Source of the DNA: Vairimorpha necatrix
Lineage: Eukaryota
DNA length: 64,000 nt
NCBI GenBank assembly: GCA_036630325.1
Contig: CP142732.1
Location: 682,001 to 746,000 of the forward strand
Direction of reading: 5' to 3'
In this document: positions 1 through 64,000 of the stretch, piece by piece
How the letters are laid out: the number at the start of each line of letters is the position of its first letter
Position numbering within the stretch: the stretch's first letter is position 1
Program-made: the position numbers and the translations under genes
Notes under the pieces: generated by a model
What the model was told of the DNA's origin: nothing
The model's database searches: none
The model's input: the letters and a program-made list of their open reading frames with translations, nothing else

Positions 1-2
1 AA

Positions 3-3000
3 GTGGATGATACACGTCATAAAGAAATTTCGCGTGGAGATTATGTGGATGTAAAAGCGATTAGCTGCAAGGACCACGATAGAAAGATTTGGACTTCTAA
101 AAGGAACAAAGAAAAGAGATGTTTTATTTGCGGAAAGAAAGGCCATACAGTAGCACGGTGTAAATTCAATAGTTACCGTAGAGATATTAGCGAATCCAAG
201 AAACCCCAAGAAGAAGAAGGATAAAATAAGAAGATGGATGTAAAGGAATTTATTTATAATTACTCTGTTGCAAAGGTCAAGGATGATAGGACTACGCTCA
301 AAGAAGCTCACTGAATAATTCGGAAGTTAAATTTAAAGCGCTCATCGATACTGGTGCTGATATAAATCTAATTAGACCAGAGATTTTGCCAAATAAAACC
401 GTTGTTAATCGTTCTAAACAACAGCTTAGGGCAGCCAATGGATCGAAAATAAGGATCATTGGAGAAACAGTAGTTAAAATAAAAATTGAGGGAATGATAT
501 TTGAAGATAAATTCATTATTACTAGGGATATCACAATTCCCTGCATTATAGGAAAGGGGTTGCTCAACATGTACAAGATAAATTTAAAATTTGGAAATAA
601 CAAAATGGAAATTGAATCTGGACTCTTGGCAAAGGGAAAAGCCATAGGATATCATAAAATTATCACAAAGGATGATAACCCAATACTATTTCAATTATAC
701 AAATTGGGGGAGCAAAAGAGGATATTGCGTCCCAAATAGTGAAAGAGTATCTAAAACGTGGAATAGTTAGACATAGTGTAAGCGCATGGAGAAGCCCGAT
801 AATTATAGTCCCTAAAAAGAATGGAGACCACAGATTATGTGTGGATTATCGAAGATTAAATGATGCGACTATTAGAGATGCGTATCCAATGCCTAGAGTA
901 GAAGAGTTCATCAACGCTTTAGAGGGAGCAACATACTTTACTAAATTAGATGCTGAATCGGGCTATCACCAAATAGATATGGCGCCTTGTGATATTGAGA
1001 AGACAGCCTTTGCCTGTAGAGAAGGCTTATTTGAATTTACCAAAATGCCATTTGGACTTGTTAATGGCCCAGCTACATTTCAGCGGGTGATGAATGGTAT
1101 ATTGAGGGAATTTTTGTTTAAGTTTGTTGTAGTATACATGGATGATATACTAATCTATAGTAAAACTGAAGAAGATCATAAGAGAGATGTTCAAATGGTA
1201 CTAGAAAAGCTCAAGTCGGTAGGGCTTAAACTTAATAAGGAGAAATGCGAATTTAATAAGACCGAATTAAAAATTTTAGGTCATGTAATATCAAAAGAGG
1301 GAATAAGTGTGGACGAAGAAAGAGTTAGGAGCATTCAACAGTTACCAATTCCTAAAAGTAAGAAGAAATTACAATCTTTGTTGGGGCTGTATAATTATTG
1401 CTCTAAATTTATTAAAAACAGCCATAAAGTGGTTAGCCCACTATTCGATATAATAAGACTCAAGAATGAGGACGCTGATATTTTTTGGAAAAATGCAGAG
1501 AATGATGCAAAATACTGTAAGGCAATCGAAGAGGTAAAACAGGCAATGAAGAGAACAGCTTTATTGACAATTCCAAATTTAAAGGATAAATTTATATTGA
1601 CTACGGATGCATCGAATGAGGGAAGTGGGGCAACATTGGCTCAGATGGTCGGAGGAAAAGAAAAGATTATTTCTTATTACAGCTCTTTACACTCCAAGAC
1701 AGAAAAAAACTATTCTACTACTGAGCAAGAATTGCTAGCAGTTATAAAATCGATTCAAAACTTCAGGGAATATTTATTATTGGGGAAATTTACGCTAAAA
1801 ACGGATCATCAAGCTTTAAAATATTTGTTTAAGTCTAGGAATGTAAAAGCTAGGTTGGCTAGATGGTCATTACTGCTACAAGAATATGATTTCGACATTG
1901 AATATATTACAGGACCATCAAAACATACAGATCACCTAAGCAGAGATTTTTAAAACAGGAGGAGATAGTTTCAGAAATAAGTTCAATACAAAGGAAAATA
2001 GTTAAAAAAGAAAGGACAATAGTGCTATTAAAGTTTTACCATGATTTATTAGGGCATGGATCAAAACAAAATATGAAATATAATATTGGTCGAAAATTTA
2101 CTTGGAAGAATATGAGTAGAGACATAGAAAATTATGTAGATAATTGTGAAATTTGTCAAAAAGAAAAACCTCAGAGAAAATTTAGAGATATTATACCATT
2201 AGTAACAAAGACAATAGGAGAAATTTGGGAAGTAGACATAGTAGGGCCCTTGAGAGAAAGCGAGCAAGGATATAAATTTTTATTGACAATGATTGATCAC
2301 TTTTCGAAAATTGCAGAGGTGGTGCCGATTTATACAAAAGATATGAATACGGTTATTTATCTGGTAGATAAACATATAGTCAGGAAGTATGGTATTCCAA
2401 AGGCAATTCTATCTGATAATGGTAAAGAATTCAAAAATAATATCTGTGAGGAATATGCGAAATCCAAAAAATTCATCTGGAAATATGGTTCCCCTTATAA
2501 ACCTACAACCACGGGGCTTGTTGAGAGGTTTAACAGGACAATAGCCATAAAATTAAGGAAGGTTACAGAATTTGGGAAATTTGATTGGGCGAAATGTGTC
2601 CCTAAAGTAGTCAGAGCCTATATGCAATCATATCATAGGGCTATAGGGTGTGCACCAATAGAACTCTTAACAGGAATAGTTCCAAATAAGATAGATATAC
2701 AGGAAGGAATGCATCTAACAAAGGATAAGAAAGAGTTTCAGGAGCAGGCGATTAAGAACTTGGAAGTTTACAGACAAGAATATGACACGGGTAAACAAGC
2801 TAATTCTGTTGATAAAGAGGCCATTAAGGTGGGAGATAGAGTTTGGTATTATTTAATTTTACCGTTTAGAGGAAAACTCGAACCAAAATGGGAAGGAAAA
2901 GGAGTGGTAGTAGATAAAAAATTTCATTCATATAAAGTTTTATTAGATGATGGAAAGACTGTTACAGCAAGCCGAAATCATGTTAAGCTTTTAAAGGAGG

Positions 3001-3005
3001 GGTAG
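3..3005 (+). pseudogene. gag-pol polyprotein split into four ORF pieces (3-224 gag, ~290-739 protease, 739-1953 RT/RNase H, ~1955-3005 integrase)
   Basis: Domains are consecutive but in different frames, with shifts near 230, 720 and 1950. Confidence 0.85.
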
Positions 3006-3115
3006 TGTAGGAAGTGCTACACATGTCAAATATATGGTGTCATTGTTTTGACATATTTGACATGTCGTTTCTTTAAATATTTTATAATAATTAAACCCAT
3101 GTTTTTATCCCAACA
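3006..3115 (+). repeat. Probable 3' LTR (~110 bp, TG...CA)
   Basis: Starts with TGT directly after the PPT; contains a hairpin (ACATGTCAAATAT/ATATTTGACATGT) and CCCATG. The end at CCCAACA is inferred because the 5' LTR is not in the window. Confidence 0.55.
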
Positions 3116-4161
3116 GTATATATGCTATTTTATTAAAAGTCCAAAGTCCACATATTGTAGTATCTTTCTTGTTATTTTTATCTGATATATTGTCTTTTAA
3201 AAAATTAAACTATTTAATAATGCTTTTTTGTTGCCACTAGCAATGCTTAAAAAGCATAAAACTTTTTTATAAATATAAATTAAAAAAACATTATGTTGTA
3301 TATCCTACAATAACCTACATTTATTTTGAGTTAAAATGCAAATTAAAATTTATTGCGGGGTTTCATAGTAAATATTACTGTTTGGTGCAGTGCAAGTTAA
3401 AATACTTACTTTTTGTATTTAAAAACTCAATATTATTTTGAGTCTGAAAAGGACATTTCCAGATATTAATAAATTAATAATTTAAAATTTTCTAAAATGC
3501 TCTAATACTTCACAAAATAATCTATAAACAGGATGCTAAAACCTTATGTAAAAGATTTGCTATATTTTATATTCTTAATATGTCTTATTTAGCTATAATT
3601 AGATATGAATTTATTTTGAATACAGAGTTTTTAATTTAGATACTTTATCATTACATTTATATTCCGTGAAATTATATTCTTATATTTATAGGCGAAAAAT
3701 ACGCCATTTTACTCTCCATTACTCAATACCAAGGCGGAGAATGCCTATAGAATAGTAGGCGCTACTTCATTTTCTTGCCCCCCCCCCTAAAAAAAACATA
3801 CATAAAAAGATACAAAATCGTGTTATTTTTCAAATCTAAACATTTTTTTTTTTTGAGGGGGGCAAGAAAATGAAGTTAAGGTATTTTTTGTCGATTTGAG
3901 ATTTTTTAAATGCCTCCTTCAGATTCCTCATTAAGGGGTTAAAAAAATTTAATTTTTTAATCCTTAATAAGAAATTTAAAGGAAGCTATTCGGGAGCTAA
4001 ATATCTGCGAAGTTGCTGCTTTAGGCACAATGAAGCAGCAATTGATTTTTTTTTAAATAATGGTCTTCTAAAAAGATCGATTGCTTGCAGACATTGTTCG
4101 ACATCAGAACGAACTGTTCTTATGAACATTAATGGATGTTCCGGCTAAATTGACGGTAAAG

Positions 4162-4431
4162 TGTCATGTCCTCAAAACCATGACATCTGTGTTTTACTGT
4201 GTTAAAACTTAAATCAGTAAAACACTGCCCCGAACGAATAGTCTAAGGCGGAGATCTCTAACGATCGGACATGAAACGTTGTGTTTCATAAATAAATATA
4301 AATAGTCCAAAAAAGTTAGAAGACACCGAGCATGAAGAGTAACTTTAATAACAAATCAAATAAAAAGAAATATAATACAAATATTTTAGAAATGTATTTA
4401 AAAAACGGAGATATTACTCCGGTTCATGTCA
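4162..4431 (+). repeat. 5' LTR (270 bp)
   Basis: Direct repeat of 6708-6977. Confidence 0.95.
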
Positions 4432-5252
4432 TTTTGAATTCAAAGACATTAAATGAACAAAACGAAAAACGAAATAACGAAGATGACTATATACAAGTCA
4501 AAATCAAAGTTCCAGACTCGGACCTGGAATTTACGAAGAAATTAAAAATAATAAAAAACATCGAAAAATTCGATTTCATTCCTTGGTTTAAGGTATTTGA
4601 AGAAATAGCCACACAGAACAAATGGAATGCTGAACAAGGCATCATGATACTACGAAATTTAATTACTGATCGACGCCTAGAAGCGGATATTTTCATTACA
4701 GATGCAGCAACAACCAAAAGAAACTTAATTAAACATATTTTTGAGCAAGATGCTAAAGAAATGTTGCAAGAAGCCTTTAAGGTAAAACAAATAGATTTTC
4801 TTTTTATAGAAAACTATTATGAAAAGATTTACAACAAGATAAGTATCTATAGCGCTTATTACGAAATAAGCAAATCGGAATTTAACAGACATTTAAGCGA
4901 ATGCTTTTATCAAGGGTTAGGAAGAAACTCTACGTTTGAAATAATAAAACATAACTTAGGCGAGAACGTCTTAAATGCTTATAATCACCTAAAAAATATT
5001 GAGAAAATGATTCGAAAGAAAGCAGAAACTAAGAAAATAAACAAGGTGTCTAATGACGAGCCAGTATATCAAGAAAGAGAAGGATCATACAGTAAAAAGT
5101 TTTCAAACAAGACGAATAACCCAAGATCTTCGTATATAAATAAATGGTGTTCTATACACAAAACACTAGCCACGACACCAAAGACTGTTATTACAATAAA
5201 GACCGACAAAATGAAAATAAGAAGAAAGAAACGAGAGAAAATCTTAAGATAA
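4332..5252 (+). CDS. Gag-like protein; frameshifts into the PR-IN frame near 5160
   Basis: First ORF of the LTR element, ATG lies inside the LTR; ends in the first half of a zinc knuckle (WCSIH). Confidence 0.7.
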   Translation: MKSNFNNKSNKKKYNTNILEMYLKNGDITPVHVILNSKTLNEQNEKRNNEDDYIQVKIKVPDSDLEFTKKLKIIKNIEKFDFIPWFKVFEEIATQNKWNAEQGIMILRNLITDRRLEADIFITDAATTKRNLIKHIFEQDAKEMLQEAFKVKQIDFLFIENYYEKIYNKISIYSAYYEISKSEFNRHLSECFYQGLGRNSTFEIIKHNLGENVLNAYNHLKNIEKMIRKKAETKKINKVSNDEPVYQEREGSYSKKFSNKTNNPRSSYINKWCSIHKTLATTPKTVITIKTDKMKIRRKKREKILR

Positions 5253-6697
5253 TCAAAGAACCAATAAAAGTAATAAATGGAATTGAATTAGAAGGTTCAA
5301 TTGAAAAGAAAGAAACCAGATTTTTAATCGATACTACAGGTGCCACAAGAAATTTTATTAGTAATAAAAAGATCAAAGAATTGAAATTATCACCCATTGA
5401 AGATGTGGAAATCCAAACAAAATTTGCCAATGAGCAAAAAGAAATAACTAACAAAACAGTACTTGTTAGAATAACATTAAAGAATCTAATGAAAGAAAAA
5501 TACGTAAGATTTTATATATTAAAAAACAACAGCGATGATGTAATATTAGGAAATGAATTCCTAGTCGCAAATGAAGCAATAGTAAATTACAAAGAAGGAA
5601 CAATTTATGTAGGAAGTGAGAGATTGAAATTTCTACATAACGACGAATGTTGCGAATTAGACGCAATGTTATTTGAGAAAATGAATGTGTGCAAACAGGT
5701 AGATGAATGTGCATTAAAAACAGAAAATAAAAAGAACTTTAAAAAAGATGAAAAAGAAAGAATTTATATTGACAGAAAAATGACTAAAGAATTTATTAAA
5801 TTTGTCCACGAATTGTCGGGACATTGCGGGCAAGTAATCATGTATTTAAACTTAAAAAGATGGTACAACATCATAAACATTAGAACAGTTATCCGCAAGA
5901 TATGCAATCAGTGTATCGTATGTAAAGAAAACAAGGATTTTAAACAACAGAATCTAGAAAGAAATAAAATAGATAGCAGTGCACCATTTGAAATAATAAG
6001 CACAGATATTTTTGGTCCTTTTCTCCTGGAGGAGTTTGAGGGCGACTCTCTAAACCATAAGGGTTATATCTTGACCATAACCGATGTGTTTTCGAGATTC
6101 ACGAGAATTTGGTTTGGTGAGAAGTTTAGGAGTGAGGAAGTTATTATGTGTTTAAACGAATGGAGTGATGATTTTGCGAAGCCTAAAGCGCTAATTTCGG
6201 ACAATGGTCCGCAATATAAAAGTAAAAAAATGAAAGATTATACTAATAAAATACAAATCGAACATCGTCTAATACCGATATATTACCCCCAAAGCAATGG
6301 AATTTCAGAACGTATAAATCAAACAATTGCAGAAGTGCTGAGAATGAATATAGGAAAGAATATAAAACACATTATTATGCAAATTGAACATCGGATAAAT
6401 AATAATGTTAATACCACACTGGGAATTGCGCCTAGAGAAGCAATTTATAAGAATAGTTTTTATGACATTGAGAAAAGGGTTAATGTGCCATTTTTGCGAA
6501 ACATACCTGCAGTTGAAGTGAACTATAAGCGACGTATCGCAGTAAATGACATTGTATACTTAAAAAATTATAGCAATAATAAACTCGAGCGGAAATACTA
6601 TGGGCCGTTTAAAGTTATGGAAATCGGTAAGAAAGGAAGTTGGGTTCGACTTAAAGACATGCCCAACTGGGTTCATATTAAACAGTTGAAGCTGTAG
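5144..6697 (+). CDS. Aspartic protease fused directly to integrase
   Basis: FLIDTTGATRNFIS and ILGNEFL protease motifs, then HELSGH...CNQCIVC, STDIFGP, ISDNGPQY, SNGISER and YYGPF; no YxDD motif. Confidence 0.88.
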   Translation: MVFYTQNTSHDTKDCYYNKDRQNENKKKETRENLKIIKEPIKVINGIELEGSIEKKETRFLIDTTGATRNFISNKKIKELKLSPIEDVEIQTKFANEQKEITNKTVLVRITLKNLMKEKYVRFYILKNNSDDVILGNEFLVANEAIVNYKEGTIYVGSERLKFLHNDECCELDAMLFEKMNVCKQVDECALKTENKKNFKKDEKERIYIDRKMTKEFIKFVHELSGHCGQVIMYLNLKRWYNIINIRTVIRKICNQCIVCKENKDFKQQNLERNKIDSSAPFEIISTDIFGPFLLEEFEGDSLNHKGYILTITDVFSRFTRIWFGEKFRSEEVIMCLNEWSDDFAKPKALISDNGPQYKSKKMKDYTNKIQIEHRLIPIYYPQSNGISERINQTIAEVLRMNIGKNIKHIIMQIEHRINNNVNTTLGIAPREAIYKNSFYDIEKRVNVPFLRNIPAVEVNYKRRIAVNDIVYLKNYSNNKLERKYYGPFKVMEIGKKGSWVRLKDMPNWVHIKQLKL

Positions 6698-6707
6698 GGG
6701 GGCAGAC

Positions 6708-6977
6708 TGTCATGTCCTCAAAACCATGACATCTGTGTTTTACTGTGTTAAAACTTTAATCAGTAAAACACTGCCCCGAACGAATAGTCTAAGGCGGTGA
6801 TCTCTAACGATCGGACATGAAACGTTGTGTTTCATAAATAAATATAAATAGTCCAAAAAAGTTAGAAGACACCGAGCATGAAGAGTAACTTTAATAACAA
6901 ATCAAATAAAAAGAAATATAATACAAATATTTTAGAAATGTATTTAAAAAACGGAGATATTACTCCGGTTCATGTCA
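6708..6977 (+). repeat. 3' LTR (270 bp)
   Basis: Direct repeat of 4162-4431. Confidence 0.95.
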
Positions 6978-6982
6978 TAAAG

Positions 6983-7707
6983 CTTATCGTTGTGTTAATA
7001 AAAAGTGTAGTTCGAAGAGCTCACTTAAAAATGGTACGATGTTTAAAGGGATAAGCGTTTAATTTCACAAAATTCTTAGAGCATTCTATGGCTGGGTATT
7101 AAATTATACTACTTACCAAGCAATATATCTTTGCAAAATATGTGAAAATTCATATATTAAAATCAAGGATACAGTGATGGAAATCATTGCTTCTAAAAGC
7201 GATGATAGCTACCAAAATGGTCGAACTTCTGTTCGTGTACAATTTGATGAAACCGCCATATGCAACGGGGTAATTGTATCCAATCCTTCTTGAACTTTTG
7301 ATTCCATGCCTGGAATTCAATGGATTATAGGCGGCATAGTAGAAGGTAATTGTAGAGAATTTGTTCTTGAATTGCTACCGAATCGACAATCTAGTACTAT
7401 TAAAAACTTTTTTAGACGCAGAGTAAAACGTGGCTCCATTATAATTACTGATGGATACCCTTCATACCCTTCAGCCTCAAGAAATTTTGGGAGTGAACAT
7501 TACATAGTAAATCATTCGCTTGGATTTATAAATGCAGAAGGAGACCACACAAATAATATAGAAAATTTGTGGTCCCATTTGAAAAATGAATATAGATCGA
7601 GAAGTGGGCTTAAATGGCATAGGATAAATTTATTACTAAAAGAATTTGCTTGGAAAAAAGAAATATCAATCATTCTAATAATTATGATCATAAGTGTGTT
7701 TATATAA
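6983..7707 (+). pseudogene. Merlin transposase C-terminal part; N-terminal remnant at ~3990-4161
   Basis: VQFDETA, IITDGYPSY, VNHS and HTNNIENLW motifs; stops and frameshifts upstream of 7306. Confidence 0.88.
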
Positions 7708-8871
7708 AAATTTTAGAACAGTGTAAGTTGGAATAAAAAAAATTTCTTCTAAATAATTTTTTTTTTCTAGGGGGGGGGCAAGAAAATGAAGTAGCGCCGA
7801 ATAGTAGTCTATATCTACAGCATTTCTCGGTCACTTAATTTATACCATGACAAATATTACTATGCTTTTTACAATCAATATACAAGATTTGACGAAGATA
7901 TAAATATTATATTGATGATCTATAAGCAATACAATAAATTTTTTACAAGGAAAATTTTGTGTAATGTCATAAAAGAACCAAACAAATGAATTACAACTGT
8001 TGAAAATGTACAGAAAGACTGTTTGTTATATTTTACATTTCTATAAGAACTAGGCAATTTTGATACTTTACAAGACATTATGTTATTTGAAAAAAAAAAC
8101 AAAATCCCCAAAGTATCATAAAGCCACGGAAACAGTATATTATATGGCCACTAAATGTAATTATATGCTTGCACATGATTATATAAGGCGACACTGATCT
8201 GTATCTTCTTACAGTTGTGTAAGCACATTGAATTATTATGCCTAAAGAATTATAACAACTTAGACCAGTAATAAATAGCTACGAACAATTTAAGATACGA
8301 TTGGGAGTTAAGAATCAATTACAAAATAATGCATAACAAGCCTGTGCACTATTTGATTTAGAAAATTATAAGTCTTAACAAAATCATGCGATAGAAATGA
8401 AAATAAGAATAACCATGACTTTCTACCAACACAGGTAAAACCCCCTAGTTAATCGAAGCATCCTATTACATTTATGTATTTACAAGGGCGGATTGAGATT
8501 ATTTTATCACACCCACGAAGAAGTTTCCTCTTTAATCTCCGACTGAGCATTATACCGAACAAAATTCCCTAAAAAATTTAATCACCACTTGTGTCAAGCA
8601 GACATGGATTTGATAATGTTGACGTAAGATATTTTACATAAGAAGACTAAATTATGCAATTTTCTCTGCCTCATCTTTTAAAAGAGAAGAATAAATTTTC
8701 TCCGTTGAAAATATTGTAGCACACATAGGTTGTTTAAAACAAGAATATTATTTATTCTGATATTTGGTTCTTTAAAATCATTTTTTTTTAGGTTATGTTT
8801 TCACTGGACCACACCTTTGTAAAAAGTATATAAATAATATTTAAGTGTAATCAAATATATTTATTTTTCAT

Positions 8872-9381
8872 TTAGTCTTTATATAATCCTTTTGATATAT
8901 TAAAAGGATTATAATTGTATCTTTTCGTATGTTGATACAGCGAATTTATTGTAAAAACAAGCATCATACAAAAATAAATCGCCAGAATTGGTGTGTACAC
9001 AGGAATATCGAAAATACTAAAACAAGATGCGAATAAAGCGAAAGTGACTACTTTAGTACTAAAAAGCCAGTAGTCAAATTCTGGTAAATTTCTTGTTATA
9101 GGTTTAAATTGATTGTCTATTAGTTCACTTTCAAAAGTGTCCCCTTCGTCTTGGTCGTAATTTTCGAATGGGTCCGCAATATTTTCCCCTTTAGGCGTTA
9201 AAAATAGAATTGTCCCGTGTATCAGATAAATACCCAAGACATAAGTTAATAAATAAAAAGATTCTTTAAAATATATTCTGAGTAGATATATTAGTAGTAA
9301 TAGGCCAGTGATACCCCATCTGATAGAAGGAAGAGGAGCAAGTTGATCTAAATATATTTGAGTTAACACAGTCAAATCCAT
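8872..9381 (-). CDS. RER1: Golgi-to-ER retrieval receptor Rer1
   Basis: Hydrophobic segments, FLTPK and FKPITRNLPEFDYW motifs. Confidence 0.9.
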   Translation of the reverse strand: MDLTVLTQIYLDQLAPLPSIRWGITGLLLLIYLLRIYFKESFYLLTYVLGIYLIHGTILFLTPKGENIADPFENYDQDEGDTFESELIDNQFKPITRNLPEFDYWLFSTKVVTFALFASCFSIFDIPVYTPILAIYFCMMLVFTINSLYQHTKRYNYNPFNISKGLYKD

Positions 9382-9790
9382 AGAATTTTAGAGGGGTAAA
9401 AAAAAGGACAATAATTTTTCATTTTAAAATTTCAAATTTTTAAATTTAATGAATAGTTTGAATTTTGAGCGACTGCTTGACGAAGTTAACAGTTTCTCAT
9501 AATTTTATCTCCTCCTTGCGACGAGGGTAGAAATTTCCCCTTTACATTTATTTTTGAAAGCTGGCCTTTTTCTAAGTAGTCTGAAAAATTAGTAAGTTTT
9601 CAAGGGCTTTTTATTTAGGCAGTTGATTTCTTTGGGCCCTTTAAAAATTATGAAGTGTTCTAGGTCGACGACGCTGTCCAAGAAATATTTGATAGACATA
9701 AAATGATTATTCAAATCATCCCCTTAATAAAAGTCATCTTTCTCCTTTATTTCCCTTTTTTATATTTATTTTTGCCCTGTTAAGAAATAA

Positions 9791-10507
9791 ATGGATTTGA
9801 TTATTGGATTATTTATCATACTGGGAAATATAAGTGCATTTGTAGAAAACTATGAGAATTATGACTTAATAAACGAAGTAAATGAATATATAAATAATTA
9901 TCATACTCTTAATCCTCTGTCAGAACAGACAAGTCTTTATAAAAATGCTTTTAAATATAAATATTTACCACTTGGTCTAAATATAAATTCAGTAAAATTG
10001 ACCAGTATTTTTTTATGGTGTGCAGATTTGATCAGTGAAAAACATTTCTACAAAATTAATAAAATATTTGATTCTGAGTCAGAATATGAAGAATCTAAAA
10101 ATGAATGTTTATTTAAAATCAAAATGTGTACAAATAAGAATATATTTGTAAAAGAACTTGATAATAAAGAAACATCAAAAACAAAATGTGAAAAAAAGAA
10201 GAAAATTCATTTTTCTAAATTAGATCTTTTTAATAATTTGGTAGAAATGCATTTTTATATCTTTAATACTGATTTTACTAGTAATATTGACATATTAAAA
10301 ATTTATGAATTTATAAATTTTATAAATTCCTTGAAATTTCTAGAGAAATTTCAGACAAGATTCGTCAATGTTTTGGGGAAGAATCAATATTTTAAATTGA
10401 CACTTCCTGAATTTTATATTTTAGGAATGTGGTCATATTTAAGAAATATGAATGAGAAAGAGAAGTCTATGGGGATAAATGAGAAAAATATAAGTTATAT
10501 TAAATAA
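9791..10507 (+). CDS. Hypothetical protein with N-terminal signal-peptide-like segment
   Basis: 238-aa ORF, CCC motif upstream, hydrophobic N-terminus. Confidence 0.7.
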   Translation: MDLIIGLFIILGNISAFVENYENYDLINEVNEYINNYHTLNPLSEQTSLYKNAFKYKYLPLGLNINSVKLTSIFLWCADLISEKHFYKINKIFDSESEYEESKNECLFKIKMCTNKNIFVKELDNKETSKTKCEKKKKIHFSKLDLFNNLVEMHFYIFNTDFTSNIDILKIYEFINFINSLKFLEKFQTRFVNVLGKNQYFKLTLPEFYILGMWSYLRNMNEKEKSMGINEKNISYIK

Positions 10508-10775
10508 AACGAAATTTATTATATTAAAAATATAAGTTATATTTAAAATGAAATTTTTTAAAAAAATAAGTTATATTAGATAAATTTATTTTCTATATAA
10601 GAAAAAAATAAGTTATATTTAAAATAAAATTTATTATATAAGAAAAATATAAGTTATATTTAAAATAAAATTTTTTATATAAAAACAATATAAGTAATAT
10701 TGAATAAATTATTTATTAATACATTGATTTATTATATAAGTTTATAAATTAATACATTGATCTATTATATAAGTA
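10485..10775. repeat. Degenerate AT-rich tandem repeat (core AAAAATATAAGTTATATT)
   Basis: About six spaced copies starting at the end of the upstream ORF. Confidence 0.7.
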
Positions 10776-10953
10776 CTATTTCTTAGATTTAGTGATATAT
10801 ATATTATGGTGAGTGTAGATGACTAAAGTGTTTAGTTTTTCAAGGGTCAATTTAATGAGGCCATTTTTATGAGTTTGTTCATAATTTGTTTGTCTGACAA
10901 ACAAAGTCCCCTAAAATATATATCATTAATAAACTCTCGACCTTTAATTCGTG

Positions 10954-11868
10954 TTATATCATAAATATGTCATTCTCTGTTGTTTCCCCTACTCCATTCT
11001 CATAATTATACCCACTACCTATTACAAGTCTCTCCCCATAACTCGCCATTTTTATTATTCCCTGTTTATTCTTAAATATTTTATTACATTTCAATTTCCC
11101 ATCTTCTTTCCATTTGTTCACTACCCCGTCACTCCCACAAGAATATAAATTCCCTTCATTTATAATACAATTCACCGGATAAACTTTCTTTACATTCCCT
11201 TGTATTTCAAAATGTGCATTTATTATTATTTCTTCTTTAGTATCTAAATTATGTATCTTCATTTTCCCTTCTACATCACCAATATACAACTTATTTTCTC
11301 TAATACATATTGTTCTTATTTGTTTTTTGTTATTTATTTCTCTTAGTACTTTAAAATTCCTTATGTCGTAAATTTTGATCTTATTTCCATAATTTAGTAC
11401 TAGTTCAGTATTGATAAGTAACGAATTATAAACTTTATCTTCTAGATTTATAGACTTGAAGAGGCCTCTTTCACTGTATAACCAGAGTTTATTGGTGTAT
11501 CCGCCTATTATAAACATATTTTTGAATGTATTTATGGTACTAATACCAGGTAAATTAAATTTTATTTTTTTTGTGTTTTGTTTATGCTGATCATAAAAAT
11601 TCAGATTTCCGCATGAATCAGCATAAATCAAGTTATCAAAATTAATAGAATCTTCAGAATATATCAAGTTTTCAGAATAAATAGAATTTTCAGAATGAAG
11701 CATTTTGAGGATTGGAGAAGTATTTTGGATTTTATGAATTAGAGATTGTGCATTAAAATCATAGAGATAAATGAAATTATCCCATGAGGATATGTAGATT
11801 TTTTGGTCTTTGATAAGTATATCAGAAATGGTATCTTTAGGAGATTCCTTGAATTTTATGACTACCAT
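10954..11868 (-). CDS. BUB3: WD40 protein, Bub3-like (Bub3/Rae1 family)
   Basis: SSWD, VYPVN and GSDG motifs; C-terminal SGYNYE...IF resembles Bub3 more than Rae1; start placed at the ATG after the CCC motif. Confidence 0.7.
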   Translation of the reverse strand: MVVIKFKESPKDTISDILIKDQKIYISSWDNFIYLYDFNAQSLIHKIQNTSPILKMLHSENSIYSENLIYSEDSINFDNLIYADSCGNLNFYDQHKQNTKKIKFNLPGISTINTFKNMFIIGGYTNKLWLYSERGLFKSINLEDKVYNSLLINTELVLNYGNKIKIYDIRNFKVLREINNKKQIRTICIRENKLYIGDVEGKMKIHNLDTKEEIIINAHFEIQGNVKKVYPVNCIINEGNLYSCGSDGVVNKWKEDGKLKCNKIFKNKQGIIKMASYGERLVIGSGYNYENGVGETTENDIFMI

Positions 11869-12494
11869 TTTAGGGATGGAAATATTTAACACATGTTGGA
11901 TGTCATGAAATTTTCAGGAAATTATTCAAAATTTTACACTCAAAATGAATTAGCATATTACTCAAAACAAACTAGATCTAACTAATTGAAAGTTCAACAT
12001 GAACTCTTCAAATCCTAGAAGTGTTGTACTTGAGTTGTAATAATCTAATATGTTATAAGTTACACATAATTATTGGGGCAAAAGATGCCCAAGCAAAGTG
12101 GAAGACGCCTGGCCTGTGCAGATAAATTTAACATTATCCACGTAGAAGCACATGTGTTACGTATAAAAGTAAAATTATAAAAGAGTAAAGATAACAGGCT
12201 TGACATCAAATCTTTAATATGTTTAGATGCTAAGAAATATCTATTAGTAAGCCATATGCTTCTATGTATTACTATAAATACAAATCTAAGTTAATTTCAT
12301 ATGATAGAATTTATAATACAAAAAAGGCCAATGCTTAAAATGATTCTATAAACTCGCCGTACAAAGTAGAGAAAGTTTAAACATATTTCATATGCATTGA
12401 GCTACTGCTTTTTACATGTCCAAATGTTTTATACATACTAAAATTAAAGATTGTTAAACATAAATCCCGCACAAGAATAGTTCCTTATAAGATA

Positions 12495-12735
12495 TAGTAG
12501 TGACCAAATATCACAGAAAGTACATCAGGGGGTATAAATCCGACCCTACCTTGAAGCATACATCCAGTCTATTGTTTACAATAATCTAAAGTTTATCTCA
12601 TTCTAAAACGACGACGAGGATACGATCAAGAGAGGAAGAAGTGGCTATGGCGACTGTCAAAGAAATGGTGTCGTTGATTTTAGAAGTTCAAAGTTGAAAA
12701 ACATAAATAATTCCACAGAAACCACAGTCTATGGT
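12495..12735 (+). mobile_element. 3' remnant of the RLE-type non-LTR retrotransposon
   Basis: GTGACCAAATATCACAGAAAGTACATCAGG and ATAATTCCACAGAAACCA are shared with 47198-47470. Confidence 0.8.
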
Positions 12736-12869
12736 GAGTTGACCATATGTGACATATCTTTAAGTCGTACTAAAATATCTATATTAGATAAATATAATTA
12801 ACTACGTGTTTTAAGAATAATCTAAAATTTATAGAAAGTTTTCTTAAGTGCCCTTCAGCCCCCCTCTTC

Positions 12870-13724
12870 ATGAATAAGAAAGTTCTCAAAACCATAGAAC
12901 TAATCAAGAGATCTTACGCCCAGCCTCTAATATTCAATACACTGATAAATCACTTATCATTCCTCTTAGAGTCCTGTAATCCCCTCTATGAGATGACTGA
13001 TGACTGGTCTAAAATTCTAATCTACTCAGTCACTCCCAACAGAATTCCAAATCAAGGCTTAGACTCGAAAATCCTAAATTTATTAAAAAAACTAAGAAAA
13101 GACAAATTAGAAAACGAGTCAAAATTAAAAATACAAATAATCTTATACTACATGAAAAACAGAAAACTAAAATATTCTAATCATCTTATAGTCTACGAAT
13201 TAGTAACAAATTATATGGAAATTAATGACTTTTTTGATGGTCTAATTATTTCCATATTTTGTTCGTCTATAAATGCGAATTTGTTTGGTTTAGAACAAAA
13301 TCAGAAATATAGACATGATTCAGTAATACATTTACTTAAGATGATATTGAAATATAAATTAAGTGATATAAATAGATTTATAAGTTTACCACTTTTTATT
13401 CAATATGATTTACAATTTAATATTTTAGATTTTGATTTACAAAATGACTTACAGACATTTTGTAAATTAGAAAGTATTTGTTTTTTTGCAAAATTTTGTA
13501 AAAATGAAAATTTTATAAAAAAAGTCATGCCTAAAAATGAGATATTTTTGGATTTTCTTGGTAAATTTATAAATAGGGAATTTGTGATTTATAATGAGAA
13601 ATTTAAAGTTAATTTGTTATTAGAAGATAGAGAGATATTTGAAAAGATAGAAGAAGAATATAAGAAATCTAATGATCCAATTAAATTTAAAAATGATTTA
13701 CTGGATTTTATTAGTAATTTGTAA
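12870..13724 (+). CDS. Hypothetical protein
   Basis: 284-aa ORF preceded by a C-run. Confidence 0.75.
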   Translation: MNKKVLKTIELIKRSYAQPLIFNTLINHLSFLLESCNPLYEMTDDWSKILIYSVTPNRIPNQGLDSKILNLLKKLRKDKLENESKLKIQIILYYMKNRKLKYSNHLIVYELVTNYMEINDFFDGLIISIFCSSINANLFGLEQNQKYRHDSVIHLLKMILKYKLSDINRFISLPLFIQYDLQFNILDFDLQNDLQTFCKLESICFFAKFCKNENFIKKVMPKNEIFLDFLGKFINREFVIYNEKFKVNLLLEDREIFEKIEEEYKKSNDPIKFKNDLLDFISNL

Positions 13725-13971
13725 AATTAAAATAGACTAAATTATATTTTATTTAGAAAGTAAACTCTAAATTTGTTGTATCTTCCCCTAATAAAATTAA
13801 TTGTTCTAAATCTTCAGAAATTTCTTTTAAATGTTTTTCAAGTTCTTTATTTTCCATATTTTAAAAAGGGCATAAATTTGAAAGCATCAACTAATTAAAT
13901 TTAAGCTTAAAAATTTCTAAGCTTAATCTTAATTATTTATAGCTTGATTTATAAGCTTAATCTTAATGAAC

Positions 13972-14901
13972 TTAGGCTTGATTTGATGCTTGATTTATAG
14001 CTTGATTTGTGGCTTGATTTGGGGCTTGATCTTTAAGCTTATTATTTGATCCGTTTGTCTTCTCTTTGAATCCTACATATAATAATGTCCCTATAAATAC
14101 TAATCCAAATCCTATTAGTGACTCAGTCTTCACTTCTATCTTCATTATTATATCTGATACTAGAGATGATATAATATTACACACTACTGATATAATCGTC
14201 CTCTCAAATGAGTCAACATTCATTGACAAATAAACAGAAGCCTGAGTAGACAAGACATTAAAGAATATCAAAATATAAAAATAAGACACTAATAAAGCAT
14301 TAGTACTCTTATAATAACTCCTCTCTACAATAGCAGAGATCAAATTAAAAGGAATATAACAGAAATTTACAGTAAACAAATATTCCCACATAGAAGACAA
14401 ATTGTCTCTGACTTTGTGCTCAAACAAGACAGTAGACAAAGCATTAAAGAAACCAGAAGAAAGAGCAGTAAAAATAGACCAGGAAAATGTAGTCTGTTTG
14501 TCATAATAAAACTGAGTCATAATTCCCAGACTTATAAGACTTTTACCTATCCACTGCATTTTATGATATTTAGTCCTCATTAGAGAAATAGACAAGACGC
14601 TTACTATAATTATTTTACAAGAATAATAATTATTAAAAGAAACAGAAGACATTTTCATATAAATAGAAAGAAAATAAAAGATAGTAGAAGTAGTAAACCC
14701 ACATGTGATTAATAAAATGTATCTGTTGAGGTAAACAACCTTGTCCGTTCTAAAAAGAGCCAGGAGTAAATTTATACAATTTGTAAAAAAATAAATCAGC
14801 ATACCAGACTTGGTATCTTTGAGGAATAATCTGGAGATGATAATAGTAGAAGAAGTAAGTAAAATGTCAAAGAGAGAATAAGAAAGTAAGAATAAATACA
14901 T
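13972..14901 (-). CDS. Nucleotide-sugar transporter (DMT/SLC35-like)
   Basis: Multiple TM helices, KII...S and QW..K/SGF...FE patterns; C-terminal QAxN repeat; start at the ATG after CCCC. Confidence 0.7.
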   Translation of the reverse strand: MYLFLLSYSLFDILLTSSTIIISRLFLKDTKSGMLIYFFTNCINLLLALFRTDKVVYLNRYILLITCGFTTSTIFYFLSIYMKMSSVSFNNYYSCKIIIVSVLSISLMRTKYHKMQWIGKSLISLGIMTQFYYDKQTTFSWSIFTALSSGFFNALSTVLFEHKVRDNLSSMWEYLFTVNFCYIPFNLISAIVERSYYKSTNALLVSYFYILIFFNVLSTQASVYLSMNVDSFERTIISVVCNIISSLVSDIIMKIEVKTESLIGFGLVFIGTLLYVGFKEKTNGSNNKLKDQAPNQATNQAINQASNQA

Positions 14902-15003
14902 TAAATGGGGAGGAAAAAAAAACAAACAAAAAAACGCCTTTAATTAAAGGAATATGAAAAAACTTGATAAATTTGACACGTGGGCAATAAATAAAAAAAG
15001 GAT

Positions 15004-15076
15004 CACTTCGGGCGGGACTCGAACCCGCAATCTTCTGCTTAGAAGGCAGACGCGTTAGCCATTACGCTACCGAAGC
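15004..15076 (-). tRNA. tRNA-Arg(TCT)
   Basis: Cloverleaf: acceptor GCTTCGG/CCGAAGT, anticodon arm TCTGC-CT TCT AA-GCAGA, T-loop GGTTCGAGTCC, downstream T-run. Confidence 0.96.
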
Positions 15077-15109
15077 TCAGAAGAACGAAATATATTGTAT
15101 CTAATATTT

Positions 15110-15362
15110 AAACATTGCACTATGGAAATCCATACTATAAAAATTTATACTATAGAAATTTATACTATAGAAATTCAAATAATACTATATTAAACGTGGT
15201 AATATAGAAATTCAAACATAGCAAAAACATGCATTATAGGAAACATGGTAATATAGAAATTTATACTATAGAGATTCAAACATGGCATTTTAGAAATTCA
15301 AACATAATTCATTTAAAATATAATAGACATGGTAATATAGAAATTAAAACATAATTCATTCA
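15110..15362. repeat. Degenerate tandem repeats (ATACTATAGAAATT and ACATGGTAATATAGAAATT)
   Basis: Repeated units between the tRNA and gamma-tubulin. Confidence 0.65.
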
Positions 15363-15379
15363 AAATTTAACCCCTTAAG

Positions 15380-16681
15380 ATGCGCGAAATTATTACTTTG
15401 CAAATTGGCCAATGTGGAAATCAAATGGCCACAGAATTCTGGAAGACAATTTTAAACGAACACAATATAAATAGTGAAGGATCTCTCATTTCTAATACAG
15501 ATCTAAACGACAGAAAAGACATCTTCTTCTACGAATCAGATGATAACAAATTTATTCCCAGATCAATCTTAATCGACTTGGAACCTCGTGTCTTGTCCCA
15601 ATTGTCGCCACTTTTCAACAGGGAAAACATTTTCATGCCTAACGAAGGAGGTGGCGCCGGAAATAACTGGGCCCATGGATTCTTTGTAGGCCAAAAACAT
15701 AAAGAAGAAGCACTAGAAATAGTAAGAAGAGAAGCTGAAGGATGTGACGCACTAGAAGGGTTTTTTATGTGTCATTCTATTGCAGGTGGAACAGGCTCAG
15801 GATTCGGGTCAATGATCATGCAGGAATTAAAAGACGAATATCCTAAAAATTATACACAAACTTACTCAATATTCCCGAATAACGAAGAATCTTCTGATGT
15901 GGTCGTCCAGCCTTACAACTCAATTTTGACTTTACAAAGGCTTTATGAATTCTCAGACAGTGTCATCGTCATGGACAACACAGCTCTAGGGAAATTGACC
16001 CTTGATTCTTTGAGAATTGATACGCCGACTTTTCAACATATTAATTCTTTAATATCTACAATAATAAGTGCATCTACGAGTACAATGCGCTTTCCTGGGT
16101 ATACTTTTGCAGACTACCCATCTTTATATTCTTCATTGATACCTTTTAAAAATTTAAAATTTTTAGTCCCGTCTTATACGCCTTTTACAATCGAAACACT
16201 AAGCAAAATCGTCCGGAAAACTTCTTGTGGAGATGTCATGCGTCGTCTATTGTCGTCTAAAACGAGATTGGCGACTTTCGAATCTTACAAATCCACTTCT
16301 GCTATCTCTGTCCTTAACATTTTGTATGGTGTCGAAGACACCACTGAAATCCACAAGTCAGTTATGAAAATCATGGACAGAAAACTAATTAATTTTGTGC
16401 CATCTATGGAACCAATCTTCAATATCGCCCTTTCTAAGCAACCAAGTGTTTTATCAAAAGTATCGGGACTTGGATTGATAAATTCTACAGGTATTTCTCA
16501 TTTATTTAATAAAATCATAGGGCAATTTGATAAATTAAGAAAACAAAAAGCTTTTATGGATATTTATAAGAAATATGGAATAGAAGTTGAAAACTTTGAT
16601 GAATGTAGAGAAAATTTAGTGAAAATATCTGAAGAATACAGTGCGACAGAACTGGTAAATTTTAATAGGCCCGAAATGTAA
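15380..16681 (+). CDS. TUB4: Gamma-tubulin
   Basis: MREIITLQIGQCGNQ, GGGAGNNWA, GGTGSG and SSDVVVQPYNS signatures. Confidence 0.96.
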   Translation: MREIITLQIGQCGNQMATEFWKTILNEHNINSEGSLISNTDLNDRKDIFFYESDDNKFIPRSILIDLEPRVLSQLSPLFNRENIFMPNEGGGAGNNWAHGFFVGQKHKEEALEIVRREAEGCDALEGFFMCHSIAGGTGSGFGSMIMQELKDEYPKNYTQTYSIFPNNEESSDVVVQPYNSILTLQRLYEFSDSVIVMDNTALGKLTLDSLRIDTPTFQHINSLISTIISASTSTMRFPGYTFADYPSLYSSLIPFKNLKFLVPSYTPFTIETLSKIVRKTSCGDVMRRLLSSKTRLATFESYKSTSAISVLNILYGVEDTTEIHKSVMKIMDRKLINFVPSMEPIFNIALSKQPSVLSKVSGLGLINSTGISHLFNKIIGQFDKLRKQKAFMDIYKKYGIEVENFDECRENLVKISEEYSATELVNFNRPEM

Positions 16682-16884
16682 TAAAAAAAAATAATTTAAA
16701 TTAAAAAAGTATATGAATATAAGAATGAACTTTCATTGCGTAAGGAAAAATTTAATTTCAAATAAAATAGTGCAAATTTCTCTTTAAAACAAATATAACA
16801 TTCTATGTGCAGTTTTAAGTTCGAAATATCATTAAAATTAAACTAACAATCTAATTTGAAAATTTTCAAAAATTTTATTTTTTT

Positions 16885-17376
16885 TTAAATGTACCTACTA
16901 AAATTTTTTGATGCATTATTAATTACAGAAGCCAATCCTTTTGGTACTTTCATACCTTCAGTAGATTCAAAACTTCTCTTTGGTAATAATTCCAACATTT
17001 TCTCAGATTTATTTTCTGCAATAATTCCTTCGTACACAAAAATATCTACAAGTAAGAAAATTACATCGTATTTTTTATGAATTTTTTCTTTAGTAAATTT
17101 CGAAAGAACTTGTTTTAAAGCCAAAATGAATTCTTCAAAAGCTTGTCCTAAAAATATTTCATTATTATTAATATTAGAAACAAGAATACAAATTAGATCT
17201 TGTTCTTTTTTACAAAAAACAAGATAATCTTCAAATATAAAAATGGGATCTCTGTCTGTTGAACATTTTTTCATTATTTCTTCCAATTTTTCATTTTCAA
17301 TATTAAAAACTTTTTTTATTAGCGAATTTCCTTTAAAATCTGAAATTACTAAAGCGTAAACATCGATTAAATTCAT
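16885..17376 (-). CDS. Coatomer zeta / clathrin adaptor small-chain (longin) protein
   Basis: Longin-like pattern, NEI.L and YD..FLLVD....GII.E motifs. Confidence 0.7.
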   Translation of the reverse strand: MNLIDVYALVISDFKGNSLIKKVFNIENEKLEEIMKKCSTDRDPIFIFEDYLVFCKKEQDLICILVSNINNNEIFLGQAFEEFILALKQVLSKFTKEKIHKKYDVIFLLVDIFVYEGIIAENKSEKMLELLPKRSFESTEGMKVPKGLASVINNASKNFSRYI

Positions 17377-17403
17377 AAAAGGGGGCTTAAAAAAATATAA
17401 AAT

Positions 17404-17934
17404 TTATTCCCACCATGTAAGTGGACCAAGTCCCGACTCATTCAAACTCGCCAACATGATTTTATTTTCTTCATCATATTTTATAACTTTAAATTTGATT
17501 TTTTCACCAGTTTTAATAAAAAATCTATTATTTTTATAATTCCAGACCCATGACAATTTTTTATTTTTTTTTTCGTCGTAAATGTAAGTAATTTCAGAAT
17601 TGTCTGGTAAATTTTCTATTGGAACATAAATTTTATCATAAAAAAAGATAGAAATAAATAAACCTGTTTCGTTTTGGAGAAAAACTGTGCCTTCTAAGAT
17701 TTCGTCTCTTAGAAATCTATAAAAAATTATATTAAAATGTATTTTGTATAAAATGTAATCTTCTACACATTTCTTTTCTAATATTTGATAATTGTTTTTA
17801 ATGAATATTCCTAGACCCACTTCTGGTACAAATTTGTTTCTATATTTTAAAGTTAAAATGTTTTGGATAGATTTATCGGTTTTAGAAGAAAAGTAAATTT
17901 TTAAAGAATCTTCGAGTTTTGACTCAACGAACAT
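17404..17934 (-). CDS. RPC25: RNA polymerase III subunit C25 (RPC8)
   Basis: KY.NK.VPEVGL.I and C-terminal ESGLGPLTWWE motifs. Confidence 0.88.
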   Translation of the reverse strand: MFVESKLEDSLKIYFSSKTDKSIQNILTLKYRNKFVPEVGLGIFIKNNYQILEKKCVEDYILYKIHFNIIFYRFLRDEILEGTVFLQNETGLFISIFFYDKIYVPIENLPDNSEITYIYDEKKNKKLSWVWNYKNNRFFIKTGEKIKFKVIKYDEENKIMLASLNESGLGPLTWWE

Positions 17935-18305
17935 GAGGCCAAAAAATAGCAAAAAAACAAGTACAGAAATTAAACTTTTTAAAAAAAATTTGGAATTTTA
18001 TTTTAGAGCTAAATATTGATAAATTCTTTAAGTTGTATTGTTTTATTATACAAGATACATTCCATAAAGCCTTTTTGTAATTTAAATATGCCATATTTGG
18101 ATTATCTTATGGGTAAACTATAAAATAACAGACTGACATTTGACATGTGAATTAAAAACTCAAACAAAATCACAGCTAAGTCTATTTACCCACTAAATCT
18201 ATGCTTAACAAAATTTGACAAGTTTTTATTTTCAACTACATTTTTTTTGTGTAATTATAATAGCAAAAATCTTCCGAATATTTTTAGATAAATTTCCTCC
18301 CTAAA

Positions 18306-19522
18306 ATGGTATCGATCAAAGGACCAAGAAGCGCTTTAACTGATTTTATAGACGAACATGGAATAAAAATCAATAAATTGAAAAATAAACCACAAGAAAT
18401 AAAAAAAGAAAAAGCACAAACCAAAAGAAAAATTATAAACAAAACACATAAAAAATCTAAGCCTTTTGAACTTGCGAGTAAAAACAACCACTCTAAATCT
18501 CTACAAAATATTTTAATACGAAAAATTTTACAAAATGTAAATTTTTACAAATTAGAAGATAAACATTTAGAAATGATTTCATCATTTTTAAGTACAAATA
18601 GATCAAATAATACAGAATTAATTAATATTATAATTAATAAATACAAAGAAATAATAACAATCTACGATTGTTCAATGATAAAAGAAGAAGATTATAAATT
18701 AAAAATTTTAAAATAAAAAATTTGTCATTGCACCAATGTGGGCAATTGACAAATTACAAATTTACAGAAATAATAAAAAACATGGAAAATTTAGAAATTT
18801 TACGCATTACTGGGGCGTATTTATTGACTGAAATAAATTTACCGAGTAAATTAAAAATTTTAGATTTAAGTAATTGTAACAGATTGACGAATTCAATAAT
18901 ACAAGAACTAAATAGAAAATATAAAACATTAGAAGAATTGAAATTATCTTATTGTTATAAAATTTCACATGAAGTGAAATTAAAAACACATGTAAAAAGG
19001 CTCTTTTTAGAAGAAACTAGAATCCATGAAAATTTTTATCATGTGCAAAATTTGACAGCTTTGTCATTAAAAAACTGTGTTTTAATCGACAGCTTATGTG
19101 AAAAATATGCTAATTTGGAATATTTAGATTTAGAAAATATAACAACTATAAAAAATATAAATGTAGGAAATAAATTAAAACATCTTAATATACAAAGATG
19201 TTATAATTTAGTAGGCTGGATCAAAGAAAATAAATCTAAATTGACTAATTTAGAATATTTAAATATTTCGTATTTAGAAATTAAAGATATGGATTTTTTA
19301 GTTGAGCTTAAAAATCTTAAAGAAATAAATTTGTCCTGGTGCGACAATGTGACTGATAACTTGCTAATTGAACTTATAAAAAATACAAATATAGAGAAAA
19401 TTAGTGTTTTCGGGTGTTTTAATTTAACATTGGAAAGTGTAAAAATTTCTTATAAATTTAAAGATAAAGTTCTTGTGCTTGGTAATCACGCGGAAACTAA
19501 ATTTTTAATACAAAATATATAA
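18306..19522 (+). CDS. RAD7: Rad7-like leucine-rich-repeat protein with a frameshift near 18715
   Basis: N-terminal IKGPRSALTDFI, IYDCS, LHQCGQ, then LRRs ending in VFGC; two ORFs in different frames joined at an A-rich run. Confidence 0.75.
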
Positions 19523-19622
19523 AAGTAAAAAAAAATATTGTCTGGTAATAAATAAATGATTTATTTTACATGATCAATCTGTTTATTAAAATTAGTTAAT
19601 ATTGTTTTTTATTAATATAATT

Positions 19623-21503
19623 TTAAGATTTATTTTCTAAAATTTTTTTCTTGCTAATTTCTTTTTTTATAAAATCAAGTATTTGGTCTTTACTGTCATT
19701 TTGAAGCTCTTGAATCAAAATATAAAATGAATAATAAGGATCCAATGATATTAAATATTTAATACATTTTCTAGAACTTACCAAGTCATATAAATCACAA
19801 ACAGATATAAAAAGTCTCCTGAAATTTTCTTTGGTAAATTTAAAATTTTTTATAAGTGAACCAACAAATTCTAAATACGCGTCATATTTAACATTATCAA
19901 TTTCTTTGAAATTTTTTTTTTTGAATCTTTTTAGTAAAAAATTATATAAATCTGACTCTAGTAATCTCTTCTGGTAAAATGACTCGCTTTTTTCAATAAT
20001 GACTTTTAACAAATTCAAAACTGAGACAATTTCTTCCTCTTCTGGTAAAATTGAAATCTCTTCCCACAATTTTACAAGCATCGGTAGTAAAATTTTTCTA
20101 TCTTTTTCTACATTATTAAGTTTTTTAATAATATCTTGAATTATATCATATTTGATAGATCTAATCTTACTAGAATCTAGGTCAAAGTATAAAATCTTGT
20201 TAAAAATGTGTATTAATGTATCTTCATCGGTTTCTTTCAATATTTTGACAAGTTTCAAAATTAAAAATCCAACATTTTCTTGTTTAATTTTATGTAAAAG
20301 TTTTAGCACTACATCCCGTACGAGTGATAGATCGAGATCTTCGTTTAAATCTAATGCTGTGAAACAGGCATTTAAAATGTTTTCGATTTCGTGCTCGAAA
20401 TTAAAAATAATTTTTTTAGAGGTTAAATTATTTTGGTAAATCGCAGATTTTTTGTTGCGTTTGAAAATTATGTCCATTTCATTAAAAAGATGTTCTTCTA
20501 TTTGATTTTTATATCTTAAAGATATGCCTATAAGGTCATATATTCTGCTAATTTCAACATTCAAACATGGTTGTTTAAGATACAACAAAAAGACATCGAA
20601 CTCGAAAATGGGCTCGCTTAACCTTTCTAAAAAAATTTTCACTGTCTCGGGTTCATTAATTTTTATTATTTCTTTAATTGTTAGTTCATTAACAGGCATA
20701 AGTTCCCATATTGGCTCCTCTACAGAATAATTGGCTTGTATGGCTTCTATAAGATTCGCCATCTCTTTATTTTTTCTATACAAGTTAGTTAAACATTTCC
20801 ATAATTCGTTGTCTAATATAAATTTCTTTTTTCTTATCATTTCTTCTATGACTTTAAACTCTACTGTACCTTCTTTATGAGATATTTGGTTGTATTCAAT
20901 CTTCAGTTTTAGATCTTTATTGACTTTTTCATACTCCTCTATTGTCAAATCGATGTCATTGAGAATTAAATTTTGTAAAAAGAAAACTGACCGCGAATCT
21001 GTAAAAAATTTTCTACATAACCAACTTGTTGCTACTAGTTTATCTCTCTCTATTTTAATCAGTATCTCGTACATTATTTCTAATCCTTGGTCGGATATAT
21101 AAAAATCTTTTTTTAGTAGATAATTAATAACGGAAATAATGTCTTCATGAATTTTACAATTATCTTGACATTTAAGCAAAGATAAATAAAAAGATAAAAT
21201 TCCAGGAAGAAATTTCTGTAGAATTTTATGATTTAAAGTAGAAATTACAAATCTGTGTTTGTAAAAATTTGGTTCATTTTGGGCTAAGTGGATTATAAAA
21301 GCTATTAATTCCATTTTTAAAGTATTTATAGGATAGTCATCATAATTTTTAATGAGTGGTTTTTGTATAAATAAAATATTATTGTACATAGACATATCAA
21401 GATTAATATTTAGTTTATTTTCATATAGAACATCTAAAATGTCATCTAACAAATTTTTCTTATTTTTTTTATTTATCAAACTTAGAATCTTCTGTTCAAT
21501 CAT
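19623..21503 (-). CDS. Helical-repeat protein, possibly TTI1-like
   Basis: 626-aa ORF; FLPGILS and LLPMLVKLW resemble Tti1 motifs (from recall only). Confidence 0.55.
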   Translation of the reverse strand: MIEQKILSLINKKNKKNLLDDILDVLYENKLNINLDMSMYNNILFIQKPLIKNYDDYPINTLKMELIAFIIHLAQNEPNFYKHRFVISTLNHKILQKFLPGILSFYLSLLKCQDNCKIHEDIISVINYLLKKDFYISDQGLEIMYEILIKIERDKLVATSWLCRKFFTDSRSVFFLQNLILNDIDLTIEEYEKVNKDLKLKIEYNQISHKEGTVEFKVIEEMIRKKKFILDNELWKCLTNLYRKNKEMANLIEAIQANYSVEEPIWELMPVNELTIKEIIKINEPETVKIFLERLSEPIFEFDVFLLYLKQPCLNVEISRIYDLIGISLRYKNQIEEHLFNEMDIIFKRNKKSAIYQNNLTSKKIIFNFEHEIENILNACFTALDLNEDLDLSLVRDVVLKLLHKIKQENVGFLILKLVKILKETDEDTLIHIFNKILYFDLDSSKIRSIKYDIIQDIIKKLNNVEKDRKILLPMLVKLWEEISILPEEEEIVSVLNLLKVIIEKSESFYQKRLLESDLYNFLLKRFKKKNFKEIDNVKYDAYLEFVGSLIKNFKFTKENFRRLFISVCDLYDLVSSRKCIKYLISLDPYYSFYILIQELQNDSKDQILDFIKKEISKKKILENKS

Positions 21504-21519
21504 AGGGACAAAACAGAAA

Positions 21520-22419
21520 TTAAAAAAAATTCATTTTCTTTTTAGAACAAATCCAAGAGTCCAAAATTCTAAATGACTCATTTAAAACATTTGGATTCTC
21601 AATCACATCTTTTAATTTGATCAAATATGTTTTCTCGAAATTATCTAGAGAATTTGGATCAATAGGCAGAGAAAGCAAAGTAGTCGCAGGATGCACACAA
21701 AAAGGCATTTTTATCAAATGAATCAAAGATTTTGTAACTTCCTGATCGATTTTAAGGAACATTTTGTCATATAAAATTTTTATATGTTTTGAAAATATTT
21801 TTCTATCGTCCAAATCTTCTTTTTTTATAAATCCTTGATTAAAAAGATATATTTTGTATTTCAATAATATTCTAGTATATTTGTCATTGTACATGTTAGA
21901 TTTAGTTACTTTATCAATATAACTGACAATATGACTTCTAATTTCTTCTGTAAAATTTAATGTAAAAAAATCATTTACCCAGCAATGTAAACCTCGTCGA
22001 CCCGAAAAAACAAAAGAAAGGCTAGTAAACCCCAGTTCATTTTTTAAAATGTAATCTAAAAGTTCTACAGATACTTTTATTAGAGGTATACATTTTTCAC
22101 AAATATTTTTATCAAGACAACATTTTCTTTCATAGTCAGTTAAGTCGATATCAAAGACAAGTTCTTTTTGTAGAACATTTTTTATTTTATTTTTTTCTGG
22201 TTTTACGTCGTAAATTCCACCTACGTCGATTTTTTCAATTTGAAGATCGCGAAGTTTATTATTGAATTCTGTTAGAGTATTAAATGTTTGGTATCTTAAA
22301 AATATGTCTCCTTTGATTGTAAAAGAAAGTTCTCTTTTTTCATTGATTTTTAACCATTTAAAGATTTTTTCAGAAGGAAAAAACTTTTCATAATATATTT
22401 TTGTATTTGAAGAATCCAT
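21520..22419 (-). CDS. PRI1: DNA primase small (catalytic) subunit
   Basis: KELVFDIDLTDY, FSGRRGLHCW and KMPFCVHPAT motifs. Confidence 0.96.
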   Translation of the reverse strand: MDSSNTKIYYEKFFPSEKIFKWLKINEKRELSFTIKGDIFLRYQTFNTLTEFNNKLRDLQIEKIDVGGIYDVKPEKNKIKNVLQKELVFDIDLTDYERKCCLDKNICEKCIPLIKVSVELLDYILKNELGFTSLSFVFSGRRGLHCWVNDFFTLNFTEEIRSHIVSYIDKVTKSNMYNDKYTRILLKYKIYLFNQGFIKKEDLDDRKIFSKHIKILYDKMFLKIDQEVTKSLIHLIKMPFCVHPATTLLSLPIDPNSLDNFEKTYLIKLKDVIENPNVLNESFRILDSWICSKKKMNFF

Positions 22420-22571
22420 AAGGGTAAAATTCGAGATTTAATTTGCTCAAGAATTATTAAAGCTTTAAAAAACTCGGGAAGATTTGGCAAAAAATTTTAT
22501 TAGAAGGAATTTTTTATGATTTAAAAAAATTTTTTTTTTTGATATTTCATAATATAATGTTTTATTAGATC

Positions 22572-24869
22572 TCACAATATACATAAATCTTGTTTAACAC
22601 ATTTCAAATCTTCTTGACTTATAGGTTCTCCATCATCAATAGCCATTAAATTATTAACAATACCCATAAATTTTTTATTCAACAATGGTTTTTTCATTAA
22701 TTGTGTACAACAAAACAAGATCTTTTTTGTAAGTACTGGTTCCCAAACAGGACAAATATTTATTTGATTTAAAACATATAAAAATTTTTTAACTAATTTT
22801 GTCTCAATATAAAAAAGATAAAAATTCACACAAATGTTATAAAAAAGTGTCTGAGACCCTCTTTGTTTTTTAGAATTTTCTATTAAATACAAACACCGAT
22901 CTACAAAATATTTTTCAGATTGTTCTAGATTTTCATAAACAGGGCAAAATGTTTTTATAAGGAAAGTTGAGTCTTCTAAAAAATATTCGTGGAAGAAAAC
23001 AGTAAGATATTGTTGAATATGATCGTCTTCTTCTTGGAAATAAAAAAGTAGAGCGAATTTAAAATAGCGGAAAATTACAGATTCGTTATTAATTTGGTGA
23101 GATAAAATGAGTTTTGAACCAGGAATAATGGCAGTGACATTGTTTGATTCTAATAAATTTGAAAATATTTCAGATGCCAAAGTTTCGTATTTTTCGTCTT
23201 TAAATTTCAAGGCGAGATCGACGATCATCGGGAAAAAGATGTCGACAGTTTCCCTGTATTTTTTAAATAATTCGTAAATTTCTTCATTATACGAAATATT
23301 TAAATAAAAAAATGCTACTTGCGCTATTAAAGAATCGACTTCTTTATTTGACACTTCACATGGCAAAATGATCTCATTTGCGATAGCTTCTTGAATTTTA
23401 TCAATATTTTGAGAATATTTTAAAATATATTTTGAAATTTGTAAACTGTAAATTAGATTTGTTTCCATGTGCCTGTGAATTAAAGAGCCGAACATTTTGT
23501 CTCCATTTTGTTGATCAATTTTATAAATAGTTTTTACTACTTCTTCGATTATATCTTCATGTGCACCATTTTTTATTAATTTATAAATTGTTGTATTAAT
23601 AATTTTCTTAGATTCGTCATCAAACACGTCATAAAAGTTCAAAATTCTAAATAACATTTTTGATTTTTCCATTTTTTCTTGATTATCTTCAGATAATTTT
23701 ATAAATTTGTAGATAAAATCTACAAATTTAGACAAAGAAATTAGATTTAATTCGTCTCTACCTTTATTTTCTTCAATATATTCCAAATATATCAAATACA
23801 AAAAGATATTTTCAAATGTCGTGTCATTTAAAATTTTTTCTCCCGATAAATTGAAATCAAATAAATTCATAAGTTTTTTTACTAATTTTTTACATAATTT
23901 CTGATCATAAAAATCTTTTATTAAGATATTGAATTCACTTGGTAAGTCGTAATATAAGACACAATTATTTACAAATAAATCAATACTTTCGATTTCTCGT
24001 TCACTAAATACTTTTTTCAATAATAAAAATTTTTTATCTTGTCTCATTTCTCTAATATTAATTTTTTCTAAAAATTTTTTATAAAAAATTTTTCTAATAT
24101 TTAAATTTATATCTGAGCATCTGTCGACTATACAATTTATAGTAAAATTGTTTACTTCCAAATTTTCATAAGCCATTTTTCTACAATCTACACTTGGATC
24201 GTATTTAGTAAGATTTTTTAAAATGTTATTAATTTTAGTATTTTCGTTTACTTGACAATTTTGATATTTTTGTAAAAAGAGAATTGCTTCTTTTCTTACA
24301 CTTTTTTCTTTATCAAATAATCTTTCCGATATTTTTTCCAAAAAACCTTGACTTATTATATTGTCTTCTTTTATTATATTATCTTCTTTTATTATATTAT
24401 CATCTTTTATTATATTGTCTTTTATAATAATATTATCTTTAGATATTATATTATCTTTAGACATTATATCTTCTTTATTAATATTATCTTTAGATATTAT
24501 TTTTTCATTTATATATTCTATATTTGATAATTGTCTTATAAAAAATATGGAATTTTTCCTGATTTTACTACTCTTAGAATTTATTAATTCTATCAAATGT
24601 TTAAATAATGAAATAATAAGTTTTTTACCATTTTCTAATGTACACAATTCTTCAAATAATTTTTTTAAAAATAAAATTATTTTGTTAGGAATATTTGATT
24701 TTTTACACAATAAAATTGGATAAAATATTTTTAAGAAATTGTCTAGATTTGGATTTTTATCAAAATATTTTATACATTTGTTTAAGTTTTCAGTGTATTT
24801 TTTTATATCACAAATTTGGATTTCATTGAAAATTATTTGTAAATTTTTGATTTCTGAAGCTTTTTCCAT
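22572..24869 (-). CDS. YCG1: Condensin HEAT subunit CAP-G/Ycg1-like
   Basis: ERLFDKEKSVRKEA, DPSVDCR and QQYLTVFF motifs; internal DNII repeat. Confidence 0.72.
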   Translation of the reverse strand: MEKASEIKNLQIIFNEIQICDIKKYTENLNKCIKYFDKNPNLDNFLKIFYPILLCKKSNIPNKIILFLKKLFEELCTLENGKKLIISLFKHLIELINSKSSKIRKNSIFFIRQLSNIEYINEKIISKDNINKEDIMSKDNIISKDNIIIKDNIIKDDNIIKEDNIIKEDNIISQGFLEKISERLFDKEKSVRKEAILFLQKYQNCQVNENTKINNILKNLTKYDPSVDCRKMAYENLEVNNFTINCIVDRCSDINLNIRKIFYKKFLEKINIREMRQDKKFLLLKKVFSEREIESIDLFVNNCVLYYDLPSEFNILIKDFYDQKLCKKLVKKLMNLFDFNLSGEKILNDTTFENIFLYLIYLEYIEENKGRDELNLISLSKFVDFIYKFIKLSEDNQEKMEKSKMLFRILNFYDVFDDESKKIINTTIYKLIKNGAHEDIIEEVVKTIYKIDQQNGDKMFGSLIHRHMETNLIYSLQISKYILKYSQNIDKIQEAIANEIILPCEVSNKEVDSLIAQVAFFYLNISYNEEIYELFKKYRETVDIFFPMIVDLALKFKDEKYETLASEIFSNLLESNNVTAIIPGSKLILSHQINNESVIFRYFKFALLFYFQEEDDHIQQYLTVFFHEYFLEDSTFLIKTFCPVYENLEQSEKYFVDRCLYLIENSKKQRGSQTLFYNICVNFYLFYIETKLVKKFLYVLNQINICPVWEPVLTKKILFCCTQLMKKPLLNKKFMGIVNNLMAIDDGEPISQEDLKCVKQDLCIL

Positions 24870-24896
24870 GGGTTATAAATTTGAGTCCTTTTTTTT

Positions 24897-25073
24897 ATGG
24901 ACAAGGTTAAAAATCTCAATTTAGAAATTTCGAATCAAGAAGAAGAAATTGTAGAAGAAATTTTAGAAAATATGACAGAAATCAAGTCTATGATTTTGTC
25001 ACTTAATAAACTTGTAGAAGATAATGAGAAATTACTCAGTAAAACAATAAGTAATTTTTACAAAAGAAAATAA
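24897..25073 (+). CDS. Small coiled-coil protein (58 aa), not in the ORF track
   Basis: MDKVKNLNLEISNQEEEIVEEILENMTEIKSMILSLNKLVEDNEKLLSKTISNFYKRK*; stop overlaps AATAAA. Confidence 0.6.
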   Translation: MDKVKNLNLEISNQEEEIVEEILENMTEIKSMILSLNKLVEDNEKLLSKTISNFYKRK

Positions 25074-25237
25074 TAAAATAATAAAATTTGTAATAATATA
25101 TTTTATTCATTAATATATTTAATATATTAATTTATTATTTGTACTGTCTTTGTATAAAACATAATGAATTTTACATTTAAACATAATATTTCAAAAATAT
25201 TTAGTTTTTATTTTTCTTCTTTTTTTTTGACCCCTAA

Positions 25238-25780
25238 ATGGATTTTGCTAAGAGAAATTACACAGTCCCCCCTTTCAAAGAGTACAAACTTTCCGCTTGT
25301 TTAACTCCAACTAGTAAAAATCCCCAGCCTCAAATCTACGAATCCACTATTTATGCTCAGAATCATGTCTTCGCCAGATCCAAGTTTTTTAAGTTACTAA
25401 ATGACAAGTACAAGTTAAAACCAAGTAAGCTCGTCTTACTTGGTGCAGAAGAAATTAAAGAACAAGTCACTGGAGAAGTAAAGAATTATGGGATCAGTTT
25501 CGTCTTTAGATGCAAGAAAGGTCTACAGAATTCATATAGAGAATTTAGAGCCATTTCTAGAGTCAGTGCTTTAGATTTCTTGTTTAGAGAAGCTGCTATT
25601 AGAATTAGGTGTAAGAGAAATGATATCTTTGTAATAGATATTAAAGAATTGGAAGATGAAGAAATTAAGACAGGGAAAGTTGCAGAGTTTAATCAGCCTG
25701 ATCTCAAGTTCCCAGTGTTTGGGAAGTATGCGAATACCCGGGATTTATACGTACCAGTTAATACTAATTTAAGTGATTAA
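25238..25780 (+). CDS. RPL20: 60S ribosomal protein eL20 (L18a/L20)
   Basis: [25 protein letters not shown] and LKFP motifs. Confidence 0.9.
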
Positions 25781-25981
25781 AATATTATTATTTTATGAAT
25801 TATATTATGAATTTGTTTGTTTTATTTATATGCAAAAAGTAAGATGATAAAAATGCATAAAATAAATATTGCATAAAATAAATATTGTATAATAAATTTA
25901 ATGCATAATATATTTAATGCATATTATATTTGTAAATAATATATTTTTTGGATATGTAAGGTCTTTGCTTATTTCTCTGAA

Positions 25982-26206
25982 TTATTTTTTCTGCTTGTAT
26001 AAATATTCTATATATTTTATATTGGCCCCTGGTATGATTATTAGTCCTAAATATTCCCTTGGGTTTTTTAAATATCCTTTTCTGAATTCTTCACTGTCCT
26101 CTAGTAGAATATTTCTATATTTGTCTATTCTTATTAATGTCCCCTCTACAAAGGCCTTGTCTTTTGTATGGACTTTTACTCTGTAATTTATAAATTTATC
26201 ATCCAT
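25982..26206 (-). CDS. Sm/LSm protein, SmB-like
   Basis: Sm1 INYRVKV...GTL..IDKYRNILLEDSEEFR and Sm2 LGLIIIPGANI. Confidence 0.8.
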   Translation of the reverse strand: MDDKFINYRVKVHTKDKAFVEGTLIRIDKYRNILLEDSEEFRKGYLKNPREYLGLIIIPGANIKYIEYLYKQKK

Positions 26207-26370
26207 GATCTTCTTCTTTTTATAATGGGGCTTCTAAACATACACATATTTATTATATTTTAAATAGATCTTATTATTATAGTATCTTATTATAGTATCT
26301 TGTTATAGTTTTAATAAATTTTGAGATTATATATTTAGTTTATATATATTTTGAGATTATTTTACCCTTA

Positions 26371-26895
26371 ATGAGTATAAGATTAAATAAGTCTCATGGT
26401 CTTTTCTCTTTCTTTTTTTATTTCTCTAACTTCTTCATCAGAGAAGACTCTAAACCTTCTGTCCCTAGACTAGTCAGATACAGAGACACTGTCTACTCCT
26501 TCTCTGTCCCTGACAGTATCCAGTCTATAAAAGATAATTCTTTTATAATACTAAATGTATCTGATAAATTAGACATTAATCTACTACGAGAGAAATGTCT
26601 CAAGTATGGACATGTAGTCCATCTGAAGACTGACTCCATAAAGAGAGCGAGAATATTCAGTGACCTGGGGCTTGATAAATTAGAAGGGATTTTCTACTAT
26701 AAAAATAAGTCAGAGATTTATGACGCCCTGGATTTCAGGCCTCATCTTAAGACACAAATTCATCCCTGGGATATTTTCATTCTGAGTAAAATTCTGGAGT
26801 TTAAGTCCCAAGTCAAGAAACTTGGGACTTGTAATTTTGAGATGGATTTTATTTCCATGACATTTCGACTAATAAAAGTATTTATATCTTCTTAA
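26371..26895 (+). CDS. Hypothetical protein
   Basis: 174-aa ORF, CCC upstream. Confidence 0.65.
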   Translation: MSIRLNKSHGLFSFFFYFSNFFIREDSKPSVPRLVRYRDTVYSFSVPDSIQSIKDNSFIILNVSDKLDINLLREKCLKYGHVVHLKTDSIKRARIFSDLGLDKLEGIFYYKNKSEIYDALDFRPHLKTQIHPWDIFILSKILEFKSQVKKLGTCNFEMDFISMTFRLIKVFISS

Positions 26896-26993
26896 TACGT
26901 AATGTGTATATTACATAGATGTAACATGATGATCTATATAATATAGATGTAACATGATGATATATTAATATATCTATACTCTTAATTATCTTT

Positions 26994-28835
26994 TTAGTAA
27001 TATATTCTGTTTATCTCTTCAGTGTACTTGTTCTTTACTGTCTTATTCTCAAATATCCCCTTAATACATTTCATACATTCTCTACTGTCCCATTCTTTAA
27101 TATCAAATATATCCTTAAGCTTCCTATATAAACTTATATACTCAGTGTACTCACTCTGGTCTAACTTCTTAGTAGTCAATATACTGAGAATATGCTGGTC
27201 TATCATCTCTGCCGAGAGATGTCTCAATTTACTAAATCCCTTACACTTCTTATAATCTCCAAATATCAAATATAAATCATTTATAAAGTAAAACTTAAGA
27301 TTTATAATATTATTTATATCATTCTCAAATAAAGTCTTAATAAGTTTAAAATTCTCTAAATTAAACTTAGTAATTTTCAATAAAATATTATCAACTTTCT
27401 CTTCATCTAAAACATTATCATTATATTTATCATTTTCATTTATATTATAAATATAATCCTCTAATAAATATTGTATATTCTCTTTAAATTCTTCAAACAT
27501 ATTAAATAAATATACTAGTACATGTATCTCTTTCCTATTTAAATATCTCATACTATCTATAAATACCACATGGAAATCTAAAATATTATCTACTACATAT
27601 TCTACATCTAAAGGAAGAAACTTCTTGATTAAATCTAAATTCTCTTTTATAAGATCTTCATATTTGGGAAACCACTCCTTGAAATTTAACTTGTGGATTT
27701 CTTGTAACTTCTGATTAATTTCTGATCTCTCAGAATGAAGAAGATCTGAGCGAAAATCTGAGAAATGGGAATTTAAATCTAGAGAAAAATCAAGGAAAAT
27801 ATTTCTAGTGAACAAAGAGAGAAAGAAATTGAAATTTATCAAGAGATTTCTCTTTTGATAAGAATCAATATTCTCTATGTCATTGATTCTTGATTTTATT
27901 AAATTTACGACATTCTTACAAATACTAATGAAATATGCATTAGTATCATTTGTATCAATATTATCTTGTTGCTTATATATTTGTTTGTCTTGATTATTTG
28001 TATCATTAATATTTGTACTATTAATATTATTTGTACTATTATTATTATCTTGTTGCTTATATATTTGTTTGTCATATATATTTGTATTATTAATATTATT
28101 TATAGTATCATAATTATTTGTACTATTTATATTATTTGTATTATATTTCTCATAAATTCCTATAAATTTGTGGATTTCTTTAATCTTCTTCTCTAGAAAA
28201 TTAAATACCCATTCCGCTTTATCTAACCTATTTGTTTCACTATCACTTGCAAAATGATACTCATATCTCTTATTAATATACTCATTCATACATTCCAAAA
28301 ACAACTCAATCTTAAAATACTCTTCAAATTCTTTAACAAACTTAATCTTATAAATCATATCATGTAATTCCTTATTCTTAACAATTTCAAAAACCAAATA
28401 TTTTTTCAAATTAGAAAATTGATTTTTATAAAAATAATTTATCTCAATTTTCAAATTCTTGAAAATTTCTGCTTCATTTTCTATTTCTTTTATTTTATCA
28501 AAGGATTTGAAAATTTGTAAATTGTATTTCCATTTAATCTCGTTAATTCGTAAAAGTAAATTTTCAAATTTATTTTTATAAATTTCTCGGATTTCATGTT
28601 GTTTATGCAATTTGTAATCTTTTATATTTTTTTTTAGAGAAACAAACAAAGTCTTTTTCTGTTTGAGAATTTGTTTGGCGTCTTCGAATTTTTGGAGGAG
28701 AGATAGTTTAGTAGTGCGCAAATGAGTAAGATCAGTGGATATTTGTTGGTAGTCTTTTATAAGAAGATCGTGTTTTTGTTTGGTAAGATTTAAATCGTTT
28801 TCTAGTTTTTCTTTTTGTTTTATAAGTTTTTCCAT
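26994..28835 (-). CDS. Tip20/RINT1-like Dsl1 tethering subunit
   Basis: YHF...TNRLDKAEW motif, N-terminal coiled coil, Asn-rich repeat insert; start at the ATG after CCCC. Confidence 0.75.
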   Translation of the reverse strand: MEKLIKQKEKLENDLNLTKQKHDLLIKDYQQISTDLTHLRTTKLSLLQKFEDAKQILKQKKTLFVSLKKNIKDYKLHKQHEIREIYKNKFENLLLRINEIKWKYNLQIFKSFDKIKEIENEAEIFKNLKIEINYFYKNQFSNLKKYLVFEIVKNKELHDMIYKIKFVKEFEEYFKIELFLECMNEYINKRYEYHFASDSETNRLDKAEWVFNFLEKKIKEIHKFIGIYEKYNTNNINSTNNYDTINNINNTNIYDKQIYKQQDNNNSTNNINSTNINDTNNQDKQIYKQQDNIDTNDTNAYFISICKNVVNLIKSRINDIENIDSYQKRNLLINFNFFLSLFTRNIFLDFSLDLNSHFSDFRSDLLHSERSEINQKLQEIHKLNFKEWFPKYEDLIKENLDLIKKFLPLDVEYVVDNILDFHVVFIDSMRYLNRKEIHVLVYLFNMFEEFKENIQYLLEDYIYNINENDKYNDNVLDEEKVDNILLKITKFNLENFKLIKTLFENDINNIINLKFYFINDLYLIFGDYKKCKGFSKLRHLSAEMIDQHILSILTTKKLDQSEYTEYISLYRKLKDIFDIKEWDSRECMKCIKGIFENKTVKNKYTEEINRIYY

Positions 28836-29345
28836 GGGGAACAAAAGAAAAAAATCTTTTGTTGATTGTGTTTATTTTGAAAGTTATTGTGCAGTATTAA
28901 CTCTCTTATGTCTTGTTTATAAAATGTATACAATAATTGTATATTATTAAAATGAAGAAATTCTGATATTTAGGTTTATAATTGACGACCTCAAGCAAGT
29001 AGAATAGTAAACCTCTTTTTTTTAAAAATATAAATACAAATCTAAGCTGACTGGAACTTACGACCCCGTAAAAAACAGAAATAAAGCGTAAATCGAATCT
29101 ATAATCCTGAAACCACTTCGCTTTTCTGCTGGTAAAAGATTTTTACAATGTCTTGAGATAATTCCTTTAGCGAGTTTTTTTTCCTGTTTTGTGTTTAAAA
29201 CAACATGTGTAAAAAGAACTTATTTAATTTTACACATTTAAAAATCGATTAAAAGTTTTTAACATAATAATTTACAACATAAAATGCACTGGATTTTTCT
29301 CTACGTGTAATAATAAAGTAAGTCGTTTAGTTAATTTTTTATTGC

Positions 29346-31028
29346 TCACATTTTATTTAATGGAGTAAGTCCAAATAATCTCAAGGCATTTCCTATGACA
29401 ATCCTAGCACATTTCAAAACATTCAATCTTACTGACGCAATATCAGAATCAACTCCCTTTACCATCATCTTTTTATTAATCGAATTTGTATAAGCACACA
29501 AATCATTAATATAAGTGTAAAGTTTATTAGGCTCCAAATCTTCTAAACAACTAACAATCGTCTTTTCAAACCAAATAAGTTTGTACAAAAGTGCTTGTAT
29601 TTCCTCTTGTTCAATAAATTTAGTATCAATTTCTTTTTTAATATCCAAATCTTTATTCATAATTTCAATACTTTTAAGTCTACAATGAGCATATTGAATA
29701 TAAGAACCTGTTCCATTAACATTCTTGGCTCTTTTTTCTACATCAAATTCGTAGCCTTTAATCCTCTTAGCAGAAAAATCCATAATTATTAGAGTAGAAA
29801 CTGCTAAATTTAAAGCAGTCTCTTTTACATCTTCAATAGCTGCTCGTCTTTCTGGTTCACTTTCTATTTGTTTTAACATGACATCTGTAGCAGTCTCAAT
29901 AATATCTTCTAAAAATTTTACTGTTCCTTTTCTTGTTGACATACCTTTGACCATTCCATATTGAACATGTTCAAACTCACAATTAACTTTCGCTTTCTTT
30001 AAAACACTAAATAAATCTTCAAAATGTTCTTTTTGTTCTACAGAAACAACATAAATAAGTTTTTCAGCTTTATGTCTTTTTATTCGATCTAAAGCTGCGG
30101 AATAATCTCTTGTTAAGTATAAAGTAGTACCATCAGATTTTAATACAACTGGATTTTTTTCTTTACCCAAATCTACACAAACAGATTTATCAGGATTTGT
30201 AATTAAAAAATCTAATTTTTTAATTTCATCCCAACAAATTTTTTCATATTTACTTTCACCAGAATATTCTTCAAATTCTACACCTAATTTTTTATATAAT
30301 TCTTTATATTTATTTATACTAATTTGTCTAAAAAATGCCCACTGTTTTAAATATTTCTCATTGTTGTCTTTTTCCATCATTTCGAAAATTTTTTTAGCTT
30401 GTGTGTCGATTGTTGGATCTTCAGATGCTAAATTGTTAATTTTGACGTAAACGTCAAAAAGATGTTTTATAGGATCATTTTTTAATTCTTCTTCTTTGCC
30501 AAATTTTTCATAACCGAGTAAAACGAAACCAAATTGTTTTCCCCAATCGCCTAAATAATTTAGACCGATAGCATTATAACCACAAAAATTGTGAAGTTTT
30601 TTTATAAAATTGCCTAAGATAGTAGTTCGAAAATGACCCATGTGAAATATTTTCGCTATATTTGGGCTACTATAATCTATAACAACTGTTTTGTTGTTAC
30701 CTATATTGTTTTTACCGAATGATTCGTTTTTTTCGAGTATAGTAGAAATAATTTCGGAACCATAAGGAATGATATTAATATTGAAAGATACAGAAGGGCC
30801 CCTTGCGGTGACATCTTTAACATATTTAATATTAGCATTTAAAATAGATGTATAAAAATCATTTGTAATTTCAGCAGCATTTTGTCTTATTTTTAGTAAG
30901 AAAAATGTGCAATTTGGTTTTCCTTTGATATTGCATACTTCTAAACAAGATCTTAATTCCTCTTTTGTAAATGTATATGCTTTCTCAATCTCATCGATAA
31001 TATTGTCTATTATTTTTTCGAGTATCAT
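29346..31028 (-). CDS. RARS: Arginyl-tRNA synthetase
   Basis: DYSSPNIAK.FHMGH, YLGDWGKQFG, MSTRKG and YIQYAHCRL motifs. Confidence 0.96.
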   Translation of the reverse strand: MILEKIIDNIIDEIEKAYTFTKEELRSCLEVCNIKGKPNCTFFLLKIRQNAAEITNDFYTSILNANIKYVKDVTARGPSVSFNINIIPYGSEIISTILEKNESFGKNNIGNNKTVVIDYSSPNIAKIFHMGHFRTTILGNFIKKLHNFCGYNAIGLNYLGDWGKQFGFVLLGYEKFGKEEELKNDPIKHLFDVYVKINNLASEDPTIDTQAKKIFEMMEKDNNEKYLKQWAFFRQISINKYKELYKKLGVEFEEYSGESKYEKICWDEIKKLDFLITNPDKSVCVDLGKEKNPVVLKSDGTTLYLTRDYSAALDRIKRHKAEKLIYVVSVEQKEHFEDLFSVLKKAKVNCEFEHVQYGMVKGMSTRKGTVKFLEDIIETATDVMLKQIESEPERRAAIEDVKETALNLAVSTLIIMDFSAKRIKGYEFDVEKRAKNVNGTGSYIQYAHCRLKSIEIMNKDLDIKKEIDTKFIEQEEIQALLYKLIWFEKTIVSCLEDLEPNKLYTYINDLCAYTNSINKKMMVKGVDSDIASVRLNVLKCARIVIGNALRLFGLTPLNKM

Positions 31029-32102
31029 TATACAGGGGGATAAAATTAAAAAAAAAACCGTTATTTTATTAAAACTGTAAAATATTAAAAGTATTATTCA
31101 AGATATTTATATACAATAATGTTCATAAAACCGTAAAAAAATATTATTATAACGACACGGAAATAAAATGTTTAAAAAATAGTTAGATGTATAAATATAT
31201 AGATAATACTAAAACGTTTATTTTTTAGTCCAGAGTTAATAATAAAGCAATAGTTGAAATAAATACTGCTTATGAAAGTCCGAAAAATTAACTTGACCTT
31301 AATGAGAAGTATGTTAGAGTATAAAATGCGCTTGTAGCTTAGTGGTCATAAGATATGTGTCATACATAAATAATTGAATTCCATTAAGTAACATTTATTT
31401 TTTCTATTGCTAGGATGTGCTAATATTGCGTGTTCAAGATACTAATTAAATTGGTTCATGAACATTTTGTGGGGGCAGCTATAGAAAGATCGCGTCACAT
31501 GCAAAAAACGCACTTCTTCCTTGGAATAACGGGGATCAAGGTTCCACTGCTATGCGTAAAGCAATATATTTGTTTTATAAAGATATTGGCAGATGTAATA
31601 TCTTTCGAGTTAAATTAAAGAAAACTCGAACTAGAGTGAAGGTCTCATTGTTCTGTCATGCGGGGTTTCTACGCATTGGCCAATATTATCGGAATTAAAT
31701 TGTCCATACAGCCTATAAAATGCTAGTCAGTTATGTAGCGAGGTCTTAGTGTATTCGAGATGCAGAAGAAACAAGGACCTTTCATAAAGTACGAATTGCT
31801 TCTTAACTGGTCATATGGGCCGTGTTTTAAATTATGCTTGTTGTAGATGTTCTTAGACACGATATAGATCTTAATAGTGACTGATTTATTTAAAACAAAT
31901 GTCTAATGAATATAACGATCTTTGTGTAACAACAAATTAAAATCTAACCGATATGGCTGAGCTCGCTAACAAGCAATTATATGGAGGATGTTTTAAAGTA
32001 AAGATTTTATAGTACTTTATATACAGATCAATTTCAATTACTCCTAATTGTTAGATAAGTTTTTTTTCTGCATCTTATCTTAAAAAAAATCTGATAAAAA
32101 AT

Positions 32103-33014
32103 TTAATTAATCATTTTTAATTTTTCTAGTAGTCTTAACTTTCGTCTAATAGCATTCAAAAATCTATCATAATTACTAAACATTTTTTGCAAATTTATAG
32201 ACATATTAGTCAAGGCTATTTTCATGTCATATGAATCATCTACTTTTTTAATATAATTTTCTATAATCGATTCATACAAATTTATAAGCCTACCACATAG
32301 ATTAAATTCATTAAATAAATAAGGAAATCTTGTAATTAATAACTGAAAACGATGTTTTAGTGAATTTTTATGATAATTGTAATGCAAGTGTTTAGGCGCG
32401 AAAGCATAGAAATAATCCATAGCTTCAACTATCTGATCAACACTTTCAATTATTGATTTCTTACTATCTTCGTGTATTGTAGAATTTAGAATCTTTGTTC
32501 CTATACTTGGTAAGTCGATATTCAATATATCTTTAAATACTCTAATCCATTGATTAGTTACATAATAATTTGATTTGTAAAATATATAATCTAATTGAGA
32601 TGGAAATTTACATTTAAATATCGGCTCTTTTACGTTCATTTTATCATTTTTCCACTGATCAATCTGATCTTTAAAATTTTTTACATCAGAATGAAAAGTT
32701 TTTTCAAGTGTACTGTTCACGGGCTTGAGATACACATTTTTCATTAGTTTAATAAAACTCAATACTACCTCATCGAACGAAACTTCCTGCGGATGATTAT
32801 TAGAAATGGTGGAAGAATTTTTTTTATAATGAAAGGGTCGGCCACGTTTACATCCAGAAGTTTTAGCGGAGCGTAATATTTGATAAAGTATACTAGAATT
32901 TTTTATTTGATCAACTTCAATCTTTTCCTGTTGGTTTGTCCAACCTCTCCATGGAATAAAGTCGACATTATCAGCGATATTTGAGCAAAATATTAATGAA
33001 AAAAACAGAAACAT
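32103..33014 (-). CDS. Hypothetical secreted protein
   Basis: Long ORF; the ATG after CCC gives a signal-peptide-like MFLFFSLIFCS start. Confidence 0.65.
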   Translation of the reverse strand: MFLFFSLIFCSNIADNVDFIPWRGWTNQQEKIEVDQIKNSSILYQILRSAKTSGCKRGRPFHYKKNSSTISNNHPQEVSFDEVVLSFIKLMKNVYLKPVNSTLEKTFHSDVKNFKDQIDQWKNDKMNVKEPIFKCKFPSQLDYIFYKSNYYVTNQWIRVFKDILNIDLPSIGTKILNSTIHEDSKKSIIESVDQIVEAMDYFYAFAPKHLHYNYHKNSLKHRFQLLITRFPYLFNEFNLCGRLINLYESIIENYIKKVDDSYDMKIALTNMSINLQKMFSNYDRFLNAIRRKLRLLEKLKMIN

Positions 33015-34641
33015 TGAAGGGATAAAACGGCCGATTATTATAAACATGTAATGAATTAATCAAATATCTAGTTTTAAACATACATAAAGTTAATCAGGAA
33101 TAAAAAATGCAAAATTGTCTATTGATTTTCTTAAAAAACACAAAAAAATGATTTCTTTGAACTCTACAAGTTATTTTAACAATAGAAAAATCGTTACGTG
33201 CTAAAATTAACAATTTATAATATATTCATCTTTAATGTTTAATATTACTCAATCAACCCTGATATAAAACCTACGTCACATTAAAAGTTACCAAATAAAA
33301 TTTTTACTTTTATAAATATTTAATTTAAGTTCATTGATTAATTTCTTAAAAAACAATTTATCAATATCAAAAGATTATTTAAATAGTGTATTCGAAATTT
33401 AATTTGTTATATGACGTATTGCAATAATTTAATGTTAAAATTTTTTTGAATTTAAAAAGCCGTATATATTATCAATTAATCAATAATAAAGAATTCCTAA
33501 TTAATATTTCATAAATCTCTTTAATAAAGCAATATTATATGTAGTACAGACCATAATAATATAATTAGGCGACACATAGCTTAAATAAACTACCCAAAAA
33601 ATATACAGAAATAAAAGTAGGTACAACGATAAAGATTTACTAAGAAATAATATTGCGCAATAGACATATATGTAATTGAAAAAAGCAAATCATAATAGTG
33701 AAGATGAATTCAACATTGTCTTATAACTTACAACATAATAATGAGAAGATAGAAAATTTTAAAAATTTACAAGAATCTGTTTAATGCATGGATGAAAGAC
33801 ACAATTATCTTCAACTTATGTATGAGACTTCATAGAAACTAAATATAATTATAAACAGGTGGTATTTATATGAATGGTCAATATGAAATGTACGAAAATA
33901 ATTCCACTATGCAAACAAAAAACATTTATCTTGAATACACAAGAAAAGAATGTGAAATTTGATATATTGTAAGTAAACACTGTGCCTAAGGATGATTATC
34001 ATAACCTAATTATACCTAAACAATTCAATATTTTGCTCAATGAAATCCATAAATTTCATAACATTTGTTCACTTTCAATAAAATGTTACATTCATTTGTG
34101 TAGCTTGTCACCAATAAACTTATTGTCAATATTAAAAATAGACTATTAACACATATAAATGATATCGTTGACACAGTGCAACAAATACTACAACAGAACA
34201 TTAAAGTTAAAAGTTGCTTGTATTTTATAAAAATCGAATCGTGTTTTATTGCGAAAGTGCATAAGAATGAACTCAAGTCGCAAACAATACCATGAAAATA
34301 TAACGACAGGACTGTTGTAATATTTACTTAACCTATAAGCATTTTTAGCATAATTTAACATATAATCGAATATTTTGATGTAACTTTGACATCAAATATT
34401 TAATAATTAGGCCGTCTATATCGAATTTTACTTAGCTTTCTAATTGTTAAGTTTGAACTCGTAAATTGTGTACAAGCCTAAAAATGATAGCATTGAACCA
34501 ACAGTCCATTTTAAATTTATTGTTTACTAGACATTTACATTGTTAATAAAATACTTAGAAAACTTTCCTAGTCTGATGTAGTAAAGATTTCATGGAATGT
34601 AAACAACAAGACAGCTGAAACTTATAATAAAAAAATTAAAT

Positions 34642-34754
34642 AAAAAACTGGGACTACTCCCAGTGTTAACTCTCAAAATAAACATGCCGTCCTTGCGCAG
34701 GGGTCATGCTAATCTTCTCAGTGTTTTAAAGAAAATATGATGCCAATAGCATAC
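34642..34754 (-). ncRNA. U6: U6 spliceosomal snRNA
   Basis: Minus strand reads ACTGAGAAGATTAGCATGACCCCTGCGCAAGGACGGCA, matching the U6 core (AGC triad, ISL), and ends in a T6 Pol III terminator; 5' end approximate. Confidence 0.92.
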
Positions 34755-35127
34755 CCCTAAAAAAAATTAGAAATTTATATGAAAAAATTATTTGATTTTT
34801 TGACCCCTTGAAAAATAAAAACAAAAATAAAAAAAGTACAAATAATGTCTTAAAAATGCGTAAATGTCTTATAATTCGATTTTATATATATTTTTGACTA
34901 TTTTTGGGCACTATAAAATAATATACAAAGCATTATAAATTATTTGTAAAATAATAAGTGATTTGAACTTAAAATAGAATAAAAGTTATTAAGTCTCCTT
35001 TATATATCTCATTGCTTTCTATTGGTAAAAAAATTGATCATTTTGTGGTTTGATTGCTAATTAACAAATTTTACTGGTCCAAAATCTTTATAAGTTTTAT
35101 AAAGAAAACCAAATCAAAACCAGAAAT

Positions 35128-35976
35128 ATGAAACCAAACTATCTTCAATTAGAAGAGTTTTTATTTAACTTGAAACAAAAAATAAATCCAGATCTACAAG
35201 TAAATGAAATAAAATTAGATGATTCAAATATAACTGTAAAATTTTACAACATCCAAGATATTCAATACATGCCTTTGGCAATATTAGAAGATCTTTTGTG
35301 GATGCACATGAATATTCAGAAAAGCGAAACAATTAGAGATTTTATTAGAGATATGATGAATATTTACAAGATCATGGAAGTAGATAAAGACAATAATCCG
35401 GTAGAAATAGAACTTTGTGGGCTTGACCACTTGAATGGAAACATTTTCGCACTTATCGAAAAAAAATATTGCGAATTGATGAATTCGGAAGATTCGTCTA
35501 TGTTTGGTCGCATTGAAATGTCTAATATTACAGATAAAGACAAGATGGAAAAAACCAATGTAGATTACGAATATCCATTTGATAAATCCTTTGTTCAGCA
35601 AGATTTTAAAGAAATAATGAGCAATATTTATAAATCCAATGATTTTATAGAACCAACGAATGTAGAAGAAAATCTCTACAATCCATTTAAGAAAAATCTC
35701 GGCAGAGGAAGAAGTAGGACGAAACAAGTAAATATTAAAGATAGACCGTTTATTTGTGAATATCCTGATTGTAAAAGAGCTTTTAAAAGGTATGAGCATT
35801 TGAAGCGACACAATAAGATGCACACAGGCGAGAGGCCTTACAAGTGCAAATTCCCAGGATGTATGAAAGCCTTTTCTAGAAGTGACAATCTGTCACAACA
35901 TTACAAAATTCACAACGTGCCATCAAAGTCACAAAGTTTGACATTTAGAAATTATTACGAGATGAGCAAAGAGTAA
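35128..35976 (+). CDS. C2H2 zinc-finger transcription factor (two fingers)
   Basis: CEYPDC...H...H, TGERP linker, CKFPGC...FSRSDNL.QH...H. Confidence 0.9.
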
Positions 35977-36221
35977 AATAAATGCTATGTGTTTAGAAAA
36001 GGCTTTTCTTTGCATTTTTTTATTATAATTATGTTTTTATAAATTTAGTCAAAAAAATATCTTAAACACAAATGCTTTTCTTATTTTTTAATATTTTTTG
36101 CTTTTTCAATATAAAATAAAATAATAAGCACATATTCGACTTTCTATTTGAAGGTCGAATGATGAAGTGTGAAGACTTTTGTTCTTCTTTTTACCTTTTA
36201 AAATTTACACCATAAATTTAT

Positions 36222-36584
36222 ATGCCAAGAGATAAAAAATCTACAATGCGATTTTGTAATCCATTTACTGTAAAATGTTTGTATTGTTCAGAATATATTT
36301 TCAAAAATAAGAGACATAATGCTTATCAAGAAGAAATTAAAGGAGGAGATTATTACGGAATAAAAGTTTACAGATTCATGTTTAAATGTACTGGATGTAA
36401 GAAAATGTTATCTATAAAAACAGATCCAAAAAACGGAGATTATCAAGCTGAAAATGGATGCCTAAGAATTGACAACTTAAAAAAAGAAGCAAACATTCGA
36501 AAAAAAGAAAACGAAACAGATATAGAAAAAATAAAAGAAGAAATAAAAAAACTATATGAAATAGAAAAAAGTTACAAAAAATAA
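36222..36584 (+). CDS. YJU2: Splicing factor Yju2/Cwc16
   Basis: PF...C..C.EYI, YYGIKVYRF..KC..C and IKTDPKNGDY motifs. Confidence 0.88.
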   Translation: MPRDKKSTMRFCNPFTVKCLYCSEYIFKNKRHNAYQEEIKGGDYYGIKVYRFMFKCTGCKKMLSIKTDPKNGDYQAENGCLRIDNLKKEANIRKKENETDIEKIKEEIKKLYEIEKSYKK

Positions 36585-36722
36585 ATATAGGAAAAAGACA
36601 GGATATTTGTTAAGTGTAAAATTTTTTTTTTTTGGGATCAAATTTTATGTATTTCTTAGAAAAATAAAATTTCGAATTTTTCTATTATCTTTTAGTAAAT
36701 ATAGTACAAAAATATTGCCCCT

Positions 36723-36917
36723 ATGGATAATCAAAGGAAAATAGAAAAATTAAGATTTTTAGTCGAAGATTCCGGAAAAATTAATGAACAACTCAAAATA
36801 ATATTAAAAAGTCTTAACAATGTGGAAGATGTTGTAGTCAACGCGGAAGCAATAAGTGAACGTGTACATAAGGCATTTAAGTTGTATTCTGAATTTATTC
36901 AAGTATTAGAAAAATGA
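36723..36917 (+). CDS. Small coiled-coil hypothetical protein (64 aa)
   Basis: CCCCT immediately before the ATG; heptad-like sequence. Confidence 0.6.
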   Translation: MDNQRKIEKLRFLVEDSGKINEQLKIILKSLNNVEDVVVNAEAISERVHKAFKLYSEFIQVLEK

Positions 36918-38554
36918 ATATTCTACATAAATTATTCGCAACAAAAACAATTTTAAATAAAAAATTAAAAATAATTCTTTAAATATTATTACTAATTAAA
37001 AATTTATTTCTCTTAATTAAAACATGTTTATTCTAAGTTTTACAGAGCAGGAGGAAACCCCCGAAAAAATAACAAATTAAACCTCCGAAGCGGAAATGGG
37101 CAAAATGGACACAGAAGAGAAAGAACAGGGGGCAGAACATATTAGTGTGCTTACTCAATCCACTTCTGAGACTCATGCAGCATTACTTGTAGTACCTAAA
37201 CGAGCGAAGAAGAGTGGCCTCAAAGAGTATTTTCATCAATCGTAAATAGATTTGGTAGAATGATAAGAGGAGGGTGGAGTAAAGCTACCGAGTTCTTCTG
37301 TGAAAAAATTGGGTCTAACATGAGTTCACTAGAATTCAAGGGCAAAGTAAAGAAAGCGCTCACTAGTAATAGTAGTAGACAAATGACGGCCGGGAATTCT
37401 TAGTGAATCCTTTCAAAAGAAGAAATGCCGAAACTGGCTCATAAGAAGGAAATAGTCTCTTCGAAACAGAGCTCTTCCTAAAAGCACAAAAATTGTTCTT
37501 GGAGAAACTTAGTTATATCCAGAACACATGTGTGGACTAGGTATAACGAACGAGGAAGATTTCTTCCTTGAAGGTTGATCTGTTGAAACTTGATGCTACA
37601 ATCAAGGCGATAGATAGTCATGTTAGATTCCACCCCTTATAACATGACAGAGATGGCAAGGATACTTCAAGCTGCACAGTTCTGCTTTTAGGAAATGGCC
37701 AGTAAGAAGCCTAAACCTTCGTCTTGGAAAGAAAGTATCTTGAAAAAGATTACTGAGATCGAAGACAAGGTAGTGCTTTTCAAAAAAGCCAGGATTTTTG
37801 ATAAACTTTCAAATGAGGAAAAGCGTGAAGTCAAGAAGGTAATACGTGAACTCAACATGCTTGCATGTTTGCACCGAGATACTTCTGAAGCTATTGCTAT
37901 ACCTAACGAGAGGAAGGCCATATACTCAAGAAAGCTAGAGGTCGCAGATCGACGCAGAGAGTATAGGCGTGAAAATCAAAACTTTGAGCTATATAGAAGC
38001 AATTTCTATAGAAAACTCTTGTGTGCCAATGAGGTTTATCATAATGTAAGCAAAGTAGATATTAGTTCATTCTGGTCTACCATGTGGAATAAAAAAGGGT
38101 AATTCAGAGACTGCAATAGTTTGGGGGAGTATCTTCTAAAATACATTCCTGATAGCCAAGATCAGATCACTTTCCCAATTTTGCAAGAATTTGTAGATAT
38201 TATTAAAATTACCAAATCAGAAGGCTGCAGGCTGTGATGGAATCTTCAATTTCTTTGTAAAGAAGTGTGAAGCTCTACACTCATTCCTTTACAAGATTGT
38301 TAAGGAAGTATGCCTGGATGGGAAAGAACCCGAAGCTTGGTTCTACGAGGGGATTACTCATTAAATACCCAAAGTACCCCCACTAGTTGTAATGACTTCA
38401 GGCCTATTACTTGTATGTCAAACCTCTACAAGTTACAACGAAATGCACTTCGAGGCAATGAAGCTAATAGTAGAAAGTAGAGGGATACTAGCAGAGAACC
38501 AACTAGGGACAGTTAGACAAGTCCAAGGAGCAAAAGAACAAGCTATGATTAATA

Positions 38555-39074
38555 CTAGCGTATGCTTTCCCGTTTTGAAAACGGGATTAATGTGTGTGCG
38601 CATTGCATTTTTTAATTGATTTACCATTTTGGGTTGGAATAATAAAAGAAGAGAATATGATTCTTAACAACTGTAAATATTAGATTAATGGCAGACTTAA
38701 ATACAGAATTCGATTCAAATTATTATATAAAATTCAATGCTATAACTTCTAAATGTTTTTTTGTTCAAAATTTGACACTTATCATTCGAAATCCGACATG
38801 GTTAATTGTTTTATGAATTTTTGTGGAAGGGTTAAATAAATTCTAAAAAACGATTCTGACGATATTTTGGAACTGAGTTTTACAAAAATTTTATAAAAAA
38901 CAAAAAAGTATTAACATATAGTATACGCATCTATAATTATCAAATTGAAACATTAAATCCAAAAACACTATTATAGTAACATAATAAGTGCAGAACATAT
39001 CGTTTAGAAATTTCAAAATCACAAAAAAGAGGGGTAAAAAATTAAATAAAATTCTTTTATATATATGATGATGA
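38555..39074 (-). mobile_element. Non-autonomous Helitron (~520 bp)
   Basis: On the minus strand it starts TC and ends with hairpin TCCCGTTTTCAAAACGGGA + 9 nt + CTAG; inserted between A and T with no TSD; removal restores the LINE frame (EQAMINITVNKEHG). Confidence 0.8.
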
Positions 39075-39496
39075 TAACAGTCAATAAGGAGCATGGAAAC
39101 AAGCCGAAGACCACGTGGATAGATGTAAAGAAAGCCTACGACTCCGTAGACCATTCTTATCTATTAACGTGTATTTGCAAGTTAAATCTCCCCCCAATGG
39201 ATAAGAAAATTCTTATTAGCCAACGTTAAAAGGGGGCATATTGAGATAAAATCAGGATCGGGAACGATACTGGATAAAAAGATTAAAAGAGGCATACTAC
39301 AAGGGGATTCCTTGTCGCCACTTTTGTTTGTACTATGTATGGCCCGTTGAGCAGGAAACTGAATTCAACTTGCTCAAAAGTAAGATTACAGACTCACGAA
39401 AGTGTTTATGTAACAAAACATCTTCTATTTGTTGATTATCTTAATCTCCTCGCAGAGAAAGATGTCGTTTTAAAACTGATGAATGAGGAAAATAAG

Positions 39497-41104
39497 GGTG
39501 ACCGGAATTTTCGTCCCGGTGGTAGGGGTTAAAAAAATAAAAAAATAAAAAATCTCGGTTTTTTATTTTTTTAACCCCTACCACCGGGACGAAAATTCCG
39601 AAAAAAAAAATAAAAATAAAACTTTAATATTTCAATAATTTCAAAGACAAAATCTAAACCAACCCCTTCATCCACAGTTTTGTTTAAAAAATTAGCTAGC
39701 CGAATCTCTTTTTCAATGTATTTTTGTTTACGTTCAAAAACATGATTTAAAATTGTTTGTTGGATTATCTTGATTCGCACTATATCTTCTTCATCCTTTA
39801 ACTTGCTCACTAATAGATAAAAACTGTATCGACTTGTACCAAATGTGTTTTTAAAGGTATTATGCCAACCTTCAATCGCATTATTAGTTCTTGGAAAATC
39901 TATATCCATTTTATTTCTCGTATGCCACAAATTCGGCGGAAAACGACATCCTAAATCAATATAATTTGTAAAGAAATAGGCATATAACTCAGTCAAGCAT
40001 TCAGGGAAATTTCTGTCTTGTTTTAATTCCAAAAAAGTAGACAATATTTCGTCATATTCAACATATGCAAGTGCCGTAAGAGACAAAACAAATTTTTTCA
40101 CCATAGGTGAACATGTGTAAACAGAAGAAAGTCCTGAACTTTTAACACGTCTATCAATAGCCTGGGCTAAGTGAAAAAGACAACCCGAAATTTGACAATC
40201 CGAGAAAATTATTGAAAATGCTCTTATCGCAGCATACTCAAAATCGGGTTTTATCAACCTTGGGTTGAGCTCTGGAAACCTTCTCTTTAACAATTGAAAC
40301 AAAAAACAATAGGTTTCAAAACTTTTATCTTTTAAAATTGCAAATATAATCGGAAATACATGCGCTTCACGGATAAAACTAATTGTGTAAAGTTGATAAT
40401 ATGGAATTGGAACCACCGTAAAGGTCCCATCCATCGCCCACATGTCATATAGAGCCAGTTTTCCCATAGCTGAATCTGTATAAAAAACTATTATACTGTC
40501 ATTGGGTTTATCACTCCCGCAATTTTCAGGCCCATATCGATACCATTGTTCGCCTGTATGACTGATTAATTAATCAGCACATAAACCCAATGTTTGGTTG
40601 GCGTATGGTTTTGGATTTAAGAAATTTAGCCTAGCTTTCCTTAATATCCTCGCAATAGGCTCAATAGGGCCTATTGCGGCGATTGTTTCTTCACCAGCTC
40701 TTCTTAAGGAAGAAAAAAATGTTTCTAGAAGAATCTTTGCCAGAGATAATTTCCCGTTTCATTTTATCTATTTTATTCTTCCTACAGACCTGTTCAGGAT
40801 TTGGTTCATGATTATGAGGCGAAGAAATAATAAAGGATTCGAGATTATTGACGTAAACAATACTACTAATGGCCTTGGCATTACAGCTTCGTACAATGCA
40901 GCGCCACTTTATAGTAGTATTGTTGATTCTTTTTTTCTCGTAAATATATAGATTTTCATCTATTATTTGGTCCATATTTCTTTTGCTTTTAATGATCCTT
41001 TTTGTCCCGGTCATAGGGGTAAAAAATAAAAAAAGAAAAAAGTTCGTTTTTTTTATTTTTTAATTTTTTTAACCCCTATGACCGGGACGAAAAGACCGGG
41101 TACC
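39497..41104 (-). mobile_element. Mutator-like (MULE) DNA transposon
   Basis: 9-bp TSD GAAAATAAG at 39488-39496 and 41105-41113; imperfect TIRs GGTGACCGGAATTTTCGTCCCGG / GGTACCCGGTCTTTTCGTCCCGG. Confidence 0.92.
39571..41014 (-). pseudogene. MULE transposase (FLYWCH-like zinc finger plus DDE), disrupted
   Basis: WRC...C.A...HNH in 40691-41014; DGTF, DFE, GCLFH and TNNAIEGWH in 39571-40467. Confidence 0.88.
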
Positions 41105-41607
41105 GAAAATAAGTAGGATTTCTCAGCTGTAGGTTTGGAAATGAACATGAGTAAGTCTGCGACTAACTGTATTGACTGTAGCGAAGATGCAGTAATATTA
41201 GAAGGGCATCAAGGATACAAAAACCTTGGAATAACAGAGGATGCCTCTTGTGCTGTCAAAAGAGAGACTTTTGAAAAAGTAATAAATAAGATCCTACAGA
41301 GGGTTAGAAACTGTGCAAGACTCAATTAAATGGTAAGAATATGATTTTAACTATAAACAAGCATGCAATATCAGTAACAAAAATCTTGTAGGACTTCTTA
41401 CAGTCCATTTCATTTTTATAGGCACTTTGTTTCATTTTTATAGGCACTTTGTTTCATTTTTAAAGACACCTTGTTCCATTTTTATAGACACCTTGTTCCA
41501 TTATTTTTTACACCTTATTTAATAATTATAGAACCCTCATTTCATTATGATAGAACCCTTGCTCTAAAATTTATTTTACTTTACTTTATAATTTTCAATC
41601 CTTAAAT

Positions 41608-42716
41608 ATGAGAAACCTAAATGTCAGAGAAGAACTTGAGGAATATCGTACAGAAGAATCATTTGTCGAGATAGAAGATGAAACGCAGTCTTCTACCCCA
41701 ATTAAAACCAGGAAGATGATTACGAGGTCGATAATCGAAAGTTTTCTTTCGTTACTCGACACTGGTATGAAAGTTATTTATATGGAAGTTGCTTTAAATC
41801 TCAGTAAGTCTAACGTCAAACGCCCATATAAAAGATATCTTACGAGAGAATTTACTAACCTTTCAACTTTTAAGAAGGCAGGACAAAAAAAAAGAGTGAA
41901 TCTTTAAAGACATTTTTATGGTTATATATATTATTGCAACGGAAATAGCCTTGATTCCTTGTCTATATCTTTATTATTTATCCGATAAATTGCAAAATGT
42001 AAATTCCACGGGACATTACTTTATGTCAACTGTTTGCAGACTTGTTAAAAAATAAGGGTATAGTTTTAAACCCCCCCCCCCCCCGACCTTGATTCCACTA
42101 AGCAGAAACAGTCCTCAGAACAAGCTGTTAAGGTCTCAATATGCGAGAGTAATAGATATCATATCAAATGATAATTTAAATTTTCTCGAAGAACCCGGTT
42201 TAAATCTGCACCTTAACAGTACTTTTGGTTTTTCTTTAAGAGATACTAAGTGTTGTGTAACAGTCCGAATTCGAAAGGGACTAATGTTTCTTTAATGTAT
42301 GCTATAAGCGTTAAAGGATTATATACGCATAAAACTAAAGTCGAAAGTTTTAAATCGATAGATTTTGTCGAATTCATTAACAATAATGACCTATTTGTGA
42401 GCAAGAGGAAAACAGAGTTATAATATTGGATAACGCATCTATACAAAGAACAGCCGAAGTAGCTGTTGCTCTTAGAAACAAAGGATACACTCTAAAACTT
42501 ATCCCTCCATATTCTCCACAACTAAACCCCGCCGAGGAGTTTTCTAACAGTTTAAAGTCCCAAGTAAAACAGAGACCTAGACCAACAACCACTCCTTTGT
42601 TAATTGATTGTATTGAGGACGTGTTGGACACAGAAGTATTCGTCATAGATGGTTACTTTTCTCATAAGAGAATTTATCGAGAAAGCTCTTGTCAATGCGG
42701 GTTTTTTCTGAATTAA
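41608..42716 (+). pseudogene. Tc1/IS630-type transposase, fragmented
   Basis: LDNASI and PPYSPQLNPAEE motifs; multiple frameshifts. Confidence 0.85.
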
Positions 42717-42861
42717 TGAAATTAAAAATTTTAATTTAAAAACTTCTAAGATGTTTTCATTGTTTGCCATGTAAATATTGATGTTTATATCTTTATCTTT
42801 ATCATTATCTCTTCTTTACGATTCAACTATATAAATAAATTATGAAAAAAATAAAAATAAA

Positions 42862-45800
42862 TGTGATATATTTGTATAATTTCTATCCCCATTATGATAA
42901 ATAAAGACATGGGGGCGATACCGAATCGTCAGTTTACAAGTGTGGACTGTGGTCTAGAGGCCAAAAAGTTAATAAAGGAAGTTAGAAGAATAATGTATAG
43001 GTTGGAGATGGAGGAAGTAGAAATCAGTTTGTGGAAGCAGAGAATATTTATGGAAGGAAGTGAAGAAATAAAAAATTTCATGGTAGAAAGAATTAGTAAA
43101 GAGGACGAATATTATAAAATAATTGAGAAATTAGAGGAGGAAATATGTAGAGAAGAAAGAACTAAAAAAGAAGAAGAAAATAGGAGAGAACTTATGGAGG
43201 TTATAGCTGAGAATGTTAGAGAAACTGTGAGAAAAGAAATTCAAGAGAAAGATTTAGTTTTAAGGAGTACAGTACAAGAAATAAGAAATAATAGGAATTG
43301 TTTTAATTGTGGTAAATTTGGCCATATGGCTAGGAACTGCTATTTAGGAAGGAACAATAATCAGAAAAATAATAAAAAGTTTAATAAGTACTTAAATTTA
43401 GACGAAAACCAAAGTTGTAGTAGCAGTAATGATAATAAAGAATATAAACCAAGTGGAAAGACAAAACGAGTTAAGTTAAAGGAATGTAATAATAGTGATA
43501 GAAGACATAAAGAAAGAATATATGCGAGCAATAAAGAGACGAAAAGAAGATTACTGAAGAGGGAATTTACGTTGGAAGATCTCAAAGCGGAATATGAAGA
43601 AGTTTTTAAACAAGGAGATGAGGTTATAAGTTATTGTACATTAGAGAAGTGTAAGATAGATACTCCAGAGGGTAAGAAGATAGTCAGAAAGGGACAGACG
43701 ATCCCACAGGCTTTGATCAAACAGACTGAGGAATATATTAATGATTTAGAAAATAGAAAAATTATAAGAAGATCGTCTTCGGAATGGCGAAACCCAATAA
43801 TAGCGATACTTAAACCAAGTGGTGAAGTAAGAGTAGTTAGTAATTTTATAGGGTTGAATGATTTAGTCGAGAAAGACCCGTATGAGCTAACGAATATGAG
43901 AGAAATAATAAGAGCTACGCAAGGGTCGATAATATTTACTGTTGTTGATTGCAAAGAAGGATTTTACCATTTTGAAATCGAAGAAAAAGATAAACATAAG
44001 ACGGCGTTTGAATTTAATAAAAAAGTTTACGAATGGAATAGTATGGTGATGGGATACAAAAACTCCCCACAGATACTACAGAGAACGATGAATATGATTT
44101 TTGAAGATTTGCGAGGAAATGGTGTTGAGGTATACATGGACGATATAGTAATACATGCCAACAATAAATGTAAACACGATGAATTAGTAATAGAGGTTAT
44201 AGAAAGAATTAAGAGAAATAAAATGAAATTAAATATTGGGAAAATACAGTTTAGACAAGCGGAAGTAAAATTATTAGGTGTGACGCTGAATGGAATAGAC
44301 ATGACGGCCGACGAAATAAAGAAAAATGAAGCCTTGGAGTATCCGGATCCAAAAACTTTGACGGAATTGAGGAGGTTTCTAGGATTGACTGGGTGGTTCA
44401 GACCATTTATAAAAGATTATGCCGGGCTGACGTTGAAAATGACAGATAGTTTGAAGAAAAATGGCAATTCGTGGAAATTTACGGAAGAGATGAAAGAGGA
44501 ATTTACTAAAATGAAAAATGTTTTAAGAAATATGGGAAGACTAAGATTACCGGACTATAATAAGGAGTTCATACTAAGAACAGACGCTAGCAATTTGAGA
44601 TTGGGTGCGGTGTTACTTCAGAAGAATGAGAATGGGGAATGGGTTGCTATACAATGGGCATCTAAAAAGCTAACACCTACCGAAATAAGATATGGAATAT
44701 CAGAAAAGGAAATGCTTGCGATATATTGGGGCATTGATAAATTTAAATACGAGTTAAGAGGTAGGAAATTCAAGATAGAAACGGATCACAAAGCACTGGT
44801 GGAGATAAGAAATAAACCGTTTTTTTAATAATAACAGAATAAATCGCTTAATCGAGAAGATACAGGAATATGATTTTATCGTTGAATATAAAAAACCTGA
44901 TGAGATGGTGGTAGCAGATGCGTTGAGTCGAATAAATATGGAAGAGGATATTAAAGAAATGAAAAATAAAGAGCGAACAATCAAGCAAACAGAAGGTAAA
45001 TGGAAAGCACATGTTTCTTCCGAGAATGGAAAGCAATATTGGCAATTTGACTCAGGACGTAAAGTTGAAATACCACCTGAGAATATAAGGAGACAATTAA
45101 TCCAAGAATATCATGAAAAAGTAGGCCACAGATGCATGACAAGTGTTTATTATGCAATGAGAGAAGAATACTATTGGCCAGGAGTAAAGAAAGAAATAAA
45201 CGAGGTTATAAAACAGTGTCAGAAATGTCAGATATATAACAGGAAAAATATGGGTGGTTGTGAATTTGTAGATACGTCGAGATACATAGAGAAGGTTGCA
45301 TTAGATTTGATAGACTTTAGAAATTAGAAGAAATATGTTTTAGTTGCTATCGATTATTTTACACGTAGAGTATGGGGAGTAGTTATAAATAACAAGTCAA
45401 GTAATAATGTTGTTGGATTTTTGAAAAGATTATGTGAGCAAGGGAAGAAACCAGAAGAAATTATTACAGATAACGGAAAAGAGTTTATTACGTGGAATTT
45501 AGAAAATTTTGTAGAGATCTCGATATAATACACCGACAAGTAAGTATAGAAGCGCATAGAAGTAACGGAAGAGTAGAGCGTGTTATAGGAACTTTGAGAG
45601 AAAGTATTTTAAAGTCGGATGCGAAAACTTTTGAAGGTAAAGTATATAAAAGTATCGATGTATATAATCAGAGCTATCATACGGGAATAAAATGTACACC
45701 ATTAGAAGCGACTGAAGATAAAACTGGAGACGTAATGCTTGAAAATAGCCCTTTAGGGAAATATTGTAATAGGTTTGGAAAAGGAAAGATCGAAAAATTT

Positions 45801-46079
45801 AGCAAAGGTCAATTGGTAAGAATAGCTAAACGAGAAAATGTGGCAGGTGTTAATAAGTATGAAAAAGGAAGATTTTTGGATACAGGAAAAATTGTTGAAA
45901 AGTGTGGAAAAGATTCTTATATTGTAAAACTTAGTAATGGTAGGCTTGTGAAGAAGAGACATTATGATCTGAAGGGTATGCTTGGGGTAGATGTGAAAAT
46001 TAGATGAGACTAACCGTCTTGAGGGGGGGATGTGATATATTTGTATAATTTCTATACCCCATTATGATAAATAAAGACA
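42862..46079 (+). mobile_element. Compact Ty3/Gypsy element (3218 bp) with 48/49-bp LTRs and no protease
   Basis: LTRs at 42862-42909 and 46031-46079 (TG...CA, one indel), TSD ATAAA, TGG-starting PBS at 42910, PPT GAGGGGGGGA at 46021-46030. Confidence 0.93.
42894..46007 (+). pseudogene. mini-Gag-RT-RNase H-integrase polyprotein, disrupted
   Basis: CFNCGKFGHMARNC, YMDD, TDAS, HHCC, TDNG and SNGRVER motifs; frameshifts near 44825 and 45490 and a stop at 45325-45327. Confidence 0.9.
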
Positions 46080-47925
46080 ATAAATTTTATAACAAGGGGT
46101 CTATAAAAATGAAACGAGGTTTTTATAAAAAATAAATGAGTTGTCTTTTAAAATTTAACAAGGGTTCTATAAAAATAAAATGAGGTGTCTATAATTATGA
46201 AACAAGATGTCTATAAAAATGAAATGGACTGTAAATTAGAACCAATAGATTTCTAAAGTCTCGATTTTGATATCCGACAGTTACTTATTAAGTACCAGGT
46301 CCATCTACGGCCAGCCTGCAAGGAAAGACTATACCTACCTAGATCCGAATTTGGTAGAGGCCTCATAAGTATCGAATATAGAAGCGAAAATATGCTTCTG
46401 AATATTTATAAAACAACAGATGAGTATAGAAATAGCTCACTAAGACGAACAGCGATACTTAAAGTAGAGGCAGAGAACAAATCGCACTTGTTTACAACTA
46501 ACGAGTATATAAAGATTAGGTATAGCTTTGTAGGAGAGATAACCCAGAAGATGCTAATATAATCCCCCAAAAACGCTCTACAACAAAATTGACATAAGGA
46601 CAAACCATGGAAAGTTGTTTAAAGCTAGGAGTAATGATTTAGTAAGCATTAGGGACTCTTCTGACTGGCTGGTTAAGGAAACAATCAGGCCAGATTCGAA
46701 GCAATTTACTGCTATCTACAGAATAGAAATATTTTCTGTTGACAAGTGGGACAATGTCCCCATTGTGGATCTCATAGGAAGACCGTGAATCATTTAGCTA
46801 CCTAGTGTGATCGAATGTTTGGTTTTGATTATATGAAAAGACACAACGAGGTATTTTGTTGCATTTATCTCTTACTATGTATTTATATGGGTTTAAGAAG
46901 GCAAAGAAATACATGAACACTCGGTACAAGAGATCGTGGGAAATGATCGTGCAGAATAAGAGTAGATACGAGAATTTCCACTAATACAAATGTGACCCAT
47001 AATAATCCGGATATTCTTGTATTTGACAAGACGAATAAGAAATTTTAATAGTTGAAGTTGGTATAACCAACCCATATCGACTTATTATAGTCGAGAATGA
47101 AAAACTAAGAAAATATGGACTTCATGCAAATGAACTGGGACTAATACATAAATCTCGGACAAGAATAGTTCCTAATGTAATGACATGAGATGGAGTGGTG
47201 ACCAAATATCACAGAAAGTACATCAGGAAGCTGGAAATCCAACCCTACTTGGAAGCAAACATCCAGTCTATTGTGATTAAGAAAATATTAGAATCCACCT
47301 TGATGGAACGACGACTAGGATACGATCAGCAAGATGCAGGGAAGAAGTAGTGGCTAGAGCTGTAAGCACACTAGAGAATATGGCGACTGTTAAAGAAGTG
47401 GTTTCGGCAAAGGGAAATGGAGCTGAAAAAAGTGAAGTTGGAAAGTATTAATAATTCCACAGAAACCAAAGCCTGTAAAGAGCTGAATCTTATGACGATG
47501 CCGGGGAAAAATGTGCTATGAATATCTAAGCTTAATGATAAATTGGCTCAATAAAACTTTAAAATTTCTAAGTTTTGAATGCTTCTTAGGTAAAAACCCC
47601 AAATATCAATAGCCCTTGAACTCAAAACGGTTATTAAGAAACATAAATTTATTTATTTGATCAATTTATGGTAAATATTAAATGATGTTTTATATATCAT
47701 TGATGAAAATTTATACTTCCAATAATAGCACATATAATTCATCGTTTAATAGAATAAATTGATCTTAAATACTTATTCTCGTAAAAAAAGTACCATATTA
47801 TTATATCAAAATAAAGATTATCTTTATATAGTTCTTTGATGTAGAAATTATTGCAAAAAAAATCAATTTGTATCAGTAATGATACAGCTAGATTATTGCA
47901 AGATCCAAGCTTTACAATGAACAAA

Positions 47926-48775
47926 GGCTGAAGATGCCCAAACACCCCCCCCTCCCCCTCAGAGGGTGTTCACTTTATTTTTTCGAACCCCAAAATTGAA
48001 GTGCAAAATAAAGGAGGAGCAAAGAAGAGACAAAAATTACTAAGCACTTATTACATTAAAAACAAAAAATAAACATACGTTTATGTACAGAATTATATTT
48101 TAATTTAAGTTTGTATATTTATAACAATTGATAAGCAGTTTTTACCCTTCTGATTTATTAGAATTGGGGACCAAAATGCCTTCCTCTGAGGGTGTTCACT
48201 TTATTATTTTGAACCCCAAAAACGAAGTGCAAAATAAAGGAGGAGCAATCATTAGCATTCAAATTACTTGCATCTTTAAACAGTAAAAATACCAAATAAT
48301 TATATATTTGTATACGAAATTTAATTTAAAAAAAGAATATAATCATAAAACTACATAATTTTAAATAACTTGGCATCTTTCAAATTAATTTTTTTGATTT
48401 AACAATCTGTATAGATCGTTGAACATTTATTTAAATTTTCTTATATAAATAATATTTATAATTTTAATTACTGGTTTATTATAAAAGTAGATTTTTGAAG
48501 AAAATCTACTTTTATAATAAACCAGTAATTAAAAAAAAATTTAGAAAAATAAGAAGGGCAAAAAAGATACAACACTTTAAATTATTATTAGAACTACATT
48601 TAAAATTAATTTTTGTATACAAGCATATATTTTTTTGGTATTTTTAATGTAATAAGTACTTAGTAATTTTTTTCTCTTCTTTGCTCCTCCTTTATTTTGC
48701 ACTTCGTTTTGGGGGTTCAAAAAAATAAAGTGAACACCCTCTGAGGGGGGGGGGGGTGTTTCGGATCCTTCCTCC
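47926..48775. mobile_element. Non-coding long-TIR element (MITE/foldback, probably Merlin-mobilised)
   Basis: GG...CC ends, 8-bp TSD TGAACAAA at 47918-47925 and 48776-48783, imperfect TIRs of >130 bp. Confidence 0.85.
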
Positions 48776-49191
48776 TGAACAAATAGTTTTATATATGATC
48801 AAAAAATTAATATAGGCAATCGTGGAATAATTAATAGAAATGCTGATTTTTTATGATCACAATTTTTAATTTTTAAGATCCATAATAAAAATGTAAAGCG
48901 AATATATTACATAAAATAAGTTTCTAAATTTCGAGGTTTTTTTGATAAATTAAAGAATATATTGTATATAAAAAAATGATAGATTTTATAACATAAATAA
49001 GTCTTTTTTTCTACAACCTCGTATTTCATACAGAAAAGTAGTAATTTATAGTAAACACTTTCAAAACATAAAATTTTATAGTAAGACCTTAGATTTAAAA
49101 TGTATTTTTTGTTTCAATATGTTTTCCGATTCCGTATATCTAAATTTAGAATTATTTCAGTGTTTTCGTAAACAAAATAAAAAAATACCCT

Positions 49192-49673
49192 ATGAATTTT
49201 TTTTCTATTCTATTTCATAAAGTTCTAAAATTAAAAAATGAAAAAGTAAATGAAACAAACCCAGTACTCGATTGGGCCAAACAAGATAATATAATTACTG
49301 TTGAAGAGTCCAGAATAACTTTTTATAAGAGGCTTCAATATGGTATATATTCAAACGCATTCAAGCCATTATTACCAGTCAATAGCAAAGACAATGATAG
49401 TCGAAACAATAAGAAAAAAGACAATCAATCTTCGGATTTACCGATAAATGTACAAAGCAATGAATGCAATGATTTCCCAGTGGATCTACGTTGAAATCTA
49501 AAAGTATCCTGATGCAAAAGCTTTTGTCATTTTCGCGTCGTTGTAATTCATTCTTGGAAAAATATAATCTTATCTTGATCATATTTCTTTATTTTTTGTT
49601 TATTTTTGGAATTGGTTTTTATTCTGGAAAATTAGTGCAATTTTTCCTAAAACGAACAAACAATGAAGATTAA
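49192..49673 (+). pseudogene. Tandem-family member 1 (signal-peptide-like N-terminus, C-terminal TM), frameshifted near 49470
   Basis: CCCT-ATG start; the second ORF carries the LFIFGIGFY TM segment similar to 52459-52836. Confidence 0.6.
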
Positions 49674-50407
49674 TTTGGTAATAATAAATTTTTATTTAAA
49701 AACATATCTACGTTACTTTAAAATTTCATTAATTTTAAGCTATGATCATCACTATCAATTTTTTTATATTTGCAACGAACTACTAAAAAAATGACTGGTC
49801 TACAAAAGATCTAACACTGCTTTACGGAACAAAATTAAAAGTTCAAGTATACCTTACGTTATTATATCATTTTTCATATAACTTCTAGATGTTCCTCGTG
49901 GATGAATTAACAATAAAAATACCATTAACGTGTTTATTAGATTTGATTTTGAATTATTTCATGAAGAAAAAATCATTTTTTAAAGTTTCATGGTTTACTT
50001 ATCAAGACTGCACAATATACATTTGAATGTTTTTTTTGTTGGTTAAATGATTATTTAGCACTTCAATGAAAAAAATGATAATACGCATATTTCTTTTAAT
50101 GTGGTCTATAATTTAGAATTGCGTCCGTTAGGCTTGTTGGATTACACTATACATAAATAGGTGAATGTTGAATTATTAAATTTTTAATTTAAATATAATA
50201 TATTGCCCTTACAAATGTAAATATATACTTTAGTGTGTAAAATCAAAAACAAAGTACAACAAGATGTTTGTTTTATATATTGATTATCTTTTTAACAATT
50301 TTTTGAAATATATCAACATATACAACAATTTGAAGTACGTTACCATTAAATCTCTGTATTGTAAAAAATATATATATATTACATTTTACAATTCAAAAAA
50401 TTTACCC

Positions 50408-50890
50408 ATGATTTTTTTATATTTATTAATTCAAAGCATTTTAGCGACAAAGTATAAAGAAGAGAATAACAGCGTACCATTACTAGTTCAGAGTAATCAA
50501 GAAAATGAATCAAGAGCCAAGAAACACAAAAAAATCTTAAATAAGTATACTGACAAAGTATACGCACAACCCTTGCTTTTTAATGAATCTACTTACTATC
50601 CGAAAGTCCACATGTCTTCAAAAAAAAATTGGAATCAAGGATCAGAAACTTTTAGTAGCTCTTCCCAGGAAGTAGTAGTTGACGTTCCATACAATGAACA
50701 TTTAATTGATAGATATGGCGCTATGGAGAGAATATATAGACCAACGACAGTGCCAAAAGGTTCGGCTCAAAATTTGCGCTTTTGTTTTTTGAGCTCTAAC
50801 AAAAAAGTAGTGATTGCTTCCGTTATTGCAATATTTATAGTATTTTCTTTGTCTATTTTTGTTGGACGTTATACGAATCTATACAGATGA
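50408..50890 (+). CDS. Tandem-family member 2
   Basis: CCC-ATG, MIFLYLLIQSILATKYKEENN, C-terminal TM helix. Confidence 0.75.
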   Translation: MIFLYLLIQSILATKYKEENNSVPLLVQSNQENESRAKKHKKILNKYTDKVYAQPLLFNESTYYPKVHMSSKKNWNQGSETFSSSSQEVVVDVPYNEHLIDRYGAMERIYRPTTVPKGSAQNLRFCFLSSNKKVVIASVIAIFIVFSLSIFVGRYTNLYR

Positions 50891-52458
50891 TTGATACGGA
50901 TCAATAAATTTTTTCTTTTAATTGTTTTTTATTTTTTATAAAAGACATTTTACAATTTCTTAATACAATTAGTAACTAATTCCGTTGCATAGTTCTAATT
51001 ATAAGACAAGAATACGATACATTCATTCAAAACTTTATTTTTCATACGATTTAAGGAACATAACCATAATACACCTCTTTATATTGTCCGACTTAAAATT
51101 TATATTTTTATATATTACAACGATATCTATCATTATAACCCTGTTTTTTAGTTTAAAGCCAAGCCCCCGCGCTTAAAAAAAATCAAAATTACAAATAGCA
51201 TGATTAGATAATGATATGATCTAATTTGCATATTTATATATTAAACATCAAATTTTTTTTATAATAACATTTAAACAAATTTGATTATTACATCTTTTCA
51301 TTAATTCTTTATATTAAATTTATTTTTATTCCATTGTATTTGTCGAGAGTAGCAGACATTAGAGTATTTTATAATAAACTGTAGCAATTCAGCATTTCTT
51401 AATATATTTTATAAATTTATAGAATAAATGTCATACATATTACTATTTAAGCATAACAAAGATTGATTTGGTATTTAAATTTTTAGTTCTATGACCAAAT
51501 ATAGAAAAATTCCGATCATTTTTTCGAACATTATCAATTCATATATAGCATCAATTTGTAACAATGGCATATTAAAGTTACTAAACTTTTAATTGATCAA
51601 TATAAATTCTATATTTTTTGCAAAAAATTATCTATATATTTAAATTCACCGAAAAAAATCCATGATTGTCAGATTCATCGAAACATCTTTTTATTATACT
51701 TGCATCTATGCAACAAACCAATATAATTTTATCAAAGTAATGACATATTGAATATTTAGTAATTTTAATTAATAGTAAAAATCTATATATTATAATAAAA
51801 AATATTGTTACATACTTTTATTTGATATTTTTTTCGCTGCGATTTTCTAAACTTGTATTTTTATGTATAGAGACGACCTTTTAAAACTTCTCTTTTTTAA
51901 TAGTATTAACTAAATCTATTGTAATGTAACTAAATTTTGTGAATTCTATTTATTAATAGTTGTAAAAATGATAAAATACAATGATGCAAAAAAATCATGA
52001 AATTTTTTATTCATACTATTAAAATTTTTTTAATATTCTAAGCGTAATATTTTTTATAATTTATGACGATCAAGAAACTTGACTACGATATTATATTGCA
52101 CGAGTCTCATAATAAAAAGTTGTTTGTTATGGTATATGTATATTGAATTTTTGCTGAAATATGACGTGTATAATTAATCGGAGTTTGTTCTATAAATAGA
52201 TAGCTTAAAAAAAATTAAAAGACAAATTTTACTTAGGCACACTATAGAATTCTGATGCTATATAAAGTAGTAAGATTAATTATATATGAACAATAAGAAC
52301 TGTTATAAATGTACTAAAATAGATAATAATGGTATAATTTTGTTATATATGTCCTTTCAACTTCAATAGTCTAAAGACATAGAATTATTCTATTTTCATC
52401 AAAAGTTTAATTAAAAAACTTCCAAAATATTTTTTATAAAAAAGAAAAAAATACCCCC

Positions 52459-52836
52459 ATGAATCTTTCATATCTACTATTTCAAAGCGTTTCAGCAATA
52501 AGATCCGAAGAAGAAAATAATACCAACCCATTTATATATCGAATTAAACAAGAAAGTAATAAATCTCTTGAAAAGTCCGATTTATTATGTGAGGTATGTA
52601 ATTCTACTGTATCAACCAATGTCCGAGACAGAGAGAATAAAATTTATACAATTAAGAATGACAGTGAGCATTTATCTACATCGAATTTTAAAACTAAGTC
52701 AATACAAATATTTTTGAAAATCAAACATAGTGTTTCTTCGTTTTGCGATGAAAATTGTGCAAGATTTTTTTATGCTTTCTGTTTGTTTCTGTTCGGGATT
52801 GGATTTTTTTGGGGCTTGAATCGACCTCTTTACTAG
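52459..52836 (+). CDS. Tandem-family member 3
   Basis: CCCCC-ATG, MNLSYLLFQSVSAIRSEEENN, C-terminal TM helix. Confidence 0.75.
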   Translation: MNLSYLLFQSVSAIRSEEENNTNPFIYRIKQESNKSLEKSDLLCEVCNSTVSTNVRDRENKIYTIKNDSEHLSTSNFKTKSIQIFLKIKHSVSSFCDENCARFFYAFCLFLFGIGFFWGLNRPLY

Positions 52837-53517
52837 ACCATTGTAATAAAAACTCCAATAGTTATAATCTACAGTTTATAATTTTAAACAAACTCATTTT
52901 ATATTACAAGAACACAAATTTTCAAAACATAATTAGACTTTGTTCATTTTAATCATTAAAATTATAAAAATTTTTACAAAAACAAAAATTATGTTTGGGT
53001 GATCAGTAAATTTTTTATTTAATACAAATGTATGTGCAAACATGACTCTTCTTGTGTTAGTAGCATCTAAACTGTTTATATGCCATTTATTAAATATTAA
53101 ATAGAGCCTGCGGCTGTTGTTAGTTTAAAATTTTTAGGTAATAATAATAACAAAAAATTAAAAAGTAACACGTAAATTTACAAAATTGACATAAACACTG
53201 CAATTTACTATTTTAAATGCTTGTATCAAAACAAACGTAAATTTAGTGCAATAATTGTACTAACATGACTCAGCAGTTTGAGAGAATATACTATATAGAT
53301 CAGTAAAAATACCAAGAGACGTTATGACACCTGAATCTGCTACATTTCAATTATTTTCAAAAAATACTTACATTATTATGTTAATTCTAAAGTTGTCAGT
53401 GGATGGATATATAAATGACTAGAAAATAAATTTGTCATGTGTTACTACATTTAAATATATTTTCATTAAAGAAAAATGATATCTGATTTATTTAAATTTT
53501 TAAAAAAAATTGGCCCC

Positions 53518-54000
53518 ATGGATTTTTTACATTTATTAGTTCAAACTATTTCAACAACAAAGCACAAAGAAGACACAAATCTTTTAGAGAATTCGCTTCA
53601 AGATGAACATTTCGACGTGATAGCTATCGATTCCCACAAAATAAATTTTAATATGGATCATCAAGAGGGGATTTTCGAAAGGTCTAGAAAACTGAATGAT
53701 TCTGTATATGATTCAAAATTGCACATGTCTTCTCAGAAAATAGTAAATGAAGGCGCCAGTACTTCCGGAAATTCTTTATTATATACAACAATCAGTGTGG
53801 AAAATGACGAAGAGGATCATAGTGAACTTGTTAAGTTAGAAAAAGAAAAAAAATCCCTAAAATTACCAGAAACTTATTGGGAACATATACGTTTTGCCTG
53901 CGCAAGTCTCGGCAAAAGAGAAAAGATATATTCTGTTGTTACAATAATTATAACAACTATTGCACTTATTTCAGTCGTAATTTGGGTTTCTTTTTTTTAA
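53518..54000 (+). CDS. Tandem-family member 4
   Basis: CCCC-ATG, MDFLHLLVQTISTTKHKEDTN; shares NxSxYxxKxHMSS with member 2; C-terminal TM. Confidence 0.75.
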   Translation: MDFLHLLVQTISTTKHKEDTNLLENSLQDEHFDVIAIDSHKINFNMDHQEGIFERSRKLNDSVYDSKLHMSSQKIVNEGASTSGNSLLYTTISVENDEEDHSELVKLEKEKKSLKLPETYWEHIRFACASLGKREKIYSVVTIIITTIALISVVIWVSFF

Positions 54001-55394
54001 AAATGATCGACAAGTACAATAAATTTTAAATTCTTATTTTCTTAGATATCGCACAATATATTACACGGCTTTATTCGATCATGTTTGGTTTCTATTTTTC
54101 ATCGACTAATTTCAGTCCATGCATTTTTAAACTTATTTTTTTATAATATTATAATTCCAATATATTTTAATTGGACAAATGTCTTACTTACTAATTATTT
54201 TTGACAAGCTATACTCACAATCTCTTCTTGAAGTTCCAAGAACTCCTTCTGAAATTCACATATTGGGCTCTCGAATACCTCTTACTAATGAGTATTAAGC
54301 TCATATCTGATTGACATGGTTAGGCTTTCTTAAGTCATGTTTAAGACTCTGGTATGTATATATACATGCGTTTTGAATTTTAATCAGAAATCCTTGGTAT
54401 GCGCCCGGTGAAAATTAGTTACTTATAATACTAAATAAATGGTCCAGATTTTATTAAAAAATTATGACTCTAAAATTGTTGTAAAAAGATTATTTCTATT
54501 TCTCATTTACGATAAAAATTATGCTTCTACGTAATTTTTTTCGTAGTAACTCTATTCATGATTAAAAAATTTAACGAGCAGATCAGAAACTCCAAATGAT
54601 GTCATAAACGTTGAGTAAAATCCATTTGATATTCCAGGAATAAAAAAGTAAAGCAAGCGAATTTTAAAAGCGAAATTTTTAATCCATATAAGTTAGGTTT
54701 TAAGAATATTGAGTAAAGTAGAACTTTTTATTGTATAATCTTTAAACTTTAGATGCTTGGGGGTTTCCTTGCGTGTATGTGTAAGAGAATGCCATATGAG
54801 TTATTCTAATTCAATGTCAAATATTCTGTAGCTCTATAAGTAATATTTTAACAAATTTTTAGACAATCAAATTTAAACTGTTCGTTGGTCTTTAACAATA
54901 ATATTTCTTTGATATGACGTCTATGTTTGCATCACATGGTCATCGTTTTGATCTTATTATATGAATTCGAGTTATAAGCTGTAATAGGTATTACGTGAAG
55001 CTTGGTACTTTTGTTGTTATATTTTATAAATAAATTACATACAAAGGTTACATTATGACAGAGCAATTTATCTTATTTTGTAATATTTAGTTTATTTTAT
55101 TGTAATAAAAATGTGTATTGCTCCTGATTTAATATGTATACTTTATATGTATTTGTGTTAGTACTTCAATTTTGTTGTCAAATTTAATATAGTTTAATTT
55201 AAAACGTAAATCATATAAATTAATTTCTCTAAATCAATCATAACAGATTGATATTTGACAGCAAAACGTCCTATGAAAATTCCAAAAATAGTTATAAAAA
55301 ACTAAAATATCTTCCAAATTAAAGCAACTTCATTTTTTCACTTTAGACTTAATTAAAACAGTGTTACTATAAAATTTCGAAATAAACTCACCCC

Positions 55395-55685
55395 ATGAAT
55401 TTGCTATACCTTCTTATTCAATTTATACAAACAACAGGTTGGAATGAACATAACAATGGCGATGATATATCTCGGAGAAATAATTCTAATAATGAACAAG
55501 TGGAAGAAAAGAAAAAGTGGCGCGCTTTAACATTTAGAGAAGACAAAATATATAGAAGAAAAGAGCCTCTTATAGATGGCAATATTTTCTTTCAACTTTT
55601 TTGGTTACCATGTTTGTTTGTTGTCTTTTATGCGGGGCTCTTTGTGGCGTCAATTGGTTTTTATTATATTTTTTTCAATAAATGA
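55395..55685 (+). CDS. Tandem-family member 5
   Basis: CCCC-ATG, MNLLYLLIQFIQTT, C-terminal TM helix. Confidence 0.7.
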   Translation: MNLLYLLIQFIQTTGWNEHNNGDDISRRNNSNNEQVEEKKKWRALTFREDKIYRRKEPLIDGNIFFQLFWLPCLFVVFYAGLFVASIGFYYIFFNK

Positions 55686-55772
55686 TTTTGTTAATTTTTT
55701 TTGTGTTGCGTTGTAAATTATGATAATGCATGGAGTATTTTCACTTTGGCTCCCTTACCAATATAAATACAG

Positions 55773-56556
55773 GTAGGTGCCCTTAGCCCAGTGATAGAAG
55801 GCGAAGCTTTAAATGAGCAATGGCTGGGTTCGATCCTTAGGGGCAAAAAAATTGTTTCTACTTTCTATGATGCAGTTGGAACAACTCAGATGATGAAAAT
55901 GTCCACGATAATCATTAAGTTGATTCAATGAAACTTGTGTGTGTCCAGCCACACGGGGATTAGCATCTAGTGTAGAAACGCACCTCAAAGTCAAAAAGCA
56001 GTATCACACTTTGGTGACTTAATAACACATAAAAGTATCTAATGGGTACGGCCTAGTTGGATCCCATGGCTGGTGCACTATAGAGTGGGATTCTAGAGCT
56101 AACTAAGAGACTAGACGATGTAGGGCAATAGAAGGTCTCATGATCTTTATCCTACAAGATTCTGTAACACGGGGCCGAAACTAGTGAAAGACTGCTGGTC
56201 AACGCAGCCCAATAAAAAGTTGATGGTGATGTGGTCGTGCAAGGAGCCGTGTGTGCAATACAGATGATTGTAGGGACCTTTGAGTCAGTACGACTATGTT
56301 TCCCCTCGGGTTATAGATAACCATGCCCGTTAAGTATATCCGCTGTGAGGTCACTCTGGACGCGATTTGAGGTATAAATGGAAAGTGTTCTCCCCGAGTC
56401 AAAGTCCAATGGATACGGCGGAGCTTGCTGCACCGGCAAGTTGTATGGAGGGAGTTTTAGTGAGAAGAATCCCGCAGTACCAGTTGGATGAGAATTCCAC
56501 CCAAAGTCTGGTCCCTATGTAGGTTTCTCCCTGCCTCTTACTTGCAAGAAAAAAAA
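55773..56556 (+). mobile_element. tRNA-derived SINE-like retroposon (~780 bp)
   Basis: 13-bp TSD AATATAAATACAG at 55760-55772 and 56557-56569; tRNA-like head with A box TAGCCCAGTGA and B box GGTTCGATCC; A-tail; no convincing ORF. Confidence 0.8.
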
Positions 56557-57179
56557 AATATAAATACAGAATTTTTTATTTTTAGCCCTGTTCTTCGAAA
56601 GTCGAAGCGGAAAATATGCTCAAGAGCAAAAATCAAAATAATAATTTCTAATAAAATATCATAATTACCAAAAATAAATAATTTATCTTTCGTTTTTTTT
56701 ATTATTTCTTCTTACACTTGTTGATCAAGACTTATCTTTATTGCACATTGCAATGTTCTTTAGAGATAAGTCTCGATTTATCTTTATATAAACAATATAA
56801 TATAAAATTTTTACATCTTTTTAACGCATATCATTAACATATATACAATTATGTAAATGTATGATATTTTACTTTTAGACGGAAAATATAATATATCATA
56901 TGAAATGGATGTTTTATAATTATTAAATCTTAAAAAAATATAAGTATTACATATTACAACATTGTTTAGCTATAAAAAATCAATGAAATACAAAAAAAGA
57001 CCAAATTAATCCATATATACTATAAAATAATATGAACCTAACCTAGAATTTGTTTACGATAAAAAAATAAGTAAAAAATGTTTAATATAACTAAAATATA
57101 TTGTAATGACTAAAAATTGAAAGATATTTTCACAAATTTGAGTGGTTTTAAATGCATATTTTAAAGTAATACATTTTTG

Positions 57180-58202
57180 GGCTAAAGTAAGCATTAGCTA
57201 CAAAAAATCGATATAGGGTTTTTTTGTTTTTTTTTGCCCCTTTTTTTTAAAAATGGAGGAAAGAATTCGGACAAGAGAAGAATTGGAGATCATGTATAAT
57301 GATCTAATAATAAAGAAACAAAATAAAAAATGTAGCGTCTGAAATTAAAAAATGAAGCAAAGAGGGGAGCAAAGAAGTCTCATAAGGTGTCCATGGAGCT
57401 CTTGTAAAAACACAATTTCAATTTGGAATGGAACTTTCTTTCAGGAGTCCTCGCTAAATCACATTACAATATTACAAAACTAAATTTATGGATTTTAGGT
57501 TATTCACGTAAGTCCATTTCTCAAGTTTTAGGTTGTACTAAATCTTCTATATCTTCCATTATAAAAAATTTAAAACACATGAGTCTTTATGATAAGTATT
57601 TATCTAGTATAGGGACTATTGGAGGCGATAATACTATAGTGGAAATTGATGAGACTAAGATTGGGAAGAATAAATACAATAGGGGGAAGTTAGTAAAAGG
57701 ATTTTGGTGTTTTGGAATGGTTGAACGTACCATCCAACGTAGAATCATAGTAGTATATATTAAGAAAAGAGACAAAAGAACACTTACTGAATTTCTTTTA
57801 AAATATGTAAGTAGAAGCAGTATTATATATAGCGATATGTGGAGAGCGTATCATTCTTTAAATACAATGTTTAAACAACATCATATGGCTAATCATACAT
57901 TACATTTTAGAGATCCGAATACAGGAGTACATACCAATACCATAGAAAGTATTTGGTTATCTCTAAACCATTCTATACCAAATAGAAACAGATCATAGAA
58001 TAGCACTAAACTTTATTTATTTAGATATATGATCCAAAGAAACTCCACAACTCCAGTGTTTGAAGATTTATTAAAATATTTATTCTAGTTTTTATTTTTG
58101 TTCCTTCCTCATCATTTTCTTTCCTCCATTTTTTAAAAAAAGGGGCAAAAAAAAACAAAAAAACCCTATATCGATTTTTTGTAGCTAATGCTTACTTTAG
58201 CC
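57180..58202 (+). mobile_element. Merlin DNA transposon (second family)
   Basis: ~80-bp TIRs GGCTAAAGTAAGCATTAGCTAC...; 8-bp TSD CATTTTTG at 57172-57179 and 58203-58210. Confidence 0.94.
57253..58088 (+). pseudogene. Merlin (IS1595-type DDE) transposase, disrupted
   Basis: VEIDETK, KYNRG, IYSDMWRAY and HTNTIESIW motifs; stops and frameshifts at both ends. Confidence 0.88.
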
Positions 58203-58859
58203 CATTTTTGAAAAGATTTACAATAATGTTTTATTGAATATTAATCAAATTAGATCTTAATTTGACCTTTTTTAATGCAATGTAGATTTTTGTTTGTTCC
58301 TTTCCGCTCTAGACGCTTCGACTTTCAAAAACAGGAATGAAAGTAAAAAAACTCTGTATTTATACTGACAAGGTGGGGCTAATGTGAAAATTAGCCTACT
58401 GTATTATGAAAGTATTTAAATATGATGTAGATATATGCAAATAGCTAAGAATACATATAAAATAATTCGTTTACAGACCGAATAGTCTTTATTTGATGTC
58501 ATTACTGCTTCTCGGGAAGACAAACACGATCTACGGTTTCAATTTATTTCTTAGTGTAAAAAAGTAGGATTAAACATGACATTATCAACACTCTTACATC
58601 TTATAATAATTTAATTTATTGCATAAAAAAAATATATTAACACAGTTTATTGTATCATTCATATTTTAACCTTTATGTATAAAAAAATTATTTGACTCCA
58701 TTTGCAATACAATATAGTTTTTATTGATACTTGTTATAGAATAATAAAACGTAAGAACAGTTTAAATTTATTTATTAATAAAAAACTTGATTTTTTGCGT
58801 TATTAAAATACAAATTGATCAGAATATTCAATAGGTGTCACATCACAATAATATCTACA

Positions 58860-59100
58860 TCAAGTAGAAAACGATAAGTTAAAAAAGTATGATGTCTCCG
58901 CGAACGAACTGGGCCTAATATATGGTTTTAAAATAGAAATAATTCCCTAAGTAATCACTTAGGACGGTATGTTGACTTAGTTTCACAAATCTTATACCAC
59001 AAGACTTGAAATCCCTAAAGGTAGAAGCGTACATTCAGATGATCACGCTAAAGAAGACGCTAGAAAGCAATTCTCTAGACTATCGAAGGAGAAGGAAGCC
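58860..59100 (+). mobile_element. Diverged 3' remnant of an RLE-type non-LTR element
   Basis: Translates to KKYD..ANELGLIY...IIP.V...DG, matching the endonuclease tail at 47100-47300. Confidence 0.65.
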
Positions 59101-59863
59101 GACGTTGAAAGGATTATGGAGCAGGAAACTACCTACAAGCAGGAGACGCTAATGCGGAACCTATCCCAGTGAACTATAAATATAAACTAAAATAAGCATA
59201 CCCTAATTATTTCATATATTCTTCTGCGTTATTCAAACTTCTAATATCTATTTATAATTCAGGGAAATGTTATATTAAATTTTATCATCTCTTGTTTAAA
59301 TTTAGTTAGTTAAATCCGTTTACTAGCAGTAAAATGCTTGTCTTAGATTGAGAGTTTTTGACATAATATTTTGAGTTGTTCATTCTTTTCTGAGCGTAAA
59401 AATTCATTATTTTGATATTATGTCTAATTTGGAAGATTATAAATATTATCAAGAGTGTATAACGCAGTTTAAATTTACAATTTCATCTACCGGTGTATTT
59501 CTGGAACCCGAATATATATAATGGCTAGTATCAACAATAAAATACATTTATACAAAATAATCAAATTAGAAATTACGGCAATTGGAAATATTCAAAATTT
59601 AATAACATTATAACATTTCTTTTCTGATTTTATAGTAATTAATATCAAAATGTTAAAGTAAAAGACAAGTTTGATTGAACTTATACCTCTACAAGGTTCG
59701 TTATCATAATTCTTTGTAAACTACAATCAAGCTTTTGCAATAACAATTTTTATTTTACAGATATTGTGCAAATCTGTTCATAAAATGGCCTTCTTAACTA
59801 TAGTTTTTTTAGTAAGACTAAATAGAATAAATACCATTTGTAGATAAAAAATTCTTAATTGAG

Positions 59864-59866
<3 letters not shown>

Positions 59867-59904
<38 letters not shown>

Positions 59905-59956
59905 CCTAAAACAAGTAAAATTTTTTTAAGCTTTCTTCTATATATATATATATATA
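59867..59956. repeat. Two (TA)n microsatellites
   Basis: Pure TA runs at ~59867-59899 and ~59939-59956. Confidence 0.9.
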
Positions 59957-60617
59957 GTTTTGTGATTTTTTTAATTTTTAAAACAGCTTGAGTTTTTCTA
60001 AATGTTTTGTGTTCAATTTCCAATGTTTTGCCTAATTTTTTTCCAGTCCAATTCTTTTATTGTTTTTATGATGGAATTGTACTTATTCGCCTTGCATACA
60101 CTAAAGATTTCAGATTAGTACCATAAAAGAAGCATGAAAAAAACGAGAATTTAAATGACTAAAAGGGTCTAATGTGAAACGTAAACATAAATTAGTGATC
60201 AAGAAGGGCTATTCTAGAACATAATGGGATGATGACTAAAGAAACTTTGGGGCAGCAACCGAAAAAAAGTATCTTAATCTGTATAAATATTAGCTTAATA
60301 AAGTTTTTTGCTCAGGTAACCTATAAATAGTTTACCGCTTTAGTATGCACGAATTTTTATATTAATATTGGTGTGAGCCAATAATCTTAAAGGTTATTAC
60401 GATATATATATGCTATTAATTGTTATTAAATAATTATGCCAAAATCGTTTTTAATATGATTACTCTCGAGGGCTGAAATAGTGCATTGAATAAGAGAGTT
60501 GATATTGCTTACCGGCAAAGAAGTACAGCGGAATATATTCTTATAGTTTTCATAATTTAGGTAAAAAGCATCATAAAAGATGAAGGCCTCTTATAAATTG
60601 AATTTTATATTATAATA

Positions 60618-63600
60618 TGTAGGGTTTAGAACCCTTAATAAATAAATGGTTAACATGGCGAACACAAGGATGAACAGGGAAACAAGAGAGTCCCGTAGTC
60701 AAGAGGCTAGAACATTAGAGAAAGAGGCAATTAGGATAGATAAGAGACTAAAGTTAATATTGAAAGTTGAGAAAGTTGAGTGGAAAGATGTTATGGATTT
60801 GGCATCTGCGAACTTGCAGGATTATATTTTTGAAAATTTTTGTGACGGAAGGAGCAGTTGGGAGGAAATTTATAAAGGCTTACAAAAAGGAGCAGAATTT
60901 GAGAGAGAGTCAGAAGAAAGACAAGAAATGATTAAAGAGATTATGGATAAAGTGTTGAAAGAGTTTAGGGAAGAAAGAAAAGAAAATCTTAGGATGTATA
61001 GGAAAAGAAGAGAAATCAGAGAAACTACAAAATGTTTTATATGTAAGAAAGAAGGGCATTACGCTAGAGAATGTCATGAAAGTGTAGCTGGTAGGGAAAA
61101 ATATAAAATTAAAAAGGAACAAGTTTTACAGAAAGAACCAATTATCAACAATGAAGGGAAAAGATGTAAAACAGTAAATAAGTTAGAAAATTTAATTGAA
61201 AAGTATCCGGAAGTTTTTAAAGAATCAGAAGAAAAGATAAAATATCTCACAGGAGAGAAGTGTCCAATAAATACTAAGCAAGGTGAAAAGGTTGTGAAAA
61301 GAGGGCAGAATGTGCCATACTACCTTAGGGTGAAATTTGAGGAGTACTTGAATAAGTTGGAAAATAGAGGGGTTATAAGACGTTCCAAAAGTGAGTGGAG
61401 GAGTCCAATAAGAGCACTTGAAAAACCAAATGGGGACGTAAGATTGGTAAGCAATTTGATGGCGTTAAACGATTTGGTTGACAAGGACCCGTACTCACTA
61501 CCGTTAATTAAGGATATTATGAGAGCCACACAGGGGTCAAAAGTATTTACGGTTATCGACTTAAAAGAAGGGTTTTATCATATTGAGATTGAGGAGCACC
61601 ATAAGCACAAAACAGCATTTGAAGTGAATGGTCGAGTATACGAATGGAATAGTATGGTTATGGGGTTTAAGAATTCGCCTCATATAATGCAGAGAGTAAT
61701 GAACAGAGTTTTAGATGAATTCAGAGGTAAAGGCGTGGAAGTATATATGGATGATATAGTTATTCATGGTAAAGACGTAAGAGTGCATGACGAGTTACTA
61801 GAGAGGGTAATTAAAAAGTTTAAAGAGTGTGGGTTGAGAATAAACCAAACAAAGATACAATACAAAAAAGATGAGGTGATGTTGCTGGGAGTAACAATTA
61901 ATGGGGAGGTCATGGGACCGAATGAGATTAAAAAGCAGGAGACATTGGAATATAGAAAACCTGAGAATGTTAGAGAGTTAAGAAGATTTTTAGGACTAAC
62001 TGGTTGGTTTAGAGACTTTATTCCCAACTATGCGTATAGAACAGTAAGGCTTACTGAGGCTTTAAAGAAAGATGTTAAGTGGAATTGGACGGAGGATATG
62101 GAAAGAGCTTTTGAGGATATGAAGCAAGGCTTGAGAGATATGAAAAAGTTGAAGATTCCGGACGGAAAAAAGCTATTTAGAGTAAGAACTGATGCGTGTG
62201 ATACGGGGATCGGAGCAATTCTATTACAAGAAAATAAAGAGGGTGAGTGGATTCCGATACAATGGGCATCGAAAATGTTGACTCCTACCGAGCGAAGATA
62301 TACGATAAGTGAGAAGGAGATGTTGGCGGTGTTTTTTGGAATAAAGAAGTTTGAAAGTGATTTGAGAGGAAGGAAATTTCATTTGATGACGGATCATAAA
62401 GCATTAGCAGAGATCAGAAATAAGCCATACTTCAATAATAACAGAATAAACAGATGGGTAGAACAGATACAAGAGTTTGACTTTACAATAGAGTATGTGA
62501 AAGGGGAGTTGATGACAGATGCAGATGCGTTAAGTAGGCAGTATGATCAGGTAGAAGTTTCGGATGAACAAAAAGAAAAGGACAACAAGAGAAAAGAAGT
62601 GATCGAAAAACAAATTTTGGGAAAAAAGCAGAAACATATTAAAGAAAAGGACGGTAAACAGTATTGGGAATTTTCCACAGGTGAGGTGAAATAGATATTG
62701 AGCCTAGATAGTAGAGAACATGAAATAACAAGAGTACATGAGGAGTTAAACCATAGAGGTGTCAAAGGCACTTATTATAACATTAAACAAAGATGGTATT
62801 GGCCTGGTATGAAAGATCATATTAATAAGGTAATTAAGAATTGTGAAATATGTGGGATTAACAATAGGAAAAACACAGGAGGATGTGATTTCGTAGTAAC
62901 TAGAAAGAAATTGGAGAAAGTGGCGTTGGATTTAATGGACATAGGTGGAGAGAATAGGTATGTGTTACTGGGTATTGATTACTTTACTAGAAGGTTGTGG
63001 GGTTCGAATTTGAGATGTAAAGAGAGTAGTGAAGTTATAGAGGTATTACAAAAGTGGATAAGGGAAGATGGATTTCCAGAGGAATATGTGACAGACAACG
63101 GAAAAGAGTTTGTAAGTAATAGATTTAAAGAATGGTGTAGTATTAATGATATTAAACATAGGAAAGTGGGCTTAGAAGCTCATAGGAGTAATGGTAGAAT
63201 CGAGAGATGCATCAGAACTATAAGAGAGACATTGATAAAGCAAAATGATGGGAATATTTCTGAAAAGATAGAAAGAGCAATCAAAGGATATAATAATACA
63301 CTACATACAGCAATAAAATGTACGCCGATGGAAGCGTGGAGAGATCAAACTGCTGAAGTTATAATTGAAAATGATGAAAATGGAAAATATGCTGGTCGGT
63401 TCAAGAGAAGACACAGAGAGACATTTACAGTAGGCCAAGAGGTAAGAATCGCTAGGAGAGAAAATTTAGGTACACGTGCGAAAACAGACAAGGGAAGATT
63501 CACGGGACGCGGAAGGATCGTAGCTATAAGTGAAAATGATTCATATATTGTGAGACTACTGGATGGTAAAATTGTTAAAAAGAGGCATTATGATTTGAAA

Positions 63601-63692
63601 GAGATAAGGAAGAGTTGTTTAGAAGATGGAGAGACTACCCGTCTGGAGGGGGGATGTAGGGTTTAGAATCCTTAATAAATAAATGGTTAACA
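60618..63692 (+). mobile_element. Compact Ty3/Gypsy element (3075 bp) with 38-bp LTRs and no protease
   Basis: LTRs at 60618-60655 and 63655-63692 (1 mismatch, TG...CA), TSD TAATA, TGG-starting PBS at 60656, PPT GGAGGGGGGA. Confidence 0.94.
60646..63666 (+). CDS. Single-frame mini-Gag-RT-RNase H-integrase polyprotein with one in-frame TAG at 62692-62694
   Basis: Both ORF pieces are in the same frame; CFICKKEGHYAREC, YMDD, TDAC, HHCC, TDNG and SNGRIER motifs. Confidence 0.88.
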
Positions 63693-63887
63693 TAATATAC
63701 AAAAAACCTATATTCAGCTATAAGAGCTTTAAATTTCTGCTCCTGAATTTTTTTCATTTTTTATTACCGGGGTTGGATTATAAGATCCATATATAAAAAA
63801 GATTATGGATCTTATTTATAAGTGGATCTTTTCTTTTGACATAAACTATTTGAAATTTCTTCTTAAATTTTTTGAATCTTTACCCCC

Positions 63888-64000
63888 ATGAAAAAAAAAA
63901 ACCTTACACGCTTAAAGAAAAATTAGAAGGATTACAAAAATTGCGTGAAATCAATGGCAAAATAAGTATGCCTACTTTCAAGTTGCAGATTACTAGAAAA
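63888..64000 (+). other. Start of a possible pogo/CENP-B-like HTH ORF, cut by the window edge
   Basis: CCCC-ATG, then an A-run and YTLKEKLEGL; a 12-bp inverted repeat lies upstream at ~63780-63815. Confidence 0.3.

Follow-up and report, generated by a model that had tools for sequence, protein, structure and literature searches.

A Ty3/gypsy family of Vairimorpha necatrix that encodes Gag, protease, and integrase and lacks reverse transcriptase

Is an LTR retrotransposon with a fused protease-integrase frame and no reverse transcriptase (RT) a recent deletion product, or does it belong to an RT-less family maintained by selection? The question is raised by a locus in a 64,000-nucleotide stretch of the V. 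necatrix genome (contig CP142732.1, positions 682,001 to 746,000 of the forward strand; hereafter, the window), for which a first-pass annotation offered both explanations. Our overall reading, with a probability of about 0.65, is that the element belongs to a “semi-autonomous” Ty3/gypsy Gag-protease-integrase (Gag-PR-IN) family, termed F1, from which RT and RNase H were deleted, which spread again afterward, and which would borrow RT in trans.

The window element and its family

Re-examination of the sequence confirmed a Ty3/gypsy LTR retrotransposon at window positions 4162 to 6977. Its features are as follows (“plus” is the forward strand).

4157 to 4161, unstranded: 5' target-site duplication (TSD), TAAAG, 5 bp
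4162 to 4431, plus: 5' LTR, 270 bp, TG...CA ends; the first codons of the ORF lie inside it, with in-frame ATGs at 4332 and 4392
4433 to 4444, unstranded: 12-nt palindrome where a primer-binding site would lie, predicted to form the tip of a hairpin together with the LTR end (genome survey and folding, z = -3.3)
4320 to 5252, plus: Gag frame, 310 aa stop to stop, departing from the family frame at about 5159 in the window copy only (assigned by identity to L061 Gag)
5148 to 5188, plus: Gag zinc knuckle, with the pattern C-X2-H-X4-H-X4-C in the sister copies; a frameshift divides it in the window copy
5291 to 5695, plus: aspartic protease and C-terminal extension, catalytic Asp at 5330, extra motif residue in the window copy and L002 (Pfam)
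5690 to 5698, plus: short join J2, from the protease-side continuation to the tether ahead of the integrase, without RT or RNase H
5699 to 6697, plus: tether and integrase (HHCC, DD35E, weak SH3-like C terminus), stop at 6695 to 6697 (Pfam)
6696 to 6707, plus: polypurine tract (PPT)
6708 to 6977, plus: 3' LTR, 270 bp, TG...CA ends
6978 to 6982, unstranded: 3' TSD
3753 to 7803, plus: insertion host, a decayed Merlin/IS1595-type DNA transposon with inverted repeats at 3753 to 3796 and 7760 to 7803

Most of what the annotation had described was found again. The LTRs are nearly identical, with 2 mismatches between them, and the TSD, within the 4 to 6 bp expected of Ty3/gypsy elements, and the PPT are in place. 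The claimed in-frame fusion of protease and integrase without an RT remnant was also evident, as the ORF at 5144 to 6697 (517 aa) gave Pfam matches to an aspartyl protease (aa 50 to 140), Integrase_H2C2 (aa 209 to 264), and rve (aa 280 to 382), and no match to RVT_1 or RNase H up to E = 1. Compared with L061, the closest element with an open pol, amino acids 361 to 839 of the latter (about 478 aa) are swapped for 11 residues. The integrase motifs read from the sequence are intact, as claimed, with H/H/C/C at 5807/5822/5903/5912 and D/D/E at 6005/6200/6308. The host transposon was identified by a DDE_Tnp_IS1595 match for 7294 to 7704 (E = 3e-12).

The claim that the element encodes Gag, protease, and integrase stood for the domains present but had to be amended for the window copy, in which Gag is frameshifted and the protease motif has an extra residue. 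The Gag frame gave no Pfam match above the cutoff and shares 43 to 47% identity with L061 Gag. The 1-nt frameshift at about 5159, which leaves Gag and PR-IN in two ORFs, is found in this copy only (1/7); it falls within a run of A and could be either a mutation private to this copy or an error of assembly. The protease catalytic motif is DTTG, through a 3-nt insertion, in the window copy and in L002, and DTG in the other five of the seven copies. The dominant contigs of sequencing runs X1 and X2 carry neither the frameshift nor the DTTG insertion. Among the runs listed as containing the element none is an RNA run; X3 contains a small share of it and X4 none, and neither was used.

The best three named database matches of the element are RT-bearing polyproteins of Nosema and Vairimorpha. 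The domain order of the lineage is PR-RT-RH-IN, as seen in the nearest relatives, L061 and L071, and as indicated by a second join (J1, below) that retains an RNase H tail ahead of the integrase. We considered a Copia or Gmr1 order with loss of a downstream RT and rejected it on the order found in these relatives.

A search of the assembly gave 32 matches, among which F1 comprises seven two-LTR copies; each has a 5-bp TSD unlike that of the other six, and the LTRs of a pair differ at 2, 0, 2, 0, 1, 2, and 0 positions. No RT was found in any of the seven. The annotation had named several findings that would speak against an RT-less family; two of them, a junction unique to this locus and sister copies that carry RT, fail, since there are seven insertions with seven TSDs and none is RT bearing. 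A single open ORF is present in four of the seven (791 to 792 aa in L002 to L004 and 702 aa in L007), while L005, with stops in the integrase, and L006 are broken. L007 (L007:1501-4103) has lost another 213 nt, in frame, across the HHCC domain, most of which is gone; its LTRs are identical, its TSD is perfect, and its deletion joint is also present in run X2. F1-like solo LTRs were seen as well, two at 98 to 99% identity and several more at 88 to 91%.

Three copies (L001, L006, and L007) carry variants that are private to the copy yet present in both of its LTRs, which implies reverse transcription at insertion. The F1 copies are young, separate insertions, RT loss having been followed, very recently, by at least seven further insertions of the deleted forms. 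By the criterion of an own RT and RNase H the family is not autonomous, both being missing in 7/7 copies, and in the broad sense F1 is a non-autonomous LTR retrotransposon, an essential enzyme being missing while copies multiplied with fresh TSDs. The LTR variants also bear on whether the elements move as DNA through their own integrase, independently of RT, in the manner of Ginger elements. The intact integrase and the failure to find a close RT donor would suit such movement, while the direct LTRs, the PPT, the retained Gag, and the regeneration of both LTRs by reverse transcription speak against it, and we consider it highly improbable. Ginger-type integrase DNA transposons have terminal inverted repeats and neither Gag nor direct LTRs; F1 differs from them in having direct LTRs, Gag, and a PPT.

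Two joins and a decayed parent

F1 arose by in-frame deletion from an RT-bearing Gag-PR-RT-RH-IN ORF, with two different joins, and all cis signals were left in place. In J1, carried by L006 and L063, the end of the protease region is fused to the RNase H tail at a 7-nt sequence common to both ends. In J2, carried by the window copy and L002 to L005 and the source of L007, there are five more protease-side residues than in J1, and the join lands about 20 codons further on. We rejected J2 as a trimmed form of J1, as its last residues match the protease-side continuation of the RT-bearing element L065, which makes it a separate join. Since J2 holds protease-side sequence missing from J1, it needed an RT-bearing template.

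The annotation had proposed looking for an RT-containing parent, and the search succeeded in part. L064 is 90% alike to F1 and decayed, with RNase H and part of RT present; judged by its sequence, it is a relic of the RT-bearing F1 parent, and the alternative of an older RT-less copy was rejected on finding those domains. The upstream part of this relic was sought in C11:542900-547900 and not found. With L064 itself set aside, its RNase H and RT share only 68 to 80% identity with those of other RT elements (5 and 14 matches), and neither a close RT donor nor a near-identical RT-bearing parent of F1 was found in the assembly.

These joins also allow another account, in which the F1 copies are nothing more than recent deletion products of a near-identical RT-bearing parent that lives on in another haplotype or was lost very recently; both joins would stem from this parent, and the ORFs would be open through youth. 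J2 needed an RT-bearing template, yet outside the join L006, a J1 copy, shares about 99% identity with the J2 copies. This near-identity leaves room for a very recent parent absent from the assembly, which may be incomplete, or for recombination. Against this account, the near-identical parent is missing from the assembly and J1 is also present in L063, which is 7% diverged. Further evidence on both sides comes from other families (below), and on balance we give this account roughly one chance in four.

Assembly collapse is an unlikely source of the RT absence, and an assembly artefact as the explanation of these elements seems to us scarcely credible. Suspicion could rest on the absence of J2 from the joints listed for the run contigs and on the window frameshift, given its A-run. 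However, J2 is carried intact at five unlinked loci, each with its own TSD, and joints at the J1 position are present in contigs of two studies (X1 and X2, of which X1 may be the source sample).

Recurrence and selection

We examined 83 loci of this genome, most of them from 88 matches (83 of 777 candidates scored), in a survey that was seeded by integrase and so favours integrase-bearing elements. Among 74 LTR-bounded entries, 59 had an RT match (two solely via a nested element) and 15 had none; integrase was present in 13 of the 15, although the relative frequency of keeping and losing integrase is not inferable from integrase-hit sampling. The RT-less, integrase-bearing set consists of F1, a second family (F2), L119, L115, the inner element at L087, the outer element at L095, and the protease-less L062 and L126, the last together with the outer element at L087. 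In a quick integrase tree, whose row labels give the locus and not always the element, they fall in separate clades that each adjoin RT-bearing relatives. This placement indicates independent origins of integrase-keeping RT-less elements in at least six lineages of this genome.

F2 consists of L100, L114, L124, and a fourth locus known only from a match; the four copies share one join, and the nearest RT-bearing relative of F2 is 69 to 73% alike. L119, which lost RT, and L115, which lost RT and RNase H, are both about 99% like the intact element L113 and form a stepwise series with it (L113, C8:431k; L119, C9:613k; L115, C6:807k); they have a common left breakpoint, and both of their joins are in frame. 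Gag-integrase forms without a protease are L062 and the pair of L126 (L126:8000-10000) with the outer element at L087, which lack protease, RT, and RNase H and are 95% alike over an in-frame join that retains an RNase H tail. Spacing like that of this pair was also noted at C1:72.6-74.6k. The outer element at L095 (L095:1100-2600) is a single-copy RT-less element, 77% like the L078 family. Many 45-bp matches at the end of the L095 element suggest a very short LTR.

Read from translations, eight of the nine distinct joins run on in frame in one or more copies; in the ninth, that of L062, the frame is preserved but a stop falls at the join. The excess over a naive one in three per join is overstated, as homologous-codon switching favours in-frame joins.

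Young elements without integrase were found too. L138 (L138:287-2616) has Gag-PR and an integrase tail, L139 (L139:157-2224) has Gag only, and L107 (L107:3333-5759) has Gag-PR and an unassigned tail; L138 and L139 were examined among twenty Gag-PR loci. Each has a single ORF that is open to 16 to 26 nt short of the 3' LTR. Several further ORFs of about 650 and about 510 aa are listed besides these three.

Beyond this genome, 5 of 241 database proteins compared had Gag or protease plus integrase matches and no RT match. Protease plus integrase without RT or RNase H was confirmed by Pfam for P0140, P0141, and P0146 (25 to 28% to the elements of this genome) and for P0004, while P0132 has an integrase tail only (local scan).

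We then asked what dN/dS among copies, the comparison proposed in the annotation, says of maintenance by selection. The seven F1 copies have 12 synonymous and 20 nonsynonymous variants, giving a pN/pS of 0.41 with an uncorrected p of 0.016, which becomes 0.08 to 0.10 at a kappa of 4, near the observed transition:transversion ratio of 20:11. Purifying selection in F1 is thus only suggestive. The comparison of L002 with L063 gave a dN/dS of 0.48 and lost significance at a kappa of 4; this pair differs in the join and, because J2 is a separate join, provides no clean test of selection after RT loss. The F1 integrase against that of relic L064 gave 0.60 (p = 0.11). In F2, dN/dS was 0.32 overall and 0.33 in the integrase (p of at most 0.0034 and at most 0.045, respectively, in all 8 mutation models), with 13 synonymous and 8 nonsynonymous changes on the branch to L100. 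Purifying selection in this second RT-less family is clear. Recombination with an unseen parent could have imported selected changes into F1 or F2. Of the two explanations posed at the outset, each holds in part: there was a deletion from an RT-bearing parent, with a relic and two joins to attest it, and there is a family of seven, for which maintenance by selection, not shown in F1 itself under transition bias, has a parallel in F2.

The deletion-derivative account gains from the weak signal in F1 and from L115, L119, and the inner element at L087, which are such derivatives of parents 94 to 99% alike. It loses from F2, where selection is shown and no parent is closer than 69 to 73%.

Selection might also act on something other than the proteins. 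If these were dispensable, a frame kept open all the way between the 5' LTR and the polypurine tract could be selected for RNA stability or co-translational packaging, with the enzymes supplied in trans. The joins are in frame, the ORFs stop 14 to 26 nt short of the 3' LTR in F1, F2, and the three integrase-less elements, and copies with a damaged protease or HHCC inserted nonetheless. In particular, the integrase-less L138 and L139, with an ORF open almost to the 3' LTR, imply that the open frame may be selected for RNA reasons. Conversely, purifying selection on F2 Gag, protease, and integrase is at the amino acid level, and the window copy retains an intact catalytic DDE triad. We judge this account improbable, at about one chance in five, and prefer the reading of a semi-autonomous family.

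A possible source of reverse transcriptase and comparison with known systems

No TGG, as expected of a tRNA-type primer site, follows the 5' LTR of the window element, and the 12-nt palindrome stands there instead. Across the survey, a palindrome of at least 10 nt occupies the primer site in 65 of 74 elements, compared to 259 of 5253 internal windows, with the reservation that some of the elements are related copies and thus not independent. In 3 of 4 cases folded, the palindrome was predicted to form a hairpin with the LTR end. Over the surveyed loci, these palindromes are 12 to 14 nt long with cores that vary.

The 12-mer of F1 is common to 10 RT-bearing elements, 6 of which have an ORF of 1259 to 1294 aa. 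Sharing of the palindrome between F1 and RT-bearing elements makes RT borrowing plausible. The Gag proteins of the intact families with this palindrome are only 26 to 28% alike to that of F1, and the L102-type family has the same palindrome and different LTR ends. L061 (L061:2409-6536), with RVT_1 and RT_RNaseH, has LTR ends that resemble those of F1 and a Gag 47 to 54% alike; its LTRs are 99.6% alike, but its gag is frameshifted twice within the first 100 codons. As the only close RT-bearing relative of F1 is a dead relic at 90%, the RT is probably supplied in trans by a family less closely related.

From these observations, we propose a mechanism for the semi-autonomous family. Internal in-frame deletions, which probably arose through template switching at short homologies, stripped a single Gag-PR-RT-RH-IN ORF of its RT and RNase H. 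Each join retains at least one of two processing sites that we take, by analogy to Ty3, to flank RT-RH, so that release of integrase could still be possible. Translation of the RNA would give a Gag-PR-IN polyprotein, which would package that RNA in cis and contribute an integrase suited to the element's own LTR ends; RT and RNase H would be borrowed from a co-packaged RT-bearing family with the same palindromic primer-site hairpin.

Several observations speak against a simple form of this model. The damaged DTTG motif is common to two inserted copies, and F1 may therefore do without an active protease of its own. L007, without most of its HHCC domain, and L005, with its integrase stops, also count against it. 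In addition, the LTR ends of F2 are the same as those of the intact, RT-bearing L113, yet F2 retains integrase; an own integrase for own ends therefore cannot be the whole reason for its retention. A broader proposal is that Gag-PR-IN elements form a recurring, selected class that outsources only reverse transcription, keeping its own particle and integrase, outliving its parent family, and taking RT from distant families (Gag 26 to 54% alike) with the same primer-site hairpin. This we put forward tentatively, at odds somewhat below one in three.

Among known systems, mouse IAP 1-delta-1 is a non-autonomous, very active element in which an internal deletion created a new in-frame fusion ORF, whose protein helps in cis according to the portions of PMC6466679 and PMC7411935 consulted. 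F1 resembles it in being non-autonomous with a deletion-made in-frame fusion, and by analogy its protein may help in cis, as the in-frame joins and the selection in F2 indirectly suggest. F1 differs in having lost RT/RNase H alone, with Gag, protease, and integrase left complete; in addition, its close parent is dead, and many lineages show the same build. The plant TR-GAG and semi-autonomous Quinta/Sabrina elements, as far as the excerpts of PMC13570524 and PMC11302176 describe them, keep Gag or Gag/protease, depend on a partner, and lost integrase along with RT, and sugar-beet families with integrase have partly decayed remnants. With its complete integrase, F1 is outside this class, into which L138 and L139 fit.

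Microsporidian Ty3/gypsy elements have a single ORF that begins inside the LTR, according to PMC4202319, which lists the Anncaliia algerae element “Aalg retro AU” as complete (2584 bp; LTR, 222 bp; ORF, 135 to 2435). Read by eye, retro AU has a protease motif, a short RNase H tail, and an HHCC/DDE integrase one after the other in a single frame, with no room for RT, and it appears to have the same build as F1; also by eye and without an alignment, it looks like another Ty3/gypsy lineage. The passages searched in its main text contain no remark that retro AU is RT-less or non-autonomous, and “nonautonomous” gave zero matches. By eye, the primer-site palindrome is also present in two Anncaliia consensus sequences. 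A similar site, the Conserved Hairpin Site of fungal GalEa Copia elements, consists of a palindrome and hairpin directly after the 5' LTR that replace the tRNA primer site (PMC5445492, in part). The GalEa site is in Copia elements and has 9 bp plus a second complementary motif, whereas the sites in this genome are in Gypsy elements and have 12 to 14 bp with cores that vary; function is unproven in both.

A literature search that covered mostly titles and the beginnings of abstracts returned no description of a Gag-PR-IN class, which subscription journals or Repbase may hold, and the consulted parts of PMC3614468 and PMC10759460 do not mention one. We take the build of F1, in which integrase is kept whole, to be a new form of non-autonomous Ty3/gypsy element, with IAP 1-delta-1 and TR-GAG/Quinta as the closest known. 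In the sections consulted of the papers compared, what non-autonomous LTR elements retain is Gag/protease alone, decayed pol remnants, or nothing at all. A build that keeps integrase, repeatedly in frame and partly under selection, tells cis-acting from shareable retrotransposon functions, and one small genome offers a natural series that leads from full elements through loss of RT, and then of RNase H as well, to forms that have also lost protease. For annotation, RT-based classifiers miss Gag-PR-IN elements, one of which was apparently published as “complete.”

Elsewhere in the window, there are three other Ty3/gypsy pol regions with RT (679 to 3005, 42867 to 45500, and 60646 to 63666) that are not close to F1. 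Inverted-repeat pairs at 39497 to 41104, 41398 to 46234, 47944 to 48759, and 57157 to 58225 resemble DNA transposons or MITEs, and an ORF at 39571 to 40569 has, by eye, the look of a Mutator-type transposase. A tRNA-Arg(TCT) gene is located at 15004 to 15076.

Follow-up and report, generated by a model that had tools for sequence, protein, structure and literature searches.

The window analysed here is a stretch of 64,000 bp (64 kb) of the Vairimorpha necatrix genome (contig CP142732.1) with a G+C content of about 24–34%. It was found to encode intronless eukaryotic genes for ArgRS, tubulin, the DNA primase small subunit, Rer1 and Rpc25, together with Saf4/Yju2, LSM-domain and Ty3/gypsy-type RT-RNase H ORFs, a MULE transposase and, on the minus strand, a U6 spliceosomal snRNA gene (Table 1). 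ArgRS identities were 64% with Vairimorpha bombi, 58% with Nosema granulosis, 55% with N. bombycis and 47–50% with Encephalitozoon and Ordospora, which marks the organism as a microsporidian of the Nosematidae. A metagenome scan for relatives, based on an alignment of 18 microsporidian ArgRS sequences, returned at least 561 pattern matches and at least 498 relatives; among the 80 of these relatives that were kept, the best identity was 38–40%, so that no close microsporidian was among them.

Mobile and repeated elements in the window

Two Ty3/gypsy-type RT-RNase H ORFs were present, one of them with a zinc knuckle, and the second was followed by an ORF of 285 amino acids. Both the G+C content and the GC skew of this region exceeded those found elsewhere in the window. 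Sub-threshold Rfam matches to families with no relation to one another (miRNA precursors, U12, Y RNA and snR83) were found at 39465–39599 and 40998–41094. These sites were located at the 3′-end of the MULE transposase ORF (39571–40467, minus strand) and 531 bp past its start codon respectively, and most likely represent the ends of a transposon that form hairpins rather than genes for RNA.

Additionally, four small ORFs of 96–174 amino acids lay in a row on the plus strand (49192–49494, 52459–52836, 53476–54000 and 55395–55685). Their products share a similar start, in which MN is followed by a hydrophobic run and then by an acidic/Asn-rich stretch, which points to a tandemly arranged family of small proteins that may be secreted. 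A tRNA-like stretch at about 55776–55845 (plus strand) contained the box-B motif GGGTTCGATCC at 55826–55836 and a partly complementary acceptor. No call was made in this stretch by either ARAGORN or Rfam, and it may represent a repeat of tRNA origin or a tRNA gene in decay.

Identification of the U6 snRNA gene

Analysis of the window with Infernal and Rfam revealed two matches at the gathering threshold, one to tRNA and one to U6 snRNA (RF00026). The U6 match scored 52.8 bits (gathering score 44, E-value 2e-10), and positions 1–105 of the 105-position model aligned to 34752–34642 without being cut off. The score was therefore 8.8 bits over the gathering score, which is low because of a deletion at the 5′-end and an additional hairpin at the 3′-end of the gene, the latter a published property of microsporidian U6. 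When the threshold was relaxed to E ≤ 1, ten Rfam matches were obtained in the 64 kb; the tRNA and U6 were the only two to pass their gathering scores and the other eight were far under theirs.

The ORFs at 32103–33047 (minus strand) and 35128–35976 (plus strand) flank an AT-rich gap of 2.08 kb in which the U6 gene was located; this gap contained no ORF of 60 amino acids or more and no notable repeats. According to the first-pass annotation of this DNA, its reading would be refuted if another, canonical U6 copy were the expressed one; in the 64-kb window, RF00026 matched at 34642–34752 and nowhere else. Neither U4 nor U2 was found in the window (Rfam, E ≤ 1). A scan of the window for a U4-like pairing partner returned only the antisense strand of U6 itself and two weak sites at chance level, one inside an ORF (55626) and one on the minus strand (12476), without a stem I partner.

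Table 1 Positions of the U6 gene, its elements and selected protein-coding regions in the 64-kb window
Feature	Position	Strand	Basis or remark
U6 spliceosomal snRNA gene	34642–34752	−	Rfam extent; transcript may start a few bases upstream, in GGGG
TATAAA	34774–34779	−	Minus-strand reading; 22–27 nt upstream of the Rfam start
GGGG immediately 5′ of the RNA start (microsporidian GGG-like start signal)	34754–34757	−	Minus-strand reading
Short 5′ stem-loop, AUGC/GCAU	34740–34752	−	ViennaRNA fold and RF00026 structure line
ACAGAGA box, reading ACUGAGA	34716–34722	−	Minus-strand reading and RF00026 alignment
AGC catalytic triad, unchanged	34708–34710	−	Inside the identical run GAGAAGAUUAGCAUG
Internal stem-loop region, GCGCA loop, two-base bulge	34681–34710	−	ViennaRNA fold and RF00026 alignment
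Extra 3′ hairpin, 7 bp, loop GUAG	34647–34664	−	ViennaRNA, −11.0 kcal/mol; insertion relative to RF00026
T6 run, Pol III-type terminator/U tail	34642–34647	−	Minus-strand reading and RF00026 alignment
Saf4/Yju2 splicing-factor gene, 120 aa	36222–36584	+	PF04502, E 1.7e-28, profile positions 19–129 of 332
LSM-domain (Sm/LSm) protein gene, 74 aa	25982–26206	−	PF01423, E 7.8e-13
Rpc25 (Pol III subunit) gene	17404–17934	−	
Ty3/gypsy region ORFs	42894–44828, 60646–62694, 62809–63666	+	

Core, structure and transcription signals of the U6 gene

The sequence running from two bases 5′ of the box through the internal stem-loop was identical to the RF00026 consensus at 35 of 41 positions. The six differences consisted of a C for U at the base preceding the box, a U for A in the box, a G to A change after the AGC region, an A-C in place of A-U at the bulge and two stem positions. 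The AGC triad was found at its fixed spacing after the box, in the run GAGAAGAUUAGCAUG, which is identical to the consensus. The first-pass annotation had described this core as well conserved apart from the box, which agreed with the alignment. Outside the core, seven consensus positions were deleted between the 5′ hairpin and the box, and approximately 13 bases were inserted near the 3′-end.

Folding of 34672–34712 with ViennaRNA gave a structure of −9.7 kcal/mol with the stem, the GCGCA loop and the two-base bulge of the internal stem-loop. The bulged U of the U6 stem-loop binds a catalytic metal through its phosphate in other species; the bulge found here is A-C, compared to A-U in the consensus. 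Non-canonical bulge regions have been described in E. cuniculi and other reduced spliceosomes (Hudson 2015).

The additional 3′ hairpin, which is not in the Rfam consensus, ran into the T6 tract. The U6 of microsporidia is longer than that of human or yeast due to additional stems close to the 3′-end, and every ncRNA gene of Encephalitozoon and Nosema, that of U6 among them, has a CCC/GGG motif beside its start site and a TATA-like box upstream (Belkorchia 2017). The V. necatrix gene is like the Encephalitozoon and Nosema U6 genes described there in its extra 3′ stem and in its GGG/CCC-type and TATA-like signals; for those U6 genes, the same source describes no A or B box (Belkorchia 2017). 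The presence of all of these traits (the GGGG with the TATA-like box, the lack of an A or B box and the extra 3′ stem) argues for an orthologous, transcribed U6 as opposed to a decayed copy. Judged by its sequence, the locus at 34642–34752 is a genuine U6 gene of a Nosema-type microsporidian.

The ACUGAGA box

The ACAGA box is among the most conserved RNA motifs in eukaryotes. On the minus strand, 34722 to 34716 read A-C-T-G-A-G-A (TCTCAGT on the plus strand), so that six of the seven letters were identical to ACAGAGA and the third, at 34720, was a U in the RNA. As one accepted U6, that of the red alga Cyanidioschyzon merolae, has this variant too, the third letter is compatible with a U6. The alignment with RF00026, which placed the consensus A-C-A-G-A-G-A over the A-C-U-G-A-G-A of the window with posterior marks from 9 to *, led to the same reading, and both agree with the box as it was first annotated. 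The register of the box is fixed, as the identical run GAGAAGAUUAGCAUG comes next.

We take the U at 34720 to correspond to A43 of human U6 and A49 of yeast U6. No m6A is possible at this position because the base is a U and not an adenine. The nonamer recognised by METTL16 is UACAGAGAA, and by our reckoning it is altered at two positions in the U6 of the window. The catalytic triplex is built by the last G and A of the box together with the AGC; as these residues are unchanged, no catalytic cost would be expected from the substitution.

A shift of the register, in which the box would hold an intact ACA and, inserted between it and GAGA, the two bases CU in place of a substitution, was rejected as very improbable: an ACA does occur two bases upstream (…AAACAC…) and an indel relative to the consensus is present 5′ of the box, but this arrangement costs an indel and a substitution against two substitutions, is contradicted by the Infernal posteriors on these columns, would leave an upstream ACA that does not pair with +4A/G, and would alter the spacing of the 5′ splice site-binding triplet to GAGA/AGC, which to our knowledge is fixed in all U6.

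Introns and splicing factors

The introns of E. cuniculi and N. ceranae follow the pattern GTA[AG]GT...TAATT(0-4)AG (Heinz 2012, Fig. S2 legend), and only six introns are predicted in N. ceranae, which are short, lie in ribosomal-protein genes and are conserved in E. cuniculi as well. The U1 of Nosema and Encephalitozoon carries ACUUACC (Belkorchia 2017). The statement of the first-pass annotation that microsporidian 5′ splice sites are typically GTAAGT is in keeping with both the intron pattern and U1. For the intron pattern, the window was scanned directly. This published pattern, run as a regular expression, matched the 64-kb window six times, compared to a mean of 8.73 and a maximum of 16 in 100 shuffles, and none of the six matches was in a coding context. 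A scan of the window with a second intron pattern gave one match, inside a retrotransposon ORF, and neither scan yielded a credible intron. Hexamers analysed with RNAduplex paired in shifting registers, and these energies were not used as evidence.

The presence of the Yju2 and LSM genes in the window indicates that splicing machinery has been retained. The Saf4/Yju2 gene, 1.5 kb from U6, lacked the usual first 18 or so residues and the whole of the C-terminal part; no upstream exon was visible in 35950–36221. The LSM-domain and Rpc25 genes are relevant to U6 biogenesis, and nothing ties either of them to the box variant.

Discussion

The central A of the ACAGA box lies opposite position +4 of the 5′ splice site and is the site of m6A addition by METTL16 (Ishigami 2021; Parker 2023), as the first-pass annotation had it. 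In the current model the central m6A, METTL16 and the intron +4 base are tied together: with a +4A, METTL16 N6-methylates the central A, and with a +4U, for example in S. cerevisiae, the central A carries no methyl group and forms a Watson-Crick pair (Ishigami 2021; Parker 2023). The box was invariant as ACAGA in 240 of 240 species of Saccharomycotina and outgroups (Parker 2023).

We consider it reasonably probable that the gene described here is the working U6 of this Nosematidae microsporidian, in which a fixed A-to-U change facing intron position +4 compensates for a missing m6A. Once U1 had handed over the 5′ splice site, nucleotides 1–3 of the box (ACU) would pair antiparallel with intron positions +6, +5 and +4. 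The U in the third place would form a Watson-Crick A-U pair with a +4A and a G-U wobble with a +4G. As +4 is A or G in the relatives of V. necatrix and U pairs with both, U is a single base that could serve both kinds of intron. This pairing would replace the A-opposite-A contact that is stabilised in other eukaryotes by the m6A made by METTL16, and it would leave the GAGA, the AGC triad and the stem-loop of U6 untouched. The intact core, TATA-like box, GGGG, 3′ stem and U tail support the view that the gene is a working one. We infer that it is expressed, that the pairing takes place in vivo and that the change makes up for the absence of m6A.

The same variant is known from the red alga C. 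merolae, in which the U6 box has changed from ACAGAGA to ACUGAGA (2023 RNA review; for the ACUGA box, this review, Ishigami 2021 and Parker 2023 all cite Stark et al. 2015). C. merolae has 27 GUAAGU introns and lacks both the m6A and METTL16; its ACUGA box has been interpreted as forming a Watson-Crick pair with +4A in place of m6A (Ishigami 2021; the compensatory idea is also found in Parker 2023). The substitution and its position are the same in V. necatrix U6, and C. merolae is intron-poor, with a reduced spliceosome and strict GUAAGU-type 5′ splice sites. This precedent and the GTA[AG]GT introns of the relatives of V. necatrix support a compensatory pairing. As a red alga, C. merolae belongs to a lineage unrelated to V. 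necatrix, a fungus-related parasite, and the change would have arisen by convergence. In addition, C. merolae is without a U1 snRNA, and Nosema and Encephalitozoon have retained one that carries ACUUACC; the change in U6 here therefore cannot be a response to the loss of U1.

S. cerevisiae and the budding yeasts that lack METTL16 offer a second comparison. They are likewise intron-poor, and the central base of the box forms a Watson-Crick pair with +4 in the absence of m6A. In these yeasts, however, it was the introns that changed (+4 from A to U, giving GUAUGU) and U6 stayed ACAGA, whereas here it is U6 that has changed, with +4 still an A or G in the introns of relatives.

The proposal in the first-pass annotation that the central U acts as a Watson-Crick replacement for m6A thus follows a logic that was already in print for C. 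merolae (Ishigami 2021; Parker 2023); the logic is accepted, and it is not new. The compensatory mechanism is the accepted reading of the known C. merolae variant, and the present U6 is probably a second example of it, with no new mechanism. For V. necatrix, this reading is plausible and matches the published precedent. The annotation had also left it undecided whether the variant had been reported before: it has been published for C. merolae, and the literature searched yielded no report of an ACUGAGA or ACUGA U6 in microsporidia. The same literature yielded nothing relevant on METTL16 in connection with microsporidia or Encephalitozoon, and microsporidia are not mentioned in Parker 2023 or Ishigami 2021. 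Rfam has included U6 sequences of Nosema from release 12 onwards (Belkorchia 2017), so that the variant, if it is shared by Nosema, is already public, though apparently undiscussed.

A different explanation for the same gene, which we regard as unlikely, is that it is real and expressed and that the A-to-U change is tolerated and effectively neutral, having been fixed by drift in an organism with a handful of poorly spliced introns, with the extra pair as a by-product. The further departures from the U6 consensus, namely the C before the box, the C in the bulge and the 7-nt deletion, would also be expected from such relaxed constraint, and microsporidia have few introns, with low levels of splicing (Hudson 2015; Grisdale 2013), as in the case of N. 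ceranae with its six predicted ones. Drift would nevertheless have had to arrive at U, alone among the three possible substitutions in pairing with A as well as with G, the published +4 bases, and to do so with the six other box positions and the catalytic core unchanged. The identical substitution in C. merolae, an organism with GUAAGU introns (Parker 2023; Ishigami 2021), also speaks against neutrality. The variant is, on our analysis, probably a functional compensatory change.

It is less likely still that the locus is a decaying or silent extra copy of U6, or an assembly error, and that a functional ACAGAGA U6 lies elsewhere in the genome. In microsporidia, snRNA genes are as a rule present in one copy, and assembly errors do not typically take the form of a lone A-to-T substitution. 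The small excess of the Rfam score over the gathering score, and a copy count that covers the 64-kb window, are compatible with a silent copy; a decaying gene would nonetheless be hard to reconcile with the full-length match to the model and with a core, stem-loop, U tail, TATA-like box and GGGG that are all intact.

A wider claim can be made only tentatively. The ACUGAGA box may have arisen independently in the Nosematidae and in the cyanidialean red algae, as an adaptive, clade-wide answer to the loss of METTL16 and m6A in lineages whose introns kept a purine at +4. C. merolae, which lacks U1, is so far the sole cited case in which U6 itself has changed. If the V. necatrix gene represents a case of independent origin, in a lineage where U1 has been retained, it would strengthen the hard-wired U:A pair as a general alternative to m6A, and if the adaptive, clade-wide reading is true, the change in U6 would be separated from the loss of U1. 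The variant reveals no new mechanism; such an independent case would also enable a cheap comparative test across the many microsporidia that have been sequenced. Were that reading true, the microsporidia, which range from intron-bearing to spliceosome-free, would form a natural series for the co-evolution of U6, METTL16 and the 5′ splice site.

Follow-up and report, generated by a model that had tools for sequence, protein, structure and literature searches.

The element at 42862-46079 of the window (the whole 64,000-nucleotide stretch of Vairimorpha necatrix DNA analysed here) is a recently inserted and now broken miniature LTR retrotransposon of microsporidian Ty3/gypsy descent. Its anatomy and lineage can be taken as practically certain; the full reading, in which its polyprotein would also work without being cut, carries about an even chance. 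More novel than its short LTRs are the lack of a protease and a Gag that is reduced. The features on which this description rests, together with the host transposon and a second, related element, are the following.

41401..46231, + strand: Tc1/mariner-type DNA transposon hosting the retroelement in its right end; TA-flanked, with a decayed DDE_3 frame
42857..42861, no strand: left TSD, ATAAA, present as a single copy in empty Tc1 paralogues
42862..42909, + strand: 5' LTR, 48 bp, TG...CA, with an AT-rich stretch
42887-42890, + strand: CCCC in the 5' LTR
42894, + strand: start codon ATG in the 5' LTR
42894..44828, + strand: first piece of the polyprotein frame, 644 aa (1037 aa unbroken in copies L004-L006)
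42900-42905, + strand: AATAAA in the 5' LTR
42909-42911, + strand: second in-frame ATG, made by the LTR/PBS junction
42910..42923, + strand: PBS, pairing over 14 nt with the 3' terminus of host tRNA-Pro(AGG), CCA included
42951..43163, + strand: N-terminal domain, small and helical, probably one capsid lobe of C-terminal type (weak matches)
43164..43295, + strand: long charged helix, predicted coiled coil
43296..43340, + strand: one CCHC zinc knuckle (nucleocapsid; Pfam PF00098)
43341..43568, + strand: disordered K/E/R-rich linker at the position of the sister clade's protease
43371-43391, + strand: N-K-x4-Y motif within the linker, like the opening of the sister protease
43626..44288, + strand: reverse transcriptase (RT), YMDD (PF00078; fold matches include the Ty3 RT 4ol8)
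44478..44813, + strand: RNase H, running on beyond the first break (PF17917/PF17919)
44809..46007, + strand: integrase (IN) in three broken pieces, including the C-terminal beta domain
45073-45243, + strand: H2C2 zinc domain of the integrase, the integrase core starting at 45328
46021..46030, + strand: PPT, G-rich, adjoining the 3' LTR
46031..46079, + strand: 3' LTR, 49 bp
46080..46084, no strand: right TSD, ATAAA
60618..63692, + strand: family F element, with 38-bp LTRs, tRNA-Arg PBS, TSD TAATA, no protease and an in-frame stop at 62692-62694

The element measures 3218 bp and its two TG...CA LTRs differ by a single gap. Direct LTRs of this kind with a TSD of 4-6 bp, a tRNA PBS 3' of the 5' LTR and a PPT 5' of the 3' LTR are those of Ty3/gypsy elements, as are a gypsy-type RT and the order RT-RNase H-IN, the tree outgroups being likewise gypsy-type, although not curated GyDB references. 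Among 56 of the 63 tRNA loci of the genome, the PBS matches tRNA-Pro(AGG) best, over 14 nt, the runner-up reaching 8 nt. A 5-bp TSD would match by chance with a probability of about 0.002. Every feature that the preliminary description had listed (CCCC, ATG and AATAAA in the LTR, the TSD ATAAA, adjoining PBS and PPT, about 3.2 kb in all) was found at 42862-46079. The copy is broken at three places: the frame ends at 44826-44828, an in-frame stop lies at 45325-45327 and the frame changes near 45.49 kb.

The host element at 41401-46231 is Tc1-like, with inverted ends carrying 22-bp subterminal repeats. In nine of its 14 other copies the insertion site is empty, a single uninterrupted 5-mer that is exactly ATAAA in six; three further copies have local variants and two are not scorable. 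These empty copies with a single ATAAA bear out the earlier proposal that the retroelement entered the Tc1 transposon in its present form. The empty form was also seen in contigs of one sequencing run, perhaps not independent of the window, in which the absence of an LTR-LTR circle joint is uninformative.

Many copies of the same design exist in the genome. A protein search of the genome gave 73 matches, 30 of which were examined as loci and a further 15 fetched, and six families (A-F) with LTRs of 38-49 bp were recognised. Family A, which includes the window element, has 12 two-LTR copies, all with LTRs of 48-49 bp and all but one with a perfect 5-bp TSD (11/12); the window copy is 97.5-99.2% identical to ten sister copies. 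In L004-L006 the frame is open throughout (1037 aa) and encodes a single gag-pol polyprotein, as in microsporidian Group 1 elements. The first 25 bases of the family A LTR occur 59 times in the genome, against none for the reversed control. Perfect TSDs flank the scored copies of family B (48-bp LTR; 11/11), family D (49-bp LTR; 9/9) and family E (49-bp LTR; 1/1). Among 30 loci of family F, 26 are two-LTR copies; the TSD is perfect in 22 of these, and in 22 the two LTRs are identical. The 49-bp LTR of family C ends in TA, and its TSDs were left out of the scoring. The clade to which these families belong, hereafter the mini clade, has transposed recently.

Its enzymes are under purifying selection. 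Between families A and B, pN/pS is 0.14/0.84 for RT-RNase H and 0.16/0.81 for integrase, and within family A a value of 0.004/0.020 was obtained; pN far below pS argues that these enzymes are the element's own. Catalytic motifs of the mini-clade enzymes are intact. The linker between knuckle and RT is the fastest-evolving region of the polyprotein. The three breaks in the window copy and the one-base difference between its LTRs might suggest that the short LTRs and the missing protease are products of decay, or of misassembly, in one or two copies. Against this stand the six families, in which dozens of insertions arose independently and each have a separate TSD, the purifying selection and the recurrence of this design in some 50 outside proteins and in a consensus from Anncaliia algerae; the survey of copies rules this explanation out for all practical purposes.

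Small LTR size is a trait of the lineage, since fresh TSDs accompany LTRs of 38-49 bp in six families and the two window elements belong to a single clade. In an RT-RNase H tree (FastTree, 120 sequences, three short proteins left out) this clade also contains some 50 outside proteins, a few of them assigned by name to Nosema granulosis and Enteropsectra breve, the outgroups being named or domain-typed search matches. A second tree (IQ-TREE fast mode, 48 sequences) gives the mini clade an SH-aLRT of 99.4 and joins it, at 98.4, with a sister clade that has kept its protease. The RT/IN phylogeny with mapped LTR lengths envisaged in the preliminary description, built here on RT-RNase H, thus places the two elements together. 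The sister families (L163, L173, L179 and L180, together with the protein P0055) form the nearest RT-RNase H clade and share with the mini clade a single ORF whose ATG is located within the LTR or right at the LTR end. They have a tRNA-Ala PBS, LTRs of 57-87 bp and a length of 3.3-3.5 kb. They differ in having kept a protease (DTG/DSG) and in their Gag, which has two parts, measures about 200 aa and contains what by eye is an MHR-like motif. LTRs of other families in the genome range from 70 to 350 bp. The LTR size of the mini clade is therefore the end of a gradient that passes through the 57-87-bp sister families and, as the protease is intact in the latter, LTR shrinkage preceded protease loss.

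The LTR/PBS junction can also be traced in the outside proteins. The junction Met motif is present in 28 of 37 outside relatives with a full N-terminus, compared with 2 of 66 controls, and the residue preceding it is D, Y, H or N in all 20 relatives with an upstream Met, as follows from an LTR ending in ACA before TGG. A metagenome scan yielded three true relatives among seven loci (L136-L138), each truncated or interrupted. Many outside relatives lie on assembled pieces of about 3.0-3.2 kb, a length compatible with that of the element; these pieces are uninformative on LTR length because assemblies break at repeats.

The preliminary description had regarded the 60.6-kb element as homologous but well diverged, and this is borne out by the open-frame copies of families A and F, which share 257 of 430 residues in RT-RNase H, 108 of 226 in integrase and 17 of 70 in the N-terminal lobe. 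The claim that both have the same layout does not hold: the 60.6-kb element has a 38-bp LTR, AATAAA between CCC and ATG, and a tRNA-Arg PBS.

The short-LTR trait taken alone is less new than was first supposed, having already been tabulated once. Table S1 of Parisot et al. 2014 (PMC4202319) has a row for Aalg_retro_L of the distant microsporidian Anncaliia algerae, a complete element of 3127 bp with a 50-bp LTR and an ORF at 32-3049. The row lends the claim of a stable lineage trait independent support, but also goes part of the way towards the refuting condition of the preliminary description, prior recording of the short-LTR architecture. The architecture is thus on record in print, without comment in the main-text passages of that paper, and a term search of its main text gave no occurrence of 'protease'. 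Aalg_retro_L, assigned there to the 'Microsporidia Group 1' Ty3/gypsy elements, is similar to the window element in its LTR, its ORF beginning at base 32 and its size. By eye, it also has CCC-ATG in the LTR, the ACA|TGG junction, a similar N-terminus and one CCHC knuckle; unlike family A, it has AATAAA before the ATG (as in family F) and a different PBS. The tree text of the same paper puts it next to Nbr5 of Nosema bombycis, and the window element probably lies near retro_L and Nbr5 in Group 1, a placement by eye and from that text. In paper listings and the openings of abstracts, no description of protease-less or tiny-LTR microsporidian elements was found; one may exist in Repbase, GyDB, the 2006 Nbr paper, subscription papers or bioRxiv supplements. 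LTR terms are absent from the main text of PMC7313128, passages of PMC11358816 gave no minimum LTR figure, and PMC13174016, in the parts consulted, mentions Ty3 LTRs in general terms only.

Some signals in the LTR are more widespread than the mini clade. The start codon lies inside the LTR in 36 of 38 longer elements of this genome and in 43 of 50 complete A. algerae elements; it is a general property of microsporidian gypsy elements, and its proposed status as part of a special minimal design is ruled out. It can be attributed to the promoter biology of the host, as in microsporidian genes the start codon is closely preceded by a CCC-like motif and the 5' UTR measures <7 nt, according to the parts of PMC2803860 consulted. 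Of 23 ORFs in the window, 14 have CCC or GGG no more than 12 nt from the ATG, compared with 8% of all ATGs. A promoter consisting of an AT-rich stretch and CCC before the ATG, with so short a 5' UTR, may be what allows the LTR to be tiny. From the sequence, U3 would be about 30 bp and minus-strand strong-stop DNA about 16-22 nt. The position of AATAAA, also put forward as a shared design, holds for the subclade of families A, B, D and E, where it follows the ATG at a distance of 4 nt from the end of the LTR. Families C and F, like retro_L, have it upstream of the ATG, so that AATAAA after the ATG was rejected as a clade-wide signal. Given the general figure of cleavage about 20 nt downstream of the signal (cited in PMC2803860), the predicted poly(A) site of families A, B, D and E would be at or beyond the LTR end.

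No Pfam aspartic protease was matched in either window element, in both of which the knuckle, RT, RNase H and integrase were recognised; this trait had been passed over in the preliminary description. The same is true of 33 of 34 aligned proteins of the clade and its vicinity, the exception being the boundary sequence P0051. As a positive control, PF13975 was scored at 150 places of the genome and exceeded its cut-off at 146 of them. Pfam can miss proteases of this type, the match to the sister protease of P0055 being weak, and a profile was therefore made from the sister-clade protease. It recognises every one of its own five sequences, as well as P0051; among 34 other long elements of the genome it detects 20 (E<0.01), and no mini-clade protein is matched at E<0.1. 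In the model predicted for the 1037-aa protein, with a mean pLDDT of 80.5, a beta fold is lacking between knuckle and RT, and residues 154-223, the expected place of the protease, are disordered. A DCG motif near the N-terminus was considered as a protease site and rejected, as no hydrophobic strand precedes it and only 6 of 31 proteins carry it. Canonical Ty3/gypsy elements have an aspartic protease between Gag and RT; none was found here, and the element is therefore filed as a protease-less derivative and not as canonical Metaviridae.

What occupies the protease position is a charged linker of 61-110 aa, in which no motif common to all mini-clade members was found. The sequence N-K-x4-Y, which opens the protease in all five sister sequences and in one of 26 other elements, follows the knuckle in 17 of 41 mini-clade proteins (shuffle mean 0.38, maximum 3), a statistic that ignores kinship, for a motif picked after the data had been viewed. 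This patch is read as a remnant of the protease start. Stepwise relatives can be arranged from a degenerate protease site in P0051, through P0049 with none, to the N-K-x4-Y remnant in the mini clade.

Gag also appears reduced. A median of about 132 residues precedes the knuckle, forming three short helices and one long helix; in terms of a two-lobed capsid, there is space for only one lobe of about 70 aa, with a weak match to a C-terminal lobe. The N-terminal lobe profile aligns with the second capsid lobe of the sister clade (HHalign 48%, P 1.8e-4, 64 columns), a weak match, compared with 14% for the first lobe and P 0.3-0.4 for reversed controls. In fold searches, the Arc C-lobe (Z 5.6, rmsd 2.7, 64 aligned residues) appeared among unrelated helical matches, with the RSV capsid C-terminal domain at Z 5.2 and that of Ty1 at E 2.1; these matches are not significant, none for this lobe reaching E 0.001 or Z 8. 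A sequence-profile comparison of the domain with the PDB gave nothing meaningful, and multi-knuckle proteins dominated the results of a wide profile search. One retained capsid lobe of C-terminal type is thus a reasonable lead, not a result, and the capsid is probably reduced to half.

It can be proposed that host polymerase II starts just 5' of the ATG in the 5' LTR, and that one RNA would serve as both message and template. The ORF begins inside the LTR and reads through the PBS, which would give a single polyprotein with Gag parts and enzymes at 1:1. Priming by tRNA-Pro at the PBS would produce a strong-stop DNA as short as about 16-22 nt that transfers to the 3' copy, the plus strand would be primed at the PPT, and integrase would generate 5-bp duplications in AT-rich DNA. 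The polyprotein, of about 120 kDa, could act on its own RNA without being cut, oligomerised by the remaining capsid lobe and the coiled coil; the knuckle would bind RNA and tRNA, and RT and IN, still fused, would function within a ribonucleoprotein that has no complete capsid of the element's own making. Both the transcript ends and the uncut state are deduced from sequence. For the uncut state the odds appear balanced, in view of the variable linker length, the lack of a universal site and the absence of the remnant motif from the most active family (F). Its wider form, a self-sufficient element without protease or closed capsid, working with an uncut protein of about 120 kDa, an RNA of 3.1-3.2 kb and LTRs of 38-50 bp and reached by LTR shortening, protease decay or deletion and loss of a capsid lobe, is advanced more tentatively. 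That protease is needed for transposition of Ty1 and Ty3, as the titles cited in PMC6952103 indicate, counts against the uncut model. The N-K-x4-Y patch of 17 of 41 members could also be a cleavage site.

The main alternative is that the element is a semi-autonomous parasite, with its own RT, RNase H and IN, that docks via its capsid lobe into the particles of protease-bearing gypsy elements, most simply the tRNA-Ala sisters, and is cut there in trans. Potential helpers are plentiful, since families that carry a protease, and have open frames as well as fresh TSDs, abound in the genome, and complementation in trans does occur here, as a gypsy family in the window that lacks RT has spread to at least six sites with separate TSDs. 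The best match of the N-terminal lobe is the C-lobe of the sister, and the frequency of N-K-x4-Y among the 41 linkers far exceeds that of the shuffles. The helpers, the spread of the RT-less family and the processing needed by the yeast elements (the titles in PMC6952103) are what give trans-cleavage its standing, that of a rather unlikely but serious possibility. On the other side, the motif is missing from 24 of the 41 members, the very active family F among them; an I-N-E-like stretch preceding the sister protease is, by eye, lost in the mini clade; the linker evolves faster than any other region; and the mini clade has diversified over distant hosts. The RT-less gag-PR-IN family itself, at 4162-6972, was rejected as a dedicated partner, since its PBS type and lineage are different. 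Alternatively, an autonomous element might have its disordered linker and RNase H/integrase junction cut by a host protease. The linkers at residues 154-223 and 674-686 are indeed exposed or of low confidence in the model, but no site is conserved, and this route seems improbable.

To our knowledge, proteolytic maturation within a capsid is regarded as obligatory for LTR retroelements of the integrase type. An old and still-spreading clade without protease and probably with half a capsid, which for the specialist is the surprising part, means either that this rule is broken or that there is a new dependence between LTR families, whichever of uncut action and cleavage in trans applies. The mini clade also illustrates the stripped-down limit of a retrovirus-like element and provides a lower bound for a working LTR, with promoter, start codon, strand-transfer homology and both attachment ends within 38-50 bp. 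LTR finders with a default minimum length near 100 bp probably miss such elements.

In Ty3 of Saccharomyces cerevisiae and Tf1 of Schizosaccharomyces pombe, the LTRs measure about 340-360 bp, the capsid is two-lobed and the protease is essential. These Metaviridae, of which Tf1 has a single ORF, share with the window element the LTR-PBS-PPT scheme, the order RT-RNase H-IN, the 5-bp TSD and the RT fold (matching 4ol8); in contrast to them, the mini clade has LTRs of 38-50 bp, probably one lobe and no protease. DIRS-type elements replicate without an aspartic protease, by means of a tyrosine recombinase, and have split or inverted repeats and no TSD; the window element differs in its DDE integrase (rve and H2C2), direct LTRs and 5-bp TSD. 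TRIM/SMART elements, as presented in passages of PMC3281118, are also very small, with short terminal repeats, a PBS and a PPT. They are non-coding and non-autonomous, whereas the window element codes for RT, RNase H and IN, all of them under purifying selection.

The Tc1-like element that carries the family A copy under study (target-site duplication, TSD, ATAAA) has been entered by a mini element more than once in this genome. Another copy of the same Tc1 (loci L133, L181 and L194; contig G000:C5 near 1.054-1.058 Mb) contains a family F mini element, inserted in the opposite orientation, and its target 5-mer directly adjoins the ATAAA site used by the family A copy. Since two independent insertions among 15 Tc1 copies have thus struck adjacent 5-mers, there is a hint that the AT-rich right end of Tc1 is an insertion hot spot.

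A solo LTR of 49 bp with a perfect TSD is found at L215 (G000:C1:977436), the single case among 30 LTR loci examined; repeats this short therefore do recombine. In family C, the LTR ends in TA instead of CA (loci L030, L107, L111, L112 and L116), and copies of this family retain open frames of 1014 aa despite this ending.

Two relatives at the boundary of the clade are each represented by a single sequence. Protein P0051, whose position in the tree is unstable, has a protease-like domain in which DRG replaces DTG, and P0049 has a two-part Gag, with neither protease nor knuckle. On a metagenome contig (L136 and L137), a mini-clade element that lacks a start and an LTR of its own is fused in frame to the RNase H end of a different gypsy element, which precedes it; this junction could represent either a nested insertion or a misassembly.

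The window also includes several other elements:

889-3005, gypsy element of the longer type with RT, RNase H and integrase, truncated where the window begins
39497-41104, element with a MULE domain, each of its terminal inverted repeats being in turn a long hairpin
46257-47350, decayed coding remnant to the right of Tc1
47944-48759, non-coding inverted-repeat (MITE-like) element
57157-58225, non-coding inverted-repeat (MITE-like) element

The arms of the two MITE-like elements are 109-222 bp long. The decayed remnant resembles 12487-12742 in part and is possibly a non-LTR element; a Pfam search with one of its frames gave no match.

A further gypsy family, located at 4162-6972 and at loci L244-L248, is 2.8 kb long with LTRs of about 270 bp and codes for Gag, protease and integrase, RT and RNase H being absent. 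The existence of at least six near-identical copies, each with a separate TSD, shows that this family spreads in trans. In a clade of 4.1-4.3-kb elements (loci L161, L164-L166, L168-L172 and L174-L177), the position of the tRNA primer site is taken by a short palindromic sequence, either TTGAATTCAA, TTGAGCTCAA or a variant; the short palindrome site in the window is at 4433-4444.

Follow-up and report, generated by a model that had tools for sequence, protein, structure and literature searches.

LTR retrotransposons of the Ty3/gypsy group (Metaviridae), such as Ty3 of budding yeast, encode a Gag with a CCHC zinc knuckle, a reverse transcriptase (RT), an RNase H, and an integrase with an H2C2 domain and an rve core. 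Their LTRs have TG..CA ends, the insertion is flanked by a 5-bp target-site duplication, a TGG directly follows the 5′ LTR, and the 3′ LTR is preceded by a polypurine tract (PPT). LTRs are usually given as hundreds of base pairs to several kilobases, and those of typical Ty3 elements are hundreds of base pairs long. Elements of the Tf1/sushi type are fungal members of this lineage with a single ORF.

Microsporidia have their own Ty3/gypsy groups, in Anncaliia algerae and others, with a single polyprotein and no separate gag and pol (PMC4202319). For one consensus in file S1 of that study, Consensus_retroA, the shared start and end imply an LTR well over 100 bp. The Nbr elements (Nbr1-8) of Nosema bombycis have been described as coding for Gag, a protease, an RT, an RNase H, and an integrase (PMC2474625). 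In our literature search, whose scope stopped short of Xu et al. 2006 and the tables of PMC4202319, the shortest LTRs in print were of 76 to 90 bp (none was below 76 bp), in a paper that uses the label “smallest LTR retrotransposon” (PMC3281118). These are the LTRs of the grass SMART elements FRetro64 (76 to 90 bp) and FRetro129 (85 bp). Within the same scope, we found no description of LTR length, primer-binding site (PBS), PPT, or target-site duplication for the elements of Nosema or Vairimorpha.

Here, we analyze a window of 64,000 nucleotides from Vairimorpha necatrix (contig CP142732.1, positions 682,001 to 746,000) that includes an element, A, with the Ty3/gypsy features listed above, the Gag and its zinc knuckle being putative. 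It differs from that group in having 38-bp LTRs, no protease, and 3,075 bp in all, and in a single frame that starts and ends in the LTRs, so that both the PBS candidate and the PPT also code for protein. The single polyprotein is shared with the microsporidian elements of PMC4202319, whereas the LTR is unlike that of Consensus_retroA and the lack of a protease sets A apart from Nbr1-8. A resembles the two grass elements in its short LTRs with TGT..ACA ends and in its 5-bp duplication. However, their LTRs are twice the length of those of A, which are about half the shortest published length that we found. Furthermore, FRetro129 is noncoding and FRetro64 is a 5.2-kb copia-type element (PMC3281118), whereas A is a coding Ty3/gypsy element.

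Boundaries and insertion of the element

The two LTRs of A (Table 1) differ at one base, a C/T difference at repeat position 15. A repeat search adds one further base at either side, which makes the pair 40 nt long. TG..CA ends are found in the LTRs of all seven complete elements: A and two others in the window (B and D), and four on metagenome or metagenome-assembled genome (MAG) contigs (L129, L083, L145, and L138). An earlier note on this DNA had described 38-bp TG..CA repeats with one mismatch, the TAATA duplication, the TGG, and the PPT, and we find each of them exactly where it had placed them.

Table 1. Features of elements A and B (window coordinates)
Feature	Position	Strand	Description
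Element A	60618-63692	+	3,075 bp, Ty3/gypsy-lineage retrotransposon
Left target-site duplication of A	60613-60617	+	TAATA
5′ LTR of A	60618-60655	+	38 bp, TGT..ACA
Polyprotein frame of A	60646-63666	+	3,021/3,075 nt (98.2%); Gag-like, RT, RNase H, integrase
Gag-like N-terminal part of A	60646-61230	+	Pfam, AF2 model
PBS candidate of A	60656-60668	+	TGGCGAACACAAG, adjoins 5′ LTR; also coding M-A-N-T-R
Putative CCHC zinc knuckle of A	61030-61074	+	Residues 129-143, Pfam zf-CCHC
RT of A	61420-61899	+	RVT_1, residues 259-418, E = 2.7e-31
RNase H of A	62086-62478	+	RT_RNaseH_2 / RT_RNaseH, residues 481-611, E = 1.7e-30 and 7.1e-28
In-frame TAG of A	62692-62694	+	Between RNase H and integrase
Integrase of A	62713-63162	+	H2C2 zinc-binding domain and rve core, E = 8.2e-15 and 9.6e-11
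Conserved block of A	63630-63654	+	AGAGACTACCCGTCTGGAGGGGGGA, ends in PPT; also coding ETTRLEGG
PPT of A	63645-63654	+	GGAGGGGGGA, G-rich, adjoins 3′ LTR
3′ LTR of A	63655-63692	+	38 bp, contains stop of frame at 63664-63666
Right target-site duplication of A	63693-63697	+	TAATA
Element B	42862-46079	+	3,218 bp; second family of A's clade, ~47% aa identity to A
LTRs of B	42862-42909, 46031-46079	+	48/49 bp
Target-site duplication of B	42857-42861, 46080-46084	+	ATAAA

We compared the locus of A with contigs from four public sequencing runs, X1, X2, and X3 among them. Contigs in X1 and X2 join position 60614 directly to 63695 and contain a single TAATA. The 3,080 bp that they skip correspond to the 3,075-bp element plus one 5-bp TAATA, so they represent the empty site, and the flanks are insertion-polymorphic; the reading of the earlier note, which a lack of such polymorphism would have refuted, survives this check. 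The support is one contig in X1, with 30 nt on its shorter side, and one 995-nt contig in X2, with 249 nt on its shorter side. They differ from the window flank by 7 to 8 letters and 5 gaps in 315 nt; their source is not the same genome but a different strain or species or a paralogous site.

The runs also contain the element in other contexts. Loose ends starting exactly at 60618 run into unrelated sequence in two X1 contigs, and one X2 contig has the LTR and the next 13 nt in common with A and departs at 60668. Two X1 contigs lie inside A (60638-62048, with no differences, and 62019-63683, with 3). Their word depths are 60.6 and 65.3, compared with 4.03 in the contig of the flank, although depth is not copy number. 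Near-identical copies of A thus occupy other sites in other samples. Element A is real and recently mobile, and the unit that integrated, at TAATA, was of 3,075 bp.

Could the repeats be chance matches around a retroelement pseudogene, or the locus an assembly artifact? The region is AT-rich, and short matches are common in it. Yet, with up to 3 mismatches allowed, the 38-mer occurs twice in the window but never in 100 shuffles; the 5/5 match of the flanks has a chance of ~0.0023 at window composition, and duplications with other letters recur at B and D. Moreover, A is present in four independent runs at 99 to 100% identity. We regard this explanation as extremely improbable.

Coding capacity, primer-binding site, and polypurine tract

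The polyprotein frame of A runs from an ATG within the 5′ LTR to a stop within the 3′ LTR and would give a product of ~115 kDa. The earlier note's description of the element as almost entirely coding stands as far as the share of this frame is concerned, but it had overlooked the TAG at 62692, which splits A into two ORFs in the same frame (60646-62694 and 62698-63666). Contigs of all four runs have a different letter there, which restores a sense codon, so the TAG is private to the window copy. With this private stop and one LTR mismatch, the window copy of A is dead. Neither copy in the window is intact, since the frame of B is also interrupted, in at least two places; we infer the existence of intact copies from the run contigs and from database ORFs.

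The order of the RT, RNase H, and H2C2-rve integrase domains, the relatives, and the tree described below support a Ty3/gypsy ancestry, in agreement with the earlier assignment. The relatives are named as Ty3/gypsy-type polyproteins (17.6, opus, gypsy, and Tf2) of Nosema granulosis and Vairimorpha. We excluded that A is a noncoding miniature of the TRIM or SMART kind, given the fraction of the element in one polyprotein frame.

The overlap of coding and priming sequences extends to other elements. The motif MANT(R/K) is found repeatedly at the N termini of A's relatives; of 21 N termini, 12 fit the pattern M-x(2-6)-M-[AG] and another 4 begin with MA or MG, and at least 5 C termini end in residues encoded by the PPT and the LTR. 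A TGG adjoins the 5′ LTR in six of the seven complete elements, D being the exception. In B, TGGGGGCGATACC follows the 5′ LTR and GAGGGGGGGA precedes the 3′ LTR. A block nearly the same as the conserved block of A is found ahead of the 3′ LTR in both B and L001, a genome contig described below. The only tRNA in the window (Arg-TCT) has no complementarity to any of the PBSs. We also considered self-priming as in Tf1 and rejected it: the longest complement between LTR and PBS is of 4 to 5 nt in 6/6 elements, a length reached by 126 to 716 of 1,000 shuffles. Thus, A differs from the Tf1/sushi type in lacking LTR complementarity beyond 4 to 5 nt, and the TGG at the start of its PBS fits the 3′ CCA end of a tRNA.

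Short LTRs across the clade

One relative, L001, is 67% identical to A; the same conserved tract is followed there by a 3′ repeat that is homologous and likewise 38 bp long. LTRs in the outer branches of the clade of A are of 58 bp (L129) and 67 bp (L083), so that all five measured members have LTRs of at most 67 bp. In the other clade they range from 75 to ~175 bp (75 bp in L145 and 172/176 bp in L138), and element D, within the window, has an LTR of 270 bp. In a midpoint-rooted tree built with FastTree only, without a copia or BEL outgroup and with compositional and long-branch warnings that include L129, elements A, L001, and B lie within a crown (support, 99), outside which L083/P0058 and L129 branch in succession. 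Thirteen Logan rows have proteins of 996 to 1,031 aa on contigs of 3,035 to 3,159 bp. Short LTRs are a trait of this lineage and not the result of a deletion.

Hence, we consider it very improbable that A derives, by deletion or decay, from a family whose LTRs are normally long. This possibility has in its favor that the window copy is dead and that an element with 270-bp LTRs lies in the same window. However, the two LTRs of A are equal in length, and each lies directly next to the PBS or the PPT. The empty site gives 3,075 bp as the unit that integrated, and run contigs have breaks within the 38-bp repeats. The homologous LTR of L001 and the 48- to 67-bp LTRs of B, L129, and L083 also argue against it and bear out the earlier note, which had not taken A for a remnant of a longer element.

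The wider sample must be read with some caution. None of the four complete elements on metagenome or MAG contigs (L129, L083, L145, and L138) has a matching 5-bp duplication; chimeric assembly across a multicopy element may explain this. In L002, a 47-nt LTR candidate lies at the 5′ end and the contig stops before the 3′ LTR, and the identical contig ends of L134 (117 nt) and L141 (129 nt) are either a lower bound on LTR length or an assembly overlap. Our metagenome search returned solely generic gypsy elements, ~24 to 34% identical to A, which are a poor control for length because their flanks are short and LTRs were recovered for few. Viral contigs had no relative of the protein of A and no match to the PPT-block pattern. 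In genome contigs this pattern matched L001 and four sites in large bacterial contigs, which we took as chance. Elements of the same class as A are also found mis-binned in bacterial MAGs.

A small Gag-like region and no protease

The N-terminal part of the polyprotein is reduced. Its zinc knuckle scores 19.3 to 20.8 bits against the Pfam zf-CCHC cut-off of 20.8. In the AF2 model (mean pLDDT, 82.7), residues 14 to 127 are all-helical, and the knuckle is followed by a helix and then a disordered linker. The ~115 to 125 helical residues ahead of the knuckle have no Pfam capsid match. Atlas scores of the Gag-like part to Retrotrans_gag/Ty3_capsid clusters (0.79 to 0.82) fall below 0.9 and are a lead only, and in BLASTP against the PNMA-like Gag of L138 the zinc knuckle alone aligns.

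The polyprotein also has no protease, a feature that the earlier note had overlooked. HMM searches of residues 1 to 270 of A and 1 to 302 of B found no protease family even at E ≤ 10, whereas controls from the same window were positive (RVP in element C, E = 1e-6; gag-asp_proteas in D, E = 4e-10). The AF2 model of A has no beta-rich domain between the zinc knuckle and the RT: it has helices and disorder there, with no room for a protease. Likewise, no protease family was found in 20 of the 21 members of the alignment. The polyprotein probably acts uncleaved or receives help in trans from related elements of the same genome that do have a protease.

The missing protease and the very small Gag make the autonomy of A doubtful. 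The element might be a nonautonomous passenger that has lost the protease and most of the capsid and is packaged and processed in trans by relatives such as C or elements like L145 and L138. The lack of a protease in both HMM searches and predicted fold points in this direction, as do the protease-bearing Ty3/gypsy elements in the same window and in the bin that contains L001. Still, the protease-less crown is large and diverse (20/21 aligned members, at 36 to 57% identity), and many of its members have intact frames of ~1,000 aa, which suggests long-term selection on their own proteins. Furthermore, the would-be helpers sit in a different clade. We therefore view a passenger as a possible but doubtful explanation. 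It bears on autonomy alone and is compatible with our main reading, to which we now turn.

Host signals and replication

The 5′ LTR of A contains a GGG (60622-60624), a CCC (60632-60634), an overlapping pair of AATAAA (60637-60642 and 60641-60646), and the ATG at 60646. A second in-frame ATG (60655-60657) is made of the last A of the LTR and the TG of the TGG. The CCC, the AATAAA pair, the first ATG, and the stop provided by the 3′ copy at 63664-63666 had already been recognized in the earlier note. All seven complete LTRs examined have CCC or GGG upstream of an in-frame ATG and AATAAA or ATTAAA 5 to 29 nt from the LTR end. Similar signals surround the host ORFs of the window: 14/21 have CCC at -3 to -20 (background, 0.06), and 13/21 have AATAAA or ATTAAA no more than 30 nt away from the stop (background, 0.14). 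[quoted passage not shown] The idea that the LTR is compressed onto host grammar is thus supported at the level of sequence only. Taking these data together, we consider it likely that A is a Ty3/gypsy LTR retrotransposon whose 38-bp LTRs have been pared down to microsporidian gene signals.

How could such an element replicate? If its LTR retains little more than the signals that microsporidian genes themselves require, transcripts would begin a few bases past the GGG or CCC, giving a U3 of ~17 to 25 nt, and either of the two in-frame ATGs would serve as the start of translation. Cleavage would occur at or just past the 3′ end of the LTR, given an AATAAA 5 to 29 nt before it, leaving almost no U5 and an R of ~10 to 20 nt. 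With a transcription start near the CCC, AATAAA would also lie within the 5′ R and would need to be ignored there. Priming by a tRNA annealed to TGGCGAACACAAG would yield a very short minus-strand strong-stop DNA, to be transferred to the R of the 3′ LTR. The plus strand would be primed by the PPT, and the integrase would work on the TGT..ACA ends.

Alternatively, the 38-bp repeat could be only an integrase recognition site and a homology for strand transfer, with the promoter provided by the AT-rich target. The LTR of A has no TATA-like sequence upstream of the CCC, and the flank TTATAATA places a TATA-like box ~30 nt upstream of the ATG, in line with the TATA peak of N. ceranae (PMC2685015). 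Contigs from other copies (X1, X2, and X3) match the flank for 8 to 13 nt upstream of the LTR, with loose ends at 60610 and 60605. But B, L083, and L145 have TATA-like runs within their own LTRs, two X1 contigs depart right at 60618, and the 3′ flank of L001 (TGAAA) and the duplication of B (ATAAA) are merely AT-rich; the flanks are also few, among the loose ends listed. We find a promoter drawn from the target unlikely and retain an LTR pared down to gene signals as the preferred reading.

A more far-reaching reading joins these points, and we put it forward tentatively, as a possibility with the odds against it. Among the self-sufficient LTR retrotransposon lineages known, the clade of A could be the most reduced: elements of 3.0 to 3.2 kb with no protease, a Gag consisting of a helical segment and a knuckle, a polyprotein that acts uncleaved in an RNP and not in a capsid, almost no U5, an R of ~10 to 20 nt, and a TATA-like part of the promoter coming from a preferred AT-rich target.

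Implications

By default, LTR finders ignore LTRs shorter than roughly 100 bp and will then miss elements of the class of A. To detect 85-bp LTRs, one study had to reduce the minimum to 50 bp (PMC3281118). Surveys of microsporidian repeats that build on RepeatModeler and RepeatMasker (PMC7313128) would list these elements as “polyprotein genes” without LTRs.

A clade with LTRs of 38 to 67 bp that integrates suggests that a promoter, a strand-transfer repeat, a poly(A) signal, and both integrase ends can fit in ~40 nt. The clade of A also indicates that a PBS and a PPT can be protein-coding. Finally, with its protease-less polyprotein and tiny Gag, A makes it possible to ask in a natural setting whether LTR-type retrotransposition can do without capsid assembly and proteolytic maturation. 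If the most reduced, self-sufficient reading were true, this lineage would set a new lower bound on the LTR and the Gag-Pol content needed for the retroviral replication scheme.

Structure and insertion of element A

Element A, a Ty3/gypsy-lineage retrotransposon of 3,075 bp, is bounded by 38-bp LTRs. The repeats with one mismatch, the 5-bp TSD, and the adjoining TGG and PPT described in the earlier note were all located in or next to 60618-63692, with TGG immediately 3' of the 5' repeat and GGAGGGGGGA immediately 5' of the 3' repeat. The 38-mer has no further copy anywhere in the window, even with up to 3 mismatches allowed, and it was matched in 0 of 100 dinucleotide-preserving shuffles. Given the window composition, the chance of a 5/5 flank match for TAATA is about 0.0023.

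The frame starts at an ATG within the 5' repeat (60646), stops at a TAG within the 3' repeat (63664-66), and covers 3,021 of the 3,075 nt (98.2%); a second in-frame ATG (60655-57) is made of the last A of the repeat and the TG of TGG. The LTR-to-LTR ORF proposed earlier was hence right in its span and in its ends, but it overlooked an in-frame TAG at 62692-94 that breaks the frame in the window copy. At 62692, contigs of all four public sequencing runs carry a different letter that makes the codon a sense codon, so this stop is private to the window copy. The frame of element B, a second short-LTR family in the window, has breaks in at least two places, and neither window copy is intact.

Table. 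Features of the window and complete relatives on metagenome contigs (window positions unless marked as residues).
Feature	Position	Repeats or sequence	Protease match	Remarks
Element A, 5' repeat	60618-60655	38 nt, TGTAGGGTTTAGAACCCTTAATAAATAAATGGTTAACA		
Element A, 3' repeat	63655-63692	38 nt		single C-to-T difference from the 5' copy
Element A, duplication	60613-17 and 63693-97	TAATA		
Element A, CCHC zinc knuckle	residues 129-143			Pfam, 19.3-20.8 bits (cut-off 20.8)
Element A, RVT_1	residues 259-418			Pfam, same frame
Element A, RT_RNaseH_2/RT_RNaseH	residues 481-611			Pfam, same frame
Element A, Integrase_H2C2 and rve				Pfam, same frame
Element B	42862-46079	48/49 bp, TG..CA	none	duplication ATAAA
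Element C	1-3100 (cut by window start)	3' LTR start (TGTAGGAAG...) near 3007	aspartic protease, in a different frame from RT	CCHC knuckle, RT, RNase H, integrase; about 35% identical to element A
Element D	4162-6977	270 bp, 98% identical	gag-asp_proteas	duplication TAAAG
L129		58 bp, TG..CA, perfect or near-perfect	none, despite room for one	complete
L083		67 bp, TG..CA, perfect or near-perfect	weak (E = 4.8e-4)	complete
L145		75 bp, TG..CA, perfect or near-perfect	clear	complete
L138		172/176 bp, TG..CA, perfect or near-perfect	weak (E = 7e-4)	complete
MULE-type transposase ORF	39571-40467 (-)			
ISXO2/IS1595-like DDE transposase ORF	57423-57998 (+)			

Logan contigs of the four best-matching public runs were aligned to window positions 60300-64000. 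In each of two runs, X1 and X2, one contig joins 60614 to 63695 and omits 3,080 bp, which is element A plus one TAATA; the joint is therefore an empty site. The flanks, on whose insertion polymorphism the earlier note had made its reading depend, are thus found both filled and empty. The X2 joint contig spans 995 nt, of which 249 nt lie on the shorter side of the joint. Over 315 nt, the flanks of the empty-site contigs depart from the window at 7-8 letters and 5 gaps, so their source is another strain, species or paralogous site and not the window's own genome. Two further X1 contigs carry the element from 60618 on, with unrelated sequence upstream, and two others (60638-62048, with 0 differences, and 62019-63683, with 3) terminate within the 38-bp repeats, as expected where a repeat just exceeds the assembler's word. 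Word depth, which is not a copy number, was 60.6 and 65.3 for element A contigs versus 4.03 for a flank contig.

The surroundings hold other mobile and repeated sequences. The stretch with the two transposase ORFs is transposon-dense, and the ISXO2/IS1595-like type is also present among the A. algerae consensus elements in file S1 of PMC4202319. Long, palindrome-forming (TA)n runs occupy 59860-59956, some 700 bp 5' of element A. Directly 3' of element B, a 22-bp unit is repeated in tandem at least 5 times (46090-46242); in reverse complement this repeat resembles the flank (..TTATAGACACCTTG) upstream of other element A copies in X1 and X3, which may reflect a shared insertion neighbourhood or a satellite. 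Element D, whose ATG (4332) lies within its 5' LTR, has Gag, protease and integrase in that order with no RT/RNase H between, and has the look of a non-autonomous Ty3/gypsy derivative with an internal deletion.

Short LTRs among the relatives

Could element A be a deleted copy of a family with long LTRs, the alternative raised in the earlier note? Its relatives do not point that way. Element B (about 47% identical in protein, 64% in DNA) has repeats of 48/49 bp, with TGGGGGCGATACC 3' of the 5' repeat and GAGGGGGGGA 5' of the 3' repeat, and no solo LTR elsewhere in the window. L001, a locus 67% identical to element A on a contig wrongly binned with a "Clostridium" MAG, ends in ...GAGACTACCCGTCTGGAGGAGGGGA, then a 38-nt repeat (29 of 38 positions as in element A), then unrelated sequence; its 5' end lies beyond the contig. 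When bins with such contigs were searched with a polyprotein profile, 79 matches were obtained (52 from one bin). They include the complete elements L129, L083, L145 and L138, of which the first two also have repeats of at most 67 bp. As judged from these sequences, short LTRs are a trait of the lineage. A matching duplication is missing in all four complete elements on metagenome contigs, which may be chimeric assemblies. Bacterial bins are contaminated with eukaryotic sequence: microsporidian retroelement contigs (L001, L002, L083, L097, L099, G001-G005) occur in public MAGs that bear the labels Clostridium, Turicibacter, Erysipelotrichales, Brevinema and Thermoguttaceae.

A FastTree phylogeny of 41 polyproteins, which is approximate (midpoint-rooted, local supports only, with compositional and long-branch warnings), has a crown of A, P0001, L001 and B (support 99), with (P0055, P0056), then L083+P0058, then L129+P0063(+P0068) as successive outer branches. 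The other clade holds L145, L138, L134, L141 and C alongside arthropod-type elements. With this placement, all five LTRs measured in the clade of element A are 67 bp or shorter.

The protein ends bear indirect signatures of this layout across the clade. The N-terminal pattern M-x(2-6)-M-[A/G] occurs in 12 of 21 proteins, and a further 4 begin directly with MA or MG; the pattern is expected if ATG-GCN is made of the last A of the LTR and a TGGC... PBS, with another in-frame ATG in the LTR a few codons upstream. At least 5 C-termini end in "GET..GG"-type residues plus a few, corresponding to the polypurine block and the first LTR codons. Thirteen Logan rows (proteins of 996-1031 aa on contigs of 3,035-3,159 bp) fit an interior that is almost wholly ORF, although they are not a measure of LTR length.

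A polyprotein without protease

No protease family was matched at E <= 10 by Pfam in the first 270 residues of element A or the first 302 of element B. Pfam gave RVP in element C (E = 1e-6, with an ALIDTGA motif) and gag-asp_proteas in element D (E = 4e-10), so the method is able to find microsporidian retropepsins. The zinc knuckle and the start of RVT_1 are separated by 116 residues in A, by 156 in B and by about 214 in C. In an AlphaFold2 model of the element A protein (built on 21 relatives, mean pLDDT 82.7), residues 14-127 are helical, with one helix spanning 72 to 127, followed by the knuckle, a helix, a disordered linker (156-176) and a helix leading into RT; the model has no beta-rich domain. 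Across alignment A1, 20 of 21 members have no protease family, the exception being the most distant (P0058, 34% identity), while P0050, P0055 and P0056 have enough pre-RT residues to conceal a diverged protease. Clear matches were also found in L134 and L141. The polyprotein of element A could either be sufficient uncleaved or be aided in trans by protease-bearing relatives.

LTR anatomy and replication

The nearest named protein to that of element A is from Nosema granulosis (73% identity across 97% of the query), and other close ones are from Vairimorpha apis, V. necatrix, Pseudoloma and Enteropsectra. The window is AT-rich (GC 22-35%). Among its 21 non-transposon ORFs of at least 150 aa, CCC lies at -3 to -20 from the ATG in 14 (background 0.062), and AATAAA or ATTAAA begins within 30 nt of the stop in 13 (background 0.143). 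These signals agree with published descriptions of microsporidian genes: passages of PMC2685015 place CCC no more than 15 bp from the ATG, with a TATA peak near -27, and passages of PMC10815200 describe CCC-like and GGG-like signals and 5' UTRs that are tiny or absent.

The seven complete elements (A, B, L129, L083, L145, L138 and D) all have LTRs with ends TGT/ACA, CCC ahead of an in-frame ATG that is situated within the LTR or at its junction (GGG in the 5' copy of L138), and AATAAA or ATTAAA 5-29 nt from the LTR 3' end. TGG adjoins the 5' LTR in six, the exception being D. The signals invoked in the earlier claim that the LTR of element A is compressed onto the host's promoter/terminator grammar are thus present in LTRs and window genes alike, and the interpretation is supported at the level of sequence. 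The two LTRs of L138 (5' 68-243, 3' 3853-4024) differ just before the in-LTR ATG, with GGAGGGATG in the 5' and GGGCCCATG in the 3' copy, that is, GGG-like and CCC-like signals at the same position.

Since the poly(A) signal is so near the LTR 3' end, cleavage would take place at that end or just past it, leaving U5 nearly nil. A transcription start just 3' of CCC/GGG, like that of host genes, would give a U3 of about 17-25 nt and an R of about 10-20 nt, and this R would be the sole homology for the first strand transfer. Such a start would lie upstream of AATAAA, and the 5' copy of the signal would have to be ignored, which is plausible so near the cap. The TGG starting the candidate PBS would fit the CCA end of a tRNA. 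Self-priming in the style of Tf1 is without support.

The LTR of element A has no TATA-like run, and its 5' flank is TTATAATA. Contigs of other copies (X1, X2 and the third run, X3) match this flank (60605-60617) for 8-13 nt, with loose ends at 60610 and 60605. These few visible flanks weakly suggest that a preference for TATA-like targets may complete the promoter.

Comparison with published elements

Element A is of Ty3/gypsy descent and is built on the architecture of these elements, but unlike textbook members it has neither a protease nor an LTR of conventional size. Passages of PMC4202319 describe Ty3/gypsy elements of microsporidia that encode a single polyprotein, and those of PMC2474625 describe the N. 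bombycis Nbr elements as including a protease. The terminal repeats of A. algerae Consensus_retroA were judged, from passages of PMC4202319 file S1, to be well over 100 bp. The shortest LTRs found in print are those of FRetro129 (85 bp) and FRetro64 (76-90 bp), in passages of PMC3281118. Full-text literature searches, not extending to Xu et al. 2006 and the tables of PMC4202319, gave no LTR below 76 bp and no LTR length or terminal anatomy for Nosema or Vairimorpha. Hence, we regard the novelty of the branch as provisional. Element A belongs to a branch of the microsporidian Ty3/gypsy elements that is ultra-compact, has no protease and has LTRs of 38-67 bp.

Follow-up and report, generated by a model that had tools for sequence, protein, structure and literature searches.

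Mini-LTR Ty3/gypsy elements of Vairimorpha necatrix belong to a microsporidian clade that very probably lacks a protease

Microsporidian Ty3/gypsy elements have been described in the text of PMC4202319 as carrying a single polyprotein ORF, not separate gag and pol. The word "protease" is absent from the main text and searchable supplement of that paper. The two elements reported here, E1 and E2, have the host group, the RT-RNase H-integrase order and the single ORF in common with the Nbr families of Nosema bombycis and the groups of Parisot et al. 2014 (PMC4202319). They differ from the N. bombycis elements, for which PMC2474625, with reference to Xu et al. 2006, gives Gag-protease-RT-RNase H-integrase in "nearly all" families, in that no protease was found in them. 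A full-text literature search turned up no account of a Ty3/gypsy lineage without a protease. Both elements lie in the window, the whole 64,000-nt stretch of DNA that was analysed (Vairimorpha necatrix contig CP142732.1, positions 682,001 to 746,000), and coordinates below are counted from its first nucleotide.

Tf1/sushi-type elements resemble E1 and E2 in having one frame from Gag to integrase, with no frameshift setting the Gag:Pol ratio. Unlike E1 and E2, Tf1 depends on a protease that it encodes itself, it has a complete Gag able to form a capsid, and its LTRs are of normal size. In the known Ty3, Ty1, Tf1 and retroviral systems, processing is required for cDNA synthesis, which speaks against a polyprotein that works uncleaved. 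DIRS and Ngaro are retrotransposons that, like E1 and E2, have no aspartic protease, and so they offer a precedent for replication without self-processing. They have a tyrosine recombinase and unusual repeats, whereas E1 and E2 combine an integrase of the DDE type (Pfam rve) with TG..CA LTRs and 5-bp duplications. The P protein of hepadnaviruses, a multi-domain RT that is active without proteolytic maturation, is comparable to the polyprotein proposed here, although it comes with a separate core protein, protein priming and no integrase. Finally, ORF1p-type proteins of LINEs (in many clades a coiled coil with CCHC knuckles) are similar in their long helices followed by a knuckle and in the cis ribonucleoprotein role that we propose for E1 and E2. 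ORF1p differs in being a separate protein, and LINEs in using target-primed reverse transcription; no sequence or fold match was found between ORF1p and the E1/E2 N-terminus.

The features of E2 are as follows.

60618-63692, forward strand: E2, whole element, an LTR-bounded retrotransposon of 3075 bp
60613-60617 (5' copy) and 63693-63697 (3' copy), forward strand: 5-bp target-site duplication TAATA in the flanking sequence
60618-60655, forward strand: 5' mini-LTR, 38 nt, TG..CA, direct repeat
60656-60669, forward strand: PBS-like tract, TGG-initial, adjoining the 5' LTR, of approximate extent
60646-61029, forward strand: Gag-like N-terminus, aa 1-128 (pre-knuckle region ~129 aa), AlphaFold2 pLDDT 82.8
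61030-61074, forward strand: CCHC zinc knuckle, aa 129-143, nucleocapsid-like (Pfam zf-CCHC 2.9e-4; HIV-1 NC 4.8e-4)
61075-61203, forward strand: linker, aa 144-186, 43 aa, one predicted helix then a disordered stretch, no protease found
61204-62691, forward strand: RT-RNase H (Pfam 2.7e-31 and 1.7e-30)
62692-62694, forward strand: in-frame TAG between RNase H and integrase, specific to E2, relatives being open at the same place
62695-63666, forward strand: integrase with H2C2 zinc domain, rve core and C-terminal part (Pfam 8.2e-15 and 9.6e-11)
63645-63654, forward strand: polypurine tract GGAGGGGGGA, abutting the 3' LTR and translated
63655-63692, forward strand: 3' mini-LTR, 38 nt, direct repeat

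Nearly the whole of E2 is coding (3021 of 3075 bp, with one stop in 1006 codons). The first ATG of the frame, at 60646, lies in the 5' mini-LTR, which also holds AATAAA-like signals, and the PBS-like tract falls within the coding frame (M-A-N-T-R), a MANTR start being found in several relatives as well. From there the frame 60646-62694 runs through the pre-knuckle region, knuckle, linker, RT and RNase H up to the TAG, with YPEVF at aa 187, RVT_1 at aa 259-418, YMDD at aa 367 and RNase H at aa 481-611; the stop codon of the integrase lies inside the 3' LTR. The RT and RNase H catalytic motifs and the integrase domains are all present, and the copy is broken by that single in-frame stop. Its LTRs are identical at 37 of 38 nt, which gives no date because LTRs of 38-49 nt are too short for one.

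E1 is the more decayed copy, its frames (42867-44828, 44809-45327, 45328-45528 and 45474-46007) revealing several frame breaks.

42862-46079, forward strand: E1, whole element, an LTR-bounded retrotransposon
42857-42861 and 46080-46084, forward strand: 5-bp target-site duplication ATAAA in the flanking sequence
42862-42909, forward strand: 5' mini-LTR, 48 nt, TG..CA, direct repeat, holding the ATG at 42894
42894-43298, forward strand: Gag-like N-terminus, 135 aa, AlphaFold2 pLDDT 78.4
43299-43340, forward strand: CCHC zinc knuckle, C136-C149 (Pfam zf-CCHC 7.6e-05)
43341-43592, forward strand: linker, 84 aa, low-complexity, basic, partly disordered, no protease found (protease HMM, AlphaFold2)
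43593-46007, forward strand: RT-RNase H-integrase, from YEEVF on, split over several frames
46021-46030, forward strand: polypurine tract
46031-46079, forward strand: 3' mini-LTR, 49 nt, differing from the 5' copy by a substitution and an additional base

Both elements, 3.1-3.2 kb long, share one order of helical N-terminus, single CCHC knuckle, linker, RT, RNase H and integrase, an architecture common to two copies that are 48% identical in amino acid sequence. Pfam places RVT_1, RT_RNaseH and Integrase_H2C2 plus rve in this order. The terminal repeats (TG..CA, 38 and 48/49 nt) are far below usual LTR length and are flanked by 5-bp duplications. TGG-initial PBS-like tracts and G-rich purine runs occupy the positions expected for LTR elements; the sole tRNA of the window (Arg-TCT) does not fit the tract. 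In a tree of RT-RNase H sequences the clade of E1 and E2 is nested among protease-bearing gypsy-type proteins. E1 and E2 are Ty3/gypsy by descent, and depart from the textbook definition in domain content, having no retropepsin. Classification as a TRIM/LARD-type non-autonomous element was rejected, as both elements code for RT, RNase H and integrase.

The window also contains Ty3/gypsy elements that do bear a protease. A canonical one spans 290-3005 at the window start, where an earlier note, made from the sequence alone, had read LIDTGA; that reading agrees with the retropepsin found there.

290-739, forward strand: comparator retropepsin with ..LIDTGAD.. (Pfam RVP 1e-06; custom HMM 6e-32, used as seed)

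A second, at 4155-6978, has 278-nt LTRs that are 98% identical, with Gag-like, protease and integrase parts and without RT or RNase H. A custom protease HMM built from 7 seeds matched 21 database proteins and both window comparators (290-739 and 5144-6697) at the threshold of E<1e-3, the outgroup proteins among its positives, with matched stretches in relatives of ~73-116 aa. Against the database proteins P0001-P0057, E1 and E2 it gave no match (best E=0.066). This HMM is not fully sensitive, as 8 outgroup rows with long N-termini scored "no protease", 2 of them near the cut-off. On a 60-row tree the "no protease" label needs 9 changes, a count confounded by these 8 outgroup rows, and we therefore rely on the result within the clade and not on the number of losses.

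Other searches gave the same picture. Pfam found no retropepsin family in E1 or E2 at E<=0.1, and of the 66 families matched by 34 family rows (E<=1), the 25 listed include no retropepsin; in the nearest outgroups it does find weak proteases, at the expected place. The AlphaFold2 models of both N-terminal regions are all-helical or disordered and contain no beta domain, and with Foldseek no retropepsin fold was recognized in the linker of either copy. No D-[ST]-G occurs upstream of RT in E1 or E2, the sole occurrence being a DTG at aa 519 of E2, within RNase H, and none occurs in the knuckle-to-RT linkers of 34/34 rows; since these linkers are short (35-86 aa), the missing motif is uninformative by itself. 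An NPGP 2A-type skipping motif was considered and is absent from 112 database proteins and E2. What the earlier note had claimed, namely that neither mini-LTR element has a protease and that D-[ST]-G is missing between knuckle and RT, was upheld by each of these analyses. Neither of the findings that the note named as refuting it turned up, a retropepsin fold in the linker or a protease in intact family members. Its description of the linker as short holds for E2 (43 aa) and fits the 84-aa, low-complexity linker of E1 less well. Taken together, the protease is very probably truly absent from the lineage of E1 and E2.

That this is a matter of lineage is seen in the relatives. In the 90-row RT-RNase H tree, E1, E2 and 53 database rows form a 55-row clade (SH-aLRT 99) without a protease-bearing row, and the nearest rows outside it (P0058, P0059, P0063 and P0068) have a protease. 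Its rows are named from Nosema, Vairimorpha, Pseudoloma and Enteropsectra. Among the 53 database rows, 33 begin with M and have at least 150 aa upstream of RT (median 213 aa), and a protease was detected in 0/33 of these full N-termini. Many clade proteins are unbroken single ORFs of ~1000 aa. The loss is therefore a lineage trait and not a deletion in the E1 and E2 copies. The earlier note had treated it as a property of two elements, which is right for both copies and too narrow, the trait being that of a whole microsporidian clade; this weakens the reading of E1 and E2 as defective elements that borrow their functions. At the DNA level, an independent relative, L001, has an open 911-codon frame (2..2737), a polypurine tract and a 38-nt TG..CA end, its sequence starting at aa 118 and so without the N-terminus, and L002 is degraded. 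The contigs of clade elements sit inside bacterial MAGs.

The region before the knuckle, described in the earlier note as ~130 aa and helical, measures 129 aa in E2 and 135 aa in E1 and is helical in the AlphaFold2 models. Predicted helices cover residues 14-39, 46-52, 55-65 and 72-127 in E2 and 18-39, 44-54, 57-66 and 74-133 in E1, so that each N-terminus includes one helix of 56-60 residues. The knuckle that follows is invariant at C130, C133, H138 and C143 (E2 numbering) in 34/34 rows. No Pfam gag or capsid family was found in the E1 and E2 N-termini or in the family rows listed, and Foldseek gave 0 matches at E<=1e-3 for the E2 fold against PDB and BFVD and for the E1 fold against PDB. Using phmmer, E2 aa 1-190 had 69 matches at E<=1e-3 among 1.84 billion representatives; the 9 at E<=1e-10 are short fragments of the same family (82-210 aa), most others are knuckle-only, and none links the N-terminus to a known capsid. 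Against PDB sequences, nucleocapsid knuckles were the sole matches. To look for homology to canonical Gag, the pre-knuckle profile of the family was compared by hhalign with the N-termini of P0058, P0063, P0068, P0076, P0055 and P0056, with no significant result (best P0055, P=0.013 over 49 columns). Language-model features place the region nearest the Retrotrans_gag and Ty3_capsid clusters, at 0.89 and 0.86, which is under the 0.9 level; the identity of the N-terminus as Gag is thus a weak lead.

We suggest, with a probability of roughly 0.5 for the statement as a whole, that E1 and E2 are copies of a microsporidia-specific Ty3/gypsy sublineage that works without a protease, as an unprocessed polyprotein. 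E1 would be a decayed and E2 a nearly intact copy of this sublineage, in which a single loss of the retropepsin would have been accompanied by shrinkage of Gag to ~130 helical residues and one CCHC knuckle, and by compaction of the rest to ~3.1 kb, the LTRs measuring 38-49 nt. One frame would start in the 5' LTR, pass through the primer-binding and polypurine tracts, stop in the 3' LTR and yield a ~1005-aa polyprotein functional without self-processing. Its N-terminal helices and knuckle may act as a chaperone that binds the RNA of the element itself, in tRNA annealing and strand transfers. Because Gag and Pol would be made 1:1 and remain fused, this would be nearer a nucleocapsid or LINE ORF1p-like ribonucleoprotein than a closed capsid. 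The basic K-[KR]-x-[KR] patch, conserved in an otherwise variable linker, could serve as a nuclear import signal, with cDNA made by RT-RNase H and inserted by the C-terminal integrase with a 5-bp duplication. Both window copies are broken, and neither by itself shows activity. That no proteolytic processing is needed at all is, judged from sequence, a little less than an even bet.

The earlier note had listed an unprocessed polyprotein, a capsid-free one and help in trans; these alternatives are inseparable by sequence, and the list lacked cleavage by a host protease. Help in trans would make E1 and E2 parasites whose polyprotein depends for its cleavage, and perhaps for packaging, on the protease and Gag of protease-bearing Ty3/gypsy elements of the same genome. 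We regard this as unlikely, yet it has the best standing among the alternatives. Candidate helpers are at hand, with two protease-bearing elements within the same 64 kb and, in V. necatrix, clade members (P0036, P0037 and P0040) beside a protease-bearing relative (P0285). Moreover, the element at 4155-6978 would itself need an RT in trans, so complementation may occur in this genome. However, the trait is fixed throughout a diversified clade of 55 rows from at least four named microsporidian genera, and an obligate dependence would need to have lasted through all this diversification; the linkers vary in length and sequence, with no conserved hydrophobic cleavage-type site seen; and the window protease elements are just 26-35% identical to E2 over shared domains.

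Cleavage of the linker by a protease of the microsporidian host, for example at the basic patch, would make an own protease dispensable, and we judge it somewhat less likely still. A low-confidence, probably disordered stretch is present in E2 (aa 161-178) and E1 (aa 172-200) in the AlphaFold2 models, and the patch, which in E2 precedes the pre-RT motif by 15 aa, is conserved in position: it lies 8-30 aa ahead of this motif in 21/34 rows, whereas 1000 linker shuffles gave 5.6 rows on average and never more than 12. The patch would nevertheless fit a monopartite nuclear localisation signal equally well, and a second conserved site between RNase H and integrase is not evident. Dibasic-specific proteases, furthermore, are enzymes of the secretory pathway, where the polyprotein is not expected.

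It is very improbable that E1 and E2 are dead, non-autonomous elements derived by deletion from ordinary ones with a protease. Both do carry disabling mutations, and the window holds just these two copies and no solo LTR, but the same architecture recurs in 33/33 clade proteins whose N-termini are complete, many of these being unbroken, and in E1 and E2 despite their divergence, and E2 has a single stop in its 1006 codons. Nor does a longer parent with a protease occur among the 99 matches of 1195-3410 aa, all of which are at most 36% identical. Least credible of all is a protease too divergent, or non-aspartic, to be recognized: retropepsins are short and fast-evolving and some outgroup rows escaped the custom HMM or came close to doing so, but most linkers leave too little room for a ~90-aa fold, those of both copies are predicted to be helical or disordered, 34 rows conserve no catalytic-type residue besides the CCHC ligands, the weak outgroup proteases are detectable by Pfam, and the 2A-type motif is absent.

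The unprocessed polyprotein acting as a ribonucleoprotein is the reading that we favour, on what the sequences suggest. A more tentative proposal, which we think doubtful as it stands, is that the clade represents the smallest known self-sufficient type of LTR retrotransposon (~3.1 kb, 98% coding), with an unprocessed Gag-RT-RNase H-integrase and no closed capsid, having come by convergence to a LINE-like ribonucleoprotein that acts in cis. Bolder still would be a two-part system of mutual supply with RT-less Gag-protease-integrase elements such as that at 4155-6978.

A self-encoded protease and a capsid shell are regarded as core requirements of LTR retroelements, and this clade, which still looks mobile, questions that rule. 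Annotation pipelines that demand a protease or LTRs of at least 100 bp will miss or misclassify such elements. If the favoured reading is true, a diversified clade with intact ORFs in genome-reduced hosts would define the minimal protein set for LTR retrotransposition, namely a single chain that combines a nucleic-acid chaperone with RT-RNase H and integrase, and would provide a compact natural scaffold for studying a fused RT and integrase.

The two small Ty3/gypsy elements in the window, E2 (60618-63692) and E1 (42862-46079), are complete, bounded LTR elements, and the observation in an earlier note that both are protease-less was confirmed. Their main features are listed here, with domains as matched by Pfam and numbered in residues of the E2 frame.

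60618-60655 and 63655-63692: E2 direct repeats (LTRs), 38 nt, 37/38 identical, starting with TG and ending with CA
60646-62694: first piece of the E2 frame, 682 codons, ended by one in-frame TAG (60646-61400 is its start)
62695-63666: second piece of the E2 frame, past the TAG, with Integrase_H2C2 and rve
aa 129-143: E2 CCHC knuckle
aa 259-418: E2 RVT_1
aa 481-611: E2 RNase H
42862-42909 and 46031-46079: E1 flanking repeats (LTRs), 48 and 49 nt

Target duplications of 5 bp bracket both elements (TAATA for E2, ATAAA for E1), and in each a TGG-initial tract lies just after the 5' repeat and a G-rich purine run just before the 3' repeat. Read from 42894, E1 has an E2-like domain plan, with its integrase part split over several frames. 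The two are 48% identical across 628 aligned residues, and are therefore separate families within one group and not recent duplicates.

An E2-type element is compact, and its single frame joins a chaperone-like N-terminus to RT-RNase H and integrase. The polyprotein frame, which occupies 3021 of the 3075 bp of E2, opens within the 5' LTR and closes within the 3' LTR, reading across the PBS-like and polypurine tracts on the way; the other E2 frames hold only short ORFs of at most 116 aa. As the frame runs from LTR to LTR, no further part can lie concealed on either side of it or in another frame. The junction of LTR end and PBS (CA/TGG) itself makes an ATG in these elements, with the result that translation covers both the PBS-like and the polypurine tract, and U3, R and U5 must together occupy less than 50 nt.

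No retropepsin family matched E1 or E2 in Pfam at E<=0.1, and none was among the 25 listed of 66 families matched by a 34-row family alignment at E<=1. As a sensitivity control, a protease HMM was built with seven seeds: the window supplied two, its protease-bearing elements, and outgroup proteins the other five. At E<1e-3 its hits were 21 database proteins, five seeds included, and both window comparators, which were seeds as well; it hit none of E1, E2 or the database homologues P0001-P0057, among which the best value was 0.066. Weak Pfam proteases were found at the expected position in the nearest outgroups (P0058, P0059, P0068, P0081 and P0087), and the canonical element of the window (290-3005) does carry a protease, as the earlier note had stated. 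Between the knuckle's final cysteine and the pre-RT motif, E2 has 43 aa, E1 has 84 aa and each of the 34 family rows has 35-86 aa, and D-[ST]-G is absent from this stretch throughout. AlphaFold2 models based on the family alignment placed helices at residues 14-39, 46-52, 55-65 and 72-127 before the E2 knuckle, followed past it by a helix (144-160), a low-confidence segment (161-178) and a further helix (180-191) (aa 1-200, pLDDT 82.8). E1 follows the same plan (aa 1-259, pLDDT 78.4), and neither model contains a beta domain, all being helical or disordered. Foldseek searches with these N-termini returned nothing from PDB or BFVD at E<=1e-3, and nucleocapsid knuckles were the only matches, weak ones.

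The missing protease is a trait of the whole lineage. Among the 112 homologues are named proteins from Nosema granulosis, Vairimorpha apis, V. necatrix, Pseudoloma neurophilia and Enteropsectra breve; several are filed under bacterial MAG names. In a 90-row tree built on RT-RNase H, from which 25 low-coverage rows were left out, E1 and E2 fall within a 55-row clade (SH-aLRT 99) with no detectable protease in any row, and the rows just outside it (P0058/P0059, P0063, P0068) carry one. Of the 53 database rows of the clade, 33 begin with M and have at least 150 residues ahead of the RT region (range 156-364, median 213); the other 20 are N-terminally short and uninformative on this point. A search for longer proteins, limited to 1195-3410 aa, returned 99 matches, none of them above 36% identity, and no longer, protease-bearing family member in the database searched. 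In a 60-row tree of observable N-termini the label 'no protease' requires nine changes; the HMM also misses eight outgroup rows, some narrowly, and we therefore claim a single protease-less clade and do not count losses elsewhere.

The Gag-like part is as small as the earlier note had it, about 130 aa: the pre-knuckle region spans 121-179 aa over the 34 family rows and matches no Pfam gag family and, in PDB and BFVD at E<=1e-3, no fold. When its profile was compared with Gag from protease-bearing relatives, nothing significant emerged; the best match, P0055, had P=0.013 across 49 columns. Language-model features placed the N-terminus nearest to the Retrotrans_gag/Ty3_capsid clusters (0.89 with the knuckle, 0.86 without it), a possible lead only, as both values lie below the level that the method requires for a firmer assignment. 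P0055 and P0056, which are basal in the clade, have neither knuckle nor protease and keep, by eye, a capsid-like motif, which hints that the protease may have been lost before Gag was cut down. Nine short predicted proteins (P0113-P0121, 82-210 aa) consist of the Gag-like N-terminus only, several stopping just past the knuckle; they may be pieces of decayed copies or may be stand-alone Gag products.

Protease and Gag could be borrowed from other elements, which we consider unlikely, if less so than the other alternatives. Besides the canonical element, the window holds a potential donor with a Gag-like part, protease and integrase, described here with its surroundings and those of E1.

4155-6978: LTR element, 2.8 kb, with 278-nt LTRs 98% identical
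4320-5252: its Gag-like ORF, no Pfam match
5144-6697: its protease, fused directly to integrase
3753-3796 and 7760-7803: inverted repeats of 44 nt with 89% complementarity, on either side of this element
40691-41059, minus strand: zinc-finger ORF, FLYWCH-finger-like by eye
42390-42716, plus strand: Tc1/mariner-type DDE fragment, just upstream of E1
46090-46242: tandem array of about seven 22-nt units, directly 3' of the E1 3' LTR

RT and RNase H are absent within and after the 4155-6978 element, which must therefore depend on RT in trans and mirrors the protease-less type. Its integrase shares only 27% identity with the one in the canonical element (1902-3005), and a V. necatrix relative, P0285, likewise has protease and integrase and no RT Pfam domain. 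The inverted repeats suggest a TIR-type transposon that hosts the insertion, and the part of the window around the E1 upstream flank (28.5% G+C) looks like a nest of transposons.

Slightly less probable still is cleavage of the polyprotein by a host protease. In 21 of the 34 family rows the linker has a conserved basic patch, K-[KR]-x-[KR], placed 8-30 residues upstream of the pre-RT motif (for example at 61150-61170), compared with a mean of 5.6 and a maximum of 12 in 1000 shuffles of the family linkers. We read this patch as a putative nuclear import signal; the alternative is a candidate cleavage site for a host protease. That E1 and E2 are dead derivatives is improbable. Intact relatives exist, many homologues being unbroken ORFs of about 1000-1040 aa on 3.0-3.2 kb contigs. 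One independent relative at the DNA level, a contig filed under a bacterial MAG (L001; protein 68% identical), has an open 911-codon frame, a polypurine tract and a 38-nt TG..CA end like the E2 LTR, with the stop codon inside that end, so the TAG of E2 is specific to its copy. The whole of L001 and positions 3697-5000 of a second contig, L002, are microsporidian-type retrotransposon under bacterial names (Clostridium sp., Turicibacter sp.), and both are probably mis-binned. A hidden protease is the least credible, as the space between knuckle and pre-RT motif argues against it.

The principle of a protease-less retrotransposon has precedent, as DIRS and Ngaro elements, which belong to other orders, share this lack with E1 and E2. 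By descent and domain order, E1 and E2 are Ty3/gypsy elements of the microsporidian radiation, whose single-ORF structure was described by Parisot et al. 2014 (PMC4202319); the word 'protease' occurs nowhere in the main text of that paper or its one searched supplement. A statement in PMC2474625, citing Xu et al. 2006, credits nearly all N. bombycis families with Gag, protease, RT, RNase H and integrase, a wording under which a protease-less family could already have been sighted. Our full-text literature search found no description of a protease-less Ty3/gypsy clade, and the combination of a DDE integrase, 38-49-nt TG..CA LTRs, a length of about 3.1 kb, no protease and a Gag of about 130 aa appears undescribed in the literature searched.

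The interpretation in the earlier note, which left a choice between an unprocessed polyprotein, possibly capsid-free, and help in trans, finds partial support: its missing protease and tiny Gag stand, and the mechanism is inferred. With Gag and Pol produced 1:1 in a chain that remains fused, a closed Gag shell enclosing Pol seems unlikely, judging from retroviral Gag-Pol. On the favoured reading the polyprotein would act unprocessed, binding its own RNA through the helices and the knuckle and using the basic patch for nuclear entry; reverse transcription would be primed by tRNA, and integration would produce the 5-bp duplication.
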